Source of the DNA: Candidatus Parcubacteria bacterium
Lineage (GTDB): Bacteria; Patescibacteriota; Minisyncoccia; Minisyncoccales; JAGMDC01
DNA length: 64,000 nucleotides
Reading direction: 5' to 3'
NCBI GenBank assembly: GCA_023130975.1
Contig: JAGMAD010000003.1
Location: 65,109 to 129,108, forward strand
Position numbers and translations under genes: made by a program. Numbering within the stretch: the stretch's first letter is position 1; every line of letters starts with the position of its first letter. The notes beneath the pieces are model-generated. The model saw only the letters and a list, made by a program, of their open reading frames with translations. It made no database searches and was not told the origin of the DNA. Below are positions 1 to 64,000 of the stretch, piece after piece.

Positions 1-707
1 AAGATATAATGTCTGGTAAAGCAAGATTAGCCAATAACACAACCTCAAATGTATTTGAACTTCTTGCCAGACACGGAATTGACACTCACTTTATTAAAAG
101 GGCGGGACAGACAGCTTTCTTTGCTTATGAATGCGGTATGATTCCCGTTGAAGTAGTGGTGCGAAGGATTGCAACCGGAAGTTATCTCAAACGAAATCCA
201 AAGGTTGCGGATGGTACCATTTTTGACGAACTGGTAATGGAATTTTTTTACAAAGATGACGAGCTACATGACCCGATGATATGTATCTCTGAGATAGCTC
301 CTGAGGAGTGGCAATTACATAGAGCCGATCGGCCAATTGATTTTTCTGTCTACGTACCATATCAAAGCTTGAGTTATATCAAAACGATCGGTTCTCATTT
401 CACCTGGAAAGAAGCAGATTATATTGAAGAACAAGCTAAACAGATATTCCTAATTCTGGAAAAAGCCTGGAAAGCGTTAGGAATCACTCTTTTGGACTTC
501 AAGATAGAATTCGGCAGACGAAAAGACAATGGTAAAATTATAATCGCTGATGTAATTGACAACGATAGTTGGAGAGTTCGGACAAAAGATGGCAAACAAC
601 TTGATAAACAGGTCTATCGAGAAGGAGGAGAGCTGAAGGAAGTAAGCAACCTCTATGAGATTGTCTCAAATCTGACAAACCGATTTCCTACCCTGAATCT
701 TCAGTAG
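1..707 (+). CDS. purC: SAICAR synthase (phosphoribosylaminoimidazole-succinocarboxamide synthase), 5'-truncated by the window edge
   Basis: Translation shows PurC core blocks (SGKA..N, VEVVVRRIATGS, DELHDPMI, LLDFKIEFG, IADVIDNDSWR). The frame is open back to base 3. The usual N-terminal ~35 aa are absent. Confidence 0.85.
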   Translation, partial: DIMSGKARLANNTTSNVFELLARHGIDTHFIKRAGQTAFFAYECGMIPVEVVVRRIATGSYLKRNPKVADGTIFDELVMEFFYKDDELHDPMICISEIAPEEWQLHRADRPIDFSVYVPYQSLSYIKTIGSHFTWKEADYIEEQAKQIFLILEKAWKALGITLLDFKIEFGRRKDNGKIIIADVIDNDSWRVRTKDGKQLDKQVYREGGELKEVSNLYEIVSNLTNRFPTLNLQ

Positions 708-846
708 AGCCGGGACCCTCGGGAAATCAAATCAAAAAACAAAACAGCCGTCTTGGATTAGATAAAAATCTAATTCTCAAGGCGGATTTTTTTATTCTCA
801 TTGGAAGTTTCTATCTTTACATTATTTGTGATAAAATTAAAATAAC

Positions 847-1641
847 ATGAAAGAAGGAAAACTTTATATTGGAACATCGGGTTGGGTGTATTCTCATTGG
901 CAAGGGATTTTTTATCCTGAAGATTTATCAGGGAAAGATAAATTGAAATATTTTTCTCAACATTTCAAAACCACGGAAATAAATTATTCTTTTTATCATT
1001 TGCCAAAACCAACCACTTATCAAAACTGGTATAAACAAACCCCCAAAGATTTTATATTCAGTGTCAAAGCCAGTCGTTTTATTACCCACACCTGCCTTGC
1101 CGGCAGGCAGGTCAAACGATTAAAAGAGGTAAAAGACGCTTGGAGGCAATTTTTAGAGAATGCTTTAAATCTTAAAGAAAAACTTGGTCCTATTTTATTC
1201 CAATTTCCGCCGAACTTTTCTGCTACCGACGAGAATATGAAAAGACTGAAAGATTTTTTGATATTAACAGAAGCCCGAGACCCGACCTCGGGATTACAAT
1301 CCCGAGGTCGGGGCTCGGTCAAATATGCTTTTGAATTCCGTCATCAAACTTGGTGTGGTCAAAGGATATACAAGTTATTAAAAAAATATAATTGCGCCTG
1401 GGTTATTAGTGATTCACCTTCTTTTCCTAAAGCCGAAGAAATAACCGCTGACTTTATTTATATTAGAATGCACGGTTCCAAGATTTTGTTTTCTTCAAAA
1501 TATACAAATAAAGAATTAAAAAATTTAGCCCAGAAAATCAAAAAATGGCAAAAAGAAAACAAAGATGTTTATATTTATTTCAACAATGATGCCCTTGGCT
1601 ATGCTGTTGAAAATGCCAAACAGCTTTTAAATTATGTTTAA
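847..1641 (+). CDS. DUF72 (YecE-like) family protein
   Basis: GTSGWVYSHW N-terminus plus FQFPP and EFRH..W blocks typical of DUF72. Contains two GC-rich palindromic in-frame inserts. Confidence 0.85.
   Translation: MKEGKLYIGTSGWVYSHWQGIFYPEDLSGKDKLKYFSQHFKTTEINYSFYHLPKPTTYQNWYKQTPKDFIFSVKASRFITHTCLAGRQVKRLKEVKDAWRQFLENALNLKEKLGPILFQFPPNFSATDENMKRLKDFLILTEARDPTSGLQSRGRGSVKYAFEFRHQTWCGQRIYKLLKKYNCAWVISDSPSFPKAEEITADFIYIRMHGSKILFSSKYTNKELKNLAQKIKKWQKENKDVYIYFNNDALGYAVENAKQLLNYV
1090..1112. repeat. GC-rich palindrome CCTGCCTTGCCGGCAGGCAGG in frame in the DUF72 gene
   Basis: Encodes ..CLAGRQV.. within the ITH..KRL block. The same core (CCTGCCTGCCGGCAGGCAGG) occurs at 49569-49588 upstream of sufC. 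Confidence 0.8.
1273..1320. repeat. 48-nt GC-rich hairpin in frame in the DUF72 gene
   Basis: Arms GCCCGAGACCCGACCTCGGGA and TCCCGAGGTCGGGGCTCGGTC (19 of 21 positions complementary) with loop TTACAA. Encodes ARDPTSGLQSRGRGS. Confidence 0.85.
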
Positions 1642-2317
1642 ATCAATCAACAAAATTATAACAAGCTTAAGGCTTGATATATCGGAGATTAACTCCGTTA
1701 TCAAAATTTTAATTTTCTCTGACGTCTTACTTTTAACTGGTTTTGGTTTTTTTGAACCAATTTTTGCTATTTTTATTGTTGACAGGATCCAAGGAGGAAA
1801 CATTGAAGTGGCTGGCTTTGCTATGGCTGTTTATTGGCTCACAAAATCTATTGTTCAAATTCCTTTCGGCAGATATTTAGATAAAAATCACGGAGAGAAA
1901 GACGACTTACTTTTTATAATACTTGGTTTTGGGTTGGTGAGTATGGTGGCTTTTTCTTTTATTTTCGTTTCTCTCCCCTGGCATATTTATTTTCTTGAAG
2001 CGCTCTACGGCATAGGCATAGCTATGAATGTGGCTGGCTGGGGAGCTACTTTTACCAGACATATTGACAAAGGCAGGGAAGCATTTGAATGGAGTACTCG
2101 AAGTACTTTGGTAGGCATAGGAGCTGGCATAGCCGGTGCTTTGGGTGGAGTCATTGCTCATCAATTTGGATTTACAATATTATTTATTGGGGTAGGGATT
2201 TTCGCTCTTATGGGTGCGCTTTTGCCTCTCTTAATTTGGAAGGATGTTTTTCCAAAAAAGAAAATAGCTTTTAAAATTCCGAAAACAAAGATTGTTATTC
2301 ATTCATCAAAAGATTAG
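1634..2317 (+). CDS. Six-TM membrane protein, half-size MFS-like
   Basis: About six hydrophobic helices and a GRYLDKNHGEKD loop resembling an MFS cytoplasmic loop. ATG overlaps the upstream stop (ATGTTTAA). Confidence 0.55.
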   Translation: MFKSINKIITSLRLDISEINSVIKILIFSDVLLLTGFGFFEPIFAIFIVDRIQGGNIEVAGFAMAVYWLTKSIVQIPFGRYLDKNHGEKDDLLFIILGFGLVSMVAFSFIFVSLPWHIYFLEALYGIGIAMNVAGWGATFTRHIDKGREAFEWSTRSTLVGIGAGIAGALGGVIAHQFGFTILFIGVGIFALMGALLPLLIWKDVFPKKKIAFKIPKTKIVIHSSKD

Positions 2318-2322
2318 TAATT

Positions 2323-4089
2323 ATGAAAAATCAGGAATTAGCCAAAATATTTTATGAGATTGCTGATTTCTTAGAAATGGAAGAAATAGCATTTAAACCG
2401 TATGCTTATCAGAAAGCAGCTATTAGTTTAGACACTCTGGAAGAAGATGCGGCTGAGATTTATAAAAAAGGGGGATTAAAGGCATTGGAAAAGATTCCTG
2501 GAGTAGGCAAGAGTATTGCTGAAAAAATTGAGGAATATCTAAAGACCGGAAAAATTAAACATTATCAAGATTTGAAAAAGAAAATGCCAGTCCAGATAGA
2601 AGAGCTAACTGCTATTGAGGGAGTTGGACCAAAAACAGTAAAAGCACTTTACAAATCTCTGAAAATAAAAAATATAGAAGATTTAGAAAAAGCAGCTCGT
2701 GTTCACAAGATTAGGGGCCTGCCCGGTTTTCAAGAAAAAACAGAAAAAAATATCTTACAAGGAATTGCTTTTTTAAAAAGAAGCAAAGGTAGATTTTTAT
2801 TGGGAGAGATTTTACCCCAAGTTAAAGAAATTTTAGGACAATTAAAAACCCTAAAAGAAGTAGAGCAAATCAGTGTGGCTGGTTCAGTCAGGCGGATGAA
2901 AGAAACAATTGGTGATGTTGATATCTTAATTGTTTCCAAAAAACCAGACAAAGTAATGGATTTTTTTGTTTCTATGCCAGGAATTATAAAAGTTTGGGCA
3001 AAAGGTCCAACTCGTTCCTCAATAAGAGTAGAACAAGGTTTTGATATTGACCTGCGAGTAGTGGCTAAAAAAAGTTATGGTTCTGCCTTACAATATTTTA
3101 CTGGTTCCAAAGAACACAATATTGCCACTCGGCGTCTTGCTATAGAAAAGGGCTTAAAACTCAATGAATACGGGGTTTTTAAAAACAAAAAAATGATTGC
3201 TGGTTGGCGAGAGCCCGGAGTTTATCGAGCTATTGGTCTTGTTTGGATGCCGCCAGAACTAAGAGAAAATCAGGGAGAGATTGAGGCAGCTCTTCGCCAA
3301 GTTCAGGGTAAATTAAATGGTTTGCCCAAAATCATTGGTTATCAAGATATTAAAGGCGACCTTCATTGTCATTCTGATTGGGACGGCGGAAATAATTCTA
3401 TTGAAAAAATGGCAGAAGCAGCTCAACAAATGGACTATGAGTATTTGGGAATTACTGATCATACTAAGTTTTTAAGGATTGAGCAGGGATTAGATGAAAG
3501 ACAGTTGGCTCAACAGAGGAAAGAGATAGAAAAGATAAATGCCAAAATCCAAAATCCAAATTATTCCAAATCAAATCCAAAATCCAAATTTCAAATCCTT
3601 CAAGGATGCGAGGCTAATATTCTAAATGACGGTTCTATTGATATAAAAGACGAGGCATTAAAAAAACTGGATTATGCTATTGCTGGCATTCATTCCAGTT
3701 TTAAGATGCCTAAAGCAAAAATGACTGAGCGGATAATTAAGGCAATGAAAAATCCTTATATTAAAATCATTTCTCATCCAACAGGCAGAATTTTAAAAAA
3801 AAGAGATGAATATCAATGTGATTTTGAAAAGATTTTAAGAGCAGCAAAAACATTCGGAATAGTTTTAGAAATTAATTCCCAGCCCAGACGACTGGATTTA
3901 AATGACCAAAATATCAGAAGAGCAAAAGAAATGGGCATAAAAATGGTTATTAATACCGATGCTCATCATACAAGTCATTTAAGGTTTATGGATTTGGGTA
4001 TTGCCCAAGCCCGTCGGGGCTGGGCTGAAAAGAAAGATATAATAAATACACAGCCATTAGATAGATTATTAAAAAATTTTAAAAAATAA
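2323..4089 (+). CDS. polX: Family X DNA polymerase with C-terminal PHP domain
   Basis: HhH repeats (GVGKSIAEKI, GVGPKTV), pol-beta nucleotidyltransferase block GSVRR..ETIGDVDILI, and PHP motifs DLHCHSDWDGG and NTDAHH. Confidence 0.92.
   Translation: MKNQELAKIFYEIADFLEMEEIAFKPYAYQKAAISLDTLEEDAAEIYKKGGLKALEKIPGVGKSIAEKIEEYLKTGKIKHYQDLKKKMPVQIEELTAIEGVGPKTVKALYKSLKIKNIEDLEKAARVHKIRGLPGFQEKTEKNILQGIAFLKRSKGRFLLGEILPQVKEILGQLKTLKEVEQISVAGSVRRMKETIGDVDILIVSKKPDKVMDFFVSMPGIIKVWAKGPTRSSIRVEQGFDIDLRVVAKKSYGSALQYFTGSKEHNIATRRLAIEKGLKLNEYGVFKNKKMIAGWREPGVYRAIGLVWMPPELRENQGEIEAALRQVQGKLNGLPKIIGYQDIKGDLHCHSDWDGGNNSIEKMAEAAQQMDYEYLGITDHTKFLRIEQGLDERQLAQQRKEIEKINAKIQNPNYSKSNPKSKFQILQGCEANILNDGSIDIKDEALKKLDYAIAGIHSSFKMPKAKMTERIIKAMKNPYIKIISHPTGRILKKRDEYQCDFEKILRAAKTFGIVLEINSQPRRLDLNDQNIRRAKEMGIKMVINTDAHHTSHLRFMDLGIAQARRGWAEKKDIINTQPLDRLLKNFKK
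3541..3598 (+). repeat. In-frame AAATCC/CCAAA oligo-repeat in polX
   Basis: GCCAAAATCCAAAATCCAAATTATTCCAAATCAAATCCAAAATCCAAATTTCAAATCC, encoding AKIQNPNYSKSNPKSKFQI. Confidence 0.85.
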
Positions 4090-4126
4090 ATTTCAATTTT
4101 CGCTTTGTCATTCTGCATTTTGATTT

Positions 4127-4609
4127 TTGCATTTTGCATTTGACCGAGCGAAGCGAGGGAACGTGGCATTTGAAAAATCTGCCGGAGTAGTAATTTTTAG
4201 AAAAGAGAAAGGTAAAATTTATTACCTTCTTTTACATTATCCTTCTGGTTCAAGATCCCAAAAAGATTATTGGGACTTTTCCAAGGGCCATATTATAAAA
4301 GGAGAAAAACTCGAAGAGACAGCGAAAAGAGAAGCAAAAGAAGAAACAGGGATTAAAGATTTAAAATTTGTTGAAGGATTTAAAGAATGGATAAAGTATT
4401 TTTTTAAATTTAAAGGCGAGAATATCTTTAAGATAGTCACTTTCTACTTAGCTGAAACAAAAACAGAAGAAATAAAGATTTCTCCTGAACATATTGGTTT
4501 TCAGTGGCTACTATACGAGCAAGCAACAGAGCAGCTTAAATTTAAAAATGCCAAAGAAGTTCTCAAAAAAGCCAATAGTTTTATTAGAAAAAGTAGCATA
4601 ACAAATTAG
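4127..4609 (+). CDS. Nudix hydrolase
   Basis: Nudix box GHIIKGEKLEETAKREAKEETGI. The first 12 codons run through an intergenic repeat, so GTG at 4163 is an alternative start. Confidence 0.85.
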   Translation: MHFAFDRAKRGNVAFEKSAGVVIFRKEKGKIYYLLLHYPSGSRSQKDYWDFSKGHIIKGEKLEETAKREAKEETGIKDLKFVEGFKEWIKYFFKFKGENIFKIVTFYLAETKTEEIKISPEHIGFQWLLYEQATEQLKFKNAKEVLKKANSFIRKSSITN

Positions 4610-4731
4610 AGACTTGATATGTCAAAGCAAAGTTTGATATAATAAATCATAGATTTGATATATCAGACTAAAGTCTGTTATAGCAAGTCAGAGACTTGAT
4701 ATACCAAACCAAAGTTTGTTATAATAAAGAA
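4609..4731 (+). promoter_or_regulatory. Three tandem 41-bp units, each with TTGATA-N18-TATAAT/TATAGC and an internal small hairpin
   Basis: TTGATA occurs at 4614, 4655 and 4696, an exact 41-nt period. -10 boxes are TGaTATAAT (4635-4643), TATAGC (4679-4684) and TGtTATAAT (4717-4725). The spacer hairpin CA(A/G)AC..G(T/C)TG shows a compensatory A-T to G-C change in the middle unit. Confidence 0.6.
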
Positions 4732-4767
4732 AAGAAAATTGTAATTTAAAAAAAGAATAAAAAAGGG

Positions 4768-5049
4768 GTGATAAAATTGGACGAAAAAGGATTTTTAGTA
4801 GATATATATAAGTTACCTGTTGGTGCAGCGATAAAAAACATAGATATTGTATTCATACCTACAAAAAAAATAATAACAGATAAAGGAACGATAAGAGAAC
4901 TAAGACCAGAACATGCTGGTTCATTTCATTTCCCGAGTGCTACAGTAGAAGCAAACAACGGTAACAGACAGTTAACAAATAATGGAAAGATATTACTAGA
5001 TACAGGTAATGAGTATGTAAGGAGTTTTACTTGTTGTTTAAAAAAATAA
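4768..5049 (+). CDS. Hypothetical protein (93 aa)
   Basis: ORF only. Start is ambiguous (GTG 4768, or TTG 4777 after AAGGGG). Preceded by three promoter-like repeats and followed by a hairpin plus T-run. Confidence 0.5.
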   Translation: MIKLDEKGFLVDIYKLPVGAAIKNIDIVFIPTKKIITDKGTIRELRPEHAGSFHFPSATVEANNGNRQLTNNGKILLDTGNEYVRSFTCCLKK

Positions 5050-5053
5050 AAAA

Positions 5054-5087
5054 GCTCGATGAGTTATTCAGTCGAGCCTCTTTTTTT
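5054..5087. terminator. Bidirectional intrinsic terminator between the convergent 93-aa ORF and rplT
   Basis: GCTCGA-N12-TCGAGC flanked by an A-run and a T-run. Confidence 0.6.
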
Positions 5088-5104
5088 ATTCAAAAACGTG
5101 GATT

Positions 5105-5452
5105 TTACGATTTCACTTTCTCAACAATTTTTTTGAAAACTTCAGGATTTTTTTTAGCTAATTCTGATAAAATTTTTCTATCTAATTCAATTTTATTCTT
5201 TTTCAAACCAGCAATGAATTTGCTGTAAGAAATTCCTTGCTCGCGGCAAGCAGCATTAATTTGAATCTGCCAAAGCCGTCTGAAATTTCTCTTTTTAGTT
5301 CTTCTGTCTCTATAAGCATAAGACCAGGCATGAGCCAGTGCTTCTTTAGCTGCCTTATACTTTGATTTTCTTCCCCATTTAAAACCCTTAGCATGCTTTA
5401 ATATATTTTTTCTGCGCTTGTGGGCAGTTGTTCCTCTTTTTACTCTAGTCAT
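5105..5452 (-). CDS. rplT: 50S ribosomal protein L20
   Basis: MTRVKRGTTAHKRRKNILK... and YAYRDRR..KR.FR.LWI..INAA are the L20 signature. Lies in the infC-rpmI-rplT order. Confidence 0.95.
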   Translation of the reverse strand: MTRVKRGTTAHKRRKNILKHAKGFKWGRKSKYKAAKEALAHAWSYAYRDRRTKKRNFRRLWQIQINAACREQGISYSKFIAGLKKNKIELDRKILSELAKKNPEVFKKIVEKVKS

Positions 5453-5461
5453 AATCGCTTT

Positions 5462-5647
5462 CTACACTCTTAATAACTTTTTAAATTTTTTTGCTTCCCA
5501 CTTAGAAACCAGAACCCATTTTTTGGATTGCCTTCTTTTGTTCCCGCTTTTTTTTGCCAACTGGTGGTCCTGCCCGCATGGTCTTCGCAAAACCTTCCCA
5601 GTTTTAGTGATTTTAAACCTTTTTGTAATAGATTTTCTTGTTTTCAT
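5462..5647 (-). CDS. rpmI: 50S ribosomal protein L35
   Basis: MKTRKSITKRFKITKTGKV... is an L35-like basic protein sitting between infC and rplT. Confidence 0.9.
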   Translation of the reverse strand: MKTRKSITKRFKITKTGKVLRRPCGQDHQLAKKSGNKRRQSKKWVLVSKWEAKKFKKLLRV

Positions 5648-5651
5648 AGAA

Positions 5652-6164
5652 TTATTGTTTAGTAATTATCATTGTCAGTCCCCTTGGTTCTTTTTTTAAT
5701 TCCCTTTCTATTTTATAAGGAATAAGTTTTTTTAAAATTTCCAAAAATTTATTCATTTTTTCTCTGGCAAAACCTTGAAGAGCTTTTTCTCTTCCCCTTA
5801 ATCGCATTTCTATTCTTACTTTATTTCCTTGTTTCAAAAATTTTTCTGCCTGCTTAGCTCTTATTTCTAAATCATGAGGGGAAATGTTAAATCCTAATTT
5901 TATCCCTTTCATCTCTCCAATTTTTTGCTTTTGAGCTGATTTTCTTTCCTGCTTTTTTTCAGAATACTGGTATTTTCCATAATCCATTATTTTACAGACC
6001 GGTACTTCTAATTTCTCTGTAATCTGTATTAAATCTAAATTGCGCTCCCGAGCTATTTGGAGCGCTTTTTCCAATTTGAAAACCCCTAAATTTTTTCCAG
6101 TTTCATCAACTACTCTTACTTCCCTTGCTCGTATTCTATTATTGACTAATGCTCTTTTAAACAA
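5652..6164 (-). CDS. infC: Translation initiation factor IF-3 (TTG start)
   Basis: NNRIRAREVRVVDETG, NLDLIQI and PVCKIMDYGK blocks. The only in-frame start after an upstream TAA is TTG at 6164-6162. Confidence 0.92.
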   Translation of the reverse strand: MFKRALVNNRIRAREVRVVDETGKNLGVFKLEKALQIARERNLDLIQITEKLEVPVCKIMDYGKYQYSEKKQERKSAQKQKIGEMKGIKLGFNISPHDLEIRAKQAEKFLKQGNKVRIEMRLRGREKALQGFAREKMNKFLEILKKLIPYKIERELKKEPRGLTMIITKQ

Positions 6165-6183
6165 ATTATTTTATGTATAACAG

Positions 6184-6580
6184 TGGAAGTGAGGGCATCG
6201 AAGCCCTGTCCAGAAATTTTGCCAAAATATTTCTACAAATTTAGTCCATTTTATTTTTTCGGAATACTGAATAAAAAATGAACAAAATTTCAATATTCTT
6301 AGTTCCTATTTTTAAACAATCATCTGGAACAATATGATTGTCTGTCTCGATAATATGGCACCTTCTTTGTCTATCGAGAATTAATAAAGAAGATGGCATT
6401 ACGATTAAACGTAAGCAGGAGCTAAACTGGCTATACCTCCGCCAAAGGCATTGGTAAGAGCCGTTTTAGCTTTAGAAAATAAGCCATTGACACTTATTTT
6501 TTTTCTCAAAGTTTTGCGAGATTTGAGAAAACTCGACTTGCATACTTTAACTCAAATTTCTGTCGAGACCTGACACTCCC
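6184..6580 (-). ncRNA. ssrA: tmRNA (SsrA)
   Basis: On the minus strand, 5' GGGAGUG pairs with 3' CACUUCC (G3:U wobble) followed by discriminator A. T-arm is AGGGC-UUCGAUG-GCCCU. The 5' region GGGAGUGUCAGGUCUCGACAG parallels the canonical GGGGCUGAUUCUGGAUUCGACGG. An internal open frame ends ..GIASLAPAYV-UAA (TAA at 6407-6405). The gene is adjacent to smpB. The CCA is not fully encoded. Confidence 0.85.
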
Positions 6581-6583
6581 GTC

Positions 6584-7033
6584 TTAGGTTTTTTCTTTAA
6601 TAATTCTTTCTTTTTCTATTTCAAATTCTCTTTTTTTTATTTTTTCTCTTTTATCAATTTTCTTTTTGCCTTTTGCTAATCCAAATAATAATTTTATATT
6701 TCCTCTCTTAGTATACATCTTTAAGGGTATTAAAGTCAAGCCCTTTTGCTTTGATTTGCCGATTAAAGATTTAATTTCTGTTTTTCTCAAAAGTAATTTT
6801 CTGGAGCGTTCTGGACTATAATCAGATGGCGCGTTTTTTGGCTGATATGGCGGAATATTTGCGCCGATTAAAAATAATTCCTGATTTTTTATTACAACAT
6901 AGGAACCTTTCAAACCAATATGGCCAGTTTTAATCGCTTTTACTTCTTGTCCAATCAAAACAATCCCTGCTTCATAGGTTTCTAAAATTTCATAATCAAA
7001 ATATGCTTTTTTATTTTGCGCCAAAACTTTCAT
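6584..7033 (-). CDS. smpB: SsrA-binding protein SmpB
   Basis: MKVLAQNKKAYFDYEI..EAGIVL.G.EVK matches canonical SmpB N-termini. The longer ORF to 7069 adds 12 aa that run into an upstream inverted repeat. Confidence 0.9.
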   Translation of the reverse strand: MKVLAQNKKAYFDYEILETYEAGIVLIGQEVKAIKTGHIGLKGSYVVIKNQELFLIGANIPPYQPKNAPSDYSPERSRKLLLRKTEIKSLIGKSKQKGLTLIPLKMYTKRGNIKLLFGLAKGKKKIDKREKIKKREFEIEKERIIKEKT

Positions 7034-7046
7034 CAATTTCAGTTTA

Positions 7047-7117
7047 CCCCCACACCATAACAAAGACAAGAGGTTCTACAATTGATTGATAAGATTATTC
7101 TTTGTTTGGTGTGGGGG
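7047..7117. repeat. 19/20-bp inverted repeat upstream of smpB
   Basis: CCCCCACACCATAACAAAGA (7047-7066) and TCTTTGTTTGGTGTGGGGG (7099-7117), with one single-nt indel and a 32-nt spacer. Confidence 0.8.
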
Positions 7118-7190
7118 TTTAGCAATTCCAACTTCGGTTGACAAATATTAACTTATAGAATATCCTAAAAACAGGAGGCAAAAGTGAAAA

Positions 7191-7439
7191 ATGGCAGGAA
7201 AATTTCTAATATGGGTTAGTATCTTTTTAGGACTTGTATTGCTGATGATTTATAGCGTAGAGTTAACATGTGTAGTAGTATTAATAGGAGCAACAATATG
7301 TCTCGGCGTAGGAGAGATATATGGTCATTTTAAGTCGTACAAAGCATATAGTCGAGATTATGAGGCGAGTCAATTGACTGGTCGGATGACCTGTGGAATA
7401 GACCATAAAGGTCGTCCCACACATCGAATAATCTGGTAG
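7191..7439 (+). CDS. Hypothetical small membrane protein (82 aa)
   Basis: Two hydrophobic helices, AGGAGG upstream at 7173-7178 and a hairpin plus T-run downstream. Visibly less AT-rich than its neighbours. Confidence 0.55.
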   Translation: MAGKFLIWVSIFLGLVLLMIYSVELTCVVVLIGATICLGVGEIYGHFKSYKAYSRDYEASQLTGRMTCGIDHKGRPTHRIIW

Positions 7440-7474
7440 TAAGGTTCTTTCAAAACTAAAAATTAAAAAATTAT

Positions 7475-7507
7475 GGGTAATTCATTTCTACCCTCTTTTT
7501 TTTTGAG
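7475..7507 (+). terminator. Intrinsic terminator after the 82-aa ORF
   Basis: GGGTA-N9-TACCC followed by TCTTTTTTTTT. Confidence 0.6.
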
Positions 7508-7531
7508 TAAAAATAAGGTAAGATTTAATTA

Positions 7532-9181
7532 ATGGTTCGTGGAAAAATAAATAATTTAATAAAAAAAGCTATTAAAAACGCCCAAAAGGAAAAGGAATTG
7601 CCGAAGTTTAAGATTGATGAAGTTTCCATTGAACATCCGGAACAGGAAAAATATGGTGATTATTCTACCAATATTGCTATGCAGATTAGTAAAATTCTCA
7701 AGAAAGATCCAATGGAGATAGCAATAATATTAAGTGAAAAGTTAAAAATGAAAAGTGAAAAGTTTTTAGAAAAGATTGAAATAGTAGAGCCAGGATTTAT
7801 TAATTTTTTTATTTCCAAGGAATATTTACAAAAGCAAGTTTTAGATATTTTAAAAAAAGGAGAAAAATTTAGTGATTTAGACATTGGCAAAAAGAAAAAA
7901 ATTCAGATAGAATTTATTTCAGCAAATCCTACTGGTCCTTTAACTATTGGTAATGCCAGAGGGGGACCATTTGGCGATGTTTTAGGAAATATTTTTAAAA
8001 AAGCAGGATTCAAAATAGAGAAAGCGTATTATGTTAATGACTTTGGCAATCAGATTTTAGCTCTTGGCCATTCTGTTTTAAAAGATAAAGAAGCAGTTTA
8101 TAAAGGGAAATACATTGATGAACTTCATAAAAGAATACTTGCCCGCAGTAATACACGAAGTGTTTTGGGCGGGAAAGAAAAAGACCCATATAAAGCTGGG
8201 CAAAAAGCAGCAAAGATTATTATAGATGAAATAATTAAAAAGACAGTAAAGAAAATGGGAATTAAATACGATGAATGGTTTTGGGAAAGCCAGCTTCATA
8301 AAACTGGAAAAGTTGATGAAATAATAGAGTTTTTAAAAAAGAAAAAGCTAGTTTATAAAAAAGATGGAGCTTTATGGTTTAAATCATCAAAGTATGGTGA
8401 CAATAGAGACAGAGTATTAGTTAAACAAGATGGCTCAAAAACTTATTTAACTGGTGATATTGCTTATCATAGATATAAATTTGAAAAGAAAAAATTTAAT
8501 AAAGTGATAAATATTTGGGGAGCGGATCATTATGGAGATATTTCAGGATTGAAAGCTGGAACAGAAGCTCTGGGCCATAAAGATAAACTTGATATTATTC
8601 TTCATCAGTTTGTAACTATTTTAAGAAAAGGAGAAAAACAAAGGATGTCAAAAAGAAAAGGAGTTTATTTTACTATTAATGAGTTGCTTGATGAAATTAG
8701 TTCTGATGTAATGAGATTCTTTTTTCTCCAAAAATCTATAAATACACATTTGAATTTTGATATAGCATTAGCAAAAGAACAGTCAGAGAAGAATCCGGTT
8801 TATTATATTCAATACGCTTTCGCCAGAATACAGAGTATTCTGGCGAAAATCCCAAATCCCAAGTTCCAAATCCCAAATAAATCCCAAATCCCAAATCCCA
8901 AACTTGAATTATTAAAACATCCAAGTGAATTGAATTTAATTAAACAGCTTATTAAATTTCCGGAAGTTGTTGAAGATACTGCTAAAGATTATCAGGTTCA
9001 GCGATTGCCTCAATACGCTTTTGATTTAGCTGCTGCTTTTCACCAGTTCTATCGCGATTGCCGTGTTGTTTCAGAGGATGAGAATTTTAGCCAAGCTCGT
9101 TTAGCCCTGGCTTTAGCCACAAAAACTGTATTAAAAAGCGTTTTTGATTTAATGGGAATTTCTGCTCCCAAAAAAATGTAA
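7532..9181 (+). CDS. argS: Arginine--tRNA ligase
   Basis: Class I motifs (SANPTGPLTIGNARG as the HIGH region, MSKRKG) and NPVYYIQYAFARI near the C-terminus. Confidence 0.95.
   Translation: MVRGKINNLIKKAIKNAQKEKELPKFKIDEVSIEHPEQEKYGDYSTNIAMQISKILKKDPMEIAIILSEKLKMKSEKFLEKIEIVEPGFINFFISKEYLQKQVLDILKKGEKFSDLDIGKKKKIQIEFISANPTGPLTIGNARGGPFGDVLGNIFKKAGFKIEKAYYVNDFGNQILALGHSVLKDKEAVYKGKYIDELHKRILARSNTRSVLGGKEKDPYKAGQKAAKIIIDEIIKKTVKKMGIKYDEWFWESQLHKTGKVDEIIEFLKKKKLVYKKDGALWFKSSKYGDNRDRVLVKQDGSKTYLTGDIAYHRYKFEKKKFNKVINIWGADHYGDISGLKAGTEALGHKDKLDIILHQFVTILRKGEKQRMSKRKGVYFTINELLDEISSDVMRFFFLQKSINTHLNFDIALAKEQSEKNPVYYIQYAFARIQSILAKIPNPKFQIPNKSQIPNPKLELLKHPSELNLIKQLIKFPEVVEDTAKDYQVQRLPQYAFDLAAAFHQFYRDCRVVSEDENFSQARLALALATKTVLKSVFDLMGISAPKKM
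8843..8902 (+). repeat. In-frame AAATCCC oligo-repeat in argS
   Basis: GCGAAAATCCCAAATCCCAAGTTCCAAATCCCAAATAAATCCCAAATCCCAAATCCCAAAC, encoding AKIPNPKFQIPNKSQIPNPK. Confidence 0.85.
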
Positions 9182-9254
9182 GAACCTGCCTTTGGCAGAA
9201 CCTTGCTGTCTTCGGCAGTAAGAGCTTGAAAAATTTGTTGGAATTTAAATATAT

Positions 9255-12200
9255 ATGGACACAAATTTCCCTAACTTAGAAAAAAAGATTATAAAATTTT
9301 GGAAAGAGAACAGAATTTTTGAAAGATCAATTGAGCGACGCGAAAAAGCGCCTAATTTTGTTTTTTACGAAGGACCACCCTTTGCTAATGGCAAACCCGG
9401 TATTCATCATCTTTTGGCGCGGGCATTTAAGGATATGACTCTACGTTATAAAACAATGAGGGGTTATAAAGTAAAAAGGAAAGCTGGATGGGATACTCAT
9501 GGTTTACCGACTGAAATAGCCGCAGAAAAGGCATTAAAAATCAAAACGAAAAAAGACATAGAAAAAATTGGCATAGAGAAATTTATTAAGGAGTGTAGAA
9601 AAAATATCTTTACTTACAAAAAAGAATGGGAAAATTTCACTGAACGCATTGGTTTCTGGCTTGACATGGAAAATGCTTATATTACCTGTAGTAATAATTA
9701 TATTGAGTCGTTGTGGTGGATATTAAAACAGGTTTGGCAGAAAGGGCTTTTGTATCAGGATTATAAAGTGGTTCCTTATTGTCCGAGATGCGGAACATCG
9801 TTATCGTCCCACGAAGTAGCCCAGGGATACAAGAAAGTCAAAGAAAATTCAATTTATGTAAAGTTTCCTGTCAAAGGACAGAAGAATACTTATTTCTTGG
9901 TATGGACAACAACTCCTTGGACATTGCCAGGGAATGTGGCAATCGCAGTAAATTTGAAACCTACCTATGTCAAATTAAAGCTTAATAATGAATATCTGAT
10001 TTTAGCTAAACAGAGAATTAAGGATTGTGGAATAGAGGGAAAAATCACGAAAGAGTTTAAGAGAAAAGATTTGGTTGGATTGGAATATCAGCCCTTATAT
10101 AAAATTAAAATTAAGAAAGTCGGATTTCCTAAGGAAGTCCGACTTTCCGATGCTTATAAAATAATCCCTGCGGATTTTGTTTCCTTAGAAGAAGGAACAG
10201 GTTTAGTTCATATTGCACCTGCTTTTGGTGAAGATGATATGAATGTTAGTAAAGAAAATAATCTTCCTGTTTTAATAACAGTAGATGAACAAGGTAAAAT
10301 GAAAGCACCAAGTTATAAATGGAATAAGCTGTTTGTGAAAAATGCTGATCCGTTGATTATTGAAAATTTAAAAAAGAGAAAGCTGCTTTTCAAGGAAGAA
10401 TCGTATGAGCATGATTATCCTTTTTGCTGGAGATGTAAAACTCCTTTGATTTATTATGCTAAGAAGGCCTGGTTTATTGAGATGACCAAAATTAAAAAAG
10501 ATTTACTCAAAAATAACGAAAAGATAAACTGGGTTCCTAAACATTTAAAACAAGGCAGGTTCGGCGAATGGTTAAGGGAATTAAAAGATTGGGCTGTTTC
10601 CAGGGAAAGATATTGGGGCACACCCTTGCCTATCTGGAAATGTGAAAAATGCAGCCATCAGGAATTCATTGGTTCAAAAGAAGATATATTGAATCAAAAA
10701 TTTACTACTAATAAGTATTTTATTTTACGACATGGTGAATCAGAGTGTTCTAAAAAAGAAATAGGTGTTTCCAGCCCAGGAAAAGATTTATGTCCGTTGA
10801 CCAAAAAAGGAATGGCGCAAGTCCAGAAAGCCGCGCAGGAGTTAAAAAAAGAAAAAATAGATATTATTTTTTCTTCTGATTTATTGCGGACAAAACAAAC
10901 AGCGGAAATTGTTGGCAGAGCATTAGGTGTAAAAATAAAATACGACAAGCGGTTAAGGGAAATAAATTTTGGGATTTATGACAATAAATCGTTGAAACAA
11001 TGGAGGGGATTTTGGTTGGAAAGAAGCAATAGATTGAGAAAAAGACCTCCTTTAGGGGGAGAAAATTATACAAACGCAAAGAAAAGGATGTATAAATGTT
11101 TAAAAGATATTGATGAAAAATACAAAAGAAAAAAAATTTTAATAGTCAGCCATGGCGGCCCGATTTTAATGCTGTCGAGCGTAGTGAAAGGATTGTCCGA
11201 TGAAGAGATTACAAAACTCTTAAAAAGAGAACGAAAATTATTTCCAGTAGGGAAATGGCATAAAATAGATTTCAGGATTCTGCCTTACAATAAGCAGGGA
11301 GAATTGGATTTCCATAAGCCATATATTGATGAAGTAAAATTTAAATGTTCCAAGTGTGATAATTCAATGAAGCGAGTTTCAGAAGTGATTGATTGCTGGT
11401 TTGATTCTGGCGCAATGCCGTTTGCCCAATATCATTACCCTTTTGAAAACAAGAATCTAATTAACCCTTCGACAAGCTCAGGGCAAGTAAATCAATTTCC
11501 AGCAGATTTTATTTGCGAAGGAGTAGACCAAACTAGAGGTTGGTTTTACACTTTACTGGCTATTTCTACTTTGCTGGATTTGAGTCCGTCTTATAAAAAT
11601 GTCATTTCTTTGGGTCATGTTTTGGACGAAAAAGGGGAGAAAATGTCTAAATCAAAAGGAAATGTAGTTGATCCCTGGTATGTTATTGAAAAATATAGTT
11701 CAGATGCTGCTCGTTGGTATTTTTACACTATAAATCAGCCAGGTGATTCAAAACTTTTTACAGAGAAAGATGTAGATAATGCATTAAAGAAGTTTATTTT
11801 AACTTTTTGGAATATACATACTTTTTTTGAAACTTATGTTCCCAAAAAAGAATCTTTCAAATTTCAAGTTTTAAGTTCTAAGAATTTATTAGATAGATGG
11901 ATAATTTCTAAATTAAACAACTTGATTTTAGGAGTTTCTAAGAAATTGGATAATTATGATATTACTTCAGCTGCCAGAGATATAGAAGATTTTGTTATTA
12001 ATGATTTATCTCTATGGTATGTGAGGAGGTCCAGAAAAAGGTTTCAGAACCCTAAAACAAAAAAAGATTTTCAAGAAGCATCTGAGACCCTAAATTTTAT
12101 TTTATTAACTTTGAGTAAAGTAACAGCACCGTTTATTCCTTTTTTGAGTGAGGAAATATATCAAAAAGTCAAAAGTCAAAAGTTAAAAGTTAACAGTCAA

Positions 12201-12749
12201 AAGTCAACACATTTAGAGAAATGGCCAGAAGCAAATGAAAAATTAATAAATAAAAAGTTAGAAAAGAAAATGGAAATAGTTCGGGAGATTGTGGCACAAG
12301 GATTATCCCAAAGAGCAAAAGCAGGAATAAAAGTCCGCCAACCATTAAATAATTTTCAATTTTCAATTTTCAATTTTCAATTAGAAAAAGAATTATTAGA
12401 TTTGGTTAAAGAAGAGGTGAACGTAAAAGAAATTAGTTTTGGCAAGGAAACAAAGTTAGATACTAAAATTACGCCAAAGTTAAGGGAAGAAGGAATAGTC
12501 AGAGAAATTATTCGCAATACTCAAGAAATGCGTAAAAAAGCTGGTTATAAGCCAAAAGACAAAGTTTTAATCAGGTATACTGGAGATAAAGGGCTGAAGA
12601 AAATTTTAGAAAGAAATAAAAAGACAATTTTAAAAGAGATTGTAGTTAAAGACCTTTTAGAGGGTGATAGGCCGAAAAGAGTTTTTGATATTGAAAAAAC
12701 CTTTAAAATAGAAAACCAAGAACTCTGGTTGGGAATTAGAAAAATTTAA
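9255..12749 (+). CDS. ileS: Isoleucine--tRNA ligase (type 2) with embedded histidine-phosphatase domain
   Basis: PFANGKPGIHH (HIGH), KMSKSKGN, WTTTPWTLPGN, and zinc knuckles CPRCGT and CWRCKT. It is 1164 aa because of a 196-aa insert plus several short inserts. Confidence 0.95.
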   Translation: MDTNFPNLEKKIIKFWKENRIFERSIERREKAPNFVFYEGPPFANGKPGIHHLLARAFKDMTLRYKTMRGYKVKRKAGWDTHGLPTEIAAEKALKIKTKKDIEKIGIEKFIKECRKNIFTYKKEWENFTERIGFWLDMENAYITCSNNYIESLWWILKQVWQKGLLYQDYKVVPYCPRCGTSLSSHEVAQGYKKVKENSIYVKFPVKGQKNTYFLVWTTTPWTLPGNVAIAVNLKPTYVKLKLNNEYLILAKQRIKDCGIEGKITKEFKRKDLVGLEYQPLYKIKIKKVGFPKEVRLSDAYKIIPADFVSLEEGTGLVHIAPAFGEDDMNVSKENNLPVLITVDEQGKMKAPSYKWNKLFVKNADPLIIENLKKRKLLFKEESYEHDYPFCWRCKTPLIYYAKKAWFIEMTKIKKDLLKNNEKINWVPKHLKQGRFGEWLRELKDWAVSRERYWGTPLPIWKCEKCSHQEFIGSKEDILNQKFTTNKYFILRHGESECSKKEIGVSSPGKDLCPLTKKGMAQVQKAAQELKKEKIDIIFSSDLLRTKQTAEIVGRALGVKIKYDKRLREINFGIYDNKSLKQWRGFWLERSNRLRKRPPLGGENYTNAKKRMYKCLKDIDEKYKRKKILIVSHGGPILMLSSVVKGLSDEEITKLLKRERKLFPVGKWHKIDFRILPYNKQGELDFHKPYIDEVKFKCSKCDNSMKRVSEVIDCWFDSGAMPFAQYHYPFENKNLINPSTSSGQVNQFPADFICEGVDQTRGWFYTLLAISTLLDLSPSYKNVISLGHVLDEKGEKMSKSKGNVVDPWYVIEKYSSDAARWYFYTINQPGDSKLFTEKDVDNALKKFILTFWNIHTFFETYVPKKESFKFQVLSSKNLLDRWIISKLNNLILGVSKKLDNYDITSAARDIEDFVINDLSLWYVRRSRKRFQNPKTKKDFQEASETLNFILLTLSKVTAPFIPFLSEEIYQKVKSQKLKVNSQKSTHLEKWPEANEKLINKKLEKKMEIVREIVAQGLSQRAKAGIKVRQPLNNFQFSIFNFQLEKELLDLVKEEVNVKEISFGKETKLDTKITPKLREEGIVREIIRNTQEMRKKAGYKPKDKVLIRYTGDKGLKKILERNKKTILKEIVVKDLLEGDRPKRVFDIEKTFKIENQELWLGIRKI
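10115..10147. repeat. GAAGTCGGAYTTCC hairpin family, copy in ileS (in frame)
   Basis: GAAAGTCGGATTTCC-TAA-GGAAGTCCGACTTTC, encoding KVGFPKEVRLS. Confidence 0.85.
10713..11300 (+). other. Histidine phosphatase (PGAM-like, branch 1) domain inserted inside IleRS
   Basis: The insert contains LRHGES, SSDLLRTKQTA, REINFG and VSHGGPI in canonical order. It sits between IleRS blocks PIWKCEKC..FIGSKEDI and DFHKPYIDE..VIDCWFDSG. Confidence 0.85.
12164..12208 (+). repeat. In-frame AAAGTCA oligo-repeat in ileS
   Basis: AAAAGTCAAAAGTCAAAAGTTAAAAGTTAACAGTCAAAAGTCAAC, encoding KVKSQKLKVNSQKST. Confidence 0.8.
12351..12382 (+). repeat. In-frame (TTTTCAA)x4 repeat in ileS
   Basis: AATTTTCAATTTTCAATTTTCAATTTTCAATT, encoding NFQFSIFNFQL. 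The same heptamer occurs in the 39490-39535 intergenic region. Confidence 0.85.
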
Positions 12750-12754
12750 TTAAA

Positions 12755-13498
12755 ATGGCTATTCATTATAGGACAAAAGGTTTTTTTCTGAAAGAGGTTG
12801 ATAGGAGAGAATCAGATAAATTATTTGTAGTTTATACAAAGGATTTTGGGAAGTTGAAGATTTTAGGAAAAGCAATTAGAAAGATTAGATCAAAGCTAAG
12901 AAGTGGAGCAAGGGAGCTTTGTCTATCAGAAATTGAATTTATTCAAGGAAAAACTTATAAGACCTTGACTGATACTATTTTGATTGATAGCTTTCCAGAT
13001 ATAAGAAAAGATTTAGCAATTACAGAAACTGCTTTTCAAATTAATGATGCCTTGGATAGATTGGTCAAGGACGAAGAGAAAGACGATCAAATCTGGGAAT
13101 TATTAAATGAAACATTTGAAAAATTAAATAATTGTCAATTGTTAATAGTCAACAGTCAATTGTTATACCACTATTTTCTTTGGAATCTTTTTTCTTTTTT
13201 GGGCTACCAGCCAGAGCTTTATAAATGTTCATCTTGTGAAAAAGAATTAAAACCATTTCAATTATATTTCAGTCCAGAGCAAGGGGGAGTCGTTTGTAAT
13301 GTTTGCGCTCAGAGAATTAAAAAAGAGGATTCTTTGGAGAAATTAATAGAGATAAAGCCAGATGTTGTAAAAATTTTACGGCTTTTTCTTCAGAAAGATT
13401 GGTCTGTTTTATCAAAATTAAAAGTTGAAGAAAAAGATAAAGAGTTATTAGAAACAATTTCTGAAGATTATCTTTCTTTTGTTTTGGAAAATTCCTAG
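12755..13498 (+). CDS. recO: DNA repair protein RecO
   Basis: OB-fold-like N-terminus (GFFLKEVDRRESDKLFVVYTKDFGK) and a C4 zinc motif (CSSC..CNVC). Confidence 0.85.
   Translation: MAIHYRTKGFFLKEVDRRESDKLFVVYTKDFGKLKILGKAIRKIRSKLRSGARELCLSEIEFIQGKTYKTLTDTILIDSFPDIRKDLAITETAFQINDALDRLVKDEEKDDQIWELLNETFEKLNNCQLLIVNSQLLYHYFLWNLFSFLGYQPELYKCSSCEKELKPFQLYFSPEQGGVVCNVCAQRIKKEDSLEKLIEIKPDVVKILRLFLQKDWSVLSKLKVEEKDKELLETISEDYLSFVLENS
13131..13166 (+). repeat. In-frame GTCAAT/GTCAAC oligo-repeat in recO
   Basis: ATTGTCAATTGTTAATAGTCAACAGTCAATTGTTAT, encoding NCQLLIVNSQLL. Confidence 0.75.
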
Positions 13499-13518
13499 AA
13501 AACTGTTAAGATAAAAAG

Positions 13519-15204
13519 ATGAGAAACAAATTGATATTATTTTTAATATTTTTGAGTGTTCTTATAGGAATAACTGGTTTTTGGTATTACCAAAAAAATA
13601 TTTATTCAAAAGAAATTATAAAGTTAGAAATATTAGGCCCGGAACGAGTGGAAGCAGGTGAGGAAGTTGAATATATTGTTAAGTATAAAAATAATGGTGA
13701 TACCAGAGTGGAAGAGCCAAAACTGATTTTTGAATATCCAGAACATTCAATAACTGAAGATGGTTATTTAAGAGATGAGGTCGGACCTGAAAAGCTTGGT
13801 GAAGCAATTTATCCTGGCGAGGAGAAAACATTTCAATTTAAAGCCCGGCTGTTAGGAAAAGAAAAAGAAAATAAACAAGCTAAAGCAGTGTTAACCTATC
13901 GGCCTAAAAATTTAGAATCGCGGTATGAATCAAAAACCACCTTTACTTCTATTATTGAAAAGGTCCCTTTGACTTTTGAGTTTGATTTTCCTTCAAAAAT
14001 TGAATCAGACAAAGAAATAAAATTTCGGCTTAATTACTTTTCCTATATTGATTATCCACTTGCTGATTTAGGAATAAAAATTGAATATCCTTTTAACTTT
14101 GAATTTAAAAAATCTTCCCCTTCTGCTTTAGAAAATACCGAATGGTCAATTAATCTCTTAGATAAATCAGATGGAGGAAGGATTGAAATTACTGGCAAGG
14201 TTTCCGGTGATGTTGGAGAAAAGAAAATTTTTGAAGCCAGGATAGGTGTTTGGCAAAAAGGAGAATTTGTTTTATTAAAAGAAGCGTCTAAGGGCATAGA
14301 AATTATTGAACCATCTCTCTATATTTCTCAGCAGATTAATGGAAATCCTCAATATGTCGCTAATGCCGGCGACCTACTTCATTATGATGTTTTCTTTAAA
14401 AATATCGGAGAAAAGGCCTTAACCAATCTTTCTTTAGTAACAAAGTTAGAAGGGAAAATTTTTGACCTTGAGACCATAAAAACATTTGATGGTAATTTCG
14501 GGCCCGGAGACAATTCAATTATTTTTGACTGGAAAAAAGTTCCCAAGCTCCAGTTTTTAGATTCTCAAGAAGAGGGCAGAGTTGAGTTCTGGATAAATTT
14601 AAAAGACGACTGGCAAATGGATAATTTAGAAGATAAAAATCTGACAATAAAAAATAAAATTTATTTGTCTCAACAAGCCCGGGAAGAATTTATAACTAAA
14701 GTGAATTCAAAGTTAGTTGTTGAACAAAAAGGATATTTTCAAGACGAGGTCTTCGGCAATTCCGGACCAATTCCGCCAGAAGTTGGTAAAACTACCACTT
14801 ATACTATAATCTGGCAGATTCAGAATTATTACAATGATATCAAGAATGTAAGAGTGAAGGCAATTTTGCCTTCTAGAGTAAATTTAACTGGTAAAATTTT
14901 TCCAGAAGAGCAAAATGAAAAATTTGCTTTTGATTCCAGCTCCAGAGAAATTGTTTGGAGCATAGAAGCTTTACCCCCCACCACTTTTGCTACCAAAAGT
15001 GGTGGGGGGTCAACAATTGCTTTTCAGATTGCTTTTATGCCAAGTATTCATCAAACAGGACAAACTCCAGAAATTATTGGGGAGGTATCTATCTTTGCTG
15101 AAGATACCTGGACAGAAGAATTATTAGAGAGCAGTGATGAAAACATAGATACAACCCTGCCTGATGATGAAACTGTCATTGAACAACAGGGTATTATACA
15201 GTAA
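13519..15204 (+). CDS. Membrane-anchored surface protein with CARDB/DUF11-like beta repeats
   Basis: N-terminal TM helix followed by repeated modules (VEYIVKYKNNGDT, LHYDVFFKNIGEKAL, TYTIIWQIQN). The domain call is approximate. Confidence 0.7.
   Translation: MRNKLILFLIFLSVLIGITGFWYYQKNIYSKEIIKLEILGPERVEAGEEVEYIVKYKNNGDTRVEEPKLIFEYPEHSITEDGYLRDEVGPEKLGEAIYPGEEKTFQFKARLLGKEKENKQAKAVLTYRPKNLESRYESKTTFTSIIEKVPLTFEFDFPSKIESDKEIKFRLNYFSYIDYPLADLGIKIEYPFNFEFKKSSPSALENTEWSINLLDKSDGGRIEITGKVSGDVGEKKIFEARIGVWQKGEFVLLKEASKGIEIIEPSLYISQQINGNPQYVANAGDLLHYDVFFKNIGEKALTNLSLVTKLEGKIFDLETIKTFDGNFGPGDNSIIFDWKKVPKLQFLDSQEEGRVEFWINLKDDWQMDNLEDKNLTIKNKIYLSQQAREEFITKVNSKLVVEQKGYFQDEVFGNSGPIPPEVGKTTTYTIIWQIQNYYNDIKNVRVKAILPSRVNLTGKIFPEEQNEKFAFDSSSREIVWSIEALPPTTFATKSGGGSTIAFQIAFMPSIHQTGQTPEIIGEVSIFAEDTWTEELLESSDENIDTTLPDDETVIEQQGIIQ
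14974..15009. repeat. Perfect 15-bp-arm palindrome in frame in the 561-aa surface protein gene
   Basis: CCCCCCACCACTTTT-GCTACC-AAAAGTGGTGGGGGG, encoding PPTTFATKSGGG. Confidence 0.85.
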
Positions 15205-15216
15205 TTCTTTAGCTTT

Positions 15217-15286
15217 GAGAACAAAGTTTTTTGAACCGTTTCTCGCAAACCACGCTCGAACCCCACGGTTCTCAAAACTTGTTCTC
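15217..15286. repeat. Long imperfect hairpin downstream of the 561-aa gene
   Basis: GAGAACAAAGTTTTTTGAACCGT and ACGGTTCTCAAAACTTGTTCTC pair at about 20 positions around a 25-nt loop. Confidence 0.7.
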
Positions 15287-15315
15287 TGCGCATTATTAAT
15301 ATGCAGGATTTGAAC

Positions 15316-15394
15316 AAAAAACACAGGTCTGACCTGTGTAATATTTTTACTTACAAAAACCTAAAGGGCAGTTTAACCCTTTTTTATTTTTTTT
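15316..15394 (+). repeat. Left copy of the ~79-nt direct repeat (palindrome, then hairpin plus T-run)
   Basis: 44 nt (15316-15359) are identical to 28760-28803. This stretch includes the palindrome ACACAGGTC-T-GACCTGTGT. It is followed by TAAAGGG-N8-CCCTTTTTTATTTTTT with a different loop. Confidence 0.9.
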
Positions 15395-15402
15395 GCTATA
15401 AT
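15394..15402 (+). promoter_or_regulatory. Extended -10 promoter element (TGcTATAAT) for the giant-protein operon
   Basis: TGCTATAAT lies 17 nt upstream of ATG 15420. There is no SD in the short leader. Confidence 0.5.
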
Positions 15403-15419
15403 AAGTTAAACAAAGAATT

Positions 15420-18400
15420 ATGGAACAAGAATATATTTCTCTTAAAAAAACAGAGGAGATTTTGACGAAAAAGAAAAAACCTTATTCAAGGGCTTATTTG
15501 AGTTTGCTTGCCCGACAGGGAAAGTTAAAAGCAGTGAAGATTGGAGTAGAGTGGATGACAACTAAAAATTGGCTTAACCAATTTTTGGGAAATCGAAAGA
15601 AGTCAAAGCGTTTAAAGTGGCAGTTTAAACATTCAGAGGTGATTTTGCCGTTGTATTTTGGTTATGGGTTGAAAATTGCTTTGGTAAAGCTTTCAAATGA
15701 TACTTTAAATCTAACATCCAAGGTTTTCAAAAAGCATTGGCAGGAGGCAGTGGCGTTGGTTTTACTGGTGGTAATGGTGAGTTCTGGATTTTGGTTCTAT
15801 CCTACAAGAACGGTTCTCGGTGCAACTTATTATTTTGTCCAGACAGACTGGTCTGGCGGTTTAGATGGAGAAACTTATCCAGTACATCCGACTAACAAAA
15901 CTAATTGGACAAAATACAACGCCAAAGATTCTGAAACTATTGCCAGTACCGAACTTGCTTTAACCACCACTTCTGACTCCTGGACCCAGACCAGCAGCGC
16001 TGATTTTAACGCCGGGACACCGAATAGTGTTTCCATAAATGAAGGGGATGTAATCTTGGCAGCAGAGTCTTTTTCTTGGTCTGCCAAATCTGCCTGGGAT
16101 ACCCCTGATATCGGAGAATATTCTGTCCCAGCCTTTGCTGATTTAGATAATGATGGTGATTATGATTTGTTGATCGGGGAGAAGAATGGAATAAATTATG
16201 GTTATGAAAACACTGGTTCAATTACCAGCCCAACCTGGTCTGCCAAATCTGCCTGGGATGTTTCTGATGATGAAGTAAATGTCGCCCCAGCCTTTGCTGA
16301 TTTAGATAATGATAGCGACTATGATTTGTTAATTGGGGAGTATTATGGAGTAAGTTATGGTTATGAAAACACTGGTTCAATCACCAGCCCAACCTGGTCT
16401 GCCAAATCTGCCTGGGATACTCCTGATGTCGGAACTTGGAGTAGGCCAGTCTTTGCTGATTTAGATAATGATAGCGACTATGATTTGTTAATTGGGGAGT
16501 ATTATGGAGTAAGTTTTGGGTATGAAAACACTGGTTCAATTACCAGCCCAACCTGGTCTGCCAAATCTGCCTGGGATACCCCTGATATCGGAGAATATTC
16601 TGTCCCATCCTTTGCTGATTTAGATAATGATGGTGATTATGATTTGTTGATCGGGGAGTATTATGGAGTAAGTTTTGGTTATGAAAACACTGGTTCAATT
16701 ACCAGCCCAACCTGGTCTGCTAAATCTGCCTGGGATACTCCTGATATTGGGAGCAGTGCCGCCCCAGCCTTTGCTGATTTAGATAATGATGGCGACTATG
16801 ATTTGTTGATTGGGGAGGCTGGTGGAGTAAGTTTTGGGTATGAAAATGCGATTACTTATTATTCTCCCGGCGATCTTATTTCCTCCTCCCAGGACCTTGG
16901 CCAGCAATCTAATTTCACTACAATTCAATGGACTGAAAATCTACCTTCAAACACTGATTTGAAATTCCAAATAGCTACTAATAATGATAATGCAACATGG
17001 AATTTTATTGGCCCTGGTGGAACTGACGCTACTTATTACACTACTGCTTCAGGAGAGAACATCCATTCTTCTCATAATGAAGACCAATATGTGAAATACA
17101 AAGCATATTTATCTACTTCTGATACTTCAGTCACGCCGACTTTATCGGATATTACTATTAACTACGAATATTATCCTAGTTCAGCTAGTTTAACTTCTTC
17201 TCCTTACGATACCTCTGATGCAGCTAATGCTTTGAGTGATATTCAATGGACAGAGAGTTTAGCCAGTAATACAAACATCAAGTTTCAAATGAGAACTGCT
17301 CCAGATAGTTCTGGTTCTCCTGATTGGGCAAATGGTTCTGGCTGGTGCGGACCATCAACCTGCGCTGCCACTAAAGCTGATGATGATTATGCCTCTGATT
17401 ATTACGAGACAACTTCTGCTGGAGAGACCGCTAATTCTGTTCATTCCACTGGCGAGAACGATCAATGGTTTCAATACAAGGTCTGGCTGGTAACCACTGA
17501 TAACGTGTCTTTTCCAACTCTATCAGATGTTACTCTAACCTATGTGGTTAACGCGCCGCCGGAATTTAATCCTGATTATCCGAGCCCCAGCGCAGGAGGT
17601 GTTTCAGCTGTTCAAAATTCAGACGGAACAGTAACCATTAATTATTCTATTAGAGACCCGGATACTACTTCAGGTTCATCAACTCCTGGCTATATTACTC
17701 CTTCGTTTGAATACTGGAATGATTCTTCATGGGTAAGTTGCACCACAATGGCTTCAGGAGATACTGATAACAAAGCAGTTGAAGAAGTAAATTATATTGC
17801 TTATTCAGCTACCTGGTATGCTAAGACAGATTTTAATAGCCAATATATGAATAATACAGCTAAGATTAAGATAACCATTAATGACAATGAAGCAGCTAAT
17901 AACACTGCCAATCAAGAATCAGCCACCTTTACTTTAGATACAAAAGACCCTGTGCCAGGCACGCCTTCAATTTCAGTAGATCCCTCTCAAAGTCCTGCTG
18001 CCTTAACCATTTCTTGCTCAGATGATTTGCAATCTACTTTACAGATGAAAATAGGTTTGGCTTCAGATTTAAGTGATGCCACTTATGAAGATTATTCCAC
18101 TTCTTCGACCATATCTTTAGTAACCGACCCAGATACTGTTTATATCCAATTCAAAGACGAAAAAGGAAATACCTCTTCTATCGTCTCTGCGACCACCCCA
18201 GAAACGCCAAGCAGTATGATAATTAGAGATGTAACAAATTTAGATACAAGCGATTTTCAATTATTTATTGCTTGGAAAGTCATCGAGGTTCCAAGTCCTG
18301 GTTTTCAACAATATATCATTTTTCGTTCTACTGATGGGACTAATTATGCTCAATTAACCACCATTGATAATCGGCTATTGAATTATTATATGGATACGAG

Positions 18401-20846
18401 TTTAAGCAGCAGTAACACTTATTACTATAAAATTAGTTCCCAGGACTCTAATAATAATATTTCTTATTATTCTTCAGTAGTCAGCGATGTTCCCAATGGC
18501 CAAGGAGGAACAGATACAACCTCTCCAACCATTTCTAATATTGCCGATAGTGCTTTAACCACCAATTCGGTTACCATTACATGGACCACTGATGAGCTAT
18601 CAAATTCCTATGTTGACCATAATACTACTCCATCTGTTGATGGTTTAGTAGCCCAAGGAGTATTAACAATGACAGAGAGCCACTCTGTTACCACAACCGG
18701 CCTAAACCCTGGAACAACATATTATTACAGGGTAAGATCTGTTGACCCTTCAGGTAATGAAGGAACAGATGACAACAGCGGTTCATATTATACTTTTAAC
18801 ACTACTGCTGGTCCAATAATTTCCAATGTTTCTACTATTGAAGTTACTAATAATACTGCCAAAATTAATTGGACAACCAATGTTTCTGCTAATTCTTATG
18901 TTGTTTATTCAACTAATTCTGATATGTCTGATTTTTCAGAATATGGAACCACTGATTTAACTACTGCTCATTCCGTGACTATCTCCAGCTTAACTCAAGG
19001 AACCAAATACTATTACTATGTTAAATCAACTGATTCAGAATCAAATACTGCTTATGATAAAAATGTTGTTGATGGAGCGATAAACTATTATAATTTTACT
19101 ACTACTTCAGATAGCACAGGACCAGTTATTTCCAATGTTACAGCAGCAATAGTAAACGATACTGGAGCTACAATTACTTGGACTACCAATGAGAATGCTA
19201 CATCTCAAGTGATTTACGGAACATCAACCTCTTACGGTTCTGAAACAACAGAGGATACTACTCTAACCCTTCAGCATTCAGTCACTCTTTCTAGTTTAAC
19301 AAAAGCAACTACTTATTATTACAAAGTGATTTCCAAAGATGCTTCAGATAATCAAGCAGAAGATGATAATTCCGGGAACAGCTATAGTTTTACAACAACA
19401 AACGAACCAGGCGAAACAGTTTATGTGGGCGGCGGAGGCGGAGGAGGATGTTCTACAGATAGAAAAGCACCTATTATTTCCAACATTATTGTTTCTGATA
19501 TCACTTTTAGTTCAGTAACAATTTCTTGGAACACAAACGAGAAAGCTGATGCATTTGTGGAGTATGGAGAAACTACTGATTATGGCAGGATTGTTGGAGA
19601 TCCAGAAGAATCTAATAAGAATCATTCAGTAAACATATCTTCCTTGTCTTCAGGAACAACTTATCATTTTAAAATATTGGGCAAAGATAGTTCTGGAAAT
19701 CTTGGTTATTCAGAAGACCAGACCTTTGCTGCTCTAGGAACGAAAACAGAATTTATAGAAGAAGTTCCGGAAGAAGAAAAAGGATTGGTAGAAAAAGCAA
19801 TAGATATTCTTAAAACACTTAGCAATCCTCATTCTTTATCTTCAGTATCCAGTGCTTTGGAAGAATCAGCTTCAAGAGTAATCGGTGCTCCTTTAATTGT
19901 CGGCGAATATCCAAAAGTAGAGATAGGAAGCGATTGGGCAAAAATTAGCTGGGTTACTGATAAGAAAGCAAATAGTTTGGTGGCTTATGCTTCAGAGGAA
20001 GAATATGATTCGTTAAAGGATGAACCATATGTAATTGTTTCAGGCGATCCTGATGAAATGACCACGATACATATTATTAAGCTCAACAATCTCAAGCCAT
20101 CTACCCTATATCACTACCAGGTTCGTTCCAAAGCTACATTTGGTGATTTGGCAAAATCAGAAGACAAAACATTCACTACTTTAGGTCTAAAACAAGAAAT
20201 ATCAGATATTACTTTAGGAGAAATTACTGATTTTACAGCTACATTGTCTTGGAATACCACTATTCCTACTCAAACCTTAATTGAATACACTAATACAAGA
20301 ACAAATCAAACAGAAACAAAAAAAGATCCCTATTTTGTTAGGGACCATCGTTCTACCTTAACCGAATTAGAGGCAAGGACCGCTTATACGTTAAAAATAA
20401 AAGCCAAAGATGAAAAAGGAAAAGAGATTGTTTCTCCAATTCTAACTTTTTCTACTGGTGATGATATTGAACCGCCAGAAATTAGCCAAACCAGAACAGA
20501 AACAGCGCTTTCTTCAAAAGGAGACAGGGTTCAATGTATTATTTCCTGGCTGACTAATGAACCATCAACAACTCAGGTTTTTTATCAAAAAGGAGTGATG
20601 CCAGCTGAGGAAATGAGTTTCACTCCAAAGGATAATACTTTAACCAAAAAGCATATTGTGGTGATTACCAATTTCAGCCCAGGAACTGTTTACAGATTCT
20701 ATGTTGAATCAGAGGATTTTTCTGAAAACAAGGCTAAATCCAAGGACTATACTATTTTAACTTCCCAGAGAAGGGAAAGTATAATTCAAATGATAATTAG
20801 GAACTTTGAGCAGAGTTTTAGTTGGATGAAACAAATGAGGTTTTAG
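15420..20846 (+). CDS. Giant surface protein (1808 aa) with four parts in order: cytoplasmic HTH, one TM helix, five FG-GAP/VCBS-like repeats, and about seven or eight Fn3-like domains
   Basis: N-terminal excisionase/MerR-like HTH (..ARQGKLKAVKIGVEWMTTKNWLNQFL). TM helix at aa 108-127. FADLDNDGDYDLLIGE repeats. Repeated I(S/T)N..V....A.I.W.T......V.Y......Y modules. Confidence 0.85.
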   Translation: MEQEYISLKKTEEILTKKKKPYSRAYLSLLARQGKLKAVKIGVEWMTTKNWLNQFLGNRKKSKRLKWQFKHSEVILPLYFGYGLKIALVKLSNDTLNLTSKVFKKHWQEAVALVLLVVMVSSGFWFYPTRTVLGATYYFVQTDWSGGLDGETYPVHPTNKTNWTKYNAKDSETIASTELALTTTSDSWTQTSSADFNAGTPNSVSINEGDVILAAESFSWSAKSAWDTPDIGEYSVPAFADLDNDGDYDLLIGEKNGINYGYENTGSITSPTWSAKSAWDVSDDEVNVAPAFADLDNDSDYDLLIGEYYGVSYGYENTGSITSPTWSAKSAWDTPDVGTWSRPVFADLDNDSDYDLLIGEYYGVSFGYENTGSITSPTWSAKSAWDTPDIGEYSVPSFADLDNDGDYDLLIGEYYGVSFGYENTGSITSPTWSAKSAWDTPDIGSSAAPAFADLDNDGDYDLLIGEAGGVSFGYENAITYYSPGDLISSSQDLGQQSNFTTIQWTENLPSNTDLKFQIATNNDNATWNFIGPGGTDATYYTTASGENIHSSHNEDQYVKYKAYLSTSDTSVTPTLSDITINYEYYPSSASLTSSPYDTSDAANALSDIQWTESLASNTNIKFQMRTAPDSSGSPDWANGSGWCGPSTCAATKADDDYASDYYETTSAGETANSVHSTGENDQWFQYKVWLVTTDNVSFPTLSDVTLTYVVNAPPEFNPDYPSPSAGGVSAVQNSDGTVTINYSIRDPDTTSGSSTPGYITPSFEYWNDSSWVSCTTMASGDTDNKAVEEVNYIAYSATWYAKTDFNSQYMNNTAKIKITINDNEAANNTANQESATFTLDTKDPVPGTPSISVDPSQSPAALTISCSDDLQSTLQMKIGLASDLSDATYEDYSTSSTISLVTDPDTVYIQFKDEKGNTSSIVSATTPETPSSMIIRDVTNLDTSDFQLFIAWKVIEVPSPGFQQYIIFRSTDGTNYAQLTTIDNRLLNYYMDTSLSSSNTYYYKISSQDSNNNISYYSSVVSDVPNGQGGTDTTSPTISNIADSALTTNSVTITWTTDELSNSYVDHNTTPSVDGLVAQGVLTMTESHSVTTTGLNPGTTYYYRVRSVDPSGNEGTDDNSGSYYTFNTTAGPIISNVSTIEVTNNTAKINWTTNVSANSYVVYSTNSDMSDFSEYGTTDLTTAHSVTISSLTQGTKYYYYVKSTDSESNTAYDKNVVDGAINYYNFTTTSDSTGPVISNVTAAIVNDTGATITWTTNENATSQVIYGTSTSYGSETTEDTTLTLQHSVTLSSLTKATTYYYKVISKDASDNQAEDDNSGNSYSFTTTNEPGETVYVGGGGGGGCSTDRKAPIISNIIVSDITFSSVTISWNTNEKADAFVEYGETTDYGRIVGDPEESNKNHSVNISSLSSGTTYHFKILGKDSSGNLGYSEDQTFAALGTKTEFIEEVPEEEKGLVEKAIDILKTLSNPHSLSSVSSALEESASRVIGAPLIVGEYPKVEIGSDWAKISWVTDKKANSLVAYASEEEYDSLKDEPYVIVSGDPDEMTTIHIIKLNNLKPSTLYHYQVRSKATFGDLAKSEDKTFTTLGLKQEISDITLGEITDFTATLSWNTTIPTQTLIEYTNTRTNQTETKKDPYFVRDHRSTLTELEARTAYTLKIKAKDEKGKEIVSPILTFSTGDDIEPPEISQTRTETALSSKGDRVQCIISWLTNEPSTTQVFYQKGVMPAEEMSFTPKDNTLTKKHIVVITNFSPGTVYRFYVESEDFSENKAKSKDYTILTSQRRESIIQMIIRNFEQSFSWMKQMRF
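16077..16871 (+). repeat. Five tandem 159-nt (53-aa) FG-GAP-like coding repeats
   Basis: TGGTCTGCCAAATCTGCCTGGGAT recurs at 16077, 16236, 16395, 16554 and 16713, an exact 159-nt period. Units are highly similar at nucleotide level by eye. Confidence 0.95.
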
Positions 20847-20855
20847 AACATAGGT

Positions 20856-22169
20856 ATGGAATCTTTAATTAAAACCGAAAATCTATCTGTGATTTATAAT
20901 TTAGGCAAGAGTTCTGAATCTCCGGCAGTTTTAGACGTTAACATAGAAATTCAGCCAGGAGAATATATTATTTTCTATGGACCTTCTGGCTGTGGTAAAT
21001 CAACTCTGCTTTATTGCATTTCTGGAATGGAAACTCCTACCAAAGGAACCATTTATATTCAAGGACGAAACATAAGCACGCTTTTGCCGATAGAAATGGT
21101 GGAAATACGAAGATTATGGATAGGAATGATATTTCAGGCATATAATTTAATTCCTACCCTTAATGTTTTAGACAATGTGGTTTTACCTCATTTATTAGGT
21201 AATTTTCAAAAAGGAGAAACTTATTCAAAAGCAGATTACCTTCTTAAAAAATTTGGAATTTCAAACCTAAAATATCACTATCCTTTAGAATTATCAGGGG
21301 GCCAACAGCAAAGAACAGCTATTGTCAGAGCATTGATGTATGATTCCCAAATTTTATTAGCTGATGAGCCAGTAGGAAACTTGGATTCAGAATCAGCTAA
21401 AATAGTGATGGGACTTTTAGACGAGATAAATAAAGAAGAGAAAAAGACCATAATTTTAGTTACTCATGACCCTCAATTATTACATCATGCCCATAGAGTT
21501 TATCATATGAAGGATGGAAAAATAATTAGAGAGGTGGTCAATTCAGAGAGGACTCAAATAAAAAGAATAAAATCAAAAGAATTGGTTTCTTCTGAATTAA
21601 TAAAAATGGCAAGAATTTTTCCATATCTTTCAGAGATTCAGCTTCGGTCTAAGATATTAGCTCACTATCTTACAGAAAGTTTAGACATAGATAAGATGCA
21701 AAGGTTAGAGAAATTTAATGAAAAGTTTATTTTAGGACATATTACTGGAGAAAAATTTTATCAGCTTTTATATTTGCCTTATGAACAAGGAGGAATAGGT
21801 TTTTATGAACCCACTGCTGAAAAGTATAGAACAAAAATAAGAAAGGTTTTATCTCAAGCTAAATTTTTGAAACAAGAACTAGAAAGAGAGAATGAGGAAA
21901 GCGAAAAAGCGGTTAGAGAATTAGATAGGTCAGTGTATTTTTTAAGAACATCTCTTTTAGATGCTTATCAAGGACAAATTTCTTTTGAGCAATTAAAGAG
22001 ATTAGATAAATTTATTGAAGGAAGATTGCTTGGAAGTGTAGAAAGAAAGCGTTTTCAAATACTTCTGGACTTATCTCTGAAAGACGGAGGAGTAGGCCTA
22101 AACAGGGCGACAGCAAGGAAATTTACTAGGAAGTTAGAAATAATTCTTTCGCAAAGTAAAAAATTATGA
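20856..22169 (+). CDS. ABC transporter ATPase (MacB/LolD-like) with duplicated ~75-aa C-terminal domain
   Basis: Walker A GPSGCGKST, signature LSGGQQQR and Walker B ILLADEP. The C-terminal ~200 aa hold two similar units (..RLEKFNEKFILGHI..GGIGF..KYRTKIRKVLSQAK and ..RLDKFIEGRLLGSV..GGVGL..KFTRKLEIILSQSK). Confidence 0.9.
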   Translation: MESLIKTENLSVIYNLGKSSESPAVLDVNIEIQPGEYIIFYGPSGCGKSTLLYCISGMETPTKGTIYIQGRNISTLLPIEMVEIRRLWIGMIFQAYNLIPTLNVLDNVVLPHLLGNFQKGETYSKADYLLKKFGISNLKYHYPLELSGGQQQRTAIVRALMYDSQILLADEPVGNLDSESAKIVMGLLDEINKEEKKTIILVTHDPQLLHHAHRVYHMKDGKIIREVVNSERTQIKRIKSKELVSSELIKMARIFPYLSEIQLRSKILAHYLTESLDIDKMQRLEKFNEKFILGHITGEKFYQLLYLPYEQGGIGFYEPTAEKYRTKIRKVLSQAKFLKQELERENEESEKAVRELDRSVYFLRTSLLDAYQGQISFEQLKRLDKFIEGRLLGSVERKRFQILLDLSLKDGGVGLNRATARKFTRKLEIILSQSKKL

Positions 22170-22170
22170 T

Positions 22171-23367
22171 ATGAAATTTATTCATTTATTTAAATTATCT
22201 ACCAGAACCTTTAGAAGCAGGACCAGAAGGACTTTTCTGACCGTTTTTGGAGTTGCTATTGGGATTGGGGCAGTTTTGTTTTTAGTATCATTAGGTTATG
22301 GCCTGCAAAAAATGATGTTAGAGCAAATTACTACTTCTGAAGCATTGTTAACTTTAGACGTGACTTCTCCAAAAGCGGAAATAATTTCTTTAAGTCCTGA
22401 TATTACTAAAGAAATTTCTGAAATTGAAAACGTTGAAGAAGTTTCTCCTTTAATAGTTTTAGGAGGGCAGGTGACTCTGGGCGATTTAACTTCAGATACT
22501 TCAATTTTTAGTTGTTATCCTTCTTATTTTAGGTTGGGTGGAATTTTCCCAAGCAAAGGAGAATTTTTTGAAAAAGAAACAGAACAAAAGATTATTTTAT
22601 CTACTGCTTTACTGAAGACATTTGATTTGGAACCAAATCAGGCAATAGGGAAGAAAGTAAAATTCAGTTTATTCCTACCCAAAAAAACAGAAGAAGTGGA
22701 AGAAATAGAGATTATCCAAAGAGAAGAAGATTATTTAATTTCCGGGATTATTGAAGACAATATCACGCCTTTTGCTTATTTACCTTTAGGAACTTTAGAA
22801 GATTTAAATTTAGAAAATTTTTCTCAAGTGAAAGTAAAAGTTTCTAATTCACAATTTATAGAAGAGGTTAGGGATAAAATAATTTCTATGGGATTTTTGG
22901 TTTCTTCTTTATCTGAAACAGTAGACGAGGCAAACAAAATTTTTGGAGCAATAAAAATAATCTTGGCTGTTTTTGGACTGGTAGCTTTATTTGTAGCTGC
23001 TATTGGATTGGCAAACACTATGACAGTAGCATTATTAGAAAGAACTAACGAGATTGGTGTAATGAAAGCAATAGGCGGCGCAGATAAAGACATTGGAAGG
23101 ATGTTTTTAATCGAATCGTCTTTAATTGGTTTTTTTGGCGGTATAGGCGGAATTTTATTAGGACAGGGAGGAGCAATGGTTTTTAATGGAGGGTTGAATA
23201 TACTGGCTCAAAGTTTAGGAGGTCAAACAGTAGATATATTTTATTCTCCGTTATGGTTTTTATTATTCATTATTATTTTTGCCACCTTGGTCGGGTTCCT
23301 TAGCGGGTTTTTTCCAGCCAGAAAAGCAAGTAAAATGAATCCATTAGAAGCGCTGAGGTATAAATAA
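22171..23367 (+). CDS. ABC transporter permease, FtsX/MacB type
   Basis: One TM helix, a ~230-aa extracytoplasmic domain, then three TM helices. FtsX-type C-terminus (NTMTVALLERTNEIGVMKAIGG...PARKASKMNPLEALRY). Confidence 0.9.
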   Translation: MKFIHLFKLSTRTFRSRTRRTFLTVFGVAIGIGAVLFLVSLGYGLQKMMLEQITTSEALLTLDVTSPKAEIISLSPDITKEISEIENVEEVSPLIVLGGQVTLGDLTSDTSIFSCYPSYFRLGGIFPSKGEFFEKETEQKIILSTALLKTFDLEPNQAIGKKVKFSLFLPKKTEEVEEIEIIQREEDYLISGIIEDNITPFAYLPLGTLEDLNLENFSQVKVKVSNSQFIEEVRDKIISMGFLVSSLSETVDEANKIFGAIKIILAVFGLVALFVAAIGLANTMTVALLERTNEIGVMKAIGGADKDIGRMFLIESSLIGFFGGIGGILLGQGGAMVFNGGLNILAQSLGGQTVDIFYSPLWFLLFIIIFATLVGFLSGFFPARKASKMNPLEALRYK

Positions 23368-23604
23368 AATTAATTCTGTTTAAACTGTCACCTTAAACAG
23401 ATTTTAAACAGACAGGGAAGACAGATTTAGCCCTTTTTATTTTAGAAAAAACAAGATCAAATAAAACAATGGACGATTTAATGCAAAAAATTATATCTTT
23501 AAAGAGACACTATTTTAGCGGTGTTTTTTTAATTTTGCTTGTTGTATAATAAGAACATAGCAAAGCTATAACCTTGATTTCTCGCTTTGCTCGAAATTAA
23601 AATA

Positions 23605-26600
23605 ATGCTCATCTACGATATTATTCCTCCATCTAAAATAATTCAACGGAATTCAAGGAGAAAGAAAATTCGGGTTTTGAATATTTTAAAGCCAACTCTG
23701 TCTTTGTGGTTGATTGTTTTGTTAATTCTCCAGATTGCGGCTGGAGTTTTGTTTTTGCCTCCGATTGAGGAAGCTCAGGCAGATGGGGAGAACTGGCTTA
23801 CGGGTTGGAGTTATAGAAGGGCGATAACGATTAATAATACAGGAACTGCGATCAGTGAGGATTTCCAGGTTATAATAGATGATTTTGACACTGCTACCCT
23901 GGTTACCGCCAGTAAGATGCGCTCTGATGGTTATGATATTCGTTTTACTCGTTCTAATGGTTCAACAGTAATGCCTTATTGGGTAGAATCTGGAATGAAT
24001 ACTTCAACAACTGATATTTGGGTTAAGATAACCGCTGATTCTGGAGTGAGAATACCTAATGGTGATTCTACAATTTATATGTATTATGGCAAGTCTGATG
24101 AAACTACTGAAGCGAGCAATGGTTCCACCACTTTTGAGTTCTTTGATGATTTTGAAGGAGCAGGAGAAACAACAGCATTCTATCCTACTGGCTGGACTAA
24201 ATCAGGAAGCAATCCATTAAAAGATTTTGGAACTTCGCAGGCTTGGTTTGGTGCATGCTATAATGATTATGATAGCAAGTTCTATTTATATTTGCAGACT
24301 GATAGTCTCCCTAATAGTACTATTGAATGTTGGAGTTTTACAAAAGCTAATGCTGAAATACCCGCTAACTGGGTAAATGAAGGAACCATATATACTCTTT
24401 CGGAAGCATGGGAAGGAAGCTGGATTGAACCACACTCAGTTATTTTTGAGACTCAGGCAATGGCAGATTCGCGGCGAGATATAGAAGACCCTGGTGGAGC
24501 ACCACATTCAGGTTCAACCCGAAAATGGCGTTTGTATTATTGTGCAGATAGTGCCGGATATGAGACAGGATTTCTTTTGGCATCTGAAACAGATATGACG
24601 AGCTGGACAGCATATTCGGGCAACCCTGTATATGTAGAAAATACATACGGCTATCCTGACTGTAAAGCAGTTGTCTATAATGACGAAGTATGGATGGTTA
24701 TTGGAGAGTACACAAAAGGAGCAGGTTGTCTTGATGCATATTTCACTCATTCATCAAACGGTATTAACAACTGGACAGATGAATCCAGCATCGGTTGTGA
24801 GTGGCTTTTAGGGCAACCAATAACAGTTGGAAACGGAATGGTAACTTTCAAACACGAAAACAGCGATACCGAACTACACGAAGGATACACGGAAGACGGT
24901 GAAAGCATTAGTTTATATTCCAGTAATCCTATAATGACTGGTAGTGGTGCCGGTGCATACGACCAACGAATTGAATGGCTTGCAGTCGCACACACAAAAG
25001 ATTACACCTCTAAAATAGATGGATATTATTATCTCTGGTATATAGGACTTGGTGCTGATAGTTCACATCACCAAATGTGTCTCGCAAAAACGCAGACAGT
25101 TACACAAGAAACAATAAAAAATTTAGATACCAATAAGTGGACAAAAAAAGCGAATGCGGATGTCACAATAAGTAATGGTATTGCGACCTTAAAATCAAGT
25201 GATGCCAGTTCCAGTGGAATATACACAAAAGTATATAGTCACTCGGCTGATGGCGTTATCATAGAATATCAAGGGAAACGGGGCACATCAGCCTCGGGAA
25301 CTCGATTTGTTGGTTCAATGAGTGATGTTAATGCTATGCACAAAGGAGCAGGTGGGTTAGGATATTACGCTTTAAATCAAGGTGTAAAATGCTGGAATTA
25401 TGCAGGAACATCTAATTATCCAACTGGCACAATTGACAACATATTTTATGATATGACAACCTATCTGAAACCTACTGAAATAGTAATAACTGGAGCGGGA
25501 TTGACAGCTACGATTGCTAATACTTTGGCATCGTATCCCATTGGCGTTGGTATTCCTGATCAAGTAGGGTGGTACATGAAGAATTTCAGAGTCCGCAAAT
25601 ACGCCTCGCCCGAGCCGAGCGCGAGCGTTGGAAATGAAACAGCATTACCAACTATCCACTTTACCTCTGCCAGTTCCAGTGGAGCGGAATCAGTTACCCC
25701 GGCTCAATTGGAATTAAGTTTATCAGGTGCTTCTGGCCAGGATGTTACTGTTGACTATTCAGCAACAGGAGGAACAGCTTCTGGAAGCGGAACTGATTAT
25801 ACTTTGGCCAACGGCACCGCCACTATTACAGCCGGCAACACCACTACCACTGTTAACATCACTATTGTAAATGATTCATTAGATGAAACCAATGAAACCA
25901 TTGAAGTGACTGTTTCTAATCCTTCTAACGCCACCTTAGGAGCTAATACTGTTCACACCTATACTATTGAAGATGATGATGACGCGCCAAGCGTGTCCTT
26001 TACCAACACGCCATATAATCATGCTGAAACAGGTAGCCAAACCATTAGCGCAACTATTAGTTCGGTTTCAGGCAAAGAAGTTTCAGTGAATTATGCCAGT
26101 TCAGACAGCACAGCCACAGCTGGCAGCGACTATACTGCAACCAATGGAACCCTTACCTGGTCTATTAGCGAAACAGGCGAAAAAACCTTTAATGTAGTTA
26201 TTCTTGAAGATGATATAGATGAAGATAATGAAACAGTAAATCTTACTCTTTCCTCTCCGTCAAATTGCACCATCTCCGGTGTTAATCCGGTTTCTCTAAA
26301 TATTACTGACAATGACACAGCCGGTATCACGGTCAATCCAACCTCCGGCCTAACCACCACTGAAGCCGGAGGCGCGGCTGGGTTTACGATTGTCTTGGAT
26401 ACCCAGCCAACCGCTGATGTTAGTATTGGTCTTTCCAGTTCAGACACCAGCGAAGGAACTGTCTTGCCCGCTTCTTTAACTTTTACTTCGGGGAACTGGA
26501 GCGTTGAGCAGAATGTTACTGTTACTGGAGTAGATGATTCTGTAGATGACGCGGATATTGGTTACACCATTGTGACTGCGGCTGCTTCCTCAACTGACCC

Positions 26601-28389
26601 TAATTACAATAATTTGGACGCCAGCGATGTCTCAATAACTAATACTGATGATGACGAACCAGCGCCTTCTGGCGGTGGAGGCGGAATGCCGGCAGAATGG
26701 CATAATCCTCCTGCGCCGCCATCTCAAGGATTTAGTATTTTAATCAATGATGATGCTCAATTTACTAATATCCTAACTGTGACTCTTAATTTAAGAGGCG
26801 GTTCAGACGCTAAAAGAATGGCAATCTCTAATTTTTCTGATTTTAGAGATATTGGACAAGAATTATATAATACAACAAAAGAATGGAATTTGTGCAAGGG
26901 CAAAAAAGTTTGTGAAGAAAGAGAATATATTGTTTATGCTAAATTTTATACCCAATACGGCCAGCCCTCGCCAGTAGTTTTTGATAGTATTATCTACCAA
27001 AAGGAAAAAGTAGAGGAAGAAAAACCAATTATTATTAAGGTGCCAGAGGAAATCAAGAAAATTTCTGAGGAAGCCAAAAAGATTTCAGAAAAGGCAAAAG
27101 AGATTGTAAAAAAGATTGCTGAAGTTTTTAAACCCAAACCAATAGAAATTACCCAGCCAGAAATTCCCATTGAAGAATTAGTGCCAGAACAAACGCCTTT
27201 AGTATTCCAAAGTAAATATAATCTTTTAACTTATACTTTAGAAAATAAACCTTTTACAAAATTTACTTTAGCGCCTTTACCCAGGGAAATCAGGGTTTTG
27301 GCTCAAAAATTTCCAGAATTTGGAGAAACTTTGAAAAAAGTCGGCATTACTAAAATCACTGACATTGAGAAATTAAGAACTGTTAAATTAACTTTGCCAG
27401 GGTTGACTGAAAGAATGGGTTTGCCAACAACAAAAGTTGAACCGGGTAAATTGGCTTTACCTATTGGTGTTCCAATTGCTAATTTATCGCCGCAAATAAA
27501 AAAACAAATTCCTTCAGAAATCGTCTTTGCCAAAGGTGGCGGCGAATTGATTGATTTTAATATTACTTTAACTGTCAGTGAAAAAGGCGAACCAGAGCAA
27601 AAAATCACCACTATTTCAGGCAAGCCATTGCAATTAGTGGTTAAGCCGGAAAAGCCGGTAAAAAGCGTAAAAGGTTATCTTGTTTTCAAATCAAAAAAAC
27701 CTAGACCAAGTTCTTTCCAATTTCCATTGAATCGTTTAGCCGCTTCTTTAATATTCGCTAGCCCAGTTTTTGCTTATCCGCAAGAAAAGCCGGTCAGAAT
27801 TAAGGAAAGATTAGTGATGCTGGAATTTGAATATACTGATCCTGACAACGACGGGATTTACACTGCTGAAATCCAAGCGCCATTAGTTGAAGGCGAATAT
27901 GAAATTATTACAGTAATGGATTTTGAGGACCCGAGATTGGGCACGAAAGAAATTCGGCTGATTACTGTAGTTGACCCAGAAGGGTATGTTTTTGAAAAAT
28001 ACGGCGACAAAGAAACCCGCATTCCCGGAGCCATTGTTTCTATTTATTGGTTAAATCTTGAAACCAAACAATACGAATTATGGCCAGCCACAGAATATCA
28101 ACAGGAAAATCCCCAGATTACTAATGCTACTGGCAAGTACTCTTTTTTGGTGCCCGAAGGTTCTTATTGTCTCAAAGTTGAAGCACCAGGTTATCTTATT
28201 TATAATGGCAAGCCGTTTCAGGTTAAAGAAGGCAGCGGCGTTCATATTAACATTGAACTAAAAACCAAATATTGGTGGCTGAAAATTGTTGATTGGAAAA
28301 CTATACTTTTGATTTTGGTTATAATTTTATTGTTTTATAATTTTTATCGTGATAGAATACGTGAGAGAATCATGAAAAAAGAATCATAA
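23605..28389 (+). CDS. Giant surface protein (~1594 aa) with, in order, an N-terminal TM helix, DUF2341, a beta-propeller-like region, Calx-beta repeats, a CarboxypepD_reg-like domain and a C-terminal TM helix
   Basis: WSYRRAITINN...IYMYYGK is DUF2341-like. Two clear Calx-beta units (DYT..NGT.T...G.T...V.I.I..D...E.NET). C-terminal NATGKYSFLVPEGSYCLKVEAPGY followed by a hydrophobic tail. The ORF also opens at TTG 23587. Confidence 0.85.
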   Translation: MLIYDIIPPSKIIQRNSRRKKIRVLNILKPTLSLWLIVLLILQIAAGVLFLPPIEEAQADGENWLTGWSYRRAITINNTGTAISEDFQVIIDDFDTATLVTASKMRSDGYDIRFTRSNGSTVMPYWVESGMNTSTTDIWVKITADSGVRIPNGDSTIYMYYGKSDETTEASNGSTTFEFFDDFEGAGETTAFYPTGWTKSGSNPLKDFGTSQAWFGACYNDYDSKFYLYLQTDSLPNSTIECWSFTKANAEIPANWVNEGTIYTLSEAWEGSWIEPHSVIFETQAMADSRRDIEDPGGAPHSGSTRKWRLYYCADSAGYETGFLLASETDMTSWTAYSGNPVYVENTYGYPDCKAVVYNDEVWMVIGEYTKGAGCLDAYFTHSSNGINNWTDESSIGCEWLLGQPITVGNGMVTFKHENSDTELHEGYTEDGESISLYSSNPIMTGSGAGAYDQRIEWLAVAHTKDYTSKIDGYYYLWYIGLGADSSHHQMCLAKTQTVTQETIKNLDTNKWTKKANADVTISNGIATLKSSDASSSGIYTKVYSHSADGVIIEYQGKRGTSASGTRFVGSMSDVNAMHKGAGGLGYYALNQGVKCWNYAGTSNYPTGTIDNIFYDMTTYLKPTEIVITGAGLTATIANTLASYPIGVGIPDQVGWYMKNFRVRKYASPEPSASVGNETALPTIHFTSASSSGAESVTPAQLELSLSGASGQDVTVDYSATGGTASGSGTDYTLANGTATITAGNTTTTVNITIVNDSLDETNETIEVTVSNPSNATLGANTVHTYTIEDDDDAPSVSFTNTPYNHAETGSQTISATISSVSGKEVSVNYASSDSTATAGSDYTATNGTLTWSISETGEKTFNVVILEDDIDEDNETVNLTLSSPSNCTISGVNPVSLNITDNDTAGITVNPTSGLTTTEAGGAAGFTIVLDTQPTADVSIGLSSSDTSEGTVLPASLTFTSGNWSVEQNVTVTGVDDSVDDADIGYTIVTAAASSTDPNYNNLDASDVSITNTDDDEPAPSGGGGGMPAEWHNPPAPPSQGFSILINDDAQFTNILTVTLNLRGGSDAKRMAISNFSDFRDIGQELYNTTKEWNLCKGKKVCEEREYIVYAKFYTQYGQPSPVVFDSIIYQKEKVEEEKPIIIKVPEEIKKISEEAKKISEKAKEIVKKIAEVFKPKPIEITQPEIPIEELVPEQTPLVFQSKYNLLTYTLENKPFTKFTLAPLPREIRVLAQKFPEFGETLKKVGITKITDIEKLRTVKLTLPGLTERMGLPTTKVEPGKLALPIGVPIANLSPQIKKQIPSEIVFAKGGGELIDFNITLTVSEKGEPEQKITTISGKPLQLVVKPEKPVKSVKGYLVFKSKKPRPSSFQFPLNRLAASLIFASPVFAYPQEKPVRIKERLVMLEFEYTDPDNDGIYTAEIQAPLVEGEYEIITVMDFEDPRLGTKEIRLITVVDPEGYVFEKYGDKETRIPGAIVSIYWLNLETKQYELWPATEYQQENPQITNATGKYSFLVPEGSYCLKVEAPGYLIYNGKPFQVKEGSGVHINIELKTKYWWLKIVDWKTILLILVIILLFYNFYRDRIRERIMKKES

Positions 28390-28391
28390 AT

Positions 28392-28760
28392 ATGAATAAA
28401 TTAAAGACTATTTTCACAATCATTATTCTTGTTTTGTTAGTAGGCAATATATTTTTTGGTGTTAAATATTTTGCCGTTCAAAAAGAACTTCAGCAAACTC
28501 AAATCGCCTTGGAAACTCAAAAAACTAATGAAAAAGTTTTGGACTTTACAAAACTGTTTATTGAGAAAGTCCTAAAAGCAAAAACAGAAGTTGATTTTGA
28601 GACACGGCTGAAATTAGAAAATGCTGTAAGGAATTTAGACGATGAAGAAATTTTGGCTCAATGGCAAAAATTTACTGAAAGTGAAACTGAAAATGAAGCC
28701 CAAGAGGAAGTTAAAAATTTGTTAGAGATGTTAGTAAATAAAATTCACCCTGTTAAATAA
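28392..28760 (+). CDS. Membrane-anchored coiled-coil protein (122 aa)
   Basis: N-terminal TM helix then a charged helical region. Lies 2 nt after the upstream stop. Confidence 0.65.
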   Translation: MNKLKTIFTIIILVLLVGNIFFGVKYFAVQKELQQTQIALETQKTNEKVLDFTKLFIEKVLKAKTEVDFETRLKLENAVRNLDDEEILAQWQKFTESETENEAQEEVKNLLEMLVNKIHPVK

Positions 28761-28838
28761 AAAAACACAGGTCTGACCTGTGTAATATTTTTACTTACAA
28801 AAATTTAAAGGGTTATTTAGCCCTTTTTTATTTTTTTA
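28760..28838 (+). repeat. Right copy of the ~79-nt direct repeat
   Basis: See the left copy. This copy starts at the stop codon of the 28392..28760 gene and ends just before the glyQS -10 box. Confidence 0.9.
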
Positions 28839-28846
28839 TTAAAGTA

Positions 28847-28852
28847 TATAAT
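28847..28852 (+). promoter_or_regulatory. -10 box TATAAT upstream of glyQS
   Basis: The TATAAT ends 6 nt before ATG 28859. That implies either a leaderless transcript or use of ATG 28871 with GGAG. Confidence 0.45.
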
Positions 28853-28858
28853 AAAATA

Positions 28859-30253
28859 ATGGAGAATTTAATGGAAAAGATAGTGAGTCTTTGCAAAAGG
28901 CGGGGCTTTATTTTCCCTAGTTCTGAAATCTATGGCGGTTTTTCAAGTTGTTATGATTTCGGACCATTAGGGGTTGAGATGAAGAGAAACATTAAAAGGA
29001 TTTGGTGGGACGAAATGACAAAACTTCATGATAATATTACGGGATTAGACGCTGGTGTTTTAATGTCGTCAAAAGTTTGGCAAGCATCTGGCCATTTAGC
29101 TGCTGGGTTTGCTGATGAATTAGTTGAATGTAAGGAATGCCATAAGCGGTTTAAATTAGACGAAATCCGCCAGCCGGCGGAAAAATGTCCAGAGTGTGAT
29201 GGTGTATTAACCAAGCCAAGAAAATTTAATCTAATGATGAAAACATTTGTGGGGCCGGTTGAAAATGAAAGTTCTCTGACTTATTTAAGGCCGGAAACTT
29301 GCCAGGGGATTTATGTTAATTTTCTTAATGCAGCCAATTCTATGCGGATGAAAATTCCTTTTGGCATTGCCCAGATTGGTAAGGCATTTAGAAACGAAAT
29401 TACGCCTGGCAATTATATTTTTCGGATTCGGGAGTTTGAACAAATGGAAATGCAGTTTTTTGTTAATTCTTTAATTAACAAAAAACCGCGAAAGAAACGC
29501 GAAACTAAACGCGAAAGAAACGCGAAAAATTGGACTCCAGATGATTGGTTTGATTATTGGAAAGAAGAACGCTTGAAATGGTATTTGGACTTAGGGATAG
29601 AAAAAGACAATTTGAGAGCCGTAGAGATTCCTGAGAAAGAAAGGGCTCATTATGCTAAGAGACAAATAGATCTTGAATATCATTTTCCATTCGGATGGAA
29701 AGAAATTGAAGGAGTTCACAATCGAGGCGATTTTGATTTATCTAATCATTCAAAACATAGTGGTCAAGATTTATTATATTTTGACGAAGAGTCAAACAAA
29801 AAATACATTCCTCATATTATTGAAACATCGGTAGGGGTAGAGCGTATTTTATTAGCTTTTCTTTGTGAGTCATATACTGAAATAAAAGGAGGGAGGACAA
29901 AGACGACAAAGGCAGTAAAAGAAGTTGAATCAGTTTTGAAATTAGATAAAAGATTGACTCCAGTTAAAGTAGCAGTTTTGCCATTGGTTCGCAATAAGCC
30001 AAGGATAGTTAAAAAGGCAAAAGAAGTTTATCAATTATTAAAACCTCATTTTACTTGCCAATACGATGAACTTGGGTCAATTGGCCGCCGCTATCGCCGT
30101 CAGGACGAGACAGGGACATTTCTATGTTTAACCATAGATTTTGAAAGTTTAGAAAATGATGATTTAACTATCCGCAACCGCGACACTATGAAGCAAGAAA
30201 GAGTAAAAATAGAGGAACTTGTTGAAATAATAAAAAAGAAAATAAATGTATAA
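28859..30253 (+). CDS. glyQS: Glycine--tRNA ligase (alpha2 class II type)
   Basis: RRGFIFPSSEIYGG, LRPETCQG, FRNEITP and IETSVGVERI blocks. ATG 28871 (preceded by GGAG) is an alternative start. Confidence 0.93.
   Translation: MENLMEKIVSLCKRRGFIFPSSEIYGGFSSCYDFGPLGVEMKRNIKRIWWDEMTKLHDNITGLDAGVLMSSKVWQASGHLAAGFADELVECKECHKRFKLDEIRQPAEKCPECDGVLTKPRKFNLMMKTFVGPVENESSLTYLRPETCQGIYVNFLNAANSMRMKIPFGIAQIGKAFRNEITPGNYIFRIREFEQMEMQFFVNSLINKKPRKKRETKRERNAKNWTPDDWFDYWKEERLKWYLDLGIEKDNLRAVEIPEKERAHYAKRQIDLEYHFPFGWKEIEGVHNRGDFDLSNHSKHSGQDLLYFDEESNKKYIPHIIETSVGVERILLAFLCESYTEIKGGRTKTTKAVKEVESVLKLDKRLTPVKVAVLPLVRNKPRIVKKAKEVYQLLKPHFTCQYDELGSIGRRYRRQDETGTFLCLTIDFESLENDDLTIRNRDTMKQERVKIEELVEIIKKKINV
29166..29181. 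repeat. TCCGCCAGCYGGCGGA palindrome, copy in glyQS
   Basis: AAATCCGCCAGCCGGCGGAAAAA, read as I R Q P A E K. Confidence 0.75.
29487..29530 (+). repeat. In-frame (ACGCGAAA-like)x4 repeat in glyQS
   Basis: CGCGAAAGAAACGCGAAACTAAACGCGAAAGAAACGCGAAAAAT, encoding RKKRETKRERNAKN. Resembles the intergenic GCGAAAA repeats at 57529-57549. Confidence 0.8.
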
Positions 30254-31511
30254 AAAAACCACTCTCAAAAATGGATTACGGATTATTACTGTTCCAATGA
30301 AAAATACTCGGACAGTAACTGTTTTGGTTTTGGTCGGCGCTGGTTCAAAATATGAGACCAAAAATATCAATGGTATTTCTCATTTTCTGGAGCATATGTT
30401 TTTTAAGGGAACCGAAAAAAGGCCTAATAAATTAACAATTGCTGAAACCTTAGATAGAGTAGGAGGAATATATAACGCTTTTACTGGAAGAGAATATACT
30501 GGATATTTTGCTAAAGTCGATCTTAAACATTTTGAGTTAGCCATGGATTGGGTTTCAGATATATTTTTAAATTCAAAAATTGAAGAACAAGAAATAGACA
30601 AAGAAAGAGGAGTAATACTTGAAGAAATAAATATGTATTTAGATACCCCAATGCTTTATATTGAAGATCTTTGGGAAAAATTGCTTTATGGAAACCAGCC
30701 CGCAGGATGGCTCAATATCGGTAGAAAAAAAATTGTAAAAAAATTGAAAAGAGAGCAATTTTTAGATTATCTAAAATCTCATTATACCGCAAAAAACACG
30801 ATTGTCTGTTTAGCTGGGAATATAAATGCAAGAACAATAAAGGGAAAAATTCAAGATTATTTTAAAAACATAAGAACTGTCTCACCGAAACCGAAATTAA
30901 AAGTAGTTGAAAAACAAACTAAACCGCAATCTTTAGTTCATTTTAAGAAAACCGACCAAACTCATCTTGTTTTAGGAGCAAGAGGGTATAGCTTGCTTCA
31001 TCCAAAAAAATATGCTCAAGCGATATTAGCCACAATTTTGGGTGGCAATATGAGTTCTCGATTATTTATGTCTGTAAGAGAAGAAAAAGGGTTGGCTTAT
31101 TATATAAGAACCTCTTCCGAAAATTATACCGACACTGGATATTTGGCTACTTCTGCTGGAATTCGCAATAAAAAGGTAGAAGAGGCAATAACTCTGATTT
31201 TAAAAGAATATAAGGCAATGAAAAATAAAAAAATAAACAAAGCAGAACTCCAAAAGGCAAAAGATTATTTGAAAGGAACTTTAACTTTGTCTTTAGAATC
31301 TTCTGATGCTCAGGCTTCTTTTTATACTGGTCAAGAATTATTAACTGGGAAAATTTTAACTCCAGAGCAAGAATTTAAGAAAATTGACGAAATCACTGAA
31401 AATGATATTCTAAAAGTAGCAAAAGATATTTTTCAGCCAGAGAAACTAAATTTGGCTCTTATTGGGCCATTTAAAGAAAAGACAAAATTTGAGAAAATCC
31501 TTAAAATTTAA
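30246..31511 (+). CDS. M16 family zinc peptidase (pitrilysin-like)
   Basis: Inverted zinc motif HFLEHMFFKGT and two-lobed M16 length. Confidence 0.88.
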   Translation: MYKKTTLKNGLRIITVPMKNTRTVTVLVLVGAGSKYETKNINGISHFLEHMFFKGTEKRPNKLTIAETLDRVGGIYNAFTGREYTGYFAKVDLKHFELAMDWVSDIFLNSKIEEQEIDKERGVILEEINMYLDTPMLYIEDLWEKLLYGNQPAGWLNIGRKKIVKKLKREQFLDYLKSHYTAKNTIVCLAGNINARTIKGKIQDYFKNIRTVSPKPKLKVVEKQTKPQSLVHFKKTDQTHLVLGARGYSLLHPKKYAQAILATILGGNMSSRLFMSVREEKGLAYYIRTSSENYTDTGYLATSAGIRNKKVEEAITLILKEYKAMKNKKINKAELQKAKDYLKGTLTLSLESSDAQASFYTGQELLTGKILTPEQEFKKIDEITENDILKVAKDIFQPEKLNLALIGPFKEKTKFEKILKI

Positions 31512-31574
31512 CTATAAGAACCTTGATTCCTTCGGAAAAAAGAACCTTGTAATTTTTCACCAAAGTTCAAAATT

Positions 31575-32624
31575 ATGGACAATGAAAAAACATTAGATAT
31601 TAGCTGGGCCACAATTTTAAAAATTGCTGTAGCTGGTGTGGTTCTTTATTTCTTGTATTCAATCAGCGAATTTTTGGTCTGGTTTGCTTTTGCTTTTGTT
31701 ATTGCTATTCTTTTTGAGCCGGCAATTGGATGGTTAGGAAGAAGAAGAATCCCTCGTGTTTTAGCCGTGGTTTTTATCTATCTTTCAATCTTCGCCATTT
31801 TGAGTTTTTCTATTTATCTTTCCCTTCCTTATTTTATTTCCGAAGTCCAGTATTTTTCTGAGTATTTTCCTCAGATTTTTCCAGAGTACTTTGGAAAAAT
31901 TTCTCCTTTTTTTGAAAAAGTAGGTTTTGAATCATTCAAAAATCTGGAAACCTTTTTAACGACAATTCAGGGCAGTTTAGAAAAAATGGGGGGTAATATT
32001 TTTAGTGCTATTTTTGTTTTCTTTGGAGGAATTTTTAGCACTGTTTTTATTATTACCATTGCCATCTTTCTCTCTTTGGAAAGAAAAAACGTAGAAAAGG
32101 GCTTAACTCTTTTCTTTCCCAAAAAATATGAAGGATATCTCTTAAATGCCTGGATAAAATCACAGAAAAAAATTACTGGTTGGTTTTTCATGCGTATTAT
32201 TGGAGTTGCCTTTGTTGGGGTGAGTTCTTATATTGCTTTCTATCTTCTCAATGTAGAATATCCAATTTCTTTGGCTTTAATTGCCGGTATCTTTGACTTT
32301 GTTCCCATAATTGGACCATTTTTCGCTGCCATCATTGCCTTTTTTATAATTTCTATGGACAATTTATTAAAAGCAGTTTTTGTTTTAATAGCTTTTGGTC
32401 TTATTCAGCTTATTGAAAACACTATTCTTTTGCCGGTTCTTTCCAGAAAAGTTATAAAAGTTTCTCCGATTTTAGTTTTAGCTGCCCTTTTTATCGGCGG
32501 AAAATTCTGGGGACCATTGGGTGCCATTTTGGCTGTGCCATTAGCCGCAATCTTAATGGATTTTTTTAAGGACTTTTTAGAAAAACGAAAAGAGGAAGAG
32601 GAAGTAATATCACAAAATGAGTAA
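31575..32624 (+). CDS. AI-2E family transporter (UPF0118/PerM-like)
   Basis: About eight TM helices. The C-terminal block GPLGAILAVPLAAIL is typical of the family. Confidence 0.8.
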   Translation: MDNEKTLDISWATILKIAVAGVVLYFLYSISEFLVWFAFAFVIAILFEPAIGWLGRRRIPRVLAVVFIYLSIFAILSFSIYLSLPYFISEVQYFSEYFPQIFPEYFGKISPFFEKVGFESFKNLETFLTTIQGSLEKMGGNIFSAIFVFFGGIFSTVFIITIAIFLSLERKNVEKGLTLFFPKKYEGYLLNAWIKSQKKITGWFFMRIIGVAFVGVSSYIAFYLLNVEYPISLALIAGIFDFVPIIGPFFAAIIAFFIISMDNLLKAVFVLIAFGLIQLIENTILLPVLSRKVIKVSPILVLAALFIGGKFWGPLGAILAVPLAAILMDFFKDFLEKRKEEEEVISQNE

Positions 32625-32711
32625 ATTTAATTTGTTTTATTTGACTTTACATTTGGAAAAGATGTAGCAAGGCAACTCTTGATATATTACAACTCGTGTA
32701 TTATAATAAAA

Positions 32712-32924
32712 ATGATGACTACAACAATAATAAAAGAAAAAAGCACAATAAAAATTGGCAAAGAGCCAATGGTAATTTTGCCTTTGAAAAAGTGGGAGGA
32801 GATAGAAGAAATGCTTGAGGATTTTGAGGACATGATCAGGTTTAATAAGGCCTTTAAAGAAAGTCATGGAGAAAAAATGATTAGCTTAAAAGAATTGAAA
32901 AGAAAATATAGCTTAAAATCATAA
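32712..32924 (+). CDS. Type II antitoxin (Phd/YefM-like)
   Basis: Small acidic protein (..PMVILPLKKWEEIEEMLEDFED..). Its stop overlaps the toxin ATG (TAATG). The ORF also opens at 32679. Confidence 0.7.
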   Translation: MMTTTIIKEKSTIKIGKEPMVILPLKKWEEIEEMLEDFEDMIRFNKAFKESHGEKMISLKELKRKYSLKS

Positions 32925-33205
32925 TGTTTGAAGTTCAATTAACAAAACGGGCAGAAAGAGAGTTTGCCGAATTAGCAGATAATTTGAAACAGAAATTTTA
33001 TAAAGAATTTAAACGACTTTCAATAGACCCCTTTGGGCATCCACAGGTTAAAAAAGTTCAAGACACTGAATTTGGTTATCGCCTCCGCATTGGCCGGTGG
33101 CGTATTTTGTTTGCTCTTTTCTCGAAAGAGAAACGAATAGAAATTGTAGATATTTTTATAGAAAAAGGAAAAGACGACTATCGCAAAAGAAGAAAATTAT
33201 TATAA
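32924..33205 (+). CDS. Type II toxin, RelE/ParE superfamily
   Basis: ..GYRLRIGRWRILFALFSKEKRIEIVDI..R..DDY is a RelE/StbE-like core. 93 aa. Confidence 0.8.
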   Translation: MFEVQLTKRAEREFAELADNLKQKFYKEFKRLSIDPFGHPQVKKVQDTEFGYRLRIGRWRILFALFSKEKRIEIVDIFIEKGKDDYRKRRKLL

Positions 33206-33265
33206 TAAAAAAAAGGAGACAAAATTGCCTCCAAAAGATTTTTTAGGTATGACTTGTTCTTAGAT

Positions 33266-33457
33266 TTAGTTTACTACTTCCCAAAAATTTAAGATTGTAC
33301 TATTGCCTATCGGTACCGGCAGAGGTCCTTTTATTCTGCAATTTTGGCAATAACCCATTTTTATTCCTGCCAGAGATACAGATATTTCCATTTTACACCC
33401 ACAACTTGGGCAAATATTAGATGCAGTAGGTGTGATTTTACTTTTCTCTTTTTCCAT
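33266..33457 (-). CDS. Small zinc-ribbon protein
   Basis: CPSCGC...CQNC four-Cys ribbon. ATG 33457 lies ~10 nt after AGGGGG. The ORF also opens at GTG 33472. Confidence 0.55.
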   Translation of the reverse strand: MEKEKSKITPTASNICPSCGCKMEISVSLAGIKMGYCQNCRIKGPLPVPIGNSTILNFWEVVN

Positions 33458-33588
33458 TTTTTTCTTTTTCACCCCCTATGAAATTTTTTGAATACTAAAA
33501 TAAAATTAGCATATCCAAAAATTTATGTCAAATTTTTATAGAAAATGTAAATCATAGATTAACATCAAAGCAAAATTATGTTAAAATT

Positions 33589-33611
33589 AAAAGGAGGTGA
33601 AACCTCCTTTT
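33589..33611 (+). promoter_or_regulatory. Perfect 10-bp hairpin occluding the GGAGG upstream of the LAGLIDADG ORF
   Basis: AAAAGGAGGT-GAA-ACCTCCTTTT ends 6 nt before ATG 33618. Confidence 0.6.
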
Positions 33612-33617
33612 AAAATT

Positions 33618-34622
33618 ATGTCTTGTGTTCCAGTTTCTATTTCAAAAAATGAATTAAAGGATTTATATGAAAAGAAAAAATTAACTACATATGAAATAGC
33701 TGATATTTATTATTGCTGTCAGGGAACTATCTGGAAAAGACTAGAACAATATGGAATTAAACGTCTTCCTAATGGCAGAAGATCCTTTGTTATTTCTAAA
33801 TCTAAACTGAAAAACCTCTATATCAAACAACGACTTTCTAGTAGGAAGATAGCAAAAATATATGGATGTGCTTATTCGACTATAGATTACAAAATAAGAG
33901 AGTATGGGTTTCCAGTAAAAACTCTTGCAGTAGCACATATTACTACACTGCGCAAAAATTTCGATGAAAATAAAACAAATAAAGCTTATCTGATTGGTTT
34001 TGCAATGGGGGATTTGAGAGTAAGGAAGAAATATCCAAATAGTGAAACCATAAACGTTGATTGTGCATCTACTAAAGAAGAACAAATTAATCTTATTTCA
34101 GGATTATTTAAACCCTATGGGAGAGTTTGGGTTAGTAAACCAAATAAGAAAGGAGCCACTCAAATCGAATGTTCTTTAAATGATTCCTTCAATTTTTTAT
34201 TAAAAAAGCGAATTTTAATTGACCTTTGGATTATAAAAAATAAAAAATATTTTTCGGCATTTCTTGCAGGATTTACTGATGCTGAAGGATGTATTTCTAT
34301 TACTAATAAAGAGTTAGCTTTTTATTCTTTGGGGAATTACAATAGTCAGCTTTTATCACAGATTCGAAACCAACTTCTAGAAATTGGGATAGAAAGTCCC
34401 AAACTAACTGAGGGAAAAACCAAAGGATATGTTGGAAGGGAAGGATATGCGAACAATCAAAACTATTGGTCGCTGCGTCTTAACAGAAAAATTCATTTAT
34501 TAAAACTTTTTGATTTAATTGATCCTTATTTAAAACATCCTACAAGAATTAAGGGTATTAAAAGAGCAAAGCAAAATATTAAATTGCGAAATATAAAATT
34601 TGGTAATCTTAAAATGAATTAA
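33618..34622 (+). mobile_element. Free-standing LAGLIDADG homing endonuclease with two N-terminal HTH modules
   Basis: Two LAGLIDADG-type motifs (LIGFAMGDLRV, FLAGFTDAEGCISI). Duplicated N-terminal module L(K)xLYxKxxL(S/T)xxxIAxIY.C...TI...(L/I).(Q/E)YG. No intein junction residues. The ORF also opens at GTG 33597. Confidence 0.8.
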
Positions 34623-34633
34623 TTTTGATTATT

Positions 34634-36055
34634 ATGAAAAAATCTTTCTTTATTTCTACGGCTATTGATTATCCTACCGAACAGGGGCATCTTGGCCATG
34701 CTTTAGAAAAAGTGCAAGCAGATGTTATTGCGAGATATAAAAGACTTCAAGGTATTGATGTCCATTTTAGCGCAGGAACAGACGAGCATGGGCTTAAAAT
34801 TCAAAGACGTGCTCAAAAAGCAGACAAAAAACCGCAAGAATTTGTGGATGAAATGAGTAAATATTTTAAAAATCTATGGAAAATATTAAACATCTCAAAT
34901 AATGATTTTATTAGGACTACCGAGAAAAGACATATAAAAGTTGTTCAAGAAATTATTAAGAAAATTTACAAGAAAGGTGATATTTATAAAGGAAAATATA
35001 AAGGATTATATTGTGTAGATTGCGAGAGTTATTATTTACCAAAAGATTTAGAAAATGGAAAATGTCCAATTCACAAGAAACCAGTAGAGTTGATAGAAGA
35101 AGAGACATATTTTTTTAGAATGAGTAAATACCAAAAACAACTTCAAGATTATATTAAAAAAAATAAAAATTTTATTATTCCTGTAGGTAAAAGAAACGAA
35201 ATCTTAAACCGGCTAAAAGAGCCCTTACAGGATTTAAGTATTTCTAGAAAAACAGTTCTATGGGGAATTCCATTACCTTTTGATAAAAAACTTTCTCTTT
35301 TTGTTTGGGTAGATGCTTTATGTAATTATCTAACTACGATTGGTTATCCCAATAATAAATCTAAAAAATTTTGGCCTGCTGATGTCCATATTATAGGAAA
35401 AGATATCGTTTGGCATCACACCGTAATTTGGAGCAGTTTATTATCGTCTTTAAAATTGCCTTTGCCAAAAACTATATTTGTTCACGGTTTTATCACATCT
35501 GGCGGTCAAAAAATGTCAAAAAGTTTGGGCAATGTGGTTGACCCATTTGTGTTAGTTGAAAAATACGGGACTGATGCTGTTAGGTATTTTCTTTTGCGAG
35601 AAATTCCGCCAACTGAAGATGGTGACTTTACCTATCAGAAGTTTGAGCAAAGATACAACTCAGACCTTGCGGCTGGAATTGGTAATTTGGTGGCAAGAGT
35701 AATAACGCTTGCGAAAAATTCCAAATTCCAAATTCCAAATTCCAAACAAATTCCAAATTCAAAATTCCAAACAGCAGTAAATAAAACATGGGGAAATTAT
35801 GAAAAAGCGTTGGACAATTTTAAATTTAACGAAGCCCTGAGAGAAATTTGGAAATTAATTAGCTTTTGCGACCGCTATATTGAAAAAGAGAGACCTTGGG
35901 AAAAGTCCAAGCATCAAGAACAAACAATCAAGAATCTATTATTTGCCTTAAGAAATATAGCTGAAATGTTAGAGCCGTTTTTGCCAGAAACATCAGAGAA
36001 TATATTAAAACAGATTAAAACAAAAAAAAGCAAACCACTTTTCCCTAGAATTTAA
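34634..36055 (+). CDS. metG: Methionine--tRNA ligase (short form)
   Basis: AIDYPTEQGHLGH (HIGH region), KMSKSLGN, and zinc knuckle CVDCESYY..CPIHKK. The ORF also opens at TTG 34625. Confidence 0.93.
   Translation: MKKSFFISTAIDYPTEQGHLGHALEKVQADVIARYKRLQGIDVHFSAGTDEHGLKIQRRAQKADKKPQEFVDEMSKYFKNLWKILNISNNDFIRTTEKRHIKVVQEIIKKIYKKGDIYKGKYKGLYCVDCESYYLPKDLENGKCPIHKKPVELIEEETYFFRMSKYQKQLQDYIKKNKNFIIPVGKRNEILNRLKEPLQDLSISRKTVLWGIPLPFDKKLSLFVWVDALCNYLTTIGYPNNKSKKFWPADVHIIGKDIVWHHTVIWSSLLSSLKLPLPKTIFVHGFITSGGQKMSKSLGNVVDPFVLVEKYGTDAVRYFLLREIPPTEDGDFTYQKFEQRYNSDLAAGIGNLVARVITLAKNSKFQIPNSKQIPNSKFQTAVNKTWGNYEKALDNFKFNEALREIWKLISFCDRYIEKERPWEKSKHQEQTIKNLLFALRNIAEMLEPFLPETSENILKQIKTKKSKPLFPRI
35711..35772 (+). 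repeat. In-frame AAATTCC oligo-repeat in metG
   Basis: GCGAAAAATTCCAAATTCCAAATTCCAAATTCCAAACAAATTCCAAATTCAAAATTCCAAAC, encoding AKNSKFQIPNSKQIPNSKFQ. Confidence 0.85.
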
Positions 36056-36058
36056 TTT

Positions 36059-36904
36059 ATGTTGTTTGATACTCACGCTCATCTTAATTTTGCTGTTTTT
36101 GACAAGGATAGGAAAGAAATGATTAAAAAATGCTTGGAAAATAATGTTTGGATGATAAATATAGGAACAAATTATGAGACCTCAAAAAAAGCAGTTGAAA
36201 TTGCGGGAAAATATAATGAAGGGGTTTATGCGGCAATTGGACTTCATCCCATAAATTTAGAGACAAATCTGATGAAACAAAAGTTTGATGAGAATGAAGG
36301 CGGCCGGTTTGAAAAAGAATTTAATTATGGAAAGTACAAAAAGCTTGCCTTAAGTTCTAAAAAGATTGTTGCTATTGGTGAAATCGGCTTGGATTATTGG
36401 CGAAAACCCAAGACAAAGAAAAAACTAGCAGAATTTAAAAATAAACAAAAAAATTTACTTTTACAAGAAATTAAATTAGCGCAGGAATTAGAATTGCCCA
36501 TAATCTTTCACTGCCGAATGGCTCACGACGACCTGATAAAAATATTACAATACAAAGAAGTCGGACTTCCTAAAGGAAGTCCGACTTCTAAAAAAGCCGT
36601 AATTCATTGCTTTACTGGAACTTGGGAGCAGTCAGAAAAATTTTTAGAAATGGGATTTTATTTGGGTTTTAATGGGATTGTTTTTAAATTAGACCTTGAT
36701 GAAATAATTAAGAAAACACCCCTGAATAGGATTTTAATAGAAACAGATTGCCCTTTTTTAACTCCCCCAAATTTCAATGAAGAAAAAAATAATCCTTTAG
36801 GTGTAAAATTCGTTGCTGAACATATTGCTAAAATTAGAAATCTCCCTCTTGAAAAAATAGCTGAAATTACCAGCACAAACGCTAAAACACTTTTTAAGAT
36901 TTAA
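36059..36904 (+). CDS. tatD: TatD family metal-dependent hydrolase
   Basis: MLFDTHAHLNF, GEIGLDY, IFHCR, HCFTG and ETDCPFL blocks. Confidence 0.9.
   Translation: MLFDTHAHLNFAVFDKDRKEMIKKCLENNVWMINIGTNYETSKKAVEIAGKYNEGVYAAIGLHPINLETNLMKQKFDENEGGRFEKEFNYGKYKKLALSSKKIVAIGEIGLDYWRKPKTKKKLAEFKNKQKNLLLQEIKLAQELELPIIFHCRMAHDDLIKILQYKEVGLPKGSPTSKKAVIHCFTGTWEQSEKFLEMGFYLGFNGIVFKLDLDEIIKKTPLNRILIETDCPFLTPPNFNEEKNNPLGVKFVAEHIAKIRNLPLEKIAEITSTNAKTLFKI
36556..36589. repeat. GAAGTCGGAYTTCC hairpin family, copy in tatD (in frame)
   Basis: AGAAGTCGGACTTCC-TAAA-GGAAGTCCGACTTCT with perfect 15-bp arms, encoding EVGLPKGSPTS. Confidence 0.9.
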
Positions 36905-36910
36905 AATTTC

Positions 36911-36955
36911 AAAACCCGACCTTAAAATTGTAATCAAGGTCGGGTTTTTTACTTT
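36911..36955 (+). terminator. Intrinsic terminator after tatD
   Basis: AAAACCCGACCTT-N13-AAGGTCGGGTTTT followed by a T-run. Confidence 0.8.
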
Positions 36956-37006
36956 TCTTTTTCGTTTGAAAGAAACCAATCTTCGTGATAAGATAAAATA
37001 TTATTT

Positions 37007-39484
37007 ATGGAAAAATACGAACCACAAAAAATTGAGCCAAAATGGCCCCGAAAAAATTTTTCGAAGAAAAATTTAACGGGGCAAGCAAAAAATTATAATC
37101 CACAACGAATAGAAAAGAAATGGCAAGAGATTTGGGAAAAACAGAAACTTTATCAAGCTCAAGATTTTTCCAAGAGACCTAAAAAATACATTTTAATTGA
37201 GTTTCCTTATCCTTCAGGAGAGGGACTTCATGTTGGCCATTTAAGACCTTATACTGCTTTAGATGCTGTGGCTAGAAAAAAAAGAATGGAGGGTTTTAAT
37301 GTTTTATTTCCCATTGGTTGGGATGCTTTTGGTCTGCCAACTGAAAATTTTGCTTTAAGAACCGGTATTCATCCTCAAAAAGCAACTAAAAAAAATATCG
37401 CCAATTTTAAGAGACAATTTAAAAATTTAGGTCTTTCTTTTGATTGGAACCGGGAAATCAATACCACTGACCCAAAATATTACAAATGGACTCAAAGGAT
37501 TTTCCTTCAGCTTTTTAAAAAGGGCTTGGCTTATCAAGCAGAAATACCAATAAATTGGTGTCCTTCCTGTAAAATTGGCTTAGCTAATGAAGAAGTGATT
37601 TCCGGCAAGTGCGAGCGCTGTGGTACTCAAGTAGAGAAAAAAATAAAAAAGCAATGGATGTTAAAAATTACTAAATACGCTGATCGGCTGATAGATGATT
37701 TAGAGAAGGTTGATTATTTAGAGAAAATTAAAACCCAGCAGATAAATTGGATTGGCAGAAGTTATGGCACAGAAATTGATTTTAAAATTGAAAATTCTCA
37801 AGACATAATAAAAGTTTTTACTACTAGAACTGACACTATTTTCGGGGTGACGGCTGTTGTTTTGGCTCCGGAACATCCCTTGGTTGAGAAGTTAGTTACA
37901 AATGACAATAAGGAGAAAGTAATTAGTTATATTGAACAATCAAAGAAAAAAAGTGATTTTGAAAGAACAGAATTAAAAAAAGAGAAAACAGGGGTTTTTA
38001 CTGGTTCTTATTGTTTTAATCCCGTTAATAATGAGAAAATTCCTATTTGGGTAGGGGATTATATAGTGGCAACTTATGGAGGAGGGGCAGTAATGGTAGT
38101 TCCCGCTCATGACAAACGAGATTTTAATTTTGCCAAAAAATATGGATTAGAAATTAGAGAAGTTATTTCGGGTGGAGATATCTTCAAGGAAGCATTTGTT
38201 GATTACGGGATTTTGATTAATTCTGGAGAATTTAATGGTTTATCTTCTGAAAAAGCGATTGAAAAAATTACTGATTGGTTAGAAAAAAATAGATTGGCTA
38301 AAAAAACAGTTCACTACAAATTAAGGGACTGGGTTTTCTCTAGACAGCATTATTGGGGAGAACCAATGCCTATTATTCATTGTGAAAAATGCGGCGCAGT
38401 TCCAGTGCCGGAAAAGGATTTACCAATTGAGCTTCCTTATATTGAAAAATATCAGCCAACAGGCACTGGTGAATCGCCTCTGGCAAAAATTACTGAGTGG
38501 GTACAGGTCAAATGTCCAAAATGCAAGGGACCAGCTAAAAGAGAGACAGACACTATGCCTAACTGGGCCGGTTCTTCTTGGTATTTTATGCGCTATACTG
38601 ATCCCTATAATGATAAATCATTAGCTGATTCCAAAAAATTAGAATACTGGCTGCCAGTAGATTGGTATAATGGCGGAATGGAGCACACAACTTTGCATCT
38701 TCTGTATTCTCGTTTCTGGTATAAATTTCTTTTTGATATTGGCATTGCTCCTCAGGCAGAACCCTATGCTCGAAGGACTTCTCATGGTATAGTTTTAGCC
38801 GAAGATGGAAGAAAAATGTCAAAGTCATTTGATAATGTAGTTAATCCTGATGATATTATTCAAGAATACGGGGCAGATACTTTGAGGGTTTATGAGCTGT
38901 TTATGGGTCCATTTGGTCAGGCAATTGTCTGGAGCACTAAAGGAGTGAAGGGTGTTTATCGATTTTTAGAAAGAGTTTGGAAATTGAGTTTGGAATGTTC
39001 TAAAAATGAGAAAAGCAGTCCCAAAATAATAAGAGCGATTCATCAACTTAATAAAAAAATAGATGAGGATTTAGAAACAACAAAATTCAATACCATCATC
39101 GCTGGTTTTATGAAATTTGTAAATTTAGGGTTGGAAAATAAAAAAGAAGTTGGCAAAGATACAATTGAAAAAATGTTGATTTTGCTTTCTCCTTTTGCTC
39201 CCCATATTTCAGAAGAACTCTGGCAAAAATTGGGTTATAAAGCAAGCATTTTTAAAGAAAAATGGCCAAAATATGATCCGAAACTCGTAAAAGAAGAAAA
39301 AATCTTTTTAATTATCCAGATTAATGGGAGAATGCGCGACAAAATAGAAGTTGAAACAGACATTTCAGAAGAAGAAGCCAAAAAATTGACATTAGAGAGA
39401 GAAAAAGTTAAAAAATGGATAAAGGGCAAACCAGTAAAAAAGACCATATTTGTGAAGGAAAAGCTAATTAATATTGTGGTCTAA
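37007..39484 (+). CDS. leuS: Leucine--tRNA ligase
   Basis: PYPSGEGLHVGH (HIGH region), KMSKSFDN, and CP1 zinc CPSC..CERCG. The N-terminal motif is duplicated around a hairpin insert. Confidence 0.95.
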   Translation: MEKYEPQKIEPKWPRKNFSKKNLTGQAKNYNPQRIEKKWQEIWEKQKLYQAQDFSKRPKKYILIEFPYPSGEGLHVGHLRPYTALDAVARKKRMEGFNVLFPIGWDAFGLPTENFALRTGIHPQKATKKNIANFKRQFKNLGLSFDWNREINTTDPKYYKWTQRIFLQLFKKGLAYQAEIPINWCPSCKIGLANEEVISGKCERCGTQVEKKIKKQWMLKITKYADRLIDDLEKVDYLEKIKTQQINWIGRSYGTEIDFKIENSQDIIKVFTTRTDTIFGVTAVVLAPEHPLVEKLVTNDNKEKVISYIEQSKKKSDFERTELKKEKTGVFTGSYCFNPVNNEKIPIWVGDYIVATYGGGAVMVVPAHDKRDFNFAKKYGLEIREVISGGDIFKEAFVDYGILINSGEFNGLSSEKAIEKITDWLEKNRLAKKTVHYKLRDWVFSRQHYWGEPMPIIHCEKCGAVPVPEKDLPIELPYIEKYQPTGTGESPLAKITEWVQVKCPKCKGPAKRETDTMPNWAGSSWYFMRYTDPYNDKSLADSKKLEYWLPVDWYNGGMEHTTLHLLYSRFWYKFLFDIGIAPQAEPYARRTSHGIVLAEDGRKMSKSFDNVVNPDDIIQEYGADTLRVYELFMGPFGQAIVWSTKGVKGVYRFLERVWKLSLECSKNEKSSPKIIRAIHQLNKKIDEDLETTKFNTIIAGFMKFVNLGLENKKEVGKDTIEKMLILLSPFAPHISEELWQKLGYKASIFKEKWPKYDPKLVKEEKIFLIIQINGRMRDKIEVETDISEEEAKKLTLEREKVKKWIKGKPVKKTIFVKEKLINIVV
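37045..37082. repeat. GCCCCG...CGGGGC hairpin element in frame at the leuS 5' end
   Basis: GCCCCGAAAAAATTTTTCGAAGAAAAATTTAACGGGGC followed by AAGC. Its right end AAAAATTT(C)TAACGGGGCAAGCAA is shared with 45838-45862. Confidence 0.75.
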
Positions 39485-39621
39485 GATAAAAAACTATCGT
39501 TAAAATTTTCAATTTTCATTAAATTTTCAATGAATCAATTTTCAATTAAGAATTAGAAATTTAATAGAAATTAGAAATTAAAAATTAGAAATTTGAGCGA
39601 AGCCCGTTAGGGCAAGCGAAC
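39485..39621. repeat. Intergenic composite upstream of glmS: TTTTCAA repeats, then TTAGAAA repeats, then a GAGCGAAGC..GGCAAGCGAAC module
   Basis: TTTTCAA occurs about four times, then AATTAGAAAT about four times, then GAGCGAAGCCCGTTAGGGCAAGCGAAC ending 4 nt before the ATG. A similar order (TTTTGCA repeats, then GACCGAGCGAAGCGAGGGAACG) occurs at 4100-4165 upstream of the Nudix gene. Confidence 0.75.
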
Positions 39622-39625
39622 ATTT

Positions 39626-41440
39626 ATGTGCGGTATAGTCGGCTACATTGGTAAAAAAGATAATCCTCAAATTGGCCTGAGTGCCTTGAAACGTTTGGAA
39701 TATAGGGGATATGATTCTGCTGGAATGGCTGTTTTTAATCCTGAAAAACAGGAGATTTTTTGCTTAAAGGCAAAAGGCAAAATCAGTGAACTTGAGAGAA
39801 AGTTTTATTCAGCACCTTTTAGTGGTAGTCCATTTATTTTTCATACTCGCTGGGCAACGCATGGCGAGGCAAGTGAAATAAATGCGCATCCACATTGGGA
39901 CTGCCAAAAAAACATTTTTTTGGTTCATAATGGAATAATTGAAAACTATCAGGAATTAAAAGAAAAGTTAGAAAAAGAAGGTCACAAGTTTCAGTCAGAA
40001 ACAGATACGGAAGTTCTCTGTCATTTAATTGAGAAGTATTTTCAGGGCAATCTTGAGGAAGCAGTGAGACAGGCATTAAAAGAAGTTAGAGGCACTTATG
40101 GAATTGCTGTTATCTCTAAAAAGGACCCTCAAAAGATTGTGGCAGCAAAGTTGGGTTCGCCTCTAATTTTAGGAATAAATCAGGACGAGTTTTTGATAGC
40201 TTCTGACCCTGCGGCTATTGTTTCTCATACCAGACAGGTCATTACTTTGGATGATAATGAAATCGCTGTTTTGTCCCCAAATAATTTTTTTATATTAAAA
40301 GAAAAGCCAATTGAAAAAATTGAATGGGATGCAGGAGAAGCACAGAAGCAGGGATTTTCCCATTTTATGTTAAAAGAAATAATGGAGCAACCGGAAAGCA
40401 TTGAGACACCTTTAAGAGGAAGATTAATAATTGATCAAGGGTTGGCAAAATTAGGAGGTTTAGAACCAGTAAAAGAGAGATTAAAGGGAATTGAGCGATT
40501 AAATATTGTTGCTTGCGGAACAGCTCGTCACGCTTGTTTGGTAGGCGAGTATATGCTGGAGGAATATACTGGAATTCCAGTAGAAGTAGAGGCTAGCTCG
40601 GAATTTAGGTATAGAAAACAAATTTTAGATAAAAAGACAGCAGTTTTGGCTGTTTCTCAATCAGGAGAGACAGCAGATACCTTGGAAGCAATCAAAGAAG
40701 CCAAAGAAAAAGGAATAATGTGTCTCGGGGTTGTCAATGTGGTAGGTTCAACCATTTCCAGGGAGACAGACGCAGGAATTTATAATCATGCTGGTCCAGA
40801 AATAGGGGTTGCCTCAACTAAAGCATTTACTTCTCAACTTACAGTTCTTGCTCTTTTAACCTTGTTTTTAGGCAGGCAGAGAGAAATGAGTTTAGTGATG
40901 GGTCAGAGGATTGCTAAAGAACTTTTACGTATTCCTGAATTGATGAGAGAAGTGCTGAAAAGCGAAGCCCAAGTAAAAGAATTAGCCCAAAAATATAAAG
41001 ATTTTAATAATCTGATGTATATTGGTCGGAAGTATAATTACCCTATCGCCCGGGAAGGAGCACATAAAATTAAGGAAATCGCTTATGTTCATGCTGAGGG
41101 AATGCGTGCGGGAGAACTTAAACATTGTGAACTTGCTTTGATTGATGAAAATTTTCCCACAATAGCTATCTGTCCTTCTGACTCGGTTTATGATAAAATG
41201 AAAAATGCAATGGAGGAAATTAAGGCAAGGCAGGGAAAGATTTTAGCTGTGGCTACTGAGGGAAACAATGAAATAAAAAATTTAGTTGATGATGTTATTT
41301 ATATTCCAAAAACTTTAGAAATGTTAACTCCAATTTTATCAGTAGTTCCATTACAACTTTTTGCTTATTATGTGGGAGTTCTACGGGGTTATGATGTAGA
41401 TCATCCAAAAAATTTAGCAAAGGCGGTCACGGTAGAGTAA
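39626..41440 (+). CDS. glmS: Glutamine--fructose-6-phosphate aminotransferase
   Basis: MCGIVGYIG Ntn-Cys start, two SIS domains and a C-terminal ..LAKAVTVE. Confidence 0.95.
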   Translation: MCGIVGYIGKKDNPQIGLSALKRLEYRGYDSAGMAVFNPEKQEIFCLKAKGKISELERKFYSAPFSGSPFIFHTRWATHGEASEINAHPHWDCQKNIFLVHNGIIENYQELKEKLEKEGHKFQSETDTEVLCHLIEKYFQGNLEEAVRQALKEVRGTYGIAVISKKDPQKIVAAKLGSPLILGINQDEFLIASDPAAIVSHTRQVITLDDNEIAVLSPNNFFILKEKPIEKIEWDAGEAQKQGFSHFMLKEIMEQPESIETPLRGRLIIDQGLAKLGGLEPVKERLKGIERLNIVACGTARHACLVGEYMLEEYTGIPVEVEASSEFRYRKQILDKKTAVLAVSQSGETADTLEAIKEAKEKGIMCLGVVNVVGSTISRETDAGIYNHAGPEIGVASTKAFTSQLTVLALLTLFLGRQREMSLVMGQRIAKELLRIPELMREVLKSEAQVKELAQKYKDFNNLMYIGRKYNYPIAREGAHKIKEIAYVHAEGMRAGELKHCELALIDENFPTIAICPSDSVYDKMKNAMEEIKARQGKILAVATEGNNEIKNLVDDVIYIPKTLEMLTPILSVVPLQLFAYYVGVLRGYDVDHPKNLAKAVTVE

Positions 41441-41535
41441 TCCAATCATATCAACATTCAAACATACCAACATTTTAACAAAATTTAAATTCAAAATGTT
41501 AAAATGTTTAGATGTTAAAATGTTAGAATAAATTT
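41441..41535. repeat. Intergenic imperfect inverted repeat built from CAACAT / ATGTTA oligo-repeats
   Basis: The left arm ..TCAACATTCAAACATACCAACATTTTAAC and right arm GTTAAAATGTTTAGATGTTAAAATGTTAG are approximately complementary. Confidence 0.7.
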
Positions 41536-42081
41536 ATGACCAATCTTTTTAAAGACATTCCAGCTGGCGACAATTCGCCAGAAGAAATTAATGTAGTGGT
41601 GGATATTCCTAAAGGTTGCGCTAATAAGTATGAATACGACGAGGAAAAGGAATGTTTTAAATTAGACAGGGTGAATTATTCACCAATGTTTTATCCTTGT
41701 GATTACGGTTTTATTCCACAGACCCATTCAGAGGATGGCGATGCATTAGATGTTCTTCTTCTAACTACTTATCCTACTTTTTCGGGTTGTGTTGTTAAAG
41801 CCAGACCAATTGGAATGATTTTAATGAAAGACGAGGCAGGGAATGATGATAAAATTGTTGCTGTTCCAGTAGAAAAAGTTGATCCACGATTTAAGGAGAT
41901 TCAAGATATAGATGATGTACCCGAACATCTTAGAAAAGAAATAAAAATTTATTTAGAGGATTATAAAAAATTAGAACCGGAAAAATATGAGCACGTGAAG
42001 GTAGGAAAATTTCAAGGAAAAGAAAAAGCCTTAGAGATTATTAAAAAAGCAATTGAGGCGTATAAGACAAATAATAAATAG
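41536..42081 (+). CDS. ppa: Inorganic pyrophosphatase (family I)
   Basis: VVVDIPKG..NKYEYD, YPCDYGFIPQT and DGDALDVL blocks. Confidence 0.93.
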   Translation: MTNLFKDIPAGDNSPEEINVVVDIPKGCANKYEYDEEKECFKLDRVNYSPMFYPCDYGFIPQTHSEDGDALDVLLLTTYPTFSGCVVKARPIGMILMKDEAGNDDKIVAVPVEKVDPRFKEIQDIDDVPEHLRKEIKIYLEDYKKLEPEKYEHVKVGKFQGKEKALEIIKKAIEAYKTNNK

Positions 42082-43785
42082 ATGTTTGAAAATATTTTAG
42101 AAAAAGAAAACAAAAAAGTTTTCCTTTTAGGAAACGAGGCAATAGTAAGAGGCGCTTTGGAAGCAGGCGTCCAGTTTGTTTCTACTTATCCCGGGACACC
42201 GGCTTCAGAAATAGGGAATAGCTTTTATGAAATTCAAAATTCAAATCCGCCAGCTGGCGGAAAAATTAAAAGCTTTTATTTTGAATTTTCTGTGAATGAA
42301 AAAGTGGCGATAGAAGCAGCAGGAGGTGCTTCTTTTTCTGGTTTACGTTCTTTGGTAGCTATGAAAAATTTTGGTTTGAATGTTGCTTCTGATTTTTTAC
42401 TTCCTCTGGTTTATTCCGGTGTTAAAGGAGGAATGGTCATCCTGTCAGCAGATGATCCTTCCTGTCATAGTTCAGCTCAGTCCGAAGAGAATACTCGGGC
42501 TTTTGCTTCTTTAGCGCATATTCCTATTCTTGAGCCATCAACACCGCAGGAATGTAAGGACTTTGTAAAATTTGCTTTTGATTTGTCTGAAAAATTCCAA
42601 ATTCCAGTAATGATTCGGGAAACCACCCGAGTAGCCCACCAAAGCGCTCCAGTAAAATTATCTAATATCCAATATCTAAAATCTAATATCCAGTTTATTA
42701 AAGACCATAAGAAGTTTGTGACAATGCCGCCAAGAGTTTTGGAAATGCACCAAGAGCTGTTGGAGAAGATTGAAAAAATCAGAGATTTTTCCGAGATAAG
42801 TAAATTAAATTCAATATTTAGAAGTCGGACTTCCGCTGGAAGTCCGACTTCTCGTAAATTAGGTATTATTACTTCAGGTGTGTCTTATCTCTATGTAATG
42901 GAAGCTTTAAAAGAATTAAATTTAGATATCCCGGTTTTGAAATTGGGCTTTTTTTATCCTTTACCAGAAGAAAAAATTAAGAAGTTTATTAATCCGCCAA
43001 CTGGCGCATTAAAAAAAGTCCTGATAGTAGAAGAATTAGAACCCTATTTAGAAAATGAAGTAATGAGATTAGCAAAAGAAGTTAACTGTAAATTAAAAAT
43101 CGTGGGCAAGGAGTTAATCCCAGAAGTTGGTGAATTAAAACCAGAAATTGTAACTTCGGCTATCGCCAAATTCACAAATAAAAAACATCCAACATTAAAC
43201 ATCCAACATCCAACATCTATTCCAAAACGTCATCCACAGCTTTGCCCTGGTTGTCCTTATTGGTTTGTTTTTAACGGTGTAAAGAAAGCCACTAAAGATA
43301 TGGATATTATTTTCGGCGGTGATATTGGCTGTTATATGTTAGCCGGATTTTCTCCTCATAATATTCAGGATTATCTTTATTGTATGGGTTCTTCAATTGG
43401 TATCGCCCATGGAATTAAGAAAGCTGCTCCGCCGGATGGCGGACAAAAACTTATTACTTTTATTGGTGATTCAACTTTTTTTCATTCTGGCATTCCAGCT
43501 TTAATTAATACTGTTTTTAACAAGTCAAATCCATTAATAATTATTATGAATAATTCCACTACTGCTATGACTGGCCATCAACCTCATCCGTCTGCACCAG
43601 CTGAACCTGACGGAATAGAGATTGAAAGTATTGTTAAGGCCTGTGGGGTCAAGAATTTAAGAACGATTGACCCAGCCAAGCAGGAAGAATTTGTAAAAAC
43701 AATCAAGGAGTTTTTAAAGAAAGATGAAGTTTCAGTAATCATTGCTCGCCATCCCTGCATATTTGTGAAAAAACAAAAAGGTTAA
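42082..43785 (+). CDS. iorA: Indolepyruvate:ferredoxin oxidoreductase alpha subunit (no C-terminal ferredoxin domain visible)
   Basis: LLGNEAIVRGALEAGVQFVSTYPGTPASEI and the TPP region CPGCPYW..GDIGCY..GDSTFFHSG. Confidence 0.85.
   Translation: MFENILEKENKKVFLLGNEAIVRGALEAGVQFVSTYPGTPASEIGNSFYEIQNSNPPAGGKIKSFYFEFSVNEKVAIEAAGGASFSGLRSLVAMKNFGLNVASDFLLPLVYSGVKGGMVILSADDPSCHSSAQSEENTRAFASLAHIPILEPSTPQECKDFVKFAFDLSEKFQIPVMIRETTRVAHQSAPVKLSNIQYLKSNIQFIKDHKKFVTMPPRVLEMHQELLEKIEKIRDFSEISKLNSIFRSRTSAGSPTSRKLGIITSGVSYLYVMEALKELNLDIPVLKLGFFYPLPEEKIKKFINPPTGALKKVLIVEELEPYLENEVMRLAKEVNCKLKIVGKELIPEVGELKPEIVTSAIAKFTNKKHPTLNIQHPTSIPKRHPQLCPGCPYWFVFNGVKKATKDMDIIFGGDIGCYMLAGFSPHNIQDYLYCMGSSIGIAHGIKKAAPPDGGQKLITFIGDSTFFHSGIPALINTVFNKSNPLIIIMNNSTTAMTGHQPHPSAPAEPDGIEIESIVKACGVKNLRTIDPAKQEEFVKTIKEFLKKDEVSVIIARHPCIFVKKQKG
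42246..42261. repeat. TCCGCCAGCTGGCGGA palindrome, copy in iorA
   Basis: AAATCCGCCAGCTGGCGGAAAAA, read as N P P A G G K. Degenerate relatives lie at 42991-43006 and 43428-43445. Confidence 0.8.
42661..42692 (+). repeat. In-frame TCTAATATCC oligo-repeat in iorA
   Basis: TCTAATATCCAATATCTAAAATCTAATATCCA, encoding SNIQYLKSNIQ. Confidence 0.75.
42820..42852. repeat. GAAGTCGGAYTTCC hairpin family, copy in iorA (in frame, shifted register)
   Basis: AGAAGTCGGACTTCC-GCT-GGAAGTCCGACTTCT with perfect 15-bp arms, encoding RSRTSAGSPTS. Confidence 0.9.
43185..43218 (+). repeat. In-frame CATCCAA/CAACAT oligo-repeat in iorA
   Basis: ACATCCAACATTAAACATCCAACATCCAACATCT, encoding HPTLNIQHPTS. Related to the CAACAT repeats in the 41447-41475 intergenic region. 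Confidence 0.8.
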
Positions 43786-43793
43786 AATTTTAG

Positions 43794-43826
43794 GGAAGTC
43801 GGATTTCCAAAGGAAATCTGACTTCC
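43794..43826. repeat. GAAGTCGGAYTTCC hairpin family, intergenic copy (iorA-iorB spacer)
   Basis: GGAAGTCGGATTTCC-AAA-GGAAATCTGACTTCC, with one G-T pair. Confidence 0.85.
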
Positions 43827-43833
43827 AAGCATT

Positions 43834-44424
43834 ATGACAAACAAAAAAGAATTTAACATAGTGATTGTTGGCACTGGGGGACAGGGTTTGATTACCCTGC
43901 TACAGATTTTAGCTGAAGCGGCTTTAATAGAAGGTTATGATATAAAAACCTCGGAACTTCATGGTTTGTCTCAAAGAGGAGGTTCAGTAGAGGTTCATAT
44001 TAGATTTGGCCAGGAGATATTTTCGCCTTTGGTTGCTCAAGGAAGAGCTGATTTAATTTTGGCATTAGAAATACAAGAATCCCTGAAAGGAATTTATTTT
44101 AGCAATCCTAAAACATTTTTTTTAATAAACAAATTTTTTGTTCCAATTTTAGGAGAAAAATTATTAGAAGAAAGTGATATTTTAAAAGAGCTTAAAAAAA
44201 ACAGCAAGAATATAGTTTTAATTCCAGCAGCTGATATTTGTCAAAAAGAGCTTGGCAAAAATGTAGTAGCAGGCGTTTATTTACTGAGTTATGCTTCTCA
44301 CAAGAAAATTATTCCCTTAAAGCCAAATTCTATTTTAAAAGCAATGGAAAAAGTAGTTCCGAAAAAATATTTTGCCTTAAATAAAAAAACTTTTGAATTA
44401 GCTAAAAAATATGGCAAAGATTGA
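43834..44424 (+). CDS. iorB: Indolepyruvate:ferredoxin oxidoreductase beta subunit
   Basis: IVIVGTGGQGLITL..SELHGLSQRGGSVEVHIRFG. Confidence 0.85.
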   Translation: MTNKKEFNIVIVGTGGQGLITLLQILAEAALIEGYDIKTSELHGLSQRGGSVEVHIRFGQEIFSPLVAQGRADLILALEIQESLKGIYFSNPKTFFLINKFFVPILGEKLLEESDILKELKKNSKNIVLIPAADICQKELGKNVVAGVYLLSYASHKKIIPLKPNSILKAMEKVVPKKYFALNKKTFELAKKYGKD

Positions 44425-45751
44425 TCCATATATTTTTAGGGCTTACGACATCAGGGGAATTTATCCTACTCGAATAAATGAGGAATTTGCTTATAAGCTT
44501 GGTAAATCCTTTGCAACCCTTAACCCAGGAAAAATTGTGGTTGGCAGAGATTGTAGAATTGGAGGAGAATCTCTAAAAAAGGAATTAGTTAAAGGATTGA
44601 CTGAAAGTGGCGCTGAAGTAATTGATATTGGAATTATTCCTACTCCATTAGTGATCTTTTCAATCGGTTATTACAATTTTGATGGAGGGATTTCTATTAC
44701 TGCCAGCCATAATCCAAAAGAATATCAAGGTTTTTTACTTTATAATAAAGAAGGCGTAGGAATTGGGAAAGAAAACGGATTAGAAGAAATCAAAGAATTA
44801 ATTCACTCTGAAAAATTTAAAGAAGGCAGAGGTCTTGTCAAGGAAAAAACTGTTTTAGAGGATTATATCAATTTTATATCTAAGAAAATCACTTTAAGAG
44901 AAACAAATAAAAAAATTGTTATTGATTGCGGTAATGGTGTAATTTCTACTGTTTTATTTGGGTTGTTAGATGGATTTAATATAAAATATTATCCTTTATT
45001 TTGTGAATTAGATGGAAATTTTCCTAATAGAGAACCTGAGCCGAAAAAGGACAACTTGCAGGACTTACAAAAAAAGGTGATTGCCCAAAAAGCAGATTGT
45101 GGTTTTGCCTATGACGCAGACGCTGACAGGATTGTTGCTGTAGATGAGAATGGAAAAATCCTTAATCCCGCACAATTATTCAGTATCTTAATTAAAAGTT
45201 ATTTAGAAAATAAAAAAGAAAAGGTTATTCATGATTCTTTAAGTTCAAGCGCAATAGATGAAATAATTAAATATTATAAAGGATTGCCTATTGGCTGTAG
45301 AGTGGGACATGTTTTTATTCAGAAAAAACTTTTAGAATCTAATGCAGTAATAGGGGGAGAAATTTCTGGCCACTATTTTTTTAGAGAAATTTTTGGTGCA
45401 GATGACGCTGCTTTTGCAACCTTGAAAGTTTTAGAATATTTAGAAAAGAAAAAAATAAAATTATCAGAAGCATATAAAGATGTTCCAAACTATTATTTTA
45501 ATTCTATGAGGGTTAAGACAAGAGAAAAAGATAAATTTAAGTTTATAGAAGATTTAACGTCTAAGTTTAAAAAAAAATATAAATTAGATTGTTTAGATGG
45601 GGTGAAAATAATTCTTAAGGATTCTTGGGCATTATTTAGAGCATCTAATACAGACCCTAAAATTTCTATTGCCTATGAATCAAAAACAAAACAAGAATTT
45701 AAAAAATTAGAAAAATTTGTTTATAAAATTGTAAAAAGAATTCCTAAATAA
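44411..45751 (+). CDS. Phosphomannomutase/phosphoglucosamine mutase family enzyme
   Basis: Active-site loop TASHNPKEYQGF, metal loop FAYDADADR, and GGEISGHYFF. Confidence 0.88.
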   Translation: MAKIDPYIFRAYDIRGIYPTRINEEFAYKLGKSFATLNPGKIVVGRDCRIGGESLKKELVKGLTESGAEVIDIGIIPTPLVIFSIGYYNFDGGISITASHNPKEYQGFLLYNKEGVGIGKENGLEEIKELIHSEKFKEGRGLVKEKTVLEDYINFISKKITLRETNKKIVIDCGNGVISTVLFGLLDGFNIKYYPLFCELDGNFPNREPEPKKDNLQDLQKKVIAQKADCGFAYDADADRIVAVDENGKILNPAQLFSILIKSYLENKKEKVIHDSLSSSAIDEIIKYYKGLPIGCRVGHVFIQKKLLESNAVIGGEISGHYFFREIFGADDAAFATLKVLEYLEKKKIKLSEAYKDVPNYYFNSMRVKTREKDKFKFIEDLTSKFKKKYKLDCLDGVKIILKDSWALFRASNTDPKISIAYESKTKQEFKKLEKFVYKIVKRIPK

Positions 45752-45787
45752 GTAATTTAAATGGCTTTAAAAAATAAAATTTCTCAA

Positions 45788-45856
45788 GCCCCGTTAGAAA
45801 TTTTCAATAGCGGAGCATTTCAAAAATACATATGAATCAAAAATTTCTAACGGGGC
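45788..45856. repeat. 17-bp perfect inverted repeat enclosing the start codon of the GlmU-like gene
   Basis: GCCCCGTTAGAAATTTT (45788-45804) and AAAATTTCTAACGGGGC (45840-45856). The ATG at 45832 lies in the 35-nt loop. Confidence 0.85.
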
Positions 45857-46989
45857 AAGCAATAATTTTAGCTGCTGGTAAGGGAACAAGGATTGAGCCA
45901 CTTACCTTGACCAAGCCAAAACCTCTTTTGAGGATTTGCGGCAGAACTATTCTTGAACATAATTTAGAGCAATTAGATGGATTAGTAAAAGAAGTGATTT
46001 TGGTCATCGGATATAAAGGAGAGATGATAAAAAAACTTATTGGCAGTGATTATAAAAGTTTGAAAATAAAATATGTCTGGCAAAAAAATGCCTTAGGAAC
46101 CGGAGATGCTGCTAAAAAAGTTGTTTCTCTATTAAAAGACAAATTTTTACTTTTATACGGTGATGATTTATATAACAAAGAAGATATTAAAAAATGCTTA
46201 AAAAAATTTCCTTCTATTTCATTAAAAAAAGTAAAAGAACCGTCGGCTTTTGGCCAGGTATTAATAAAAAAAAATTTAGTTAAGGAATTAAAGGAAAAAC
46301 CAAAGAAAAACATAAGTAATTTAGTTAATACCGGAGTTTATTTTTTGGATAAAAACATTTTTCATTTTAAAATAAAAAAATCGTCTCGCAACGAATACGA
46401 ATTTACTGATTTTATTAAAGAATTTATCAAAAAAGAAAGGCTATATTTTTCTTTGGCTGAAGGATGGATTCCTTTGCCCTATGCTTGGAATCTTCTTGAT
46501 GCAAATGAGTATTTATTAAAAACGACAAAAAAGAATGTAATAATAGAAAAAGGGAGCATAATAAAGAGCGGAACCTATATTGAAGGACCTGTTTATATTG
46601 GTAGGAATTGTCAAATTGGGCCGAATTGTTATTTAAGAAAATATACTTCTATTGGAGACGATTGCCATATTGGTCAGGCAGTAGAAATAAAAAACTCTAT
46701 TATTGGAGAAAATACAAAAATTGCTCATTTGAGTTATGTTGCTGATTCTATCATTGGAGATAATTGTAATTTTGGGGCTGGTACAATTACGGCCAATCTA
46801 AGGCATGATTATGATAATGTAAAAACAATGGTTAAAGGAAAATTAATAGATACTAAAAGAAGAAAATTCGGTACTATTTTCGGTGATAATGTTAAGACAG
46901 GAGTAGGGACTTTAATTTATCCGGGTAGAAAAATTTGGTCTGGAAAATTTACCAGACCCGGAGAAATAATTAAAAAAGATATAATATGA
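45832..46989 (+). CDS. Sugar-1-phosphate nucleotidyltransferase with left-handed beta-helix acetyltransferase domain (GlmU-like)
   Basis: N-terminal AIILAAGKGTRIEPLT..KPKPLL. The C-terminal region has hexapeptide repeats (IGDDCHIG, IIGENTKI, IIGDNCNFG). Confidence 0.85.
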   Translation: MNQKFLTGQAIILAAGKGTRIEPLTLTKPKPLLRICGRTILEHNLEQLDGLVKEVILVIGYKGEMIKKLIGSDYKSLKIKYVWQKNALGTGDAAKKVVSLLKDKFLLLYGDDLYNKEDIKKCLKKFPSISLKKVKEPSAFGQVLIKKNLVKELKEKPKKNISNLVNTGVYFLDKNIFHFKIKKSSRNEYEFTDFIKEFIKKERLYFSLAEGWIPLPYAWNLLDANEYLLKTTKKNVIIEKGSIIKSGTYIEGPVYIGRNCQIGPNCYLRKYTSIGDDCHIGQAVEIKNSIIGENTKIAHLSYVADSIIGDNCNFGAGTITANLRHDYDNVKTMVKGKLIDTKRRKFGTIFGDNVKTGVGTLIYPGRKIWSGKFTRPGEIIKKDII

Positions 46990-47921
46990 ATCAAAAACAA
47001 TACGATTTAATAATAATTGGCGGGGGACCGGCAGGGATGGCAGCAGGAATTTATGGGGCAAGAGAAAATCTTGATATTCTTTTAATTACTAAAGATTTTG
47101 GCGGACAGATTAAAAGAAAATCAATAGAAATTGAGAATTATCCTGGATTTAAGAAAATTTCCGGTCAAAAATTAATTCAGAGATTTGAGAGTCATTTAAA
47201 GAAATTTAAAATACCAACCATCATAAATAAAGTAGTAAAAATCAAAAAACAAGGAAAGATTTTTTCTGTTTTAACTGAAAACAAACAACAATTTAAATCG
47301 TATTCAATTATTATTGCTTCTGGGGCTGATCCAAGGCCATTAGAAGTTAAAGGAGAAAAAGAATTAATAGGCCGCGGTGTCAGTTACTGCGTGACCTGCG
47401 ATGGACCATTATATAAAAACAAAACAGTAGCTGTTATTGGTGGAGGCAATGCTGGTTTTGAGGCAGCCATTTTTTTAAGCAGGATTGCGGAAAAGATTTA
47501 TATTTTAGAATATGGTTCAGAGGTAAAGACTGACGAAATTAATCAAAAGAGAGCCAAAAGAGCTAAAAATATTGAAGTTATCACCAATGCCGGATTAAAA
47601 GAGATAAAAGGGAAAAATTTTGTGGAATCAATAACTTATGAAGATAATAAAACAAAAGATTTAGAAACTTTAAAGGTAAATGGTGTTTTTATTGAAATCG
47701 GAACCATCCCAGCCACTGGTTTTGTAAAGGGATTAGTGGAGTTTAATAAAATAGATGAAATAATTATTGATGCCAAAACAGGAGAAACAAAAATTCCTGG
47801 CCTTTTTGCTGCTGGTGATATTACTGATGAAAACTATAAACAGATTGTTATTGCTGCTGGCCAAGGAGCAAAAGCTGTCTTATCAGCTTCGCGATATTTA
47901 CAAAAATTAAAAGATAATTAG
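46986..47921 (+). CDS. trxB: Thioredoxin-disulfide reductase
   Basis: GGGPAGMAAGIY FAD motif, redox CVTCDG, GGGNAGFEAA NADPH motif, and GLFAAGD. Confidence 0.93.
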   Translation: MNQKQYDLIIIGGGPAGMAAGIYGARENLDILLITKDFGGQIKRKSIEIENYPGFKKISGQKLIQRFESHLKKFKIPTIINKVVKIKKQGKIFSVLTENKQQFKSYSIIIASGADPRPLEVKGEKELIGRGVSYCVTCDGPLYKNKTVAVIGGGNAGFEAAIFLSRIAEKIYILEYGSEVKTDEINQKRAKRAKNIEVITNAGLKEIKGKNFVESITYEDNKTKDLETLKVNGVFIEIGTIPATGFVKGLVEFNKIDEIIIDAKTGETKIPGLFAAGDITDENYKQIVIAAGQGAKAVLSASRYLQKLKDN

Positions 47922-47967
47922 AAAGGTCGTAAATAAAATTTTAAAAAATTATATTTAAAATAAAAAT

Positions 47968-48234
47968 ATGAAGGTTTTAAAAATCGGTGAAAAAGGATGC
48001 GAGGATTGTGAAACAATGGTGCCACGTTGGCAAGAAATTGAAAAAGAATATCCTTGGTTAAAAACAGAATACATTGAAAGAGATGAACATCCAGAGATTG
48101 TGGAAAAATACAATCTTTTAGCTATTCCCAGTTTTATCTTCCTTAATAAAAATGGCGAGGAGATTTTAAGATTTTCCAAGATAGTAGAAAAGGATGTTTT
48201 GATAAAGGCAATTTTGGAAAACAAGGACAGATAA
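47968..48234 (+). CDS. Small thioredoxin-fold protein (CEDC motif)
   Basis: 88 aa with a CxxC motif near the N-terminus and ..AIPSFIF.. as the cis-Pro region. Preferred over the antisense ORF 47955..48224 on operon context. Confidence 0.65.
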   Translation: MKVLKIGEKGCEDCETMVPRWQEIEKEYPWLKTEYIERDEHPEIVEKYNLLAIPSFIFLNKNGEEILRFSKIVEKDVLIKAILENKDR

Positions 48235-48236
48235 AA

Positions 48237-48689
48237 ATGACAAAAAATATCATTATTATATTTTGTTTTGGGATTGTAATTATCGCCATTGTTGCTGGTT
48301 ATTTAGTTTACGCAAACCAAAATCCAAGCCCAAGCCCGGCTCCTAATCAAAACAAAGTTAATTTAGAACTCCTTGTTTTAGATAGGGAAGGAAGGATATC
48401 CTTAGATGCTTGTTCGGAACGAGGACTTTCTAATAAAATTATACTTTTAGAATCAAAACATTGCAGAGCTTGTAAGGTTGTTGTTCCGAGATTACAAGAA
48501 ATTGAAAGAGAATTAGGGCCGGAAATTATTTATTTAGATTTATCTAAAGAAGAGGATCGAAATAGGGCTAAAGAATTTAAAATTTGGCCTAAATGGACGC
48601 CTACTGTTTTAATAGGTTGTGATGTTCTTATTGGCGCTTATTCTAAAGAAAAATATAAAGAGGTAATAGAAAATTTTTTAAGTCATTGA
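48237..48689 (+). CDS. Membrane-anchored thioredoxin-fold protein (CRAC motif)
   Basis: N-terminal TM helix followed by a Trx-like domain with HCRACKVVVP. Confidence 0.65.
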   Translation: MTKNIIIIFCFGIVIIAIVAGYLVYANQNPSPSPAPNQNKVNLELLVLDREGRISLDACSERGLSNKIILLESKHCRACKVVVPRLQEIERELGPEIIYLDLSKEEDRNRAKEFKIWPKWTPTVLIGCDVLIGAYSKEKYKEVIENFLSH

Positions 48690-48699
48690 AAATTAAACT

Positions 48700-49530
48700 A
48701 TGGAAAACAAAAAAATTATTATTGCTGTTTTGATTATTATAGGACTGATAGGTCTTTTTTTCTTAGCTAAAGAGGCCTCGCCAGAAAGCTTTAGAGAGCT
48801 CGGTTTAAGTTTATCTTTGCCCTGGTTTACTTTTATTATTGCTATTATTGATGGTTTTAATCCCTGTACTTTATGGGTTTTGACTTTTTTACTTGTTTTA
48901 CTAATTTCTGTATCTGAAAGCAGAAAAAGGATATTTATTGTTGGTTTAACTTTTGTAGCAGTTATTTTTATTGTTTATCTTATGTTTATGGCTGCCTGGT
49001 TAAACGTATTTCGTTATATAGGATTTATTGATCCATTAAGAATAATGATTGCCAGCGTAGCTTTGATTGCTGGAGCGATTAATTGTAAGGAATTCTTTGC
49101 TTTTAGAAAAGGTATAACCTTAATGATACAAGAAAAACATAAACCCCTTTTAATGCAAAAGATAGAAAAAATGAAAGAGGTTATAAAATACGGCTCTTTG
49201 CCGGGCTTAATCACAGCTTCTGTTGTCCTGGCTCTATTTTCTTCTTTAGTGGAACTGCCCTGTACTGCTGGCTGGCCTATAATTTATACTGGTGTATTAT
49301 CAGCAAAGGTCTTTGAAGGAACTATTTCCTATTATATTTATTTATTATTTTATAACCTTATTTACATCATACCTCTTAGCGCAGTGATATTATTGTTCGG
49401 CTGGTTTTTTAAAGGAAAGAAAATTACAAAAACACAGACGCAGGCAATAAAACTTATTGGCGGAGTAATAATGATTGCCTTGGGAATAATTTTATTAGTC
49501 AATCCAGAATTATTGATGTTGATGGAGTAA
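48700..49530 (+). CDS. CcdA/DsbD-like thiol-disulfide transmembrane electron carrier
   Basis: Polytopic membrane protein with two intramembrane Cys motifs (GFNPCTLWV, LVELPCTAGWP). Confidence 0.65.
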   Translation: MENKKIIIAVLIIIGLIGLFFLAKEASPESFRELGLSLSLPWFTFIIAIIDGFNPCTLWVLTFLLVLLISVSESRKRIFIVGLTFVAVIFIVYLMFMAAWLNVFRYIGFIDPLRIMIASVALIAGAINCKEFFAFRKGITLMIQEKHKPLLMQKIEKMKEVIKYGSLPGLITASVVLALFSSLVELPCTAGWPIIYTGVLSAKVFEGTISYYIYLLFYNLIYIIPLSAVILLFGWFFKGKKITKTQTQAIKLIGGVIMIALGIILLVNPELLMLME

Positions 49531-49534
49531 AATG

Positions 49535-49660
49535 AACTACCCCGCCCTAAAGGGCGAGGTATCCCTGCCTGCCTGCCGGCAGGCAGGCCTTCAGGCGAGT
49601 TCTTTCAGCGGCTTTCATTTCCGCCGCAAGCGGCGGGATATTGCTGCCGCCGAAATAAAC
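49535..49660. repeat. GC-rich cluster of three or more palindromes (REP/BIME-like) between the CcdA-like gene and sufC
   Basis: CCCCGCCC-TAAA-GGGCGAGG, CCTGCCTGCC|GGCAGGCAGG, and TCCGCCGC-AA-GCGGCGGGA with an alternative partner GCTGCCGCCG. There is a strong local GC contrast. Confidence 0.8.
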
Positions 49661-49666
49661 TATATT

Positions 49667-50383
49667 ATGCTTTTAGAAATTAAAAATTTAAAAGTAGGCG
49701 TAAAAGGAAAAGAGATATTGAAATACATTAATTTAAATATAAAAAAGGGGGAGATACAAGCTCTTCTTGGTCCCAATGCCAGTGGGAAATCCACCCTTGC
49801 CCAAGTTATTTTGGGCAATCCAAAATATAAAATTACTGAAGGCAGTATTTTTTTTAATAAAAAAAATATTACCAAACTTTCTCCAGACAAACGAGTTAAA
49901 CTAGGAATTGCTTTGAGTTGGCAAAATCCACCAGTCATAAAAGGAGTCAAACTATCTCAATTATTAAAAGAAATTTCAATGTTTAGAGGTTCGGCCTCTA
50001 AACATTTTAACTATGAGAAACAACTATTAGAGAGAGAGGTAAATGTAGATTTTTCCGGCGGAGAGAAAAAAATGTCAGAATTATTACAGGTTTTAACCCT
50101 TGAACCTAAACTGGTAATTTTTGATGAGATTGATTCTGGTTTGGATTTAAAACGGCTGGGAGAAGTATCAGAGATAATAAAAAAAGAACTGCTCGCTAAA
50201 AAAGTTTCAATTTTATTAATTACTCACTCTGGAGAGATTTTAAAATTCTTAAAACCGAATATTACTAATGTAATGGTCGCTGGAAAAATTATTTGTAAAG
50301 AAAAAGATTATAAAAAGGTTTTAAAAACCATTAAAAAATATGGCTATGAAAAATGTAAAAAATGTCGCAGACCGAGCATATAA
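49667..50383 (+). CDS. sufC: Fe-S cluster assembly ATPase SufC
   Basis: MLLEIKNLKV.., GPNASGKSTLAQVILGNPKY, FSGGEKKMSE and FDEIDSGLD. The 45 upstream in-frame codons (from 49532) lie in a GC-rich palindrome cluster and are unlikely to be coding. Confidence 0.88.
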   Translation: MLLEIKNLKVGVKGKEILKYINLNIKKGEIQALLGPNASGKSTLAQVILGNPKYKITEGSIFFNKKNITKLSPDKRVKLGIALSWQNPPVIKGVKLSQLLKEISMFRGSASKHFNYEKQLLEREVNVDFSGGEKKMSELLQVLTLEPKLVIFDEIDSGLDLKRLGEVSEIIKKELLAKKVSILLITHSGEILKFLKPNITNVMVAGKIICKEKDYKKVLKTIKKYGYEKCKKCRRPSI

Positions 50384-51287
50384 GAAGTTATATGCTCCGG
50401 TAGATTATTATCAGATAAATAATCAAATTCCAGAAATTTGTGAGTTGAAGGGAATAGAAATTCTACCTTCTAAATTGGCTTGGGAAAGATATAGCTGGAC
50501 CAAAAAATATTTTTCAAAAAAGCCAAAAAGCGGCTATTTTATTTGGGTTAAAGAACAACCTAAATCAGCACTTTTTACTTGTATAAGCATAGCCAACAAA
50601 AACATAAGACAGGAGCTTCAAAACCTTTTAGTTGTAGAAAAGGATTTGAAAGTAGAACTTCAAGGAGCCTGTAATGTTTTAAAAAAGAATTTAGCTGGAA
50701 TTCATCAGACACAAGGAAAAATTATTTTAAAGCAAGGTTCTGTTCTCAAATATAATCACATTCATTCCTGGGGCGATAGAGATATTATAGAACCAGATTA
50801 TGAATTTTTTTTAGAGAAAAAAGCAAAAATAGATTATAATTATAAAATTTTGTCTTCTCCTAAATTACTAAAAACAAAAACCTTGATTACTCTTTTGGAA
50901 AATTCTTCTGCTAATATTAATATTGTAGGAAATTTCTCTAAAACAAAAGCAGAAATTAGAGAAAGTTTAATTCTAAAAGAAAGAGGTGCTTCAGGAATAG
51001 TAAAGCTTAGATTGGTGGGAAGCAAAAATAGTGAAATTACTGCTCATTCTCAAATAAAAGCTCAAGCTGAAAGCAAAGGTCATTTGGATTGCCAAGGACT
51101 GCTAATTGACAAGACGGCTAAAATTTCTTTAATTCCAGAATTGATTTGTGAAAACAAAAAAGCCCAAATTACTCATGAGGCATCTATTGGAAAAATCTCA
51201 GAAGAGGAATTAAGTTATTTAAGAACGCGTGGCTTAAACGAAAAAGAAGCTATTAATTTAATTGTTAATGGATTTTTAGAAAATTAA
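50340..51287 (+). CDS. Fe-S cluster assembly scaffold protein SufB/SufD family
   Basis: C-terminal ITHEASIGKISEEELSYLRTRGLNEKEAINLIVNGF matches the SufB/D signature. Overlaps sufC by 44 nt. Confidence 0.8.
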   Translation: MAMKNVKNVADRAYKKLYAPVDYYQINNQIPEICELKGIEILPSKLAWERYSWTKKYFSKKPKSGYFIWVKEQPKSALFTCISIANKNIRQELQNLLVVEKDLKVELQGACNVLKKNLAGIHQTQGKIILKQGSVLKYNHIHSWGDRDIIEPDYEFFLEKKAKIDYNYKILSSPKLLKTKTLITLLENSSANINIVGNFSKTKAEIRESLILKERGASGIVKLRLVGSKNSEITAHSQIKAQAESKGHLDCQGLLIDKTAKISLIPELICENKKAQITHEASIGKISEEELSYLRTRGLNEKEAINLIVNGFLEN

Positions 51288-51289
51288 TT

Positions 51290-51877
51290 ATGGATGTTGA
51301 AAAAATAGAAAAAGAACTAAGAAAAATAAAGGATGAAGTTTTACGATGCCAAAAATGTGTGCTTTATCAAACTCGAACTTATCCAGTTATTGGAGAAGGC
51401 AATCACCAAGCAAAAATAGTATTTATTGGCGAAGCGCCCGGTGAATCAGAAGACAAAACCGGTCGGCCTTTTTGCGGAGCAGCTGGTAAAGTTTTGGATG
51501 AGCTTTTAAATTCTGCTGGAATTGAGAGAACAGATGTCTATATTTGTAATATTCTCAAATGCCGTCCGCCGGAAAATCGCAATCCTAAAATAGAAGAGAT
51601 AGAGGCCTGTACTCCTTATCTTCTAAAACAAATTGAAATTATAAAACCCAAAGTAATCTGCACTTTGGGTAATTTTTCCACTGCTTTTATTTTTGAAAAA
51701 TACGGCCTGAAAGATAAAATTGAGGGGATAAGTAAAATTCATGGAAATGTTTTTGAGGCAAAAACTCTATTTGGTTCTCTAAAAATCATTCCTCTCTATC
51801 ATCCAGCAGCTGCCACCTACAATCCCAATATGAAAGAAACTCTCAAAAAAGATTTCCAAATCCTTAAGAAAATTTAA
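51290..51877 (+). CDS. udg: Uracil-DNA glycosylase, family 4
   Basis: C..C..........GEG......FIGEAPG..ED..G.PF.G.AG pattern (CQKCVLYQTR..GEGNHQAKIVFIGEAPGESEDKTGRPFCGAAG). Confidence 0.9.
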   Translation: MDVEKIEKELRKIKDEVLRCQKCVLYQTRTYPVIGEGNHQAKIVFIGEAPGESEDKTGRPFCGAAGKVLDELLNSAGIERTDVYICNILKCRPPENRNPKIEEIEACTPYLLKQIEIIKPKVICTLGNFSTAFIFEKYGLKDKIEGISKIHGNVFEAKTLFGSLKIIPLYHPAAATYNPNMKETLKKDFQILKKI

Positions 51878-52050
51878 CAGGAACTGTTTAAAGTGGAAGT
51901 TTAAACAGTAGTTTAAAGGCGAAGTCGCATTCTGGATATTTCGCAAAGATTCACCTTATATTTATTTGCCCGACTCATTTCTTTTTGATAAGATTAGATT
52001 AGAAAGTAGGAAATGTCCATAGAAAAATATCAATAAGAGGAAAAACAGAA

Positions 52051-52749
52051 ATGATGACAAAAAAGAAAATTATTTCATTATTAGGATTAGACAAACCAAT
52101 AAATAAAAAATGGATTCTTTCAATAATATTAATAATATTGAGCCCTTTTATTTTATTTGGTCTATTATTTGGTCTATTACGGATCTATGATTCAGTTTAT
52201 CTCATTTATATTGACTACTTGCCTGTACCGGAATATCAGAAAAGAACCGAGCCAATAAACATTTGGTCTCTTTGTGAAAAGATCAAAGATAGCCAATCAC
52301 AGGAATTATGTTTTACCATAGTAAAAGAAAAAGATTTTGAGAAGTGTTTAGATTTGGTAAGTGAAGTAAAAAAGTATTCCTCAGAAAATTATCCCTGGTA
52401 TGATTTCCCTTTTTATTCTTCGCCTCGCTACAATTATTTTCCCGGAGGAGTAGAAAGAATGATTAGGGAAGGCAAAAATTATGATTCTGATTGGTGGTGT
52501 AGAGAAATTTACTTTCCTTATGTTTACGTTGAGGAAGATTATTATTTTTGTCGAGCCTTTTTAGAAAATCCTCACTTTTGCAGTAAAATACTCTATTCAA
52601 TAGGACCATCTAAGAAGATATGTTACCAAGATGCCGCCTTTGTCTGGGAAGATCCTTTATTATGTCAAAAAGCTGAATATCCGGACTTTTGTTATCTTCG
52701 CATAGTGCTAAAATATTTGGAAACTCAAGAAAAAAAGATGATTAAATAA
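52051..52749 (+). CDS. Hypothetical Cys-rich membrane-anchored protein (232 aa)
   Basis: ORF with an N-terminal TM helix and many Cys, Tyr and Trp residues. No recognisable motif. Confidence 0.6.
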   Translation: MMTKKKIISLLGLDKPINKKWILSIILIILSPFILFGLLFGLLRIYDSVYLIYIDYLPVPEYQKRTEPINIWSLCEKIKDSQSQELCFTIVKEKDFEKCLDLVSEVKKYSSENYPWYDFPFYSSPRYNYFPGGVERMIREGKNYDSDWWCREIYFPYVYVEEDYYFCRAFLENPHFCSKILYSIGPSKKICYQDAAFVWEDPLLCQKAEYPDFCYLRIVLKYLETQEKKMIK

Positions 52750-52757
52750 AAAAAATA

Positions 52758-52800
52758 GGGTTATGGAATTTTTAAGGAATTCCATAACCCTTTCTGTTTT
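52758..52800. terminator. Bidirectional terminator between convergent hypothetical genes
   Basis: GGGTTATGGAATT-TTTAAGG-AATTCCATAACCC flanked by an A-run and a T-run. Confidence 0.8.
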
Positions 52801-52832
52801 TATTTCTTTTGCAGTTTTTGGGGATTTTTAGC

Positions 52833-53264
52833 TCAATCCCACATCCACCCGTCGTCAAAGCTTATGGTTGTTACCCGTCTTGTTGTGTCATATCGCCAAC
52901 AGTGAAATAGAATTTCCGTGGCTACTGTTTCTCGAGAGCGCCATTGGTATGGCCAGGATTTTCCGGTCTGACTTTCCCACGAATCAATTGTCCAATATGA
53001 CAATGCCCAGGCACCATTCCAATATTTTCCAACACTGTCTCCTTCTGATGTTAATTTAATTCGCACTCCGCCATTATCCTCGTCGAGCCATGGAGGTCCA
53101 GCAGGAGTTATATCCTGAAAGTATATACTGGCTGGATATGGCGGTGTTTCTGCTTGAACTAGCATTACAGTTGTGCTTATCGCTAATACGACTAACATTG
53201 CTATCACCACAGAGATTACTTTCTTTTTGGTATTCATTTTTTCTTTTTTCTCCTTTTCGTTCAA
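52833..53264 (-). CDS. Hypothetical secreted Trp-rich protein (143 aa)
   Basis: Signal/anchor helix ending ..VQA then a Trp/Gly-rich domain. Visibly higher GC than its neighbours. GGAG lies upstream of the ATG. Confidence 0.6.
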   Translation of the reverse strand: MNEKEKKEKMNTKKKVISVVIAMLVVLAISTTVMLVQAETPPYPASIYFQDITPAGPPWLDEDNGGVRIKLTSEGDSVGKYWNGAWALSYWTIDSWESQTGKSWPYQWRSRETVATEILFHCWRYDTTRRVTTISFDDGWMWD

Positions 53265-53293
53265 CGGCTATCCAAGGTTCTCATTATTCTGGT

Positions 53294-53361
53294 ATCTCGG
53301 ATAACCTAATTTATCTACCAAGTTTCTGATATTTTGACAAACAAATTAGGATATCCGAGAT
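53294..53361. promoter_or_regulatory. 19-bp inverted repeat flanking a promoter-like TTGTCA-N17-TAGATA (minus strand) upstream of the 143-aa gene
   Basis: Arms ATCTCGGATAACCTAATTT (53294-53312) and AAATTAGGATATCCGAGAT (53343-53361) with one mismatch. The 30-nt spacer carries the -35 and most of the -10 on the minus strand. Confidence 0.55.
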
Positions 53362-53453
53362 TCATTCAATCCATATTTTTTTTGGAAAGAACTATCACTG
53401 AAAAAGTTCTATTTTCTTTTTATCAAAATTTAGAAATCTTGTTAAACCAACAG

Positions 53454-55508
53454 TTAAAAGTTTTCTCTTTTGTAATCACACTCTTTATTAGAACATTTCA
53501 CTTGGCCTTTTTTTGTTTGGACTAAAAGAGAACCGCATTCAGGACATTTCTCATTAATTGGTTTGTCCCAGAGAGCAAAATCACATTTTGGATATTGATT
53601 GCAGGCATAAAATGTTTTTCCTTTTTTAGTTCTTTTTTCAACAATTTCTCCTTTGCTGCATTTAGGACATTTTATATTCAAGGACGGTCTTTCCAATGGT
53701 TTGATGTATCTGCATTTTGGAAAGTTAGAACAGGCATAAAATTTCCCGAATCTGCTCATTTTTTTTACTAAAGGCGAACCGCATTCAGGACATTTTTCAT
53801 TTGTTTCTTCTTCAGCAATTTCTTTTTTATCTATTTCTTTTTCTTTCACTTTCAAGTTTTTTTCAAAAGGTTCGTAGAATTCTTTTATTACCGGAACCCA
53901 TTTTCTCTTGCCTTCAGCTATTTCATCTAAATCCTTTTCCATTTCTGCTGTGAATTTTATATCTACAATATTAGGAAAATGTTTGACTAAAAGGTCATTA
54001 ACTAAAATTCCTATTTCAGTCGGCTGAAATTTTTTGTTTTCATTTTTCTGAACATAATTTCTTTCCTGAATTGTAGAAATTGTGGGCGCATAAGTTGAAG
54101 GTCTGCCAATGCCGTTTTCTTCCAGGACCTTAATCAAACTGGCTTCAGTATATCTGCCTGGTGGTTGGGTAAAATGTTGCGAAGAAATAAGTTTTAAGAG
54201 TTCTAAAATCTCGTTGCCTTCCAGCAATGGCAGTTCTGTTTCTTCAAATTTTATAGGATAGATTTTCAAAAAACCGTCAAATTTTAGAGTTTGACCCGAA
54301 ACTCTAAAAATATAGTTCTTGGCAGATATATTAATAGTCGTGGAATCAAAACAGGCTTGTGCCATTTGACAAGCAATAAATCTCCGCCAAATTAAATCAT
54401 AAAGACGGAACTGGTTATCATCTAACTTTTCTTTAATCTTTATTTTGTCTGGTTCTTTATCAGGATAAGCAGGTCTTATAGCTTCGTGGGCTTCTTGGGC
54501 GCCTTTTGCTTTTGTTTTGTATTTCTTCAAAAATCCAGCCCAATATTCTTTTCCAAGATTATCAATGATAAATTTTCTGGCTGCAAACAAAGACATTTCA
54601 GATAGATTTAACGAATCAGTTCTATGATAGGTAATAAGTCCTTTTTCATAGAGACCTTGTGCAGTTCTCATTGTTAATTTTGCTGGCCAGCGCAATCTTT
54701 TCCAGGATTCTTGCTGTAAAGTGGAAGTAGTAAAAGGAGGCAAAGGATTTCTTTTTATTTCTTTTTTTTCAATATTGACGACTTTGTATTCCGCACCTTT
54801 TAAGTCCTTAACAATCTTTTCCGCCTCATTTTTTGTTTTAATTCCCAGTTTCGGAATTACTTTATTATCTTTTTTAATAAGTTTTGCCAAAAATTCATTT
54901 TTCGCGTTGCTTTCGCGTGATTGAAGCAAAGCTTCAATCAGCCAGTATTCTTCTGGCTTGAAATTTTCAATTTCTCTCTCCCGCTCCACTATCAGTCGCA
55001 CTGTTACTGATTGGACTCTTCCAGCAGATAATCCTCGGGCAACTTTTTTCCATAAAAGAGGGGATAGTTTATAGCCGACTAAACGGTCTAAAACTCTTCT
55101 TGCTTGCTGAGCATTAAATAAACTTATATCAATATCACGAGGATTTTTTAGTGCTTCTTCAATCGCTTGTTTAGTTATTTCGTGAAAGACAATCCTCTGA
55201 TGTTTTTTACCATTTAAATTTAAAATTTGACTTAGATGATAAGCGATTGCTTCTCCTTCTCTATCTTCGTCAGTAGCCAAGATAAGCAGGTCTGCTTTTT
55301 GAGATTCTTTTTTAAGCAAAGAGACAACCTTTCTTGACTTTAAAGGAATAACATATTTCGGTTTAAAATCGTTTTCTATATCAATTCCTAATTCGCTTTT
55401 TGGTAAATCACGAATGTGTCCGTAAGAAGACAACACCTTGTATTCGGAGCTTAAGAATGATTGAATTGTTTTTGATTTCGTTGGGCTCTCTACTAAAATT
55501 AAGTTCAT
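53454..55508 (-). CDS. topA: DNA topoisomerase I
   Basis: MNLILVESPTKSKTI (Toprim), ATDEDREGEAI, active-site region ITYHRTDS, and three C-terminal C4 zinc ribbons. Confidence 0.95.
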   Translation of the reverse strand: MNLILVESPTKSKTIQSFLSSEYKVLSSYGHIRDLPKSELGIDIENDFKPKYVIPLKSRKVVSLLKKESQKADLLILATDEDREGEAIAYHLSQILNLNGKKHQRIVFHEITKQAIEEALKNPRDIDISLFNAQQARRVLDRLVGYKLSPLLWKKVARGLSAGRVQSVTVRLIVEREREIENFKPEEYWLIEALLQSRESNAKNEFLAKLIKKDNKVIPKLGIKTKNEAEKIVKDLKGAEYKVVNIEKKEIKRNPLPPFTTSTLQQESWKRLRWPAKLTMRTAQGLYEKGLITYHRTDSLNLSEMSLFAARKFIIDNLGKEYWAGFLKKYKTKAKGAQEAHEAIRPAYPDKEPDKIKIKEKLDDNQFRLYDLIWRRFIACQMAQACFDSTTINISAKNYIFRVSGQTLKFDGFLKIYPIKFEETELPLLEGNEILELLKLISSQHFTQPPGRYTEASLIKVLEENGIGRPSTYAPTISTIQERNYVQKNENKKFQPTEIGILVNDLLVKHFPNIVDIKFTAEMEKDLDEIAEGKRKWVPVIKEFYEPFEKNLKVKEKEIDKKEIAEEETNEKCPECGSPLVKKMSRFGKFYACSNFPKCRYIKPLERPSLNIKCPKCSKGEIVEKRTKKGKTFYACNQYPKCDFALWDKPINEKCPECGSLLVQTKKGQVKCSNKECDYKRENF

Positions 55509-55514
55509 AAAAAT

Positions 55515-56405
55515 TTAGCGCAATAGAGCGAAGATATTTCTCCCTAAATCCCTTACTTTGTTTTTTATTTCCAAATTAGAAAGAGTGCTTGCTACTTTGG
55601 CTGGACTAAGTTTTGTTCTTTCAATTATTTTATCAATATACAATGCTTGTTGCGATAAAGCAATCAAAACGAGTTTTTCTGCTTCATTTTCTCCTTTAAT
55701 CTCGGGTTTAAAATTGCTGTGGCTGTTGATGTCAAACATCAACAGCTCTGGGTTTAATTCTTTTAGAATGTCTTGGGCGTTTTCTACTAGCTTTGCGCCT
55801 CGTTTAATTAGAAAATGGCAGCCTTTAGAATTCCGGGAGTAAATAGAACCAGGCAGAGCAAAAACTTTTCTTCCCTGCTTCCTTGCCCATTCAGCAGTAA
55901 TTAAAGCGCCGGATTTTTCTTTTGCCTCCACAACTAAAATACCCAGACATAAGCCAGAAATTATCCGATTTCTATTTGGAAAACTAAAATTAGAACCGGG
56001 AGTTCCAGAAGGATATTCAGAAATTAAAAGGCCGTTGTTTTCTAAAACTTTTTCTACTATTTTTAAATTTGATTGGGGATAAATAGTTTTTTCATCTAAG
56101 CCGGTTCCTAAAACAGCGATTGTTCGTTTTTCTCTTTCTAAGACCCCTAAATGGGCAAAAGTATCAATTCCTTGAGCAAAACCGCTGACAATGGTTAAGC
56201 CAGCTTCACTTAAATCACCAGCGATTTCTAAAGCTGCTTGCTTTCCATAAGAAGAACACATTCTGGTGCCAACAATTCCAAAACAGGGTTCTTCAGCAAT
56301 TATTTTTCCTCTGTAATAAAGAACCTCTGGCGCATTTTTAATCTCTTTTAATCGCTTCGGATAATCTTTATCCTCAATTGAAATGGTTTTTATCTCGTCA
56401 GTCAT
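55515..56405 (-). CDS. dprA: DNA processing protein DprA (Smf)
   Basis: GIVGTRMCSSYG, VSGFAQGIDTFAH and LPGSIYSRNSKGCH blocks. Confidence 0.9.
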   Translation of the reverse strand: MTDEIKTISIEDKDYPKRLKEIKNAPEVLYYRGKIIAEEPCFGIVGTRMCSSYGKQAALEIAGDLSEAGLTIVSGFAQGIDTFAHLGVLEREKRTIAVLGTGLDEKTIYPQSNLKIVEKVLENNGLLISEYPSGTPGSNFSFPNRNRIISGLCLGILVVEAKEKSGALITAEWARKQGRKVFALPGSIYSRNSKGCHFLIKRGAKLVENAQDILKELNPELLMFDINSHSNFKPEIKGENEAEKLVLIALSQQALYIDKIIERTKLSPAKVASTLSNLEIKNKVRDLGRNIFALLR

Positions 56406-56517
56406 TTTTTAATTTAACACTATTTCCAAAATTTGACAAAAATTTGATAGTATAGTATGATTGGATTGTAAATTAACAGTAGAATATGGAAAAATTTAGG
56501 AGGTGAAAAGAGAAAAA

Positions 56518-56835
56518 ATGGTGAATAAAAGTTATGGATATGGATTAGTAGCTTTGTCATTTTTGCGTTTTGAAAAGGCGCGAGTAGAAATTGATTACGC
56601 AAAAAGCAGAAATTCCGCAGTAGATATCAGTTTTCAATTAGTGCATTATGACAGTGGATATGAGATAAGACGCTACGTTTTGAAGCTCAAACAGCACCCA
56701 GAAATTTTAGATGTCAAAAAATGTCCCTTGCATATTGATTTAAAAGTGAAGACAAGGGGTTTAAGTTTTGAAGCGGCAAAACGGAAGTGTCTTGATGTTA
56801 TAGCAGGAGCATTAAACGCAGAAGAAACCTTTTAA
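56518..56835 (+). CDS. Hypothetical protein (105-110 aa)
   Basis: ORF only. GTG 56503 overlaps a GGAGG and ATG 56518 is the alternative start. A hairpin plus T-run follows. Confidence 0.5.
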   Translation: MVNKSYGYGLVALSFLRFEKARVEIDYAKSRNSAVDISFQLVHYDSGYEIRRYVLKLKQHPEILDVKKCPLHIDLKVKTRGLSFEAAKRKCLDVIAGALNAEETF

Positions 56836-56934
56836 TATTTTTATGGGGAGTTTCAGATTGAAACTACTCCATTTTTTATTTGAATTTTTGGCGTACGTCA
56901 AAAATTCAAATTACTATTCTCTGTTCTTTGCTCA

Positions 56935-57501
56935 CTAATTATATTTTCCCATTGTCTTTTCTATTCCTTGTTTTGTTGCGAACTCAATCGCCTGGCAGGT
57001 TTTTTGCACAGTTCCTTCTATAACTTTTTCTTCTTCTTTTGTAAATTTTTTCAAAACAAAATTCTCAATATTTTGAATTCCCAGTTTTTTATTTTTAATT
57101 CCGACTCTAAAACGAGCAAAGTTTTTCGTTCCCAATTCATCAATAATAGATTGGACTCCTTTATGTCCGGCTGAACCACGATTTTGAACAATTTTCATTT
57201 TACCTAATTCTAAATCAATGTCATCATGAACCACCCACAATTCTTGTCTCTTGTCTCTTGTCTCTTGTTTCATAGTTTTAACTGCCTTACCTGATTCATT
57301 CATAAAGGTTTGTGGCTCGGCCAAGATTATCTTTTTAGCATTTATAATTCCCTCTGAAATTTCTGCCTTGAATTTCTTTTTTAATTGCCAATCAGAAAAA
57401 CCGTGAATTTTCTGAAATTCATCTAAGACCATAAATCCGACATTATGCCGGGTTTTTTTATATTTTTCTCCGGGATTGCCAAGACCAACAATTAAAATCA
57501 T
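56935..57501 (-). CDS. pth: Peptidyl-tRNA hydrolase
   Basis: MILIVGLGNPG..Y..TRHNVGF, and HDDIDL..G..K....GS.GHKG. Confidence 0.93.
   Translation of the reverse strand: MILIVGLGNPGEKYKKTRHNVGFMVLDEFQKIHGFSDWQLKKKFKAEISEGIINAKKIILAEPQTFMNESGKAVKTMKQETRDKRQELWVVHDDIDLELGKMKIVQNRGSAGHKGVQSIIDELGTKNFARFRVGIKNKKLGIQNIENFVLKKFTKEEEKVIEGTVQKTCQAIEFATKQGIEKTMGKYN
57242..57268 (-). repeat. In-frame (TCTTGTC)x3 repeat in pth (minus-strand gene)
   Basis: The plus strand reads TCTTGTCTCTTGTCTCTTGTCTCTTGT. It encodes KQETRDKRQE, just before the conserved WVVHDDIDL block. Confidence 0.8.
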
Positions 57502-57516
57502 AGATTTTAATTAAGT

Positions 57517-57635
57517 GTAAAATGTAAAGCGAAAAGCGAAAAGCGAAAAACAACAACTAAAAATTCAAAATAAAGAATAGTATTTTAAGTTTTACGCTTT
57601 TGTTTTACGTTTTAAGTTTTACGCTTTGCGTTTTC
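57517..57635. repeat. Intergenic imperfect inverted repeat built from GCGAAAA / TTTTACG oligo-repeats (pth-lepB divergent spacer)
   Basis: The left arm carries AAAGCGAAAAGCGAAAAGCGAAAAA. The right arm carries GTTTTACGCTTTTGTTTTACGTTTTAAGTTTTACGCTTTGCGTTTTC. Confidence 0.7.
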
Positions 57636-57647
57636 ATTATACCACTC

Positions 57648-57675
57648 TTGCCCTATTTGAGAAACTTGCTATAAT
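57648..57675 (+). promoter_or_regulatory. Promoter TTGCCC-N16-TGcTATAAT upstream of lepB
   Basis: The -10 ends 8 nt before ATG 57684, which implies a near-leaderless mRNA. Confidence 0.5.
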
Positions 57676-57683
57676 AGACACAT

Positions 57684-58238
57684 ATGAGAATTTTAAATGG
57701 GGTATTGTCGTTTATCTGGGAGATATCTAAAATTGTTATTATTGCTTTACTGATAGTAATTCCTATCCGCTATTTTATATTCCAGCCCTTTTTTGTAAAG
57801 GGTCAAAGTATGGAGCCGAATTTTCACAACGGTGATTATTTGATTATTGATGAAATATCTTATCGTTTTTCTGCTCCTGAAAGGGGAGAAATAGTAGTTT
57901 TCAAATATCCGAATAATCCTTCCCAACGTTATATTAAAAGAATTATTGGTTTGCCGGGAGAAACAATAAAAATAGAAGATAATAAAGTAAGTATTTTGAA
58001 CGACAACTATGAATTTGTACTGGATGAATCAAACTATCTTTCTGACTTTATACAAACGCCAGGAGATATTGTATTTCCATTAGGAGAAAATGAATATTTT
58101 GTTTTAGGGGATAACAGAACTGCTTCTTTTGATTCCCGGAAATGGGGCGCTTTATCAGAAGAAGATATTATAGGAAGAGTGTTTTTTAGAGCTTGGCCAA
58201 TGAGCGTCTTAGCCAAAATTGAAGCACCGGAATACTAA
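57684..58238 (+). CDS. lepB: Signal peptidase I
   Basis: GQSMEPNF (Ser box), YIKRIIGLPGE (Lys box) and GDNRTASFDSR. Confidence 0.92.
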   Translation: MRILNGVLSFIWEISKIVIIALLIVIPIRYFIFQPFFVKGQSMEPNFHNGDYLIIDEISYRFSAPERGEIVVFKYPNNPSQRYIKRIIGLPGETIKIEDNKVSILNDNYEFVLDESNYLSDFIQTPGDIVFPLGENEYFVLGDNRTASFDSRKWGALSEEDIIGRVFFRAWPMSVLAKIEAPEY

Positions 58239-58267
58239 CAATCATTTATCATTGATGACTGATCATT

Positions 58268-59548
58268 ATGAAGAAGTCGAAATTTCAAACTTTAACAGGA
58301 ATGCATGATATTTTAGCTGACAGGCAAAAGTATTTTCAAAAAATTTATAATACAGCTAAAGATATCGCTGACTTTTATGGTTTTGAAAAAATTGATACGC
58401 CAATAATTGAACAGGCAGAACTTTTTGAAAAAGGAACTGGTTTAGCTACTGATATTGTTCAGAAAGAGATGTATAGCTTTAGAACCAAAGGAGGGGATTG
58501 GGTAACCTTAAGACCAGATGGAACCCCTTCCATTGTCAGGGCCTATATTGAACATGGCATGCAGTCCCTTCCTCAACCAGTAAAGCTTTGGTACTCTGGT
58601 CCTTTTTTCCGGCATGAACGTCCACAAGCTGGCCGTTATAGACAGTTTCATCATATTGGTTTTGAGATATTAGGCGAGAAAAATTCAGTCATTGATGCTC
58701 AAATCATTCAAGTTTTCTATAATATTTTAAAGGAATTAAAGATTAAGGATATAATAATAGAGATAAACAGTATCGGAGATTCCCACTGCCGGTCCTATTA
58801 CAAAAAATTGTTAGTAAGTTATTTGAAAAATCGAGAGAGTTTGCTGTGTTCTAATTGTAGAAAGCGGCTTAGAGAAAATCCTTTAAGAGTTTTAGATTGT
58901 AAAGAAGAGAGATGCAAGAAAGTAGTCAGTCAAGCACCTCAGATGATTGACCATCTCTGCGATGAGTGTAATCAGCACTTTAAAGAAGTTTTAGAATTTT
59001 TAGATGATATGGAGCTTCCTTATAATCTTAGTCCATATTTAGTTAGAGGTCTTGACTATTATACTAAAACCGTTTTTGAAATATATCAAGACACAGAAGA
59101 AGGTAGAAAGCAGGGCTCTTTAGCAGGTGGAGGAAGATATGATAGATTGGTTAAACTTTTAGGAGGAAGAGATGTACCAGCTTGTGGTGCTGCTTTAGGG
59201 GTAGAAAGAGTAATGAATGTAATGGAAAATATAGGAGTTCGGCTTCCTCAATCTTCTTCTCCCCGAGTTTTCTTAGCCCAATTAGGCACTCTTTCCAAGC
59301 AAAAGAGTTTGAAACTTTTTGAGGAGTTCAGAAAAGCTAAAATTCCAATAGCTGAATCGTTTAGCAAAGATTCTTTAAAAAGCCAGTTAAGAATAGCTGA
59401 TAAAATAGGAGTGGATTATACTTTAATCCTTGGTCAGAAAGAGGTTTTTGAAGGCATAATAATCTTAAGAGAGATGAAAACAGGGAAGCAGGAAACCGTG
59501 AAGATAGATAAAATAATTAATACAATGAGTAAAAAACTTAGGAAATAA
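58268..59548 (+). CDS. hisS: Histidine--tRNA ligase
   Basis: G..D......LRPDGT, FRHERPQAGRYRQF and GGGRYD class II motifs. Confidence 0.95.
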   Translation: MKKSKFQTLTGMHDILADRQKYFQKIYNTAKDIADFYGFEKIDTPIIEQAELFEKGTGLATDIVQKEMYSFRTKGGDWVTLRPDGTPSIVRAYIEHGMQSLPQPVKLWYSGPFFRHERPQAGRYRQFHHIGFEILGEKNSVIDAQIIQVFYNILKELKIKDIIIEINSIGDSHCRSYYKKLLVSYLKNRESLLCSNCRKRLRENPLRVLDCKEERCKKVVSQAPQMIDHLCDECNQHFKEVLEFLDDMELPYNLSPYLVRGLDYYTKTVFEIYQDTEEGRKQGSLAGGGRYDRLVKLLGGRDVPACGAALGVERVMNVMENIGVRLPQSSSPRVFLAQLGTLSKQKSLKLFEEFRKAKIPIAESFSKDSLKSQLRIADKIGVDYTLILGQKEVFEGIIILREMKTGKQETVKIDKIINTMSKKLRK

Positions 59549-59549
59549 T

Positions 59550-59906
59550 ATGGCTTGTCTTTTTTGTCAAATTATAAATAAAGAGATACCAGCTGATATA
59601 ATCTATGAGGATGAAAAATTTGTAGTTTTCAAGGATATTAAACCAAAAGCTCCTATTCATCTCTTAATTCTTCCTAAGAAACATATTCCTTCTGTTCAGC
59701 ATTTGGAATTAGAAGATAAAGAGCTGATAGGAGAATTATTTTTTCTTGCCAAAAAAATAGCTCAAGAAAGAGACATTGCTGAAAAGGGCTATAAATTGGT
59801 CTTTAATGTAGGAAGAGGAGGAGGGCAAGTAATAGAACATCTCCATTTACATTTAATCGCTGGCTGGAAAACGGCTCAGGAAAGAGATATTCCTGGAATG
59901 CCATAA
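59550..59906 (+). CDS. HIT family (HinT-like) nucleotide hydrolase
   Basis: CLFCQII N-terminus and histidine triad HLHLHLIAG. Confidence 0.9.
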   Translation: MACLFCQIINKEIPADIIYEDEKFVVFKDIKPKAPIHLLILPKKHIPSVQHLELEDKELIGELFFLAKKIAQERDIAEKGYKLVFNVGRGGGQVIEHLHLHLIAGWKTAQERDIPGMP

Positions 59907-59944
59907 AAAAGTTAAAAGTTAAAAATGAAAAATTTTAGAGAAAT

Positions 59945-60163
59945 ATGAGTATTCAAATAAAGAAACAACCTAGAGAAAACTCTCAATCTTTGACCAGACG
60001 CTTTTCCAGAAGGATTCAGCAAAGCGGGATTTTGCGTCGGGCAAAGAAGGCTAGATTCAGAGAAGAAACAAAAAGCAAACAATTAAAGAAAAGAGCGGCT
60101 TTAAGGAAAGAAGAATTAAAAAAGGAATACGAAGAGTTAAGAAAACTTGGTAAAGTAAAGTAA
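59945..60163 (+). CDS. rpsU: 30S ribosomal protein S21
   Basis: Small basic protein with L.RRF.R....SGIL...K...F.E.KSK..KK.AALRK pattern. Confidence 0.75.
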   Translation: MSIQIKKQPRENSQSLTRRFSRRIQQSGILRRAKKARFREETKSKQLKKRAALRKEELKKEYEELRKLGKVK

Positions 60164-60183
60164 ACTATCAAGACAGTAAACAT

Positions 60184-60654
60184 ATGATTGAGATTAATAA
60201 TTTGACAACTAATCCAGTAGATGAGGAATTTTTGAGAAAAAGTGCTAAAATAGTGTTAGATGGCGAATCCGCCAGCTGGCGGATGGCGGAGCGGAAAAAG
60301 GATGTTGATTTATCTATTGCTTTTGTAGGACAGGGAAGAATGAGAGAAATCAATAAAAGATACCGGGGCAAAAATCGCGTTACTGATGTTTTGAGTTTTC
60401 CAGAATCCAAGGTTTTATTACAAAAATTTAAAGTAGGTCCTTCTCAAAAAATTCAGGGCTTAGGGGAAATAATCATTTGTCTGCGTGAAGTTAAAAAGAA
60501 TGCTAAAAAATTTAGTTCTTCCTTTGAAAAAGAATTAAATAAGGTTTTAATTCATGGAATTCTACATTTGTTAGGATACGACCATGAGAAGGGCGAAGAG
60601 AAGGCAGAGGAGATGGAAGAAAAAGAAAAATATTATTTGTCAAAAGTTTTTTAG
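60184..60654 (+). CDS. ybeY: rRNA maturation endoribonuclease YbeY
   Basis: TDVLSFP and the zinc motif HGILHLLGYDHE. Confidence 0.92.
   Translation: MIEINNLTTNPVDEEFLRKSAKIVLDGESASWRMAERKKDVDLSIAFVGQGRMREINKRYRGKNRVTDVLSFPESKVLLQKFKVGPSQKIQGLGEIIICLREVKKNAKKFSSSFEKELNKVLIHGILHLLGYDHEKGEEKAEEMEEKEKYYLSKVF
60268..60283. repeat. TCCGCCAGCTGGCGGA palindrome, copy in ybeY
   Basis: GAATCCGCCAGCTGGCGGATGGCGGAGCGG, read as E S A S W R M A E R. Confidence 0.8.
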
Positions 60655-60660
60655 TTTTTT

Positions 60661-61884
60661 ATGGCAAAAAATCATTTTATCACTGGTTTAGATATAGGAA
60701 CTGGTTCTATCAAGGGTTTAACTGTTTTAAAGAAACAAGATTCTCCAAATTTTGAAGTTTTAGGCAGGTCGGAGAAGTTTTCTTTGGGAATTAGAAGGGG
60801 AGTAATCGTTGATCCTGAAACAGTTTCTAAAAACATTCGCTGGGTGATAAATCAGCTTGAAAATGAATCCGGACAGAAAATTAACGATGTTTACGTTAAT
60901 TTAGGCGGAAGCCATATTTTTTGTACCCCTTCTCATGGTACGGTGGTTGTTTCTCGGGCTGACCAGAAAATTTCTAAAGAAGATATTGATAGAGTGCTTC
61001 AATCAGCTCAAGCATTTTCTTTACCTTTAAATAAGGAAATTATTGAAATTTTCCCTAAAGAATTTATTGTTGATGGAGAAAGAGGAATAAAACAGGTTGA
61101 AGGAATGAAAGGTGTAAAGTTAGAAGTAGATGCCCTGGCACTTTGCGCCTTCACTCCTTATTTCAATAATTCAACTAAGGCAGTTTTAAATTCAGATATT
61201 CAAATCGGAGACATTTTTCCTTCTGCTTTAGCTTCAGCCAAAGCAGTTCTCACTCCCCATCAAAAAGAGTTAGGAGTAGTTTTAATAGATATTGGTGCTG
61301 GTACTACCTCATTAGCCGTTTTTCAAGAAGGAAATTTAATTCATACCGCTGTTTTTCCGATTGGTTCTGCTCATATTACACAGGACATTGCTATTGGATT
61401 ACAGACGGATATTGATATTGCTGAAAAAATAAAAAAGCAATTTGGCACTTGCATTTTAAACGGTAGCGGAAGCAATAAAAAAGAGAAAATTTTAGCATCG
61501 CAGAATTCTCCTTTAGTATTTTCCCGCAAAATGCTGACTAAAATTATTGAAGCAAGGGTTTCGGAAATTTTTAATTTAGTTCAAAAAGAAATAAAAAAGA
61601 TTACTCCCCAGCCTCTGCTTCCGGCTGGTCTTGTTTTAACTGGCGGCGGGGCAAAAATGCCCAGGATTATAGAACTGGCTAAAAAAGAATTAAAACTTCC
61701 AGCTCGGCGGGGATTTCCTCAAGAATTTTCAGAAATAGAAGAGGATCCTTCTTTAAGTGCTGTCTGCGGTTTGGTATTAGAAGGAGCAGATTGGTCTAAA
61801 GAGCCAGGTTTTTCCGGCTTCAGCGCTGCTGGCAAAGGCATTCTCGGAAAACTCAAAAAAATATTTAAAGTTTTTATACCATGA
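60661..61884 (+). CDS. ftsA: Cell division protein FtsA
   Basis: Actin-fold blocks GLDIGTGSIKG, IDIGAGTTSLAV and LTGGGAKMP, plus a C-terminal amphipathic helix GILGKLKKIFKVF. Confidence 0.92.
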   Translation: MAKNHFITGLDIGTGSIKGLTVLKKQDSPNFEVLGRSEKFSLGIRRGVIVDPETVSKNIRWVINQLENESGQKINDVYVNLGGSHIFCTPSHGTVVVSRADQKISKEDIDRVLQSAQAFSLPLNKEIIEIFPKEFIVDGERGIKQVEGMKGVKLEVDALALCAFTPYFNNSTKAVLNSDIQIGDIFPSALASAKAVLTPHQKELGVVLIDIGAGTTSLAVFQEGNLIHTAVFPIGSAHITQDIAIGLQTDIDIAEKIKKQFGTCILNGSGSNKKEKILASQNSPLVFSRKMLTKIIEARVSEIFNLVQKEIKKITPQPLLPAGLVLTGGGAKMPRIIELAKKELKLPARRGFPQEFSEIEEDPSLSAVCGLVLEGADWSKEPGFSGFSAAGKGILGKLKKIFKVFIP

Positions 61885-62822
61885 AAACACAAGCTAAAAT
61901 AAAAGTAATAGGGGTTGGTGGATCTGGCTCTAATGCTGTTTCCAGAATGATGAAATGTAAAATTCAGGGTATTGATTTAATTGCCCTGAACGCTGATGCC
62001 CAAGATTTAAACCATACTTTTGCTCATCAGAAAATTCGTATTGGCCGGCAGACAACTAAAGGTTTGGGTACTGGTATGAATCCAGAAATAGGCAGAAAAG
62101 CAGCTGAAGAAAATAGAGAAGAGATTGAAAGAATTTTGAAAGGTTCAGATATGATTTTTATTACTTGTGGACTTGGCGGCGGTTGCGGCTCCGGCGCTTC
62201 TTCAGTGGTAGCGGAAATTGCTAAAAAGCAAGGGGCTTTGACTATTGCTGTGGTTACCAAGCCATTTTCTTTTGAGGGCAATCAACGTCAGGCAATAGCA
62301 GAAAAGGCCTTGAAAAATTTAAGAGACAAAGTAGATACTCTGCTTATTATTCCCAATGACAAAATTCTTTCTTTGATTGATAAAGAAACAACTTTACTTT
62401 CTGCTTTTTGGGCTTGCGACGAAGTCCTTAGAGAGGCAGTTCAGGGAATTTCCGATTTAATTGTTTTTCCCGGTATTATCAATGTTGATTTCGCTGACTT
62501 AAAAGCTATTATGAAAAACTCTGGTCCTGCTTTGTTCGGCATTGGTTATGGAAAGGGAGAAAACAGAATAGAAGAAGCAGTGAACCAAGCCATTAATTCT
62601 CCTTTGCTTGATTTTTCAATCCAAGGAGCGAAAGGACTTTTATTTAACGTCAGTGGAGGAAAAGATATTAGCCTAGACGAGGTAAGGCACATTGCCAATA
62701 TTATTACCAAAAATACTAGTCCCAGAGCAAAAATAATTTTTGGCGCTGTTCAGGATAAAAATTTGACTAAAGAAGAAATTAAAATAACTGTTATTGCTAC
62801 TGGGTTTAATAATAATGATTGA
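61881..62822 (+). CDS. ftsZ: Cell division GTPase FtsZ (core only, no C-terminal linker or tail)
   Basis: IKVIGVGGSGSNAV, GLGGGCGSGAS (tubulin signature variant), NADAQDL and ITVIATGF. The stop comes 5 codons after the last core strand. Confidence 0.92.
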   Translation: MKTQAKIKVIGVGGSGSNAVSRMMKCKIQGIDLIALNADAQDLNHTFAHQKIRIGRQTTKGLGTGMNPEIGRKAAEENREEIERILKGSDMIFITCGLGGGCGSGASSVVAEIAKKQGALTIAVVTKPFSFEGNQRQAIAEKALKNLRDKVDTLLIIPNDKILSLIDKETTLLSAFWACDEVLREAVQGISDLIVFPGIINVDFADLKAIMKNSGPALFGIGYGKGENRIEEAVNQAINSPLLDFSIQGAKGLLFNVSGGKDISLDEVRHIANIITKNTSPRAKIIFGAVQDKNLTKEEIKITVIATGFNNND

Positions 62823-63135
62823 TTTAAATGACCAAAATTTTCAAGGAGAAGTGCTTAATGGCGATAATGACAAGCCATTTTTAGTTGATTTTTGGACAAA
62901 TTGGTGCGTTCCATGCAAAGTTATTGCTCCTTTTATAGAAAAAATTGCTGAAGATTATAGAGACAAGATAAAAGTTGGCAGGCTTAACGTGGACGAATCC
63001 AAACAAACGGCTATTACTTACGGAATTGAAGCCATTCCTACTTTAATTATTTTTAAACAAGGCCAAATAGTAGATAAAGTAATTGGCGTAGTGCCTTATC
63101 AGGTCTTGATTCAAAAAATAGAACAACATATTTAA
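62815..63135 (+). CDS. trxA: Thioredoxin
   Basis: FWTNWCVPCK active site and IPTLIIFK. The ATG overlaps the ftsZ stop (ATGATTGA). The ORF also opens at TTG 62794. Confidence 0.9.
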   Translation: MIDLNDQNFQGEVLNGDNDKPFLVDFWTNWCVPCKVIAPFIEKIAEDYRDKIKVGRLNVDESKQTAITYGIEAIPTLIIFKQGQIVDKVIGVVPYQVLIQKIEQHI

Positions 63136-63206
63136 AATTTTTGAAATACTTTTGTCTGTAAAGATATCACATATATCACGACCGTAGCATATCTGACACA
63201 ATTTTT

Positions 63207-63476
63207 ATGAACAATGACCCAGTAGAAAATTTAATAGAGGATTATAAAAAATACGCTGAAGAGAATGGACTTAAATTAAATCCTGATAAAAAAATAATAG
63301 AAGTTTTAATCAAAAAATTATTAGAAAATGAGGAAAAGTACGGTGAAAAATACTGTCCCTGCAGATTCATTACTGGTGATTGTGAGAAAGATAAAAAAAA
63401 GATTTGCCCCTGTGTTTTTATGGATTCTGAAATAAAAAAACAAGGTCATTGTCATTGCAGTTTATTTGTAAAATGA
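63207..63476 (+). CDS. Ferredoxin:thioredoxin reductase catalytic-subunit homologue
   Basis: CPC..(14)..CPC..(13)..CHC.LF cysteine pattern (KYCPCRF, ICPCVFM, GHCHCSLF). Confidence 0.8.
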   Translation: MNNDPVENLIEDYKKYAEENGLKLNPDKKIIEVLIKKLLENEEKYGEKYCPCRFITGDCEKDKKKICPCVFMDSEIKKQGHCHCSLFVK

Positions 63477-64000
63477 GAAAAATCAGAGGGCTAATTTTAT
63501 TTTCCGGCGGTTTGGATTCAATTTTAGCAGCAAAGATTTTAATGGAACAGAAAATTAAGTTAAAAGGAATAACTTTCAAAAGTTATTTTTTTAATGAAGA
63601 GCAAGCGAAAAAAGCTGCCAAACAAATTAAATTGCCGCTAAAAATTATTGATTTTTCAAAAGAGCATCTAAAAATAGTCAAAAGTCCAAAATATGGTTAT
63701 GGAAAAGCAATAAATCCCTGCATTGACTGTCATATTCTGATGTTAAAAACCGCTAAGAGGATTATGAAAAAAGAAAAGTTTGATTTTATTATTACTGGCG
63801 ATGTTTTAGGAGAAAGACCAATGTCTCAAAACAAACAGGCATTAGGACTGATAAAAAAAGAATCTAAGTTAGGCGGATATTTATTGCAGCCACTTTCAGC
63901 AAAATTATTGAAAGAAACTATTCCAGAAAAATTGGGCTGGGTAAATAGAAAAGAACTTTTTGACATTTCCGGCCGTTCTAGAAAAAAACAGATTGCCTTG
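63473..64000 (+). CDS. PP-loop ATP pyrophosphatase of the ThiI/MnmA-like tRNA-thiolation type, 3'-truncated by the window edge
   Basis: The ATG overlaps the upstream stop (ATGA). SGGLDS PP-loop, NPCIDCH and ITGDVLGERPMSQ. The frame is open to base 64000. Not in the ORF track because it has no stop. Confidence 0.7.
   Translation, partial: MRKIRGLILFSGGLDSILAAKILMEQKIKLKGITFKSYFFNEEQAKKAAKQIKLPLKIIDFSKEHLKIVKSPKYGYGKAINPCIDCHILMLKTAKRIMKKEKFDFIITGDVLGERPMSQNKQALGLIKKESKLGGYLLQPLSAKLLKETIPEKLGWVNRKELFDISGRSRKKQIAL

What the first reader, a model, noticed from the sequence alone, without database searches (positions are those of the whole stretch)
42246..42261. The 16-nt palindrome TCCGCCAGCTGGCGGA is embedded in three genes in three different reading frames
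The copies are glyQS 29166-29181 (central C variant, read I-R-Q-P-A-E-K), iorA 42246-42261 (read N-P-P-A-G-G-K) and ybeY 60268-60283 (read E-S-A-S-W-R-M). The glyQS and iorA copies also share both flanks (AAA..AAAA). The element has no stop codon in any of its six frames. More degenerate relatives occur at 42991-43006 and 43428-43445 in iorA. Identical GC-rich 16-mers in an AT-rich genome are very unlikely to be coincidental. The core contains a PvuII-like CAGCTG. It could be a protein or recombinase recognition site, an uptake-signal-like motif, or a mini insertion element.
Basis: seen in the sequence. Interest (0 to 1): 0.65.

Follow-up and report, generated by a model that had tools for sequence, protein, structure and literature searches.

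The report
Tiny palindromic insert inside housekeeping genes
A 16-base GC-rich palindrome has been inserted, in frame, into variable loops of essential genes of an uncultured Parcubacteria (CPR) bacterium and its relatives; it looks like a very small version of the selfish palindromic repeats known from Rickettsia genes.

Summary
TCCGCCAGCTGGCGGA occurs exactly in iorA (42246) and ybeY (60268). It occurs with 1 mismatch in glyQS (29166) and with 2 mismatches twice more in iorA (42993, 43428). Shuffles predict 0.02 matches. The window comes from a Candidatus Parcubacteria MAG, 34% GC.

Every copy sits at an indel hot spot of a conserved protein. Close orthologues lack the segment (+12, +15 or +24 nt), and carriers are scattered across the gene trees. 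Wherever homologues carry the peptides PPAGG, SASWR or RQLAE, the codons are the palindrome itself, exact or 1-2 nt off. So the DNA is the conserved unit, not the peptide.

The same 16-mer turned up in at least 112 AT-rich metagenome contigs, in many unrelated genes and in spacers. No gene family recurs next to it.

A second palindrome family and other GC-rich hairpins also sit inside genes here. 6 of 17 indels of at least 4 aa against the nearest relative are exceptional hairpins.

Best reading: a non-autonomous palindromic repeat without stop codons, like Rickettsia palindromic elements but about ten times shorter. The spreading mechanism is unknown. A protein-recognition or uptake-signal role is not excluded. 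I found no report of this for CPR bacteria.

The parts
42246..42261 (.). Perfect 16-nt palindrome TCCGCCAGCTGGCGGA in iorA (site 1), read as N-PPAGG-K
   Evidence: exact match; net +12 nt (4 aa) against orthologues L010, L012 and P0121/2/4. L011/P0123 shares it with one synonymous change.
60268..60291 (.). 24-nt insert in ybeY: the perfect 16-mer (60268-60283), a duplicated right arm TGGCGGA, and G. Read as SASWRMAE.
   Evidence: absent from the closest orthologue L092/P0003 (GATGAA|GAGCGG); the insert at the same site in L090 is its reverse complement (21/23); it lies in the only segment of the YbeY model with pLDDT below 50.
29166..29181 (.). One-mismatch copy TCCGCCAGCCGGCGGA in glyQS, read as IRQPAE, in the variable spacer between the two Cys pairs
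   Evidence: shared by P0242 and P0257 only. Other homologues have shorter or unrelated sequence here. P0242 uses the identical codons.
42993..43008 (.). Decayed copy TCCGCCAACTGGCGCA in iorA (site 2), read as N-PPTGA-L
   Evidence: +12 nt against the majority state FIK-NLKK. The same site holds the exact 16-mer in L270, L139 and L144, and variants in L010, L018 and L271.
43428..43443 (.). Copy with intact arms and a changed centre, TCCGCCGGATGGCGGA, in iorA (site 3), read as A-PPDGG-Q
   Evidence: +12 nt against the base state KKATGQKL found in about 30 of 44 relatives. L010 and L271 carry the exact 16-mer here. Other lineages carry other GC-rich inserts at this site.
28859..30253 (+). Host gene glyQS (glycine-tRNA ligase)
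   Evidence: NF003211, E = 4e-177.
42082..43785 (+). Host gene iorA (indolepyruvate ferredoxin oxidoreductase alpha); holds three copies of the 16-mer family and one copy of the second family
   Evidence: TIGR03336, E = 2.5e-188.
60184..60654 (+). Host gene ybeY (rRNA maturation RNase)
   Evidence: TIGR00043, E = 2.8e-37.
42820..42852 (.). Context: second palindrome family, AGAAGTCGGACTTCC-GCT-GGAAGTCCGACTTCT, in iorA, read as RSRTSAGSPTS
   Evidence: DNA fold -17 kcal/mol, z = -8.7.: +18 nt against L010, which keeps only the right arm.
36556..36589 (.). Context: second-family copy inside the TatD-like gene
   Evidence: +18 nt against L010, which keeps only the left arm. One search gives the translation.
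10115..10147 (.). Context: second-family copy (3 mismatches) inside IleRS
43795..43825 (.). Context: second-family copy (3 mismatches) in the iorA/iorB spacer

Best explanation
The 16-mer is the core of a short, dispersed, non-autonomous palindromic DNA repeat. It spreads within, and probably between, genomes of a Nealsonbacteria-like clade of Parcubacteria.

New copies land in A-rich stretches. Inside genes, only copies that meet three conditions survive: they add a multiple of three bases, they carry no stop codon (the palindrome has none in its three distinct frames), and they fall in tolerant surface loops. Such copies are translated through as PPAGG, SASWR or RQLAE. Afterwards they decay by point mutation, lose an arm, duplicate an arm or invert.

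Shown here:
- It is a repeat family.
- The copies are insertions relative to orthologues.
- Identity is at the DNA level, not the peptide level.
- Occupancy of the same sites is patchy and recurrent.
- All three frames are used.
- No neighbouring gene is linked to it.
- Other palindrome families sit at the same hot spots.

Inferred:
- The spread is selfish.
- It runs through a hairpin (single-stranded DNA) intermediate handled by a protein encoded elsewhere, or through templated patch copying between A-rich microhomologies.
For: Enrichment:
- 5 copies against 0.02 expected in the window.
They held 112 hits in contigs below 46% GC, against my estimate of about 2 expected by composition.

Insertion status:
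- ybeY has +24 nt against L092, and +15 nt in other lineages, as GAA|TCCGCCAGCTGGCGG|AAA.
- iorA sites 1-3 each have +12 nt.
- The glyQS copy lies in a hypervariable loop.

The DNA is the unit:
- Eight peptide instances in six genes chosen by protein sequence (L268-L273) are all encoded by the exact palindrome or a version 1-2 nt off. These proteins are only 69-89% identical to the window's.

Patchiness:
- At least 6 state changes are needed for iorA site 2 and at least 7 for ybeY, on UPGMA trees of 120 homologues.

Frames and contexts:
- Copies in relatives lie inside long ORFs in all three phases.
- Metagenome hits lie in many unrelated housekeeping genes and in spacers.

No linked gene:
- Clustering of 1066 neighbouring ORFs found no recurrent family.
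- No transposase was seen in about 80 kb of the source genome.

Generality:
- A second palindrome family has 4 copies in the window.
- 6 of 17 indels of at least 4 aa against the nearest relative fold better than 99% of random windows.
- iorA site 3 and the ybeY site hold unrelated GC-rich inserts in other lineages.

Rearrangement:
- The ybeY insert is inverted between two genomes.
- One-arm remnants remain in L010.

Tolerance:
- The YbeY insert lies in the only low-confidence connector of the model.
Against: - Net insert length is not constant (+12, +15, +24; in glyQS about +6 or 0).
- No target-site duplication is visible, so this is not a clean cut-and-paste signature.
- No mobilising enzyme was found.
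- Only about 80 kb of the source genome could be read. It holds just 5 copies, all within 31 kb.
- The exact 16-mer recurs at the very same codon positions in lineages about 30% diverged in protein sequence. That needs strong target specificity, exchange of alleles by recombination, or selection on the DNA. The last would favour a functional site.
- Perfect copies (about 9) are as common as 1-mismatch copies (about 7) and 2-mismatch copies (about 6) in the sample not selected by DNA pattern. That is less decay than expected for old junk.
Confidence: 0.6

Rival explanations
1. The palindrome is the binding site of a dimeric DNA-binding protein. It is kept, or driven to spread, because of that binding. 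Candidates are a DNA-uptake signal acting through competence and recombination (molecular drive, as for USS/DUS), a diverged parS for ParB, or another chromosome-organising site. Copies sit in tolerant loops because only there can the motif coexist with protein function.
For: - It is a 16-bp perfect palindrome, the same size as parS.
- No consensus parS within 3 mismatches was found in the window or in 20 kb up to and including parB.
- parA and parB lie about 8 kb downstream of the ybeY copy.
- dprA is in the window.
- Exact nucleotide identity is kept at the same sites across diverged lineages.
- No transposase is linked to it.
- Some spacer copies cap long hairpins, much as paired uptake signals form terminators.
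- The patchy distribution fits allele exchange by recombination.
Against: - The sites arise as insertions, not substitutions.
- Several unrelated palindrome families occupy the same hot spots.
- Copies decay freely (42993, L010, L018).
- Three copies sit within 1.2 kb of one gene.
- There are more than 100 different contexts in metagenomes, with up to 3 copies per 6 kb. That is too many and too scattered for parS.
- Density is about 1 per 13-20 kb, roughly 15-fold lower than known uptake signals.
- Half-sites are not enriched: 18 against about 8 expected, and about 10 of the 18 come from the palindromes themselves.
- Only 6 of 16 positions match consensus parS.
Confidence: 0.2
2. The hairpins work at the RNA or DNA structure level inside genes. 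They could be ribosome pause sites at domain boundaries, mRNA-stabilising or processing hairpins, or replication or transcription punctuation. On this reading they are kept for the structure, not for the sequence.
For: - All five copies fold as a 6-bp GC stem with a 4-nt loop (z about -2.4 to -3).
- Two copies keep the arms while the loop differs (29166, 43428).
- One position in iorA (42820) carries a different hairpin in almost every lineage.
Against: - Most orthologues have no hairpin at the 16-mer sites. About 30 of 44 have none at iorA site 3.
- Selection on structure would allow compensatory stem changes. Instead the same 16-mer recurs in unrelated genes and genomes.
- Decayed copies break the stem (42993, L010 10885).
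- No Rfam family matches.
Confidence: 0.1
3. The palindromes are made locally by template switching or snap-back synthesis, which turns neighbouring sequence into an inverted duplicate. The similarity between copies would then be convergence or chance. Alternatively, they are assembly artefacts.
For: - L010 holds exactly one arm where the window holds a full second-family palindrome, at two sites.
- An arm is duplicated and the ybeY insert is inverted.
- The window encodes a PolX-type polymerase.
Against: - Local inverted duplication cannot give the same 16-mer in dozens of unrelated genes and genomes.
- Chance expectation is 0.02.
- Independent assemblies agree.
Confidence: 0.04

Closest known systems
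Rickettsia palindromic elements (RPEs)
   Same: Both are palindromic repeat families inserted in frame into unrelated housekeeping genes and translated through. Both come in several families per genome and appear compatible with protein fold (review PMC10969869, read; also PMC1779305).
   Different: RPEs are about 100-150 bp and add 30-50 residues. This core is 16 nt and adds 4-8 residues. The phylum differs (CPR against Alphaproteobacteria), and there is no sequence similarity. Here the same element recurs at the same codon position in diverged lineages.
Cyanobacterial small dispersed repeats (SDR, 21-27 nt; Elhai et al. 2008, from my own knowledge; mentioned in PMC3116915)
   Same: Both are very short palindromic repeats with no coding capacity that appear mobile. 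Both occur in coding and non-coding DNA, sometimes nested, by an unknown mechanism.
   Different: This core is even shorter and GC-rich in an AT-rich genome. It sits mainly in conserved genes and uses all three frames. I did not test for relatedness.
REP / REPIN elements with RAYT transposases
   Same: Both are short GC-rich hairpin repeats that are non-autonomous and presumably handled as single-stranded hairpins by a protein encoded elsewhere (PMC3116915, PMC3733652).
   Different: REPs are extragenic, 20-40 nt imperfect palindromes. They carry a GTAG or CGTC tag, are often paired as REPINs and sit next to a RAYT gene. Here 5 of 5 window copies are intragenic, there is no tag, no doublets and no RAYT was seen.
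GC clusters and byp elements of yeast mitochondria; palindromic repeats of Volvox organelles; coding palindromes of Nematomorpha mitochondria
   Same: All are GC-rich palindromic elements that invade AT-rich genomes, including protein-coding genes (PMC4478555, PMC2670323, PMC6649704).
   Different: Those are organellar and 30-280 bp long. Some are skipped by the ribosome rather than translated. Here the host is bacterial, the core is 16 nt, and the inserts stay in frame.
DNA uptake sequences (Haemophilus USS, Neisseria DUS)
   Same: Both are short motifs found inside genes at tolerant positions in several frames. In spacers both can appear as hairpins. Both spread without a linked gene (from my own knowledge).
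   Different: USS and DUS are asymmetric, about 1 per kb, and arise mainly by substitution. This motif is a palindrome at about 1 per 13-20 kb and arises with length change. Its half-sites are not enriched.
parS centromere sites
   Same: Both are 16-bp palindromes, often inside genes, with parAB nearby.
   Different: Only 6 of 16 bases match the consensus. Copies are too many and too scattered, the sites are insertions, and they decay.

Membership tests
Rickettsia palindromic elements (RPE) | Palindromic repeat inserted in frame in protein-coding genes and translated through | tested here: met
Rickettsia palindromic elements (RPE) | Length about 100-150 bp, encoding a conserved peptide of 30-50 aa | tested here: not met
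   The core is 16 nt and net inserts are 12-24 nt, giving 4-8 aa.
Rickettsia palindromic elements (RPE) | Sequence homology to RPE-1 to RPE-10, in the Rickettsia lineage | not tested
   No RPE sequences were compared. The host is a Parcubacteria MAG.
REP / REPIN-RAYT | Predominantly extragenic location | tested here: not met
   5 of 5 window copies, and all copies in relatives, lie inside long ORFs. About half of the metagenome hits lie in ORFs of at least 150 aa.
REP / REPIN-RAYT | GTAG or CGTC tetranucleotide tag at one end; imperfect palindrome of 20-40 nt | tested here: not met
   The sequence starts with TCCG and is a perfect 16-mer. The criterion comes from PMC3733652.
REP / REPIN-RAYT | RAYT (Y1 HUH transposase) gene in the genome, flanked by the repeat | not testable with these tools
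   None is present in the roughly 80 kb read. No family recurs next to the metagenome copies.
MITE | Terminal inverted repeats plus a target-site duplication of fixed length; 50-500 bp | tested here: not met
   No constant duplication was found, net length varies, and the core is 16 nt.
parS / ParB | Match to the consensus TGTTNCACGTGAAACA | tested here: not met
   6 of 16 positions are identical. No consensus parS within 3 mismatches exists anywhere in the window, L001 or L090.
parS / ParB | Few copies, clustered near oriC/parB, conserved in position | tested here: inconclusive
   5 copies lie within 31 kb and 8-39 kb from parAB. However, more than 100 scattered contexts appear in metagenomes, and occupancy is patchy.
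parS / ParB | Bound by ParB | not testable with these tools
   This needs EMSA or ChIP.
DNA uptake sequence (USS/DUS) | Very high density (about 1 per kb) of an asymmetric core, also as single copies | tested here: not met
   5 copies in about 80 kb. The half-site TCCGCCA occurs 18 times against 7.9 expected, and about 10 of those 18 lie inside the palindromes.
DNA uptake sequence (USS/DUS) | Biased uptake of DNA that carries the motif | not testable with these tools
   This needs an experiment. dprA is present.
HIP1-like highly iterated palindrome | Palindrome of about 8 nt at about 1 per kb, arising by substitution and linked to a methyltransferase site | tested here: not met
   Density is low and the sites arise by length change. 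CAGCTG is not enriched, 26 against 30. The criterion comes from PMC4390886.

The most novel reading that the evidence does not exclude
The 16-mer may be the recognition hairpin of an undiscovered trans-acting enzyme, or of an uptake or recombination system, that is conserved across a Parcubacteria clade. That would make it the smallest propagating DNA element described, at 15-16 nt.

On this reading it repeatedly targets the same loop-coding positions of essential genes (aminoacyl-tRNA synthetases, YbeY, IorA), shares those hot spots with several other palindrome families, and is a main source of protein-length variation in CPR genomes.
Probability: 0.25. Interest if true: 0.8.

Novelty: new variant of a known kind. 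Interest (0 to 1): 0.6.

Why it matters
- **New host group and size range.** If confirmed, in-frame selfish palindromes would be known in the Candidate Phyla Radiation as well as in Rickettsia and organelles. The element would be about ten times shorter than RPEs.
- **Alignments and trees.** It would explain a good share of the indels in universal marker proteins of these genomes. That matters for alignments, phylogenomics and structure prediction of CPR proteins.
- **Strain markers.** The presence or absence of copies gives natural markers for strain tracking.
- **Unknown activity.** It points to an unidentified hairpin-handling or sequence-specific activity in organisms with minimal DNA-repair gene sets.
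- **An open puzzle.** The same 16-mer recurs at identical codon positions in diverged lineages. That separates three testable ideas: targeting, recombinational spread, and selection on the DNA.

Tried and rejected
- **Consensus parS.** No match with up to 3 mismatches in the window, L001, L007, L010, L090 or L091. This neither supports nor removes the parS idea.
- **Half-site or uptake-signal enrichment.** None beyond the palindromes themselves.
- **Restriction-site logic.** CAGCTG is at its expected frequency.
- **Phage link.** There are 55 exact hits in IMG/VR, but most lie in GC-rich contigs, consistent with chance. The few AT-rich ones show no pattern.
- **Linked mobilising gene.** All-against-all clustering of 1066 ORFs within 2 kb of metagenome copies found only ordinary housekeeping families, each in at most 4 loci.
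- **Rfam.** The only hit in the window is tmRNA.
- **Solved structures.** The YbeY alignments start just after the insert, and the IorA homologues are too distant to place the loops. An AlphaFold model was used instead.
- **Exact insertion boundaries and target duplications.** These could not be defined, because the available empty-site orthologues differ from the window's proteins by about 10-30% and their flanking codons differ.
- **More of the source genome.** Extending it by 9.2 kb to the left and 6.7 kb to the right gave no further copies.
- **Tool failures.** One repeat finder failed on a parameter limit.
- **Literature.** Searches for a CPR or Patescibacteria report of such elements found nothing relevant.
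Full report
**1. The observation**

A search for TCCGCCAGCTGGCGGA with up to 3 mismatches finds five sites in the window:
- 29166 (1 mismatch)
- 42246 (exact)
- 42993 (2 mismatches)
- 43428 (2 mismatches)
- 60268 (exact)

Dinucleotide-preserving shuffles give 0.02 on average. The window is 34% GC, so a 75% GC 16-mer is very improbable by chance.

NCBIfam confirms the host genes as glyQS (28859-30253), iorA (42082-43785) and ybeY (60184-60654). The translations confirm the three readings IRQPAE, NPPAGG and SASWR.

Because the sequence is a perfect palindrome, it has only three distinct frames. None contains a stop codon.

The ybeY copy is an 18-nt perfect palindrome. It is followed by a second copy of the right arm, TGGCGGA.

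The window comes from a Candidatus Parcubacteria MAG (GCA_030629575.1, contig DAOVOQ010000001.1). The same sequence is present in independent ENA and Logan assemblies of several samples. An assembly artefact is therefore unlikely.

**2. The copies are insertions in conserved proteins**

*YbeY.* Among the 33 YbeY homologues aligned, the 8 residues SASWRMAE are absent from the closest ones (P0003, P0005-P0007, P0009; 86-91% identical). A scattered minority carries SASWR at the same place. At the DNA level the empty site of L092 reads GATGAA|GAGCGG, and the window has 24 extra bases there. In other lineages the insert is exactly 15 nt, as GAA|TCCGCCAGCTGGCGG|AAA.

*IorA.* All three copies lie at indel hot spots, and each adds a net 12 nt relative to the majority state.

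*GlyRS.* The copy lies in the hypervariable spacer between the two Cys pairs. Only two of the 25 aligned homologues share it, and other lineages hold long unrelated inserts there. Other GlyRS positions (about aa 59 and 290) carry the same palindrome in other lineages.

*Structure.* An AlphaFold model of YbeY (mean pLDDT 79.7) places the insert in the only segment with pLDDT below 50. That segment lies between helix 14-36 and strand 43-48. This fits a tolerated surface connector.

**3. The DNA is the conserved unit, not the peptide**

I picked six carrier genes by protein sequence only: YbeY P0113 and P0040, IorA P0196 and P0131, and GlyRS P0250 and P0242. I then fetched their DNA.

All eight peptide instances are encoded by the exact 16-mer or a version 1-2 nt away. 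These proteins are only 69-89% identical to the window's, and the flanking codons differ freely. PPAGG alone could be encoded in 1024 ways.

The peptides therefore exist because of the palindrome, and the refutation test fails.

**4. Distribution**

*In related genomes.* In 80 loci around iorA homologues from species-representative genomes, the motif (up to 2 mismatches) occurs only in the closest Nealsonbacteria- or Minisyncoccales-like relatives: L010, L011, L013, L019, L022 and L028. There it also occurs in genes other than iorA. In all but one case (L019 4356) these copies lie inside ORFs of at least 236 codons, and all three phases are used.

*Across gene trees.* Carriers are scattered on crude UPGMA trees of the 120 best homologues. 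At least 6 state changes are needed for iorA site 2 and at least 7 for ybeY.

Of the hits:
- 112 lie in contigs below 46% GC.
- 56 lie inside ORFs of at least 150 aa, in many unrelated housekeeping genes.
- 48 lie in short ORFs or spacers.

By composition I estimate about 2 chance hits even if the whole collection were AT-rich. This is my own arithmetic, not a tool result.

A few spacer copies cap long perfect hairpins (L122, L164, L166, L136). Some contigs hold 2-3 copies within a few kb.

*In the source genome.* The 9.2 kb to the left and 6.7 kb to the right of the window hold no further copy.

**5. It is one family among several**

A second palindrome, AGAAGTCGGACTTCC-N(1-3)-GGAAGTCCGACTTCT, occurs four times in the window: in IleRS, in TatD, in iorA and in the iorA/iorB spacer. 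At two of these sites the relative L010 keeps exactly one arm.

I made a systematic list of indels between window ORFs and their orthologues in the nearest relative (L010/L090, proteins about 85% identical). Of 17 indels of at least 4 aa, 6 fold better than 99% of random windows of the same length.

The ybeY site and iorA site 3 carry unrelated GC-rich inserts in other lineages, for example SFAKATEDK, PAFAKASAG and LRLVSGQAAA.

The 23-nt ybeY insert of the window is the reverse complement (21/23) of the insert at the same site in L090. Copies therefore also invert and duplicate arms.

**6. Mechanism**

The best-supported reading is a non-autonomous, probably selfish palindromic repeat. It is inserted imprecisely into A-rich DNA. 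In genes it survives only where three conditions hold: the net length is a multiple of three, the frame has no stop codon, and the loop tolerates 4-8 extra residues.

What is shown:
- It is a repeat family.
- The copies are insertions.
- Identity is at the DNA level.
- Occupancy is patchy and recurrent.
- All three frames are used.
- Copies decay, lose arms and invert.
- No gene is linked to them.
- No transposase was seen in about 80 kb.

What is inferred:
- The spread is selfish.
- It involves a hairpin intermediate and a trans-acting enzyme, or templated patch copying between A-rich microhomologies.

Points against a simple transposon:
- The insert length is variable and there is no target duplication.
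- The exact element recurs at the same codon positions in diverged lineages. That calls for target specificity, allele exchange by recombination, or selection on the DNA itself.

**7. Rivals**

*A protein-recognition site (uptake signal, diverged parS or other).* This is not excluded. It is weakened by the following:
- The sites originate as insertions.
- Other palindrome families occupy the same hot spots.
- Copies decay freely.
- Density is low.
- Half-sites are not enriched.
- Metagenome contexts are many and scattered.

No consensus parS was found near parAB, so the true parS of this lineage remains unknown.

*A structural RNA or DNA role.* This is unlikely, because most orthologues lack any hairpin at these sites. 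Selection on structure would also not hold the sequence constant across unrelated genes.

*Local template switching or chance.* Neither can produce the same 16-mer in dozens of genes and genomes.

*Phage origin.* This has no support.

*Rfam.* No family matches.

**8. Comparison with known systems**

The element works like Rickettsia palindromic elements, which are in-frame, translated and come in several families (PMC10969869; PMC1779305). It fails their size criterion by about tenfold, and I tested no homology.

It is not a REP/REPIN. The copies are intragenic, carry no GTAG/CGTC tag, form no doublets, and no RAYT was seen (PMC3116915; PMC3733652).

It is not a MITE, not HIP1-like (PMC4390886), and not a consensus parS.

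The nearest analogues in size are the 21-27-nt small dispersed repeats of cyanobacteria (from my own knowledge). The nearest in ecology, GC-rich palindromes in AT-rich genomes, are the organellar GC clusters and coding palindromes (PMC4478555, PMC2670323, PMC6649704).

Five literature searches found no description of such elements in CPR or Patescibacteria. The library does not cover subscription journals, so an earlier report cannot be ruled out.

**9. Verdict**

- It is a new variant of a known kind.
- Interest is moderate to high. The phenomenon appears general in these genomes and affects universal marker proteins. The recurrent same-site occupancy is unexplained.

Noticed in passing
window 10115-10147, 36556-36589, 42820-42852, 43795-43825: A second palindrome family of about 33 nt, AGAAGTCGGACTTCC-N(1-3)-GGAAGTCCGACTTCT. 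Three copies are in frame in IleRS, TatD and iorA, and one is in the iorA/iorB spacer. The relative L010 keeps only one arm at two of these sites.
   Followed up: partly
window 49544-49638: Three GC-rich hairpins (CGCCCTAAAGGGCG, the 22-nt perfect palindrome GCCTGCCTGCCGGCAGGCAGGC, and TCCGCCGCAAGCGGCGGG) lie just upstream of the likely true sufC start at 49669. The long ORF 49532-50383 probably over-extends the gene by about 45 codons.
   Followed up: partly
window 1275-1318 and 14970-15013: Two further long, near-perfect hairpins (20-21-nt arms) lie inside ORFs: a DUF72 protein and a large surface protein.
   Followed up: no
window 9255-12749: The isoleucyl-tRNA synthetase (1164 aa) carries a complete histidine-phosphatase (His_Phos_1) domain at aa 489-654, inside its catalytic domain.
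   Followed up: no
window 33597-34622: A free-standing ORF with LAGLIDADG homing-endonuclease domains lies directly upstream of MetRS (34625-36055). A small GIY-YIG ORF lies about 6 kb left of the window (L274 3414-3674).
   Followed up: no
window 60268-60290 versus L090 10085-10107: The 23-nt ybeY insert of the window is the reverse complement (21/23) of the insert at the same site in the nearest relative. The element was therefore either inverted in place or inserted twice in opposite orientations.
   Followed up: yes
window 41433-41536 and 43170-43230: There are AT-rich inverted and tandem repeats in the glmS/ppa spacer. A CATCCAACA-type tandem repeat inside iorA encodes HPTLNIQHPTSI; this stretch is also length-variable among homologues.
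   Followed up: no
homologues P0010, P0013, P0054, P0080, P0086 (YbeY); P0244, P0256 (GlyRS); L154 (CCA-adding enzyme): Other recurrent in-frame inserts occur in relatives. A 21-aa TPLEITGTEKKREESKSLTGF segment sits at a second YbeY site. Inserts of about 30 aa sit in the GlyRS Zn-loop. An IPLPGLPLNKGEVPTGGGGT segment occurs twice in one protein.
   Followed up: no
window 6181-6580 (- strand): A tmRNA gene (Rfam RF00023, 120.8 bits) lies next to smpB (6584-7069).
   Followed up: no
L090 11920-12647: The nearest relative has a HEPN/nucleotidyltransferase gene pair inserted between ftsA and ftsZ. The window lacks it.
   Followed up: no
window 42820 region, in the iorA codon alignment of L010-L030: At this one iorA position, almost every lineage carries a different short hairpin-forming sequence, for example GGAGGACAGTCCTCC, AGAGACCGGGTCTCT and GGACGAGGCCTGTCCTCGTCC. 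This suggests either an extreme insertion hot spot or selection for a hairpin there.
   Followed up: partly

Follow-up and report, generated by a model that had tools for sequence, protein, structure and literature searches.

Insertion sequences of the IS200/IS605 family move by means of a Y1 (HUH) transposase, TnpA, which cuts at a fixed distance from imperfect end hairpins and joins the strand to new DNA directly 3' of a short target motif; the elements have no inverted terminal repeats. Acting on subterminal hairpins, TnpA takes out and reinserts the top strand in single-stranded form without creating a duplication, and it can mobilise gene-less PATE-like derivatives in trans (PMC5027513, PMC3333891, PMC10055086). 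Such gene-less PATE-like elements of the IS200/IS605 family have been documented (PMC10055086). Clustered extragenic GC-rich hairpins that resemble IS200/IS605 ends are also found as REP/BIME (PMC3333891), where a conserved 5' GTAG or CGTC tag beside the palindrome is diagnostic (PMC3733652).

Here, we examine a GC-rich block directly upstream of sufC in a contig of a Candidatus Parcubacteria bacterium, a Patescibacteria MAG of Nealsonbacteria/Minisyncoccales-like affinity. By "the window" we mean the whole stretch of 64,000 nt that was analysed. Most likely the block is an ordinary kind of feature: a tnpA-less IS200/IS605 derivative, in the form of a PATE-like element or a remnant.

Position, composition and folding of the block

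The longest GC-rich run of the window lies at 49533-49660 and has 61% GC, against 34% window-wide, so that the preliminary description of this DNA was right to point to a GC-rich segment of about 125 nt amid AT-rich sequence. It stands in a same-strand cluster comprising thioredoxin reductase, thioredoxin, two membrane proteins, sufC, sufBD and UDG, and is adjoined on its upstream side by the stop codon (49528-49530) of a gene for a 276-aa membrane protein (48700-49530, plus strand). The block contains three strong hairpins, H1, H2 and H4, which are unrelated in sequence to each other and are present within the coordinates that the preliminary description gave, together with a minor hairpin, H3 (GCC-TTCA-GGC, 49587-49596), which appears in predicted folds alone. 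Compared with shuffled sequences, the folds have z-scores of -5.6 (plus strand) and -5.9 (minus strand), with 0 of 200 shuffles being equally good; the plus-strand (sense) fold of the block has a predicted energy of -68.5 kcal/mol. Read 5' to 3' on the minus strand, the order of parts is a nested left-end-like hairpin, a central palindrome, a right-end hairpin and a TAGTTCAT tail. We treat 49532-49654 (minus strand, about 123 nt, with boundaries good to about 5 nt either way) as a candidate tnpA-less IS200/IS605-family mini-element or remnant.

The inner hairpin of H4 reads TCCGCCGC-AA-GCGGCGGGA on the plus strand (49620-49638), and its 3' arm had been proposed to engage in mutually exclusive pairings, with a downstream segment as the competing partner. 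Folding predictions contradict this. The downstream GCCGC pairs with an upstream GCGGC to form an outer stem that encloses the inner hairpin, an arrangement that is nested and not competing. The nested fold has -28.5 kcal/mol and an inner-hairpin probability of 0.99, while blocking the inner 5' arm leaves a best fold of merely -16.5 kcal/mol, making the alternative 12 kcal/mol worse.

An insertion missing from close relatives

The block is identical in three independent assemblies (ZHAN22-2 samples) and is therefore not an assembly artefact. We compared the locus with three relatives (L004, L006 and L008), whose neighbouring membrane protein has 94%, 89% and 81% amino acid identity, respectively. 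All three keep the order of membrane-protein gene and sufC, with 2-16 nt from the upstream stop to the sufC ATG: the spacer of L004 and L006 reads TAA-TTCATAACTAT(C/T)TT-ATG with nothing more, and that of L008 reads TAA-AT-ATG. The block is missing at the homologous site in 3 of 3 relatives. On this sequence comparison, it is shown to be an insertion into a former spacer of about 16 nt between the membrane-protein gene and sufC, and the insertion is recent. The spacer has diverged between the relatives and the exact junctions cannot be fixed, the uncertainty being about 5 nt; in the source, a precise empty site would be expected to have the form ...GGAGTAA joined to ...AAACTATATTATG. An AACTA direct repeat was considered as a 5-bp target duplication and rejected, its left copy belonging to the conserved right-end tail TAGTT, which is also present in L134 (a metagenome locus discussed below) and at 39 other loci of the family.

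The right end

H1 (49540-49559, minus strand) is a subterminal imperfect palindrome, CCTCGCCC-TTTA-GGGCGGGG, of the TnpA-recognition hairpin type; on the plus strand it reads CCCCGCCC-TAAA-GGGCGAGG. It is more stable on the minus strand (-17.7 vs -13.8 kcal/mol), where a G.U pair takes the place of the plus-strand C.A mismatch. Directly 5' of it stands GATA (49560-49563, minus strand), and on its other side an 8-nt tail, TAGTTCAT (49532-49539, minus strand), leads from the hairpin foot to the putative cleavage site and contains the transposon-end motif TTCAT.

The exact H1 20-mer is found at 28 IMG/VR loci of 30-62% GC, far above chance, and TnpB or Y1 TnpA is present at 10 of them. At these loci, the hairpin lies at the 3' end of ORFs ending ...LAL*, often with the TAG stop in the hairpin loop; these ORFs carry OrfB_IS605 and Cas12f1-like TNB domains, and one ORF adjoining H1 is a Y1_Tnp IS200-like transposase (E = 5.9e-43). 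In BLAST of the block against annotated plasmids and phages, H1 fell on annotated features of three records, namely "IS element-IS200-605 / IS605 OrfB" (Sulfolobus virus SMV1), OrfB (ATV) and a TnpB gene (plasmid pMGB1), with nothing interpretable outside the H1 part. The 20-mer is also listed in Table 7 of PMC3839810, where spacers are given that match the IS200/IS605 element shared by pMGB1 and SMV1; the text of that paper names the element as ISC1467.

Metagenome contigs from JGI were searched with the 27-mer H1+TAGTTCA, that is, H1 with the window's minus-strand 3' flank (CCTCGCCCTTTAGGGCGGGGTAGTTCA). Matches were obtained at 39 loci of 28-50% GC (mostly 28-42%), 31 of which have the 3' end of tnpA just upstream and 12 a whole TnpA of 136 aa; 25 of the 39 lie at most 130 nt from where their contig stops, the usual pattern of repeats, at which assembly is interrupted. 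The window's GATA-CCTCGCCCTTTAGGGCGGGG-TAGTTCAT (minus strand) is identical to the right end of the IS200-like family at these 39 loci; the first seven bases of the tail belonged to the search pattern, and the eighth is T at 34 of 39 loci and C at 5 of 39. Since the flanks diverge directly after TAGTTCAT, 8 nt past the hairpin, the right end of the family is GATA-hairpin-TAGTTCAT. The window matches the family here over 32-35 nt, the 35-nt identity being with L134. That locus was considered as a solo H1 unit and rejected as such, being a normal right end cut off by the end of its contig. Sequence identity thus shows that H1, together with the preceding GATA and the TAGTTCAT tail, is the right end of this IS200-like family; homology is demonstrable over about 32-35 nt only, a third of the block.

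In full-length copies, GATACCTCG stands before the hairpin at the right end and before the inner hairpin at the left end, and GATACC is common to the left and right ends of the family; we infer that this motif is a candidate DNA guide for recognition of the cleavage site. The family TnpA is annotated in NCBI in Pacearchaeota, Nanoarchaeia and Magasanikbacteria, and the family is common in AT-rich genomes of the CPR/DPANN type, like the source.

The candidate left end

Full copies of the family start TTCAT|TACATnnn, followed by a nested hairpin of the form GGCAA-GGATACC-(6-8 bp variable stem)-GAGAGGAA-TTGCC, in which 10 of 15 pairs covary through compensatory changes and the foot of the inner hairpin lies 19 nt from the putative cleavage site. 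IS608 has the same 19-nt spacing between foot and cleavage. H4 (49603-49655, minus strand; outer stem 49603-49612/49646-49655, inner hairpin 49619-49638) shares this layout when read on the minus strand, with an outer stem GGCGGC/GCCGC, a 5' internal loop (..AATATCC) and a GC inner stem. Its 3' internal loop reads GAAATGAAA against GAGAGGAA in the family; between the junction and the foot of its inner hairpin there are 16-18 nt where the family has 19, and of the conserved motifs GGATACC and GAGGAA it has only parts. A covariance model of the left end, run on 49585-49685 (101 nt), matched 49650-49608 on the minus strand with 9.5 bits (E = 0.044), a score below whole-window noise; across the whole window, its best match fell on H1 and not on H4 (16.7 bits, E = 0.54), in keeping with the presence of GATACCTCG at both ends of the family.

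On the 5' side of this end, TTTAT (49655-49659, minus strand) is a candidate target (transposon-adjacent) motif, inferred at a position where the relatives, which lack the block, have diverged. TTCAT stands before full-length copies, with CTCAT in L151, a 240-nt tnpA-less derivative of the family, and TTTAT in L172. The 19-mer of the H4 inner hairpin has three matches in IMG/VR, all in high-GC coding-like sequence and consistent with chance. Taken on its modelled architecture, H4 is suggestive of a degenerate left end of an IS200/IS605 element.

The central palindrome and its siblings

H2 (49564-49588) is a perfect GC-rich palindrome with register-shifted CCTG repeats and a core, GCCTGCCTGCCGGCAGGCAGGC, at 49567-49588; the preliminary description had recognised a perfect palindrome here and put its length at 20 nt, whereas the core has 22 nt. 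It had also advised a search for each hairpin and named a second palindrome copy at 1090-1112. That copy exists, with one extra base relative to H2, within a DUF72 gene, and it gives H2 its second occurrence, while each hairpin is found merely one or two times in the 64-kb window. The exact H2 20/21-mer is present at 54 IMG/VR loci, on unrelated viral contigs of 38-69% GC, with TnpA or TnpB at 0 of 54, and the H2/H3 centre of the block has no counterpart in any full IS200-like copy.

GC-rich perfect palindromes occupy 6 loci in the window, compared with 0.43 in shuffles. Sibling palindromes stand in frame inside at least six protein-coding genes of this CPR genome and vary among close relatives. 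When DUF72 is compared with its PDB homologues, a palindrome at 1281-1312 is a clear insertion; the segment that holds the one at 1090-1112 is variable, and no clean insertion is seen there. The H2 20-mer also forms an extra arm in a tRNA-Met, and direct repeats of 7 nt or more flank it in 18% of cases.

Comparison with known classes of element

A phmmer search for TnpA and TnpB in ORFs of at least 40 aa, covering the window and 18 kb of flanking sequence (82 kb in all), gave none at E <= 1. The block is too short for any transposase ORF and lacks the encoded TnpA and/or TnpB of an autonomous IS200/IS605 element; when it was translated on either strand, two protein-word searches returned no candidates. 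Its ends are not inverse complements of each other, it has no target-site duplication, and TTTAT precedes the candidate left end, as in L172. These are properties of IS200/IS605 elements, which insert 3' of a motif of 4-5 nt, the junction here being known to about 5 nt either way. The right end in that family is marked by a subterminal imperfect palindrome with a short, constant spacing to the cleavage site, and such a palindrome is present as GATA-H1-TAGTTCAT.

The closest relatives are the IS200-like elements that carry tnpA only (L146, L168, L172, L177 and others; TnpA cluster P0001-P0120). They have an identical right end and share with the block the lack of terminal inverted repeats and a target resembling TT(C/T)AT, and the candidate left end of the block is a nested hairpin with a spacing similar to that of the family. 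In contrast to them, the block is without tnpA, without the 5' UTR hairpin and without the conserved CATTACAT left terminus, and its interior consists of GC-rich palindromes that are in no full IS200-like copy. PATEs, the SMN elements of Sulfolobus and the L151 derivative resemble the block in being short ORF-less units with IS200/IS605-type end hairpins, for which TnpA is presumably supplied in trans. However, PATEs are multi-copy and recognisable at both ends, whereas the block has one known copy and a left end that is a candidate, and L151 retains recognisable internal IS sequence, of which the block has none. Several dispersed copies, as expected of a PATE or MITE, were not found: there is one copy in 82 kb, a second whole-block copy is not present in the 18 kb of extra flank, and the composite H1..H2 pattern gave 0 matches in JGI metagenome contigs. 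In Sulfolobales and their viruses, ISC1467 and related TnpB (OrfB) elements have the identical 20-nt hairpin at the tnpB 3' end/right end, but their flanks read AGGAGGTCAG where the block has TAGTTCAT; they carry tnpB, and hence reRNA, and belong to another domain of life with another genome composition.

The block shares with REP/BIME the clustering of extragenic GC-rich hairpins that resemble IS200/IS605 ends, and the preliminary description had offered a BIME-like pile-up of palindromic elements as one reading. This was correct in so far as the DNA is that of a mobile element, is absent in close relatives and includes a hairpin, H2, that recurs. It does not hold as regards class: the identifiable part is an IS200/IS605 right end, there is no 5' GTAG or CGTC tag (a minus-strand GTAG is 3' of H1, GGGCGGGGTAG, and H2 and H4 are tagless), no RAYT or Y1 protein is found in 82 kb, copy number is low, and the hairpins differ from each other and are not alternating REPs. 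Rickettsia palindromic elements are selfish DNA of an AT-rich reduced genome that can lie in frame within genes or at their start. The block recalls them in being read as an N-terminal extension and in having sibling palindromes inside coding sequences, but they are units of 100-150 bp in many-copy families with no known IS200/IS605 ends.

The start of sufC

Gene callers picked ATG 49532 as the start of sufC, giving a SufC of 283 aa with a 45-residue extension (MNYPALKGEVSLPACR...). The 45 codons from ATG 49532 to ATG 49667 are stop-free and in phase with sufC, confirming an earlier remark that the block is open in this frame and lengthens SufC at its N terminus. ATG 49532 arises from the reverse complement of the terminal TTCAT and is in phase with sufC. 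Across the GC-rich interior, none of the three plus-strand frames is closed by a stop, the chance of an open frame being about 0.2-0.3, and in-frame openness therefore carries little weight. An in-phase ATG derived from TTCAT and a stop-poor GC-rich interior would account for the adoption of the 45-codon extension by gene callers. In L006 and L008, SufC begins at the ATG homologous to 49667, 2-16 nt past the upstream stop. Shine-Dalgarno motifs stand before just 3 of 42 genes of this genome; an argument from such a motif for ATG 49532 was dropped, these motifs being hardly used. We therefore regard ATG 49667 (MLLEIKNLKV...; sufC at 49667-50383, plus strand, with a Pfam ABC_tran match) as very probably the true start: its context is AT-rich, unstructured and typical of the starts in the genome, whereas H1 begins 6 nt past ATG 49532, in a genome where Shine-Dalgarno motifs are rare.

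Alternative explanations

Could the block have been assembled piecemeal, as a solo IS200-like right-end remnant (H1) to which independently acquired GC-rich mini-palindromes, H2 and H4, were added? The distribution of H2, both at 1090-1112 and at 54 IMG/VR loci lacking TnpA and TnpB, is in keeping with this, as are the resemblance of the H4 inner hairpin to TCCGCCAGCTGGCGGA at 42246 and 60267, the enrichment of GC-rich perfect palindromes in the window (some of them inside coding genes), the palindromic indels that distinguish close relatives and the presence of H2 and H4 in 0 of 39 family copies. We nonetheless hold it to be somewhat unlikely. It requires that a single spacer of 16 nt took up two or three insertions, each on its own, after the lineage had parted from a relative that is 94% identical, against which a single insertion would be the more parsimonious account, and the architecture, strand and spacing of H4 fit a left end. 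A further step along this line, and a more doubtful one, is that short GC-rich perfect palindromes such as H2 (CCTGCCTGCCGGCAGGCAGG) form a distinct class of tiny mobile hairpins and that the block is a pile-up of these with an IS200 end. A separate question is whether the insert is now part of the sufC reading frame in use, with translation from ATG 49532 giving SufC a 45-residue N-terminal extension. The open, in-phase frame would allow it, the position of this ATG 1 nt past the upstream stop would favour coupled re-initiation, and gene callers chose it in a genome almost without Shine-Dalgarno use (3 of 42 genes); but the homologues begin at the downstream ATG, chance would often leave such a frame open (the 0.2-0.3 given above), and a hairpin 6 nt past the start is unfavourable for initiation that does not depend on a Shine-Dalgarno motif. 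We consider this improbable.

The functional RNA readings fare worse. The preliminary description had suggested a structured mRNA leader or attenuator controlling sufC and sufBD under iron or oxidative stress, a suggestion to which the very stable sense-strand fold (z = -5.6) and the position directly upstream of sufC in the thioredoxin/suf cluster lend some appeal. A suf leader would be expected to be conserved upstream in relatives and to have competing terminator and antiterminator folds, and the block has neither property. It is missing from each of the three close relatives, all of which have this operon, an absence that the preliminary description itself had said would speak for a passive repeat. 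The Rfam/Infernal scan that it proposed gave, at gathering thresholds over the whole window, tmRNA alone and nothing at the block, and an E-value scan of 49300-49900 gave sub-threshold chance matches only (the best, HgcC, with 24 bits against a cutoff of 50). The alternative pairing is far weaker than the nested fold, no U-tract follows any sense-strand hairpin, and a third of the block can be proved to derive from the end of a transposon. The sole terminator-like site is on the minus strand, where H1 is followed by UAGUUCAUUUU, and sense transcription into sufC should accordingly continue. We find a leader scarcely credible. Nearly as implausible is a minus-strand small RNA, an orphan omega/reRNA serving a TnpB whose gene lies elsewhere; H1 would be the last stem of its scaffold, and its guide would come from the 3' end of the adjacent gene. 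H1 does close tnpB genes at many loci and hence lies within their reRNA region, PATEs often encode omega RNAs (PMC10055086), and H1 with UAGUUCAUUUU resembles a minus-strand terminator. However, the right-end subtype GATA-H1-TAGTTCAT is that of tnpA-only IS200-like copies and not of TnpB elements, tnpB was not found in 82 kb, no minus-strand promoter-like site is present in 49525-49663 (the nearest, 49692-49664, is just inside sufC and abuts the left end of the block), and the upstream sequence is unlike the TnpB 3' ends seen. The open minus-strand frame, which ends ...YLAL* as TnpB tails do, had led us to consider the block as a tnpB 3' end or an omega RNA, and this candidate was rejected on the same two grounds of tnpA-only subtype and unmatched upstream sequence.

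Proposed origin and meaning

The explanation that we favour, and consider probable, is that the block is DNA derived from an insertion sequence of the IS200/IS605 family, without a transposase gene and lying on the minus strand in the spacer. A copy, whether full-length or already miniature, would have inserted on the minus strand just past the stop of the membrane-protein gene, tnpA being now absent. If H4 is its left end, the block would be a miniature element of the PATE type with both ends intact, about 123 nt long and open to mobilisation in trans. Alternatively, it may be what was left after internal deletion of a full copy. H2 could be part of the miniature element or a later addition. 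As neither tnpA nor tnpB occurs in the 82 kb examined, present mobility of the block is unproven. In its current orientation, without a sense-strand terminator, the operon is probably read through into sufC, and the hairpins would be a passive result of transposon-end structure and not a suf regulator, though they could have an effect on mRNA stability or translational coupling.

For the annotation of this genome, the consequence is that the public 283-aa "SufC" very probably includes a 45-residue artefact of transposon-end DNA. More generally, GC-rich hairpin islands in AT-rich CPR genomes may be IS200/IS605 ends rather than riboswitches, and the 20-nt end hairpin, identical from ISC1467 of Sulfolobus to the IS200 copies of CPR/DPANN, is a handy marker for remnants. 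The small GC-rich palindromes inside coding genes and tRNAs are a more interesting lead than the block itself. The element sits inside an operon in an orientation that places no terminator on the sense strand, and its insertion shows recent IS200/IS605 activity in a reduced genome of the episymbiont type.

Palindromes in coding genes and among close relatives

Several protein-coding genes of this genome, whose GC content is 34%, carry GC-rich perfect palindromes of 16-38 nt in frame. Two lie in the DUF72 gene at 847-1641 (1090-1112 and 1281-1312) and two in the 567-aa ORF at 42082-43785 (42246-42261 and 42822-42850), while single copies are found in ybeY (60267-60284), in the ORF at 9249-12749 (10117-10145) and in the ORF at 13510-15204 (14973-15010), and another sits in a radical SAM gene of the retrieved locus L182 (L182:255-324). 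GC-rich perfect palindromes whose arms reach 8 bp or more occur at 6 loci, against 0.43 in shuffled sequences. Several of the palindromes fall into small families: TCCGCCAGCTGGCGGA and CGAGACCCGACCYCGGG, each present twice, and AAGTCGGAYTTCC..GGAAGTCCGACTT, present three times with one copy intergenic. Comparison of the DUF72 protein with its PDB homologues shows that the 1281-1312 palindrome clearly encodes an inserted loop, about 15 residues long; the 1090-1112 palindrome is not clean as an insertion.

Palindromic indels also tell close relatives apart (the window and the related loci L004, L006 and L008). A GC-rich imperfect palindrome of 33 nt lies in frame within the membrane-protein gene of L006 (L006:4155-4187), and L004 carries a CCCCCACCACTTT..AAAGTGGTGGGGG hairpin (L004:1108-1140) of the same family as the window palindrome at 14973-15010, at a different locus. 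The overlap of sufC and sufBD in the window (50364-50402) holds a 36-nt palindrome that is absent from L006 and L008, and a single site within sufC is occupied by differing palindromes in the window (49978-50006) and in L008 (5142-5192).

Gene order and other features of the window

The junction of the membrane-protein gene and sufC is a recurrent site of rearrangement, since in L005, a 91%-identical relative, about 3.4 kb of other genes separate the two (L005:4838-8246). Elsewhere, some 1.6 kb between the UDG gene and topA (51870-53468) is missing between these two genes in L006; its two ORFs, at 52051-52749 and 52833-53264, have no Pfam matches on record. Within a 1813-codon open frame (15405-20846), a 159-nt unit is repeated in five tandem copies (15969-16904).

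Only 3 of the 42 long ORFs in the window are preceded by an SD-like motif and gene starts are preceded by A/T-rich sequence, which together suggest that initiation in the source organism is SD-independent. The sole gathering-level Rfam match in the window is a tmRNA gene on the minus strand (6181-6580; 120.8 bits), which smpB adjoins in the gene table of L182.

The H2 palindrome and the H1 hairpin in other genomes

The exact palindrome of H2 as a 20/21-mer, CCTGCCT(N)GCCGGCAGGCAGG, is present in 54 viral contigs of IMG/VR (L058-L111) that range from 38 to 69% GC, with up to 4 copies per locus and with neither TnpA nor TnpB near it in any of the 54. Direct repeats are over-represented in the sequence flanking it: at least 7 nt are shared in 18% of cases versus 2% of controls, the longest repeat being 14 nt (L068). 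In one contig, the variable loop of a tRNA-Met holds the palindrome (L091:2239-2330), and ARAGORN still predicts a tRNA there, of 92 nt and with a long extra arm; a degraded form of this palindrome-bearing tRNA-Met is found in L060, and in L103 a D-loop-like sequence encloses the palindrome.

The 20-nt hairpin of H1, CCTCGCCCTTTAGGGCGGGG, shows no variation across very different TnpB/TnpA elements and host GC contents (the 28 IMG/VR loci L112-L139, and the retrieved locus L163). Depending on the frame, it codes TnpB ORF tails ending in ...LAL* or ...EASPFRAG*. The hairpin could be used as a search marker for the right ends of IS200/IS605 elements.
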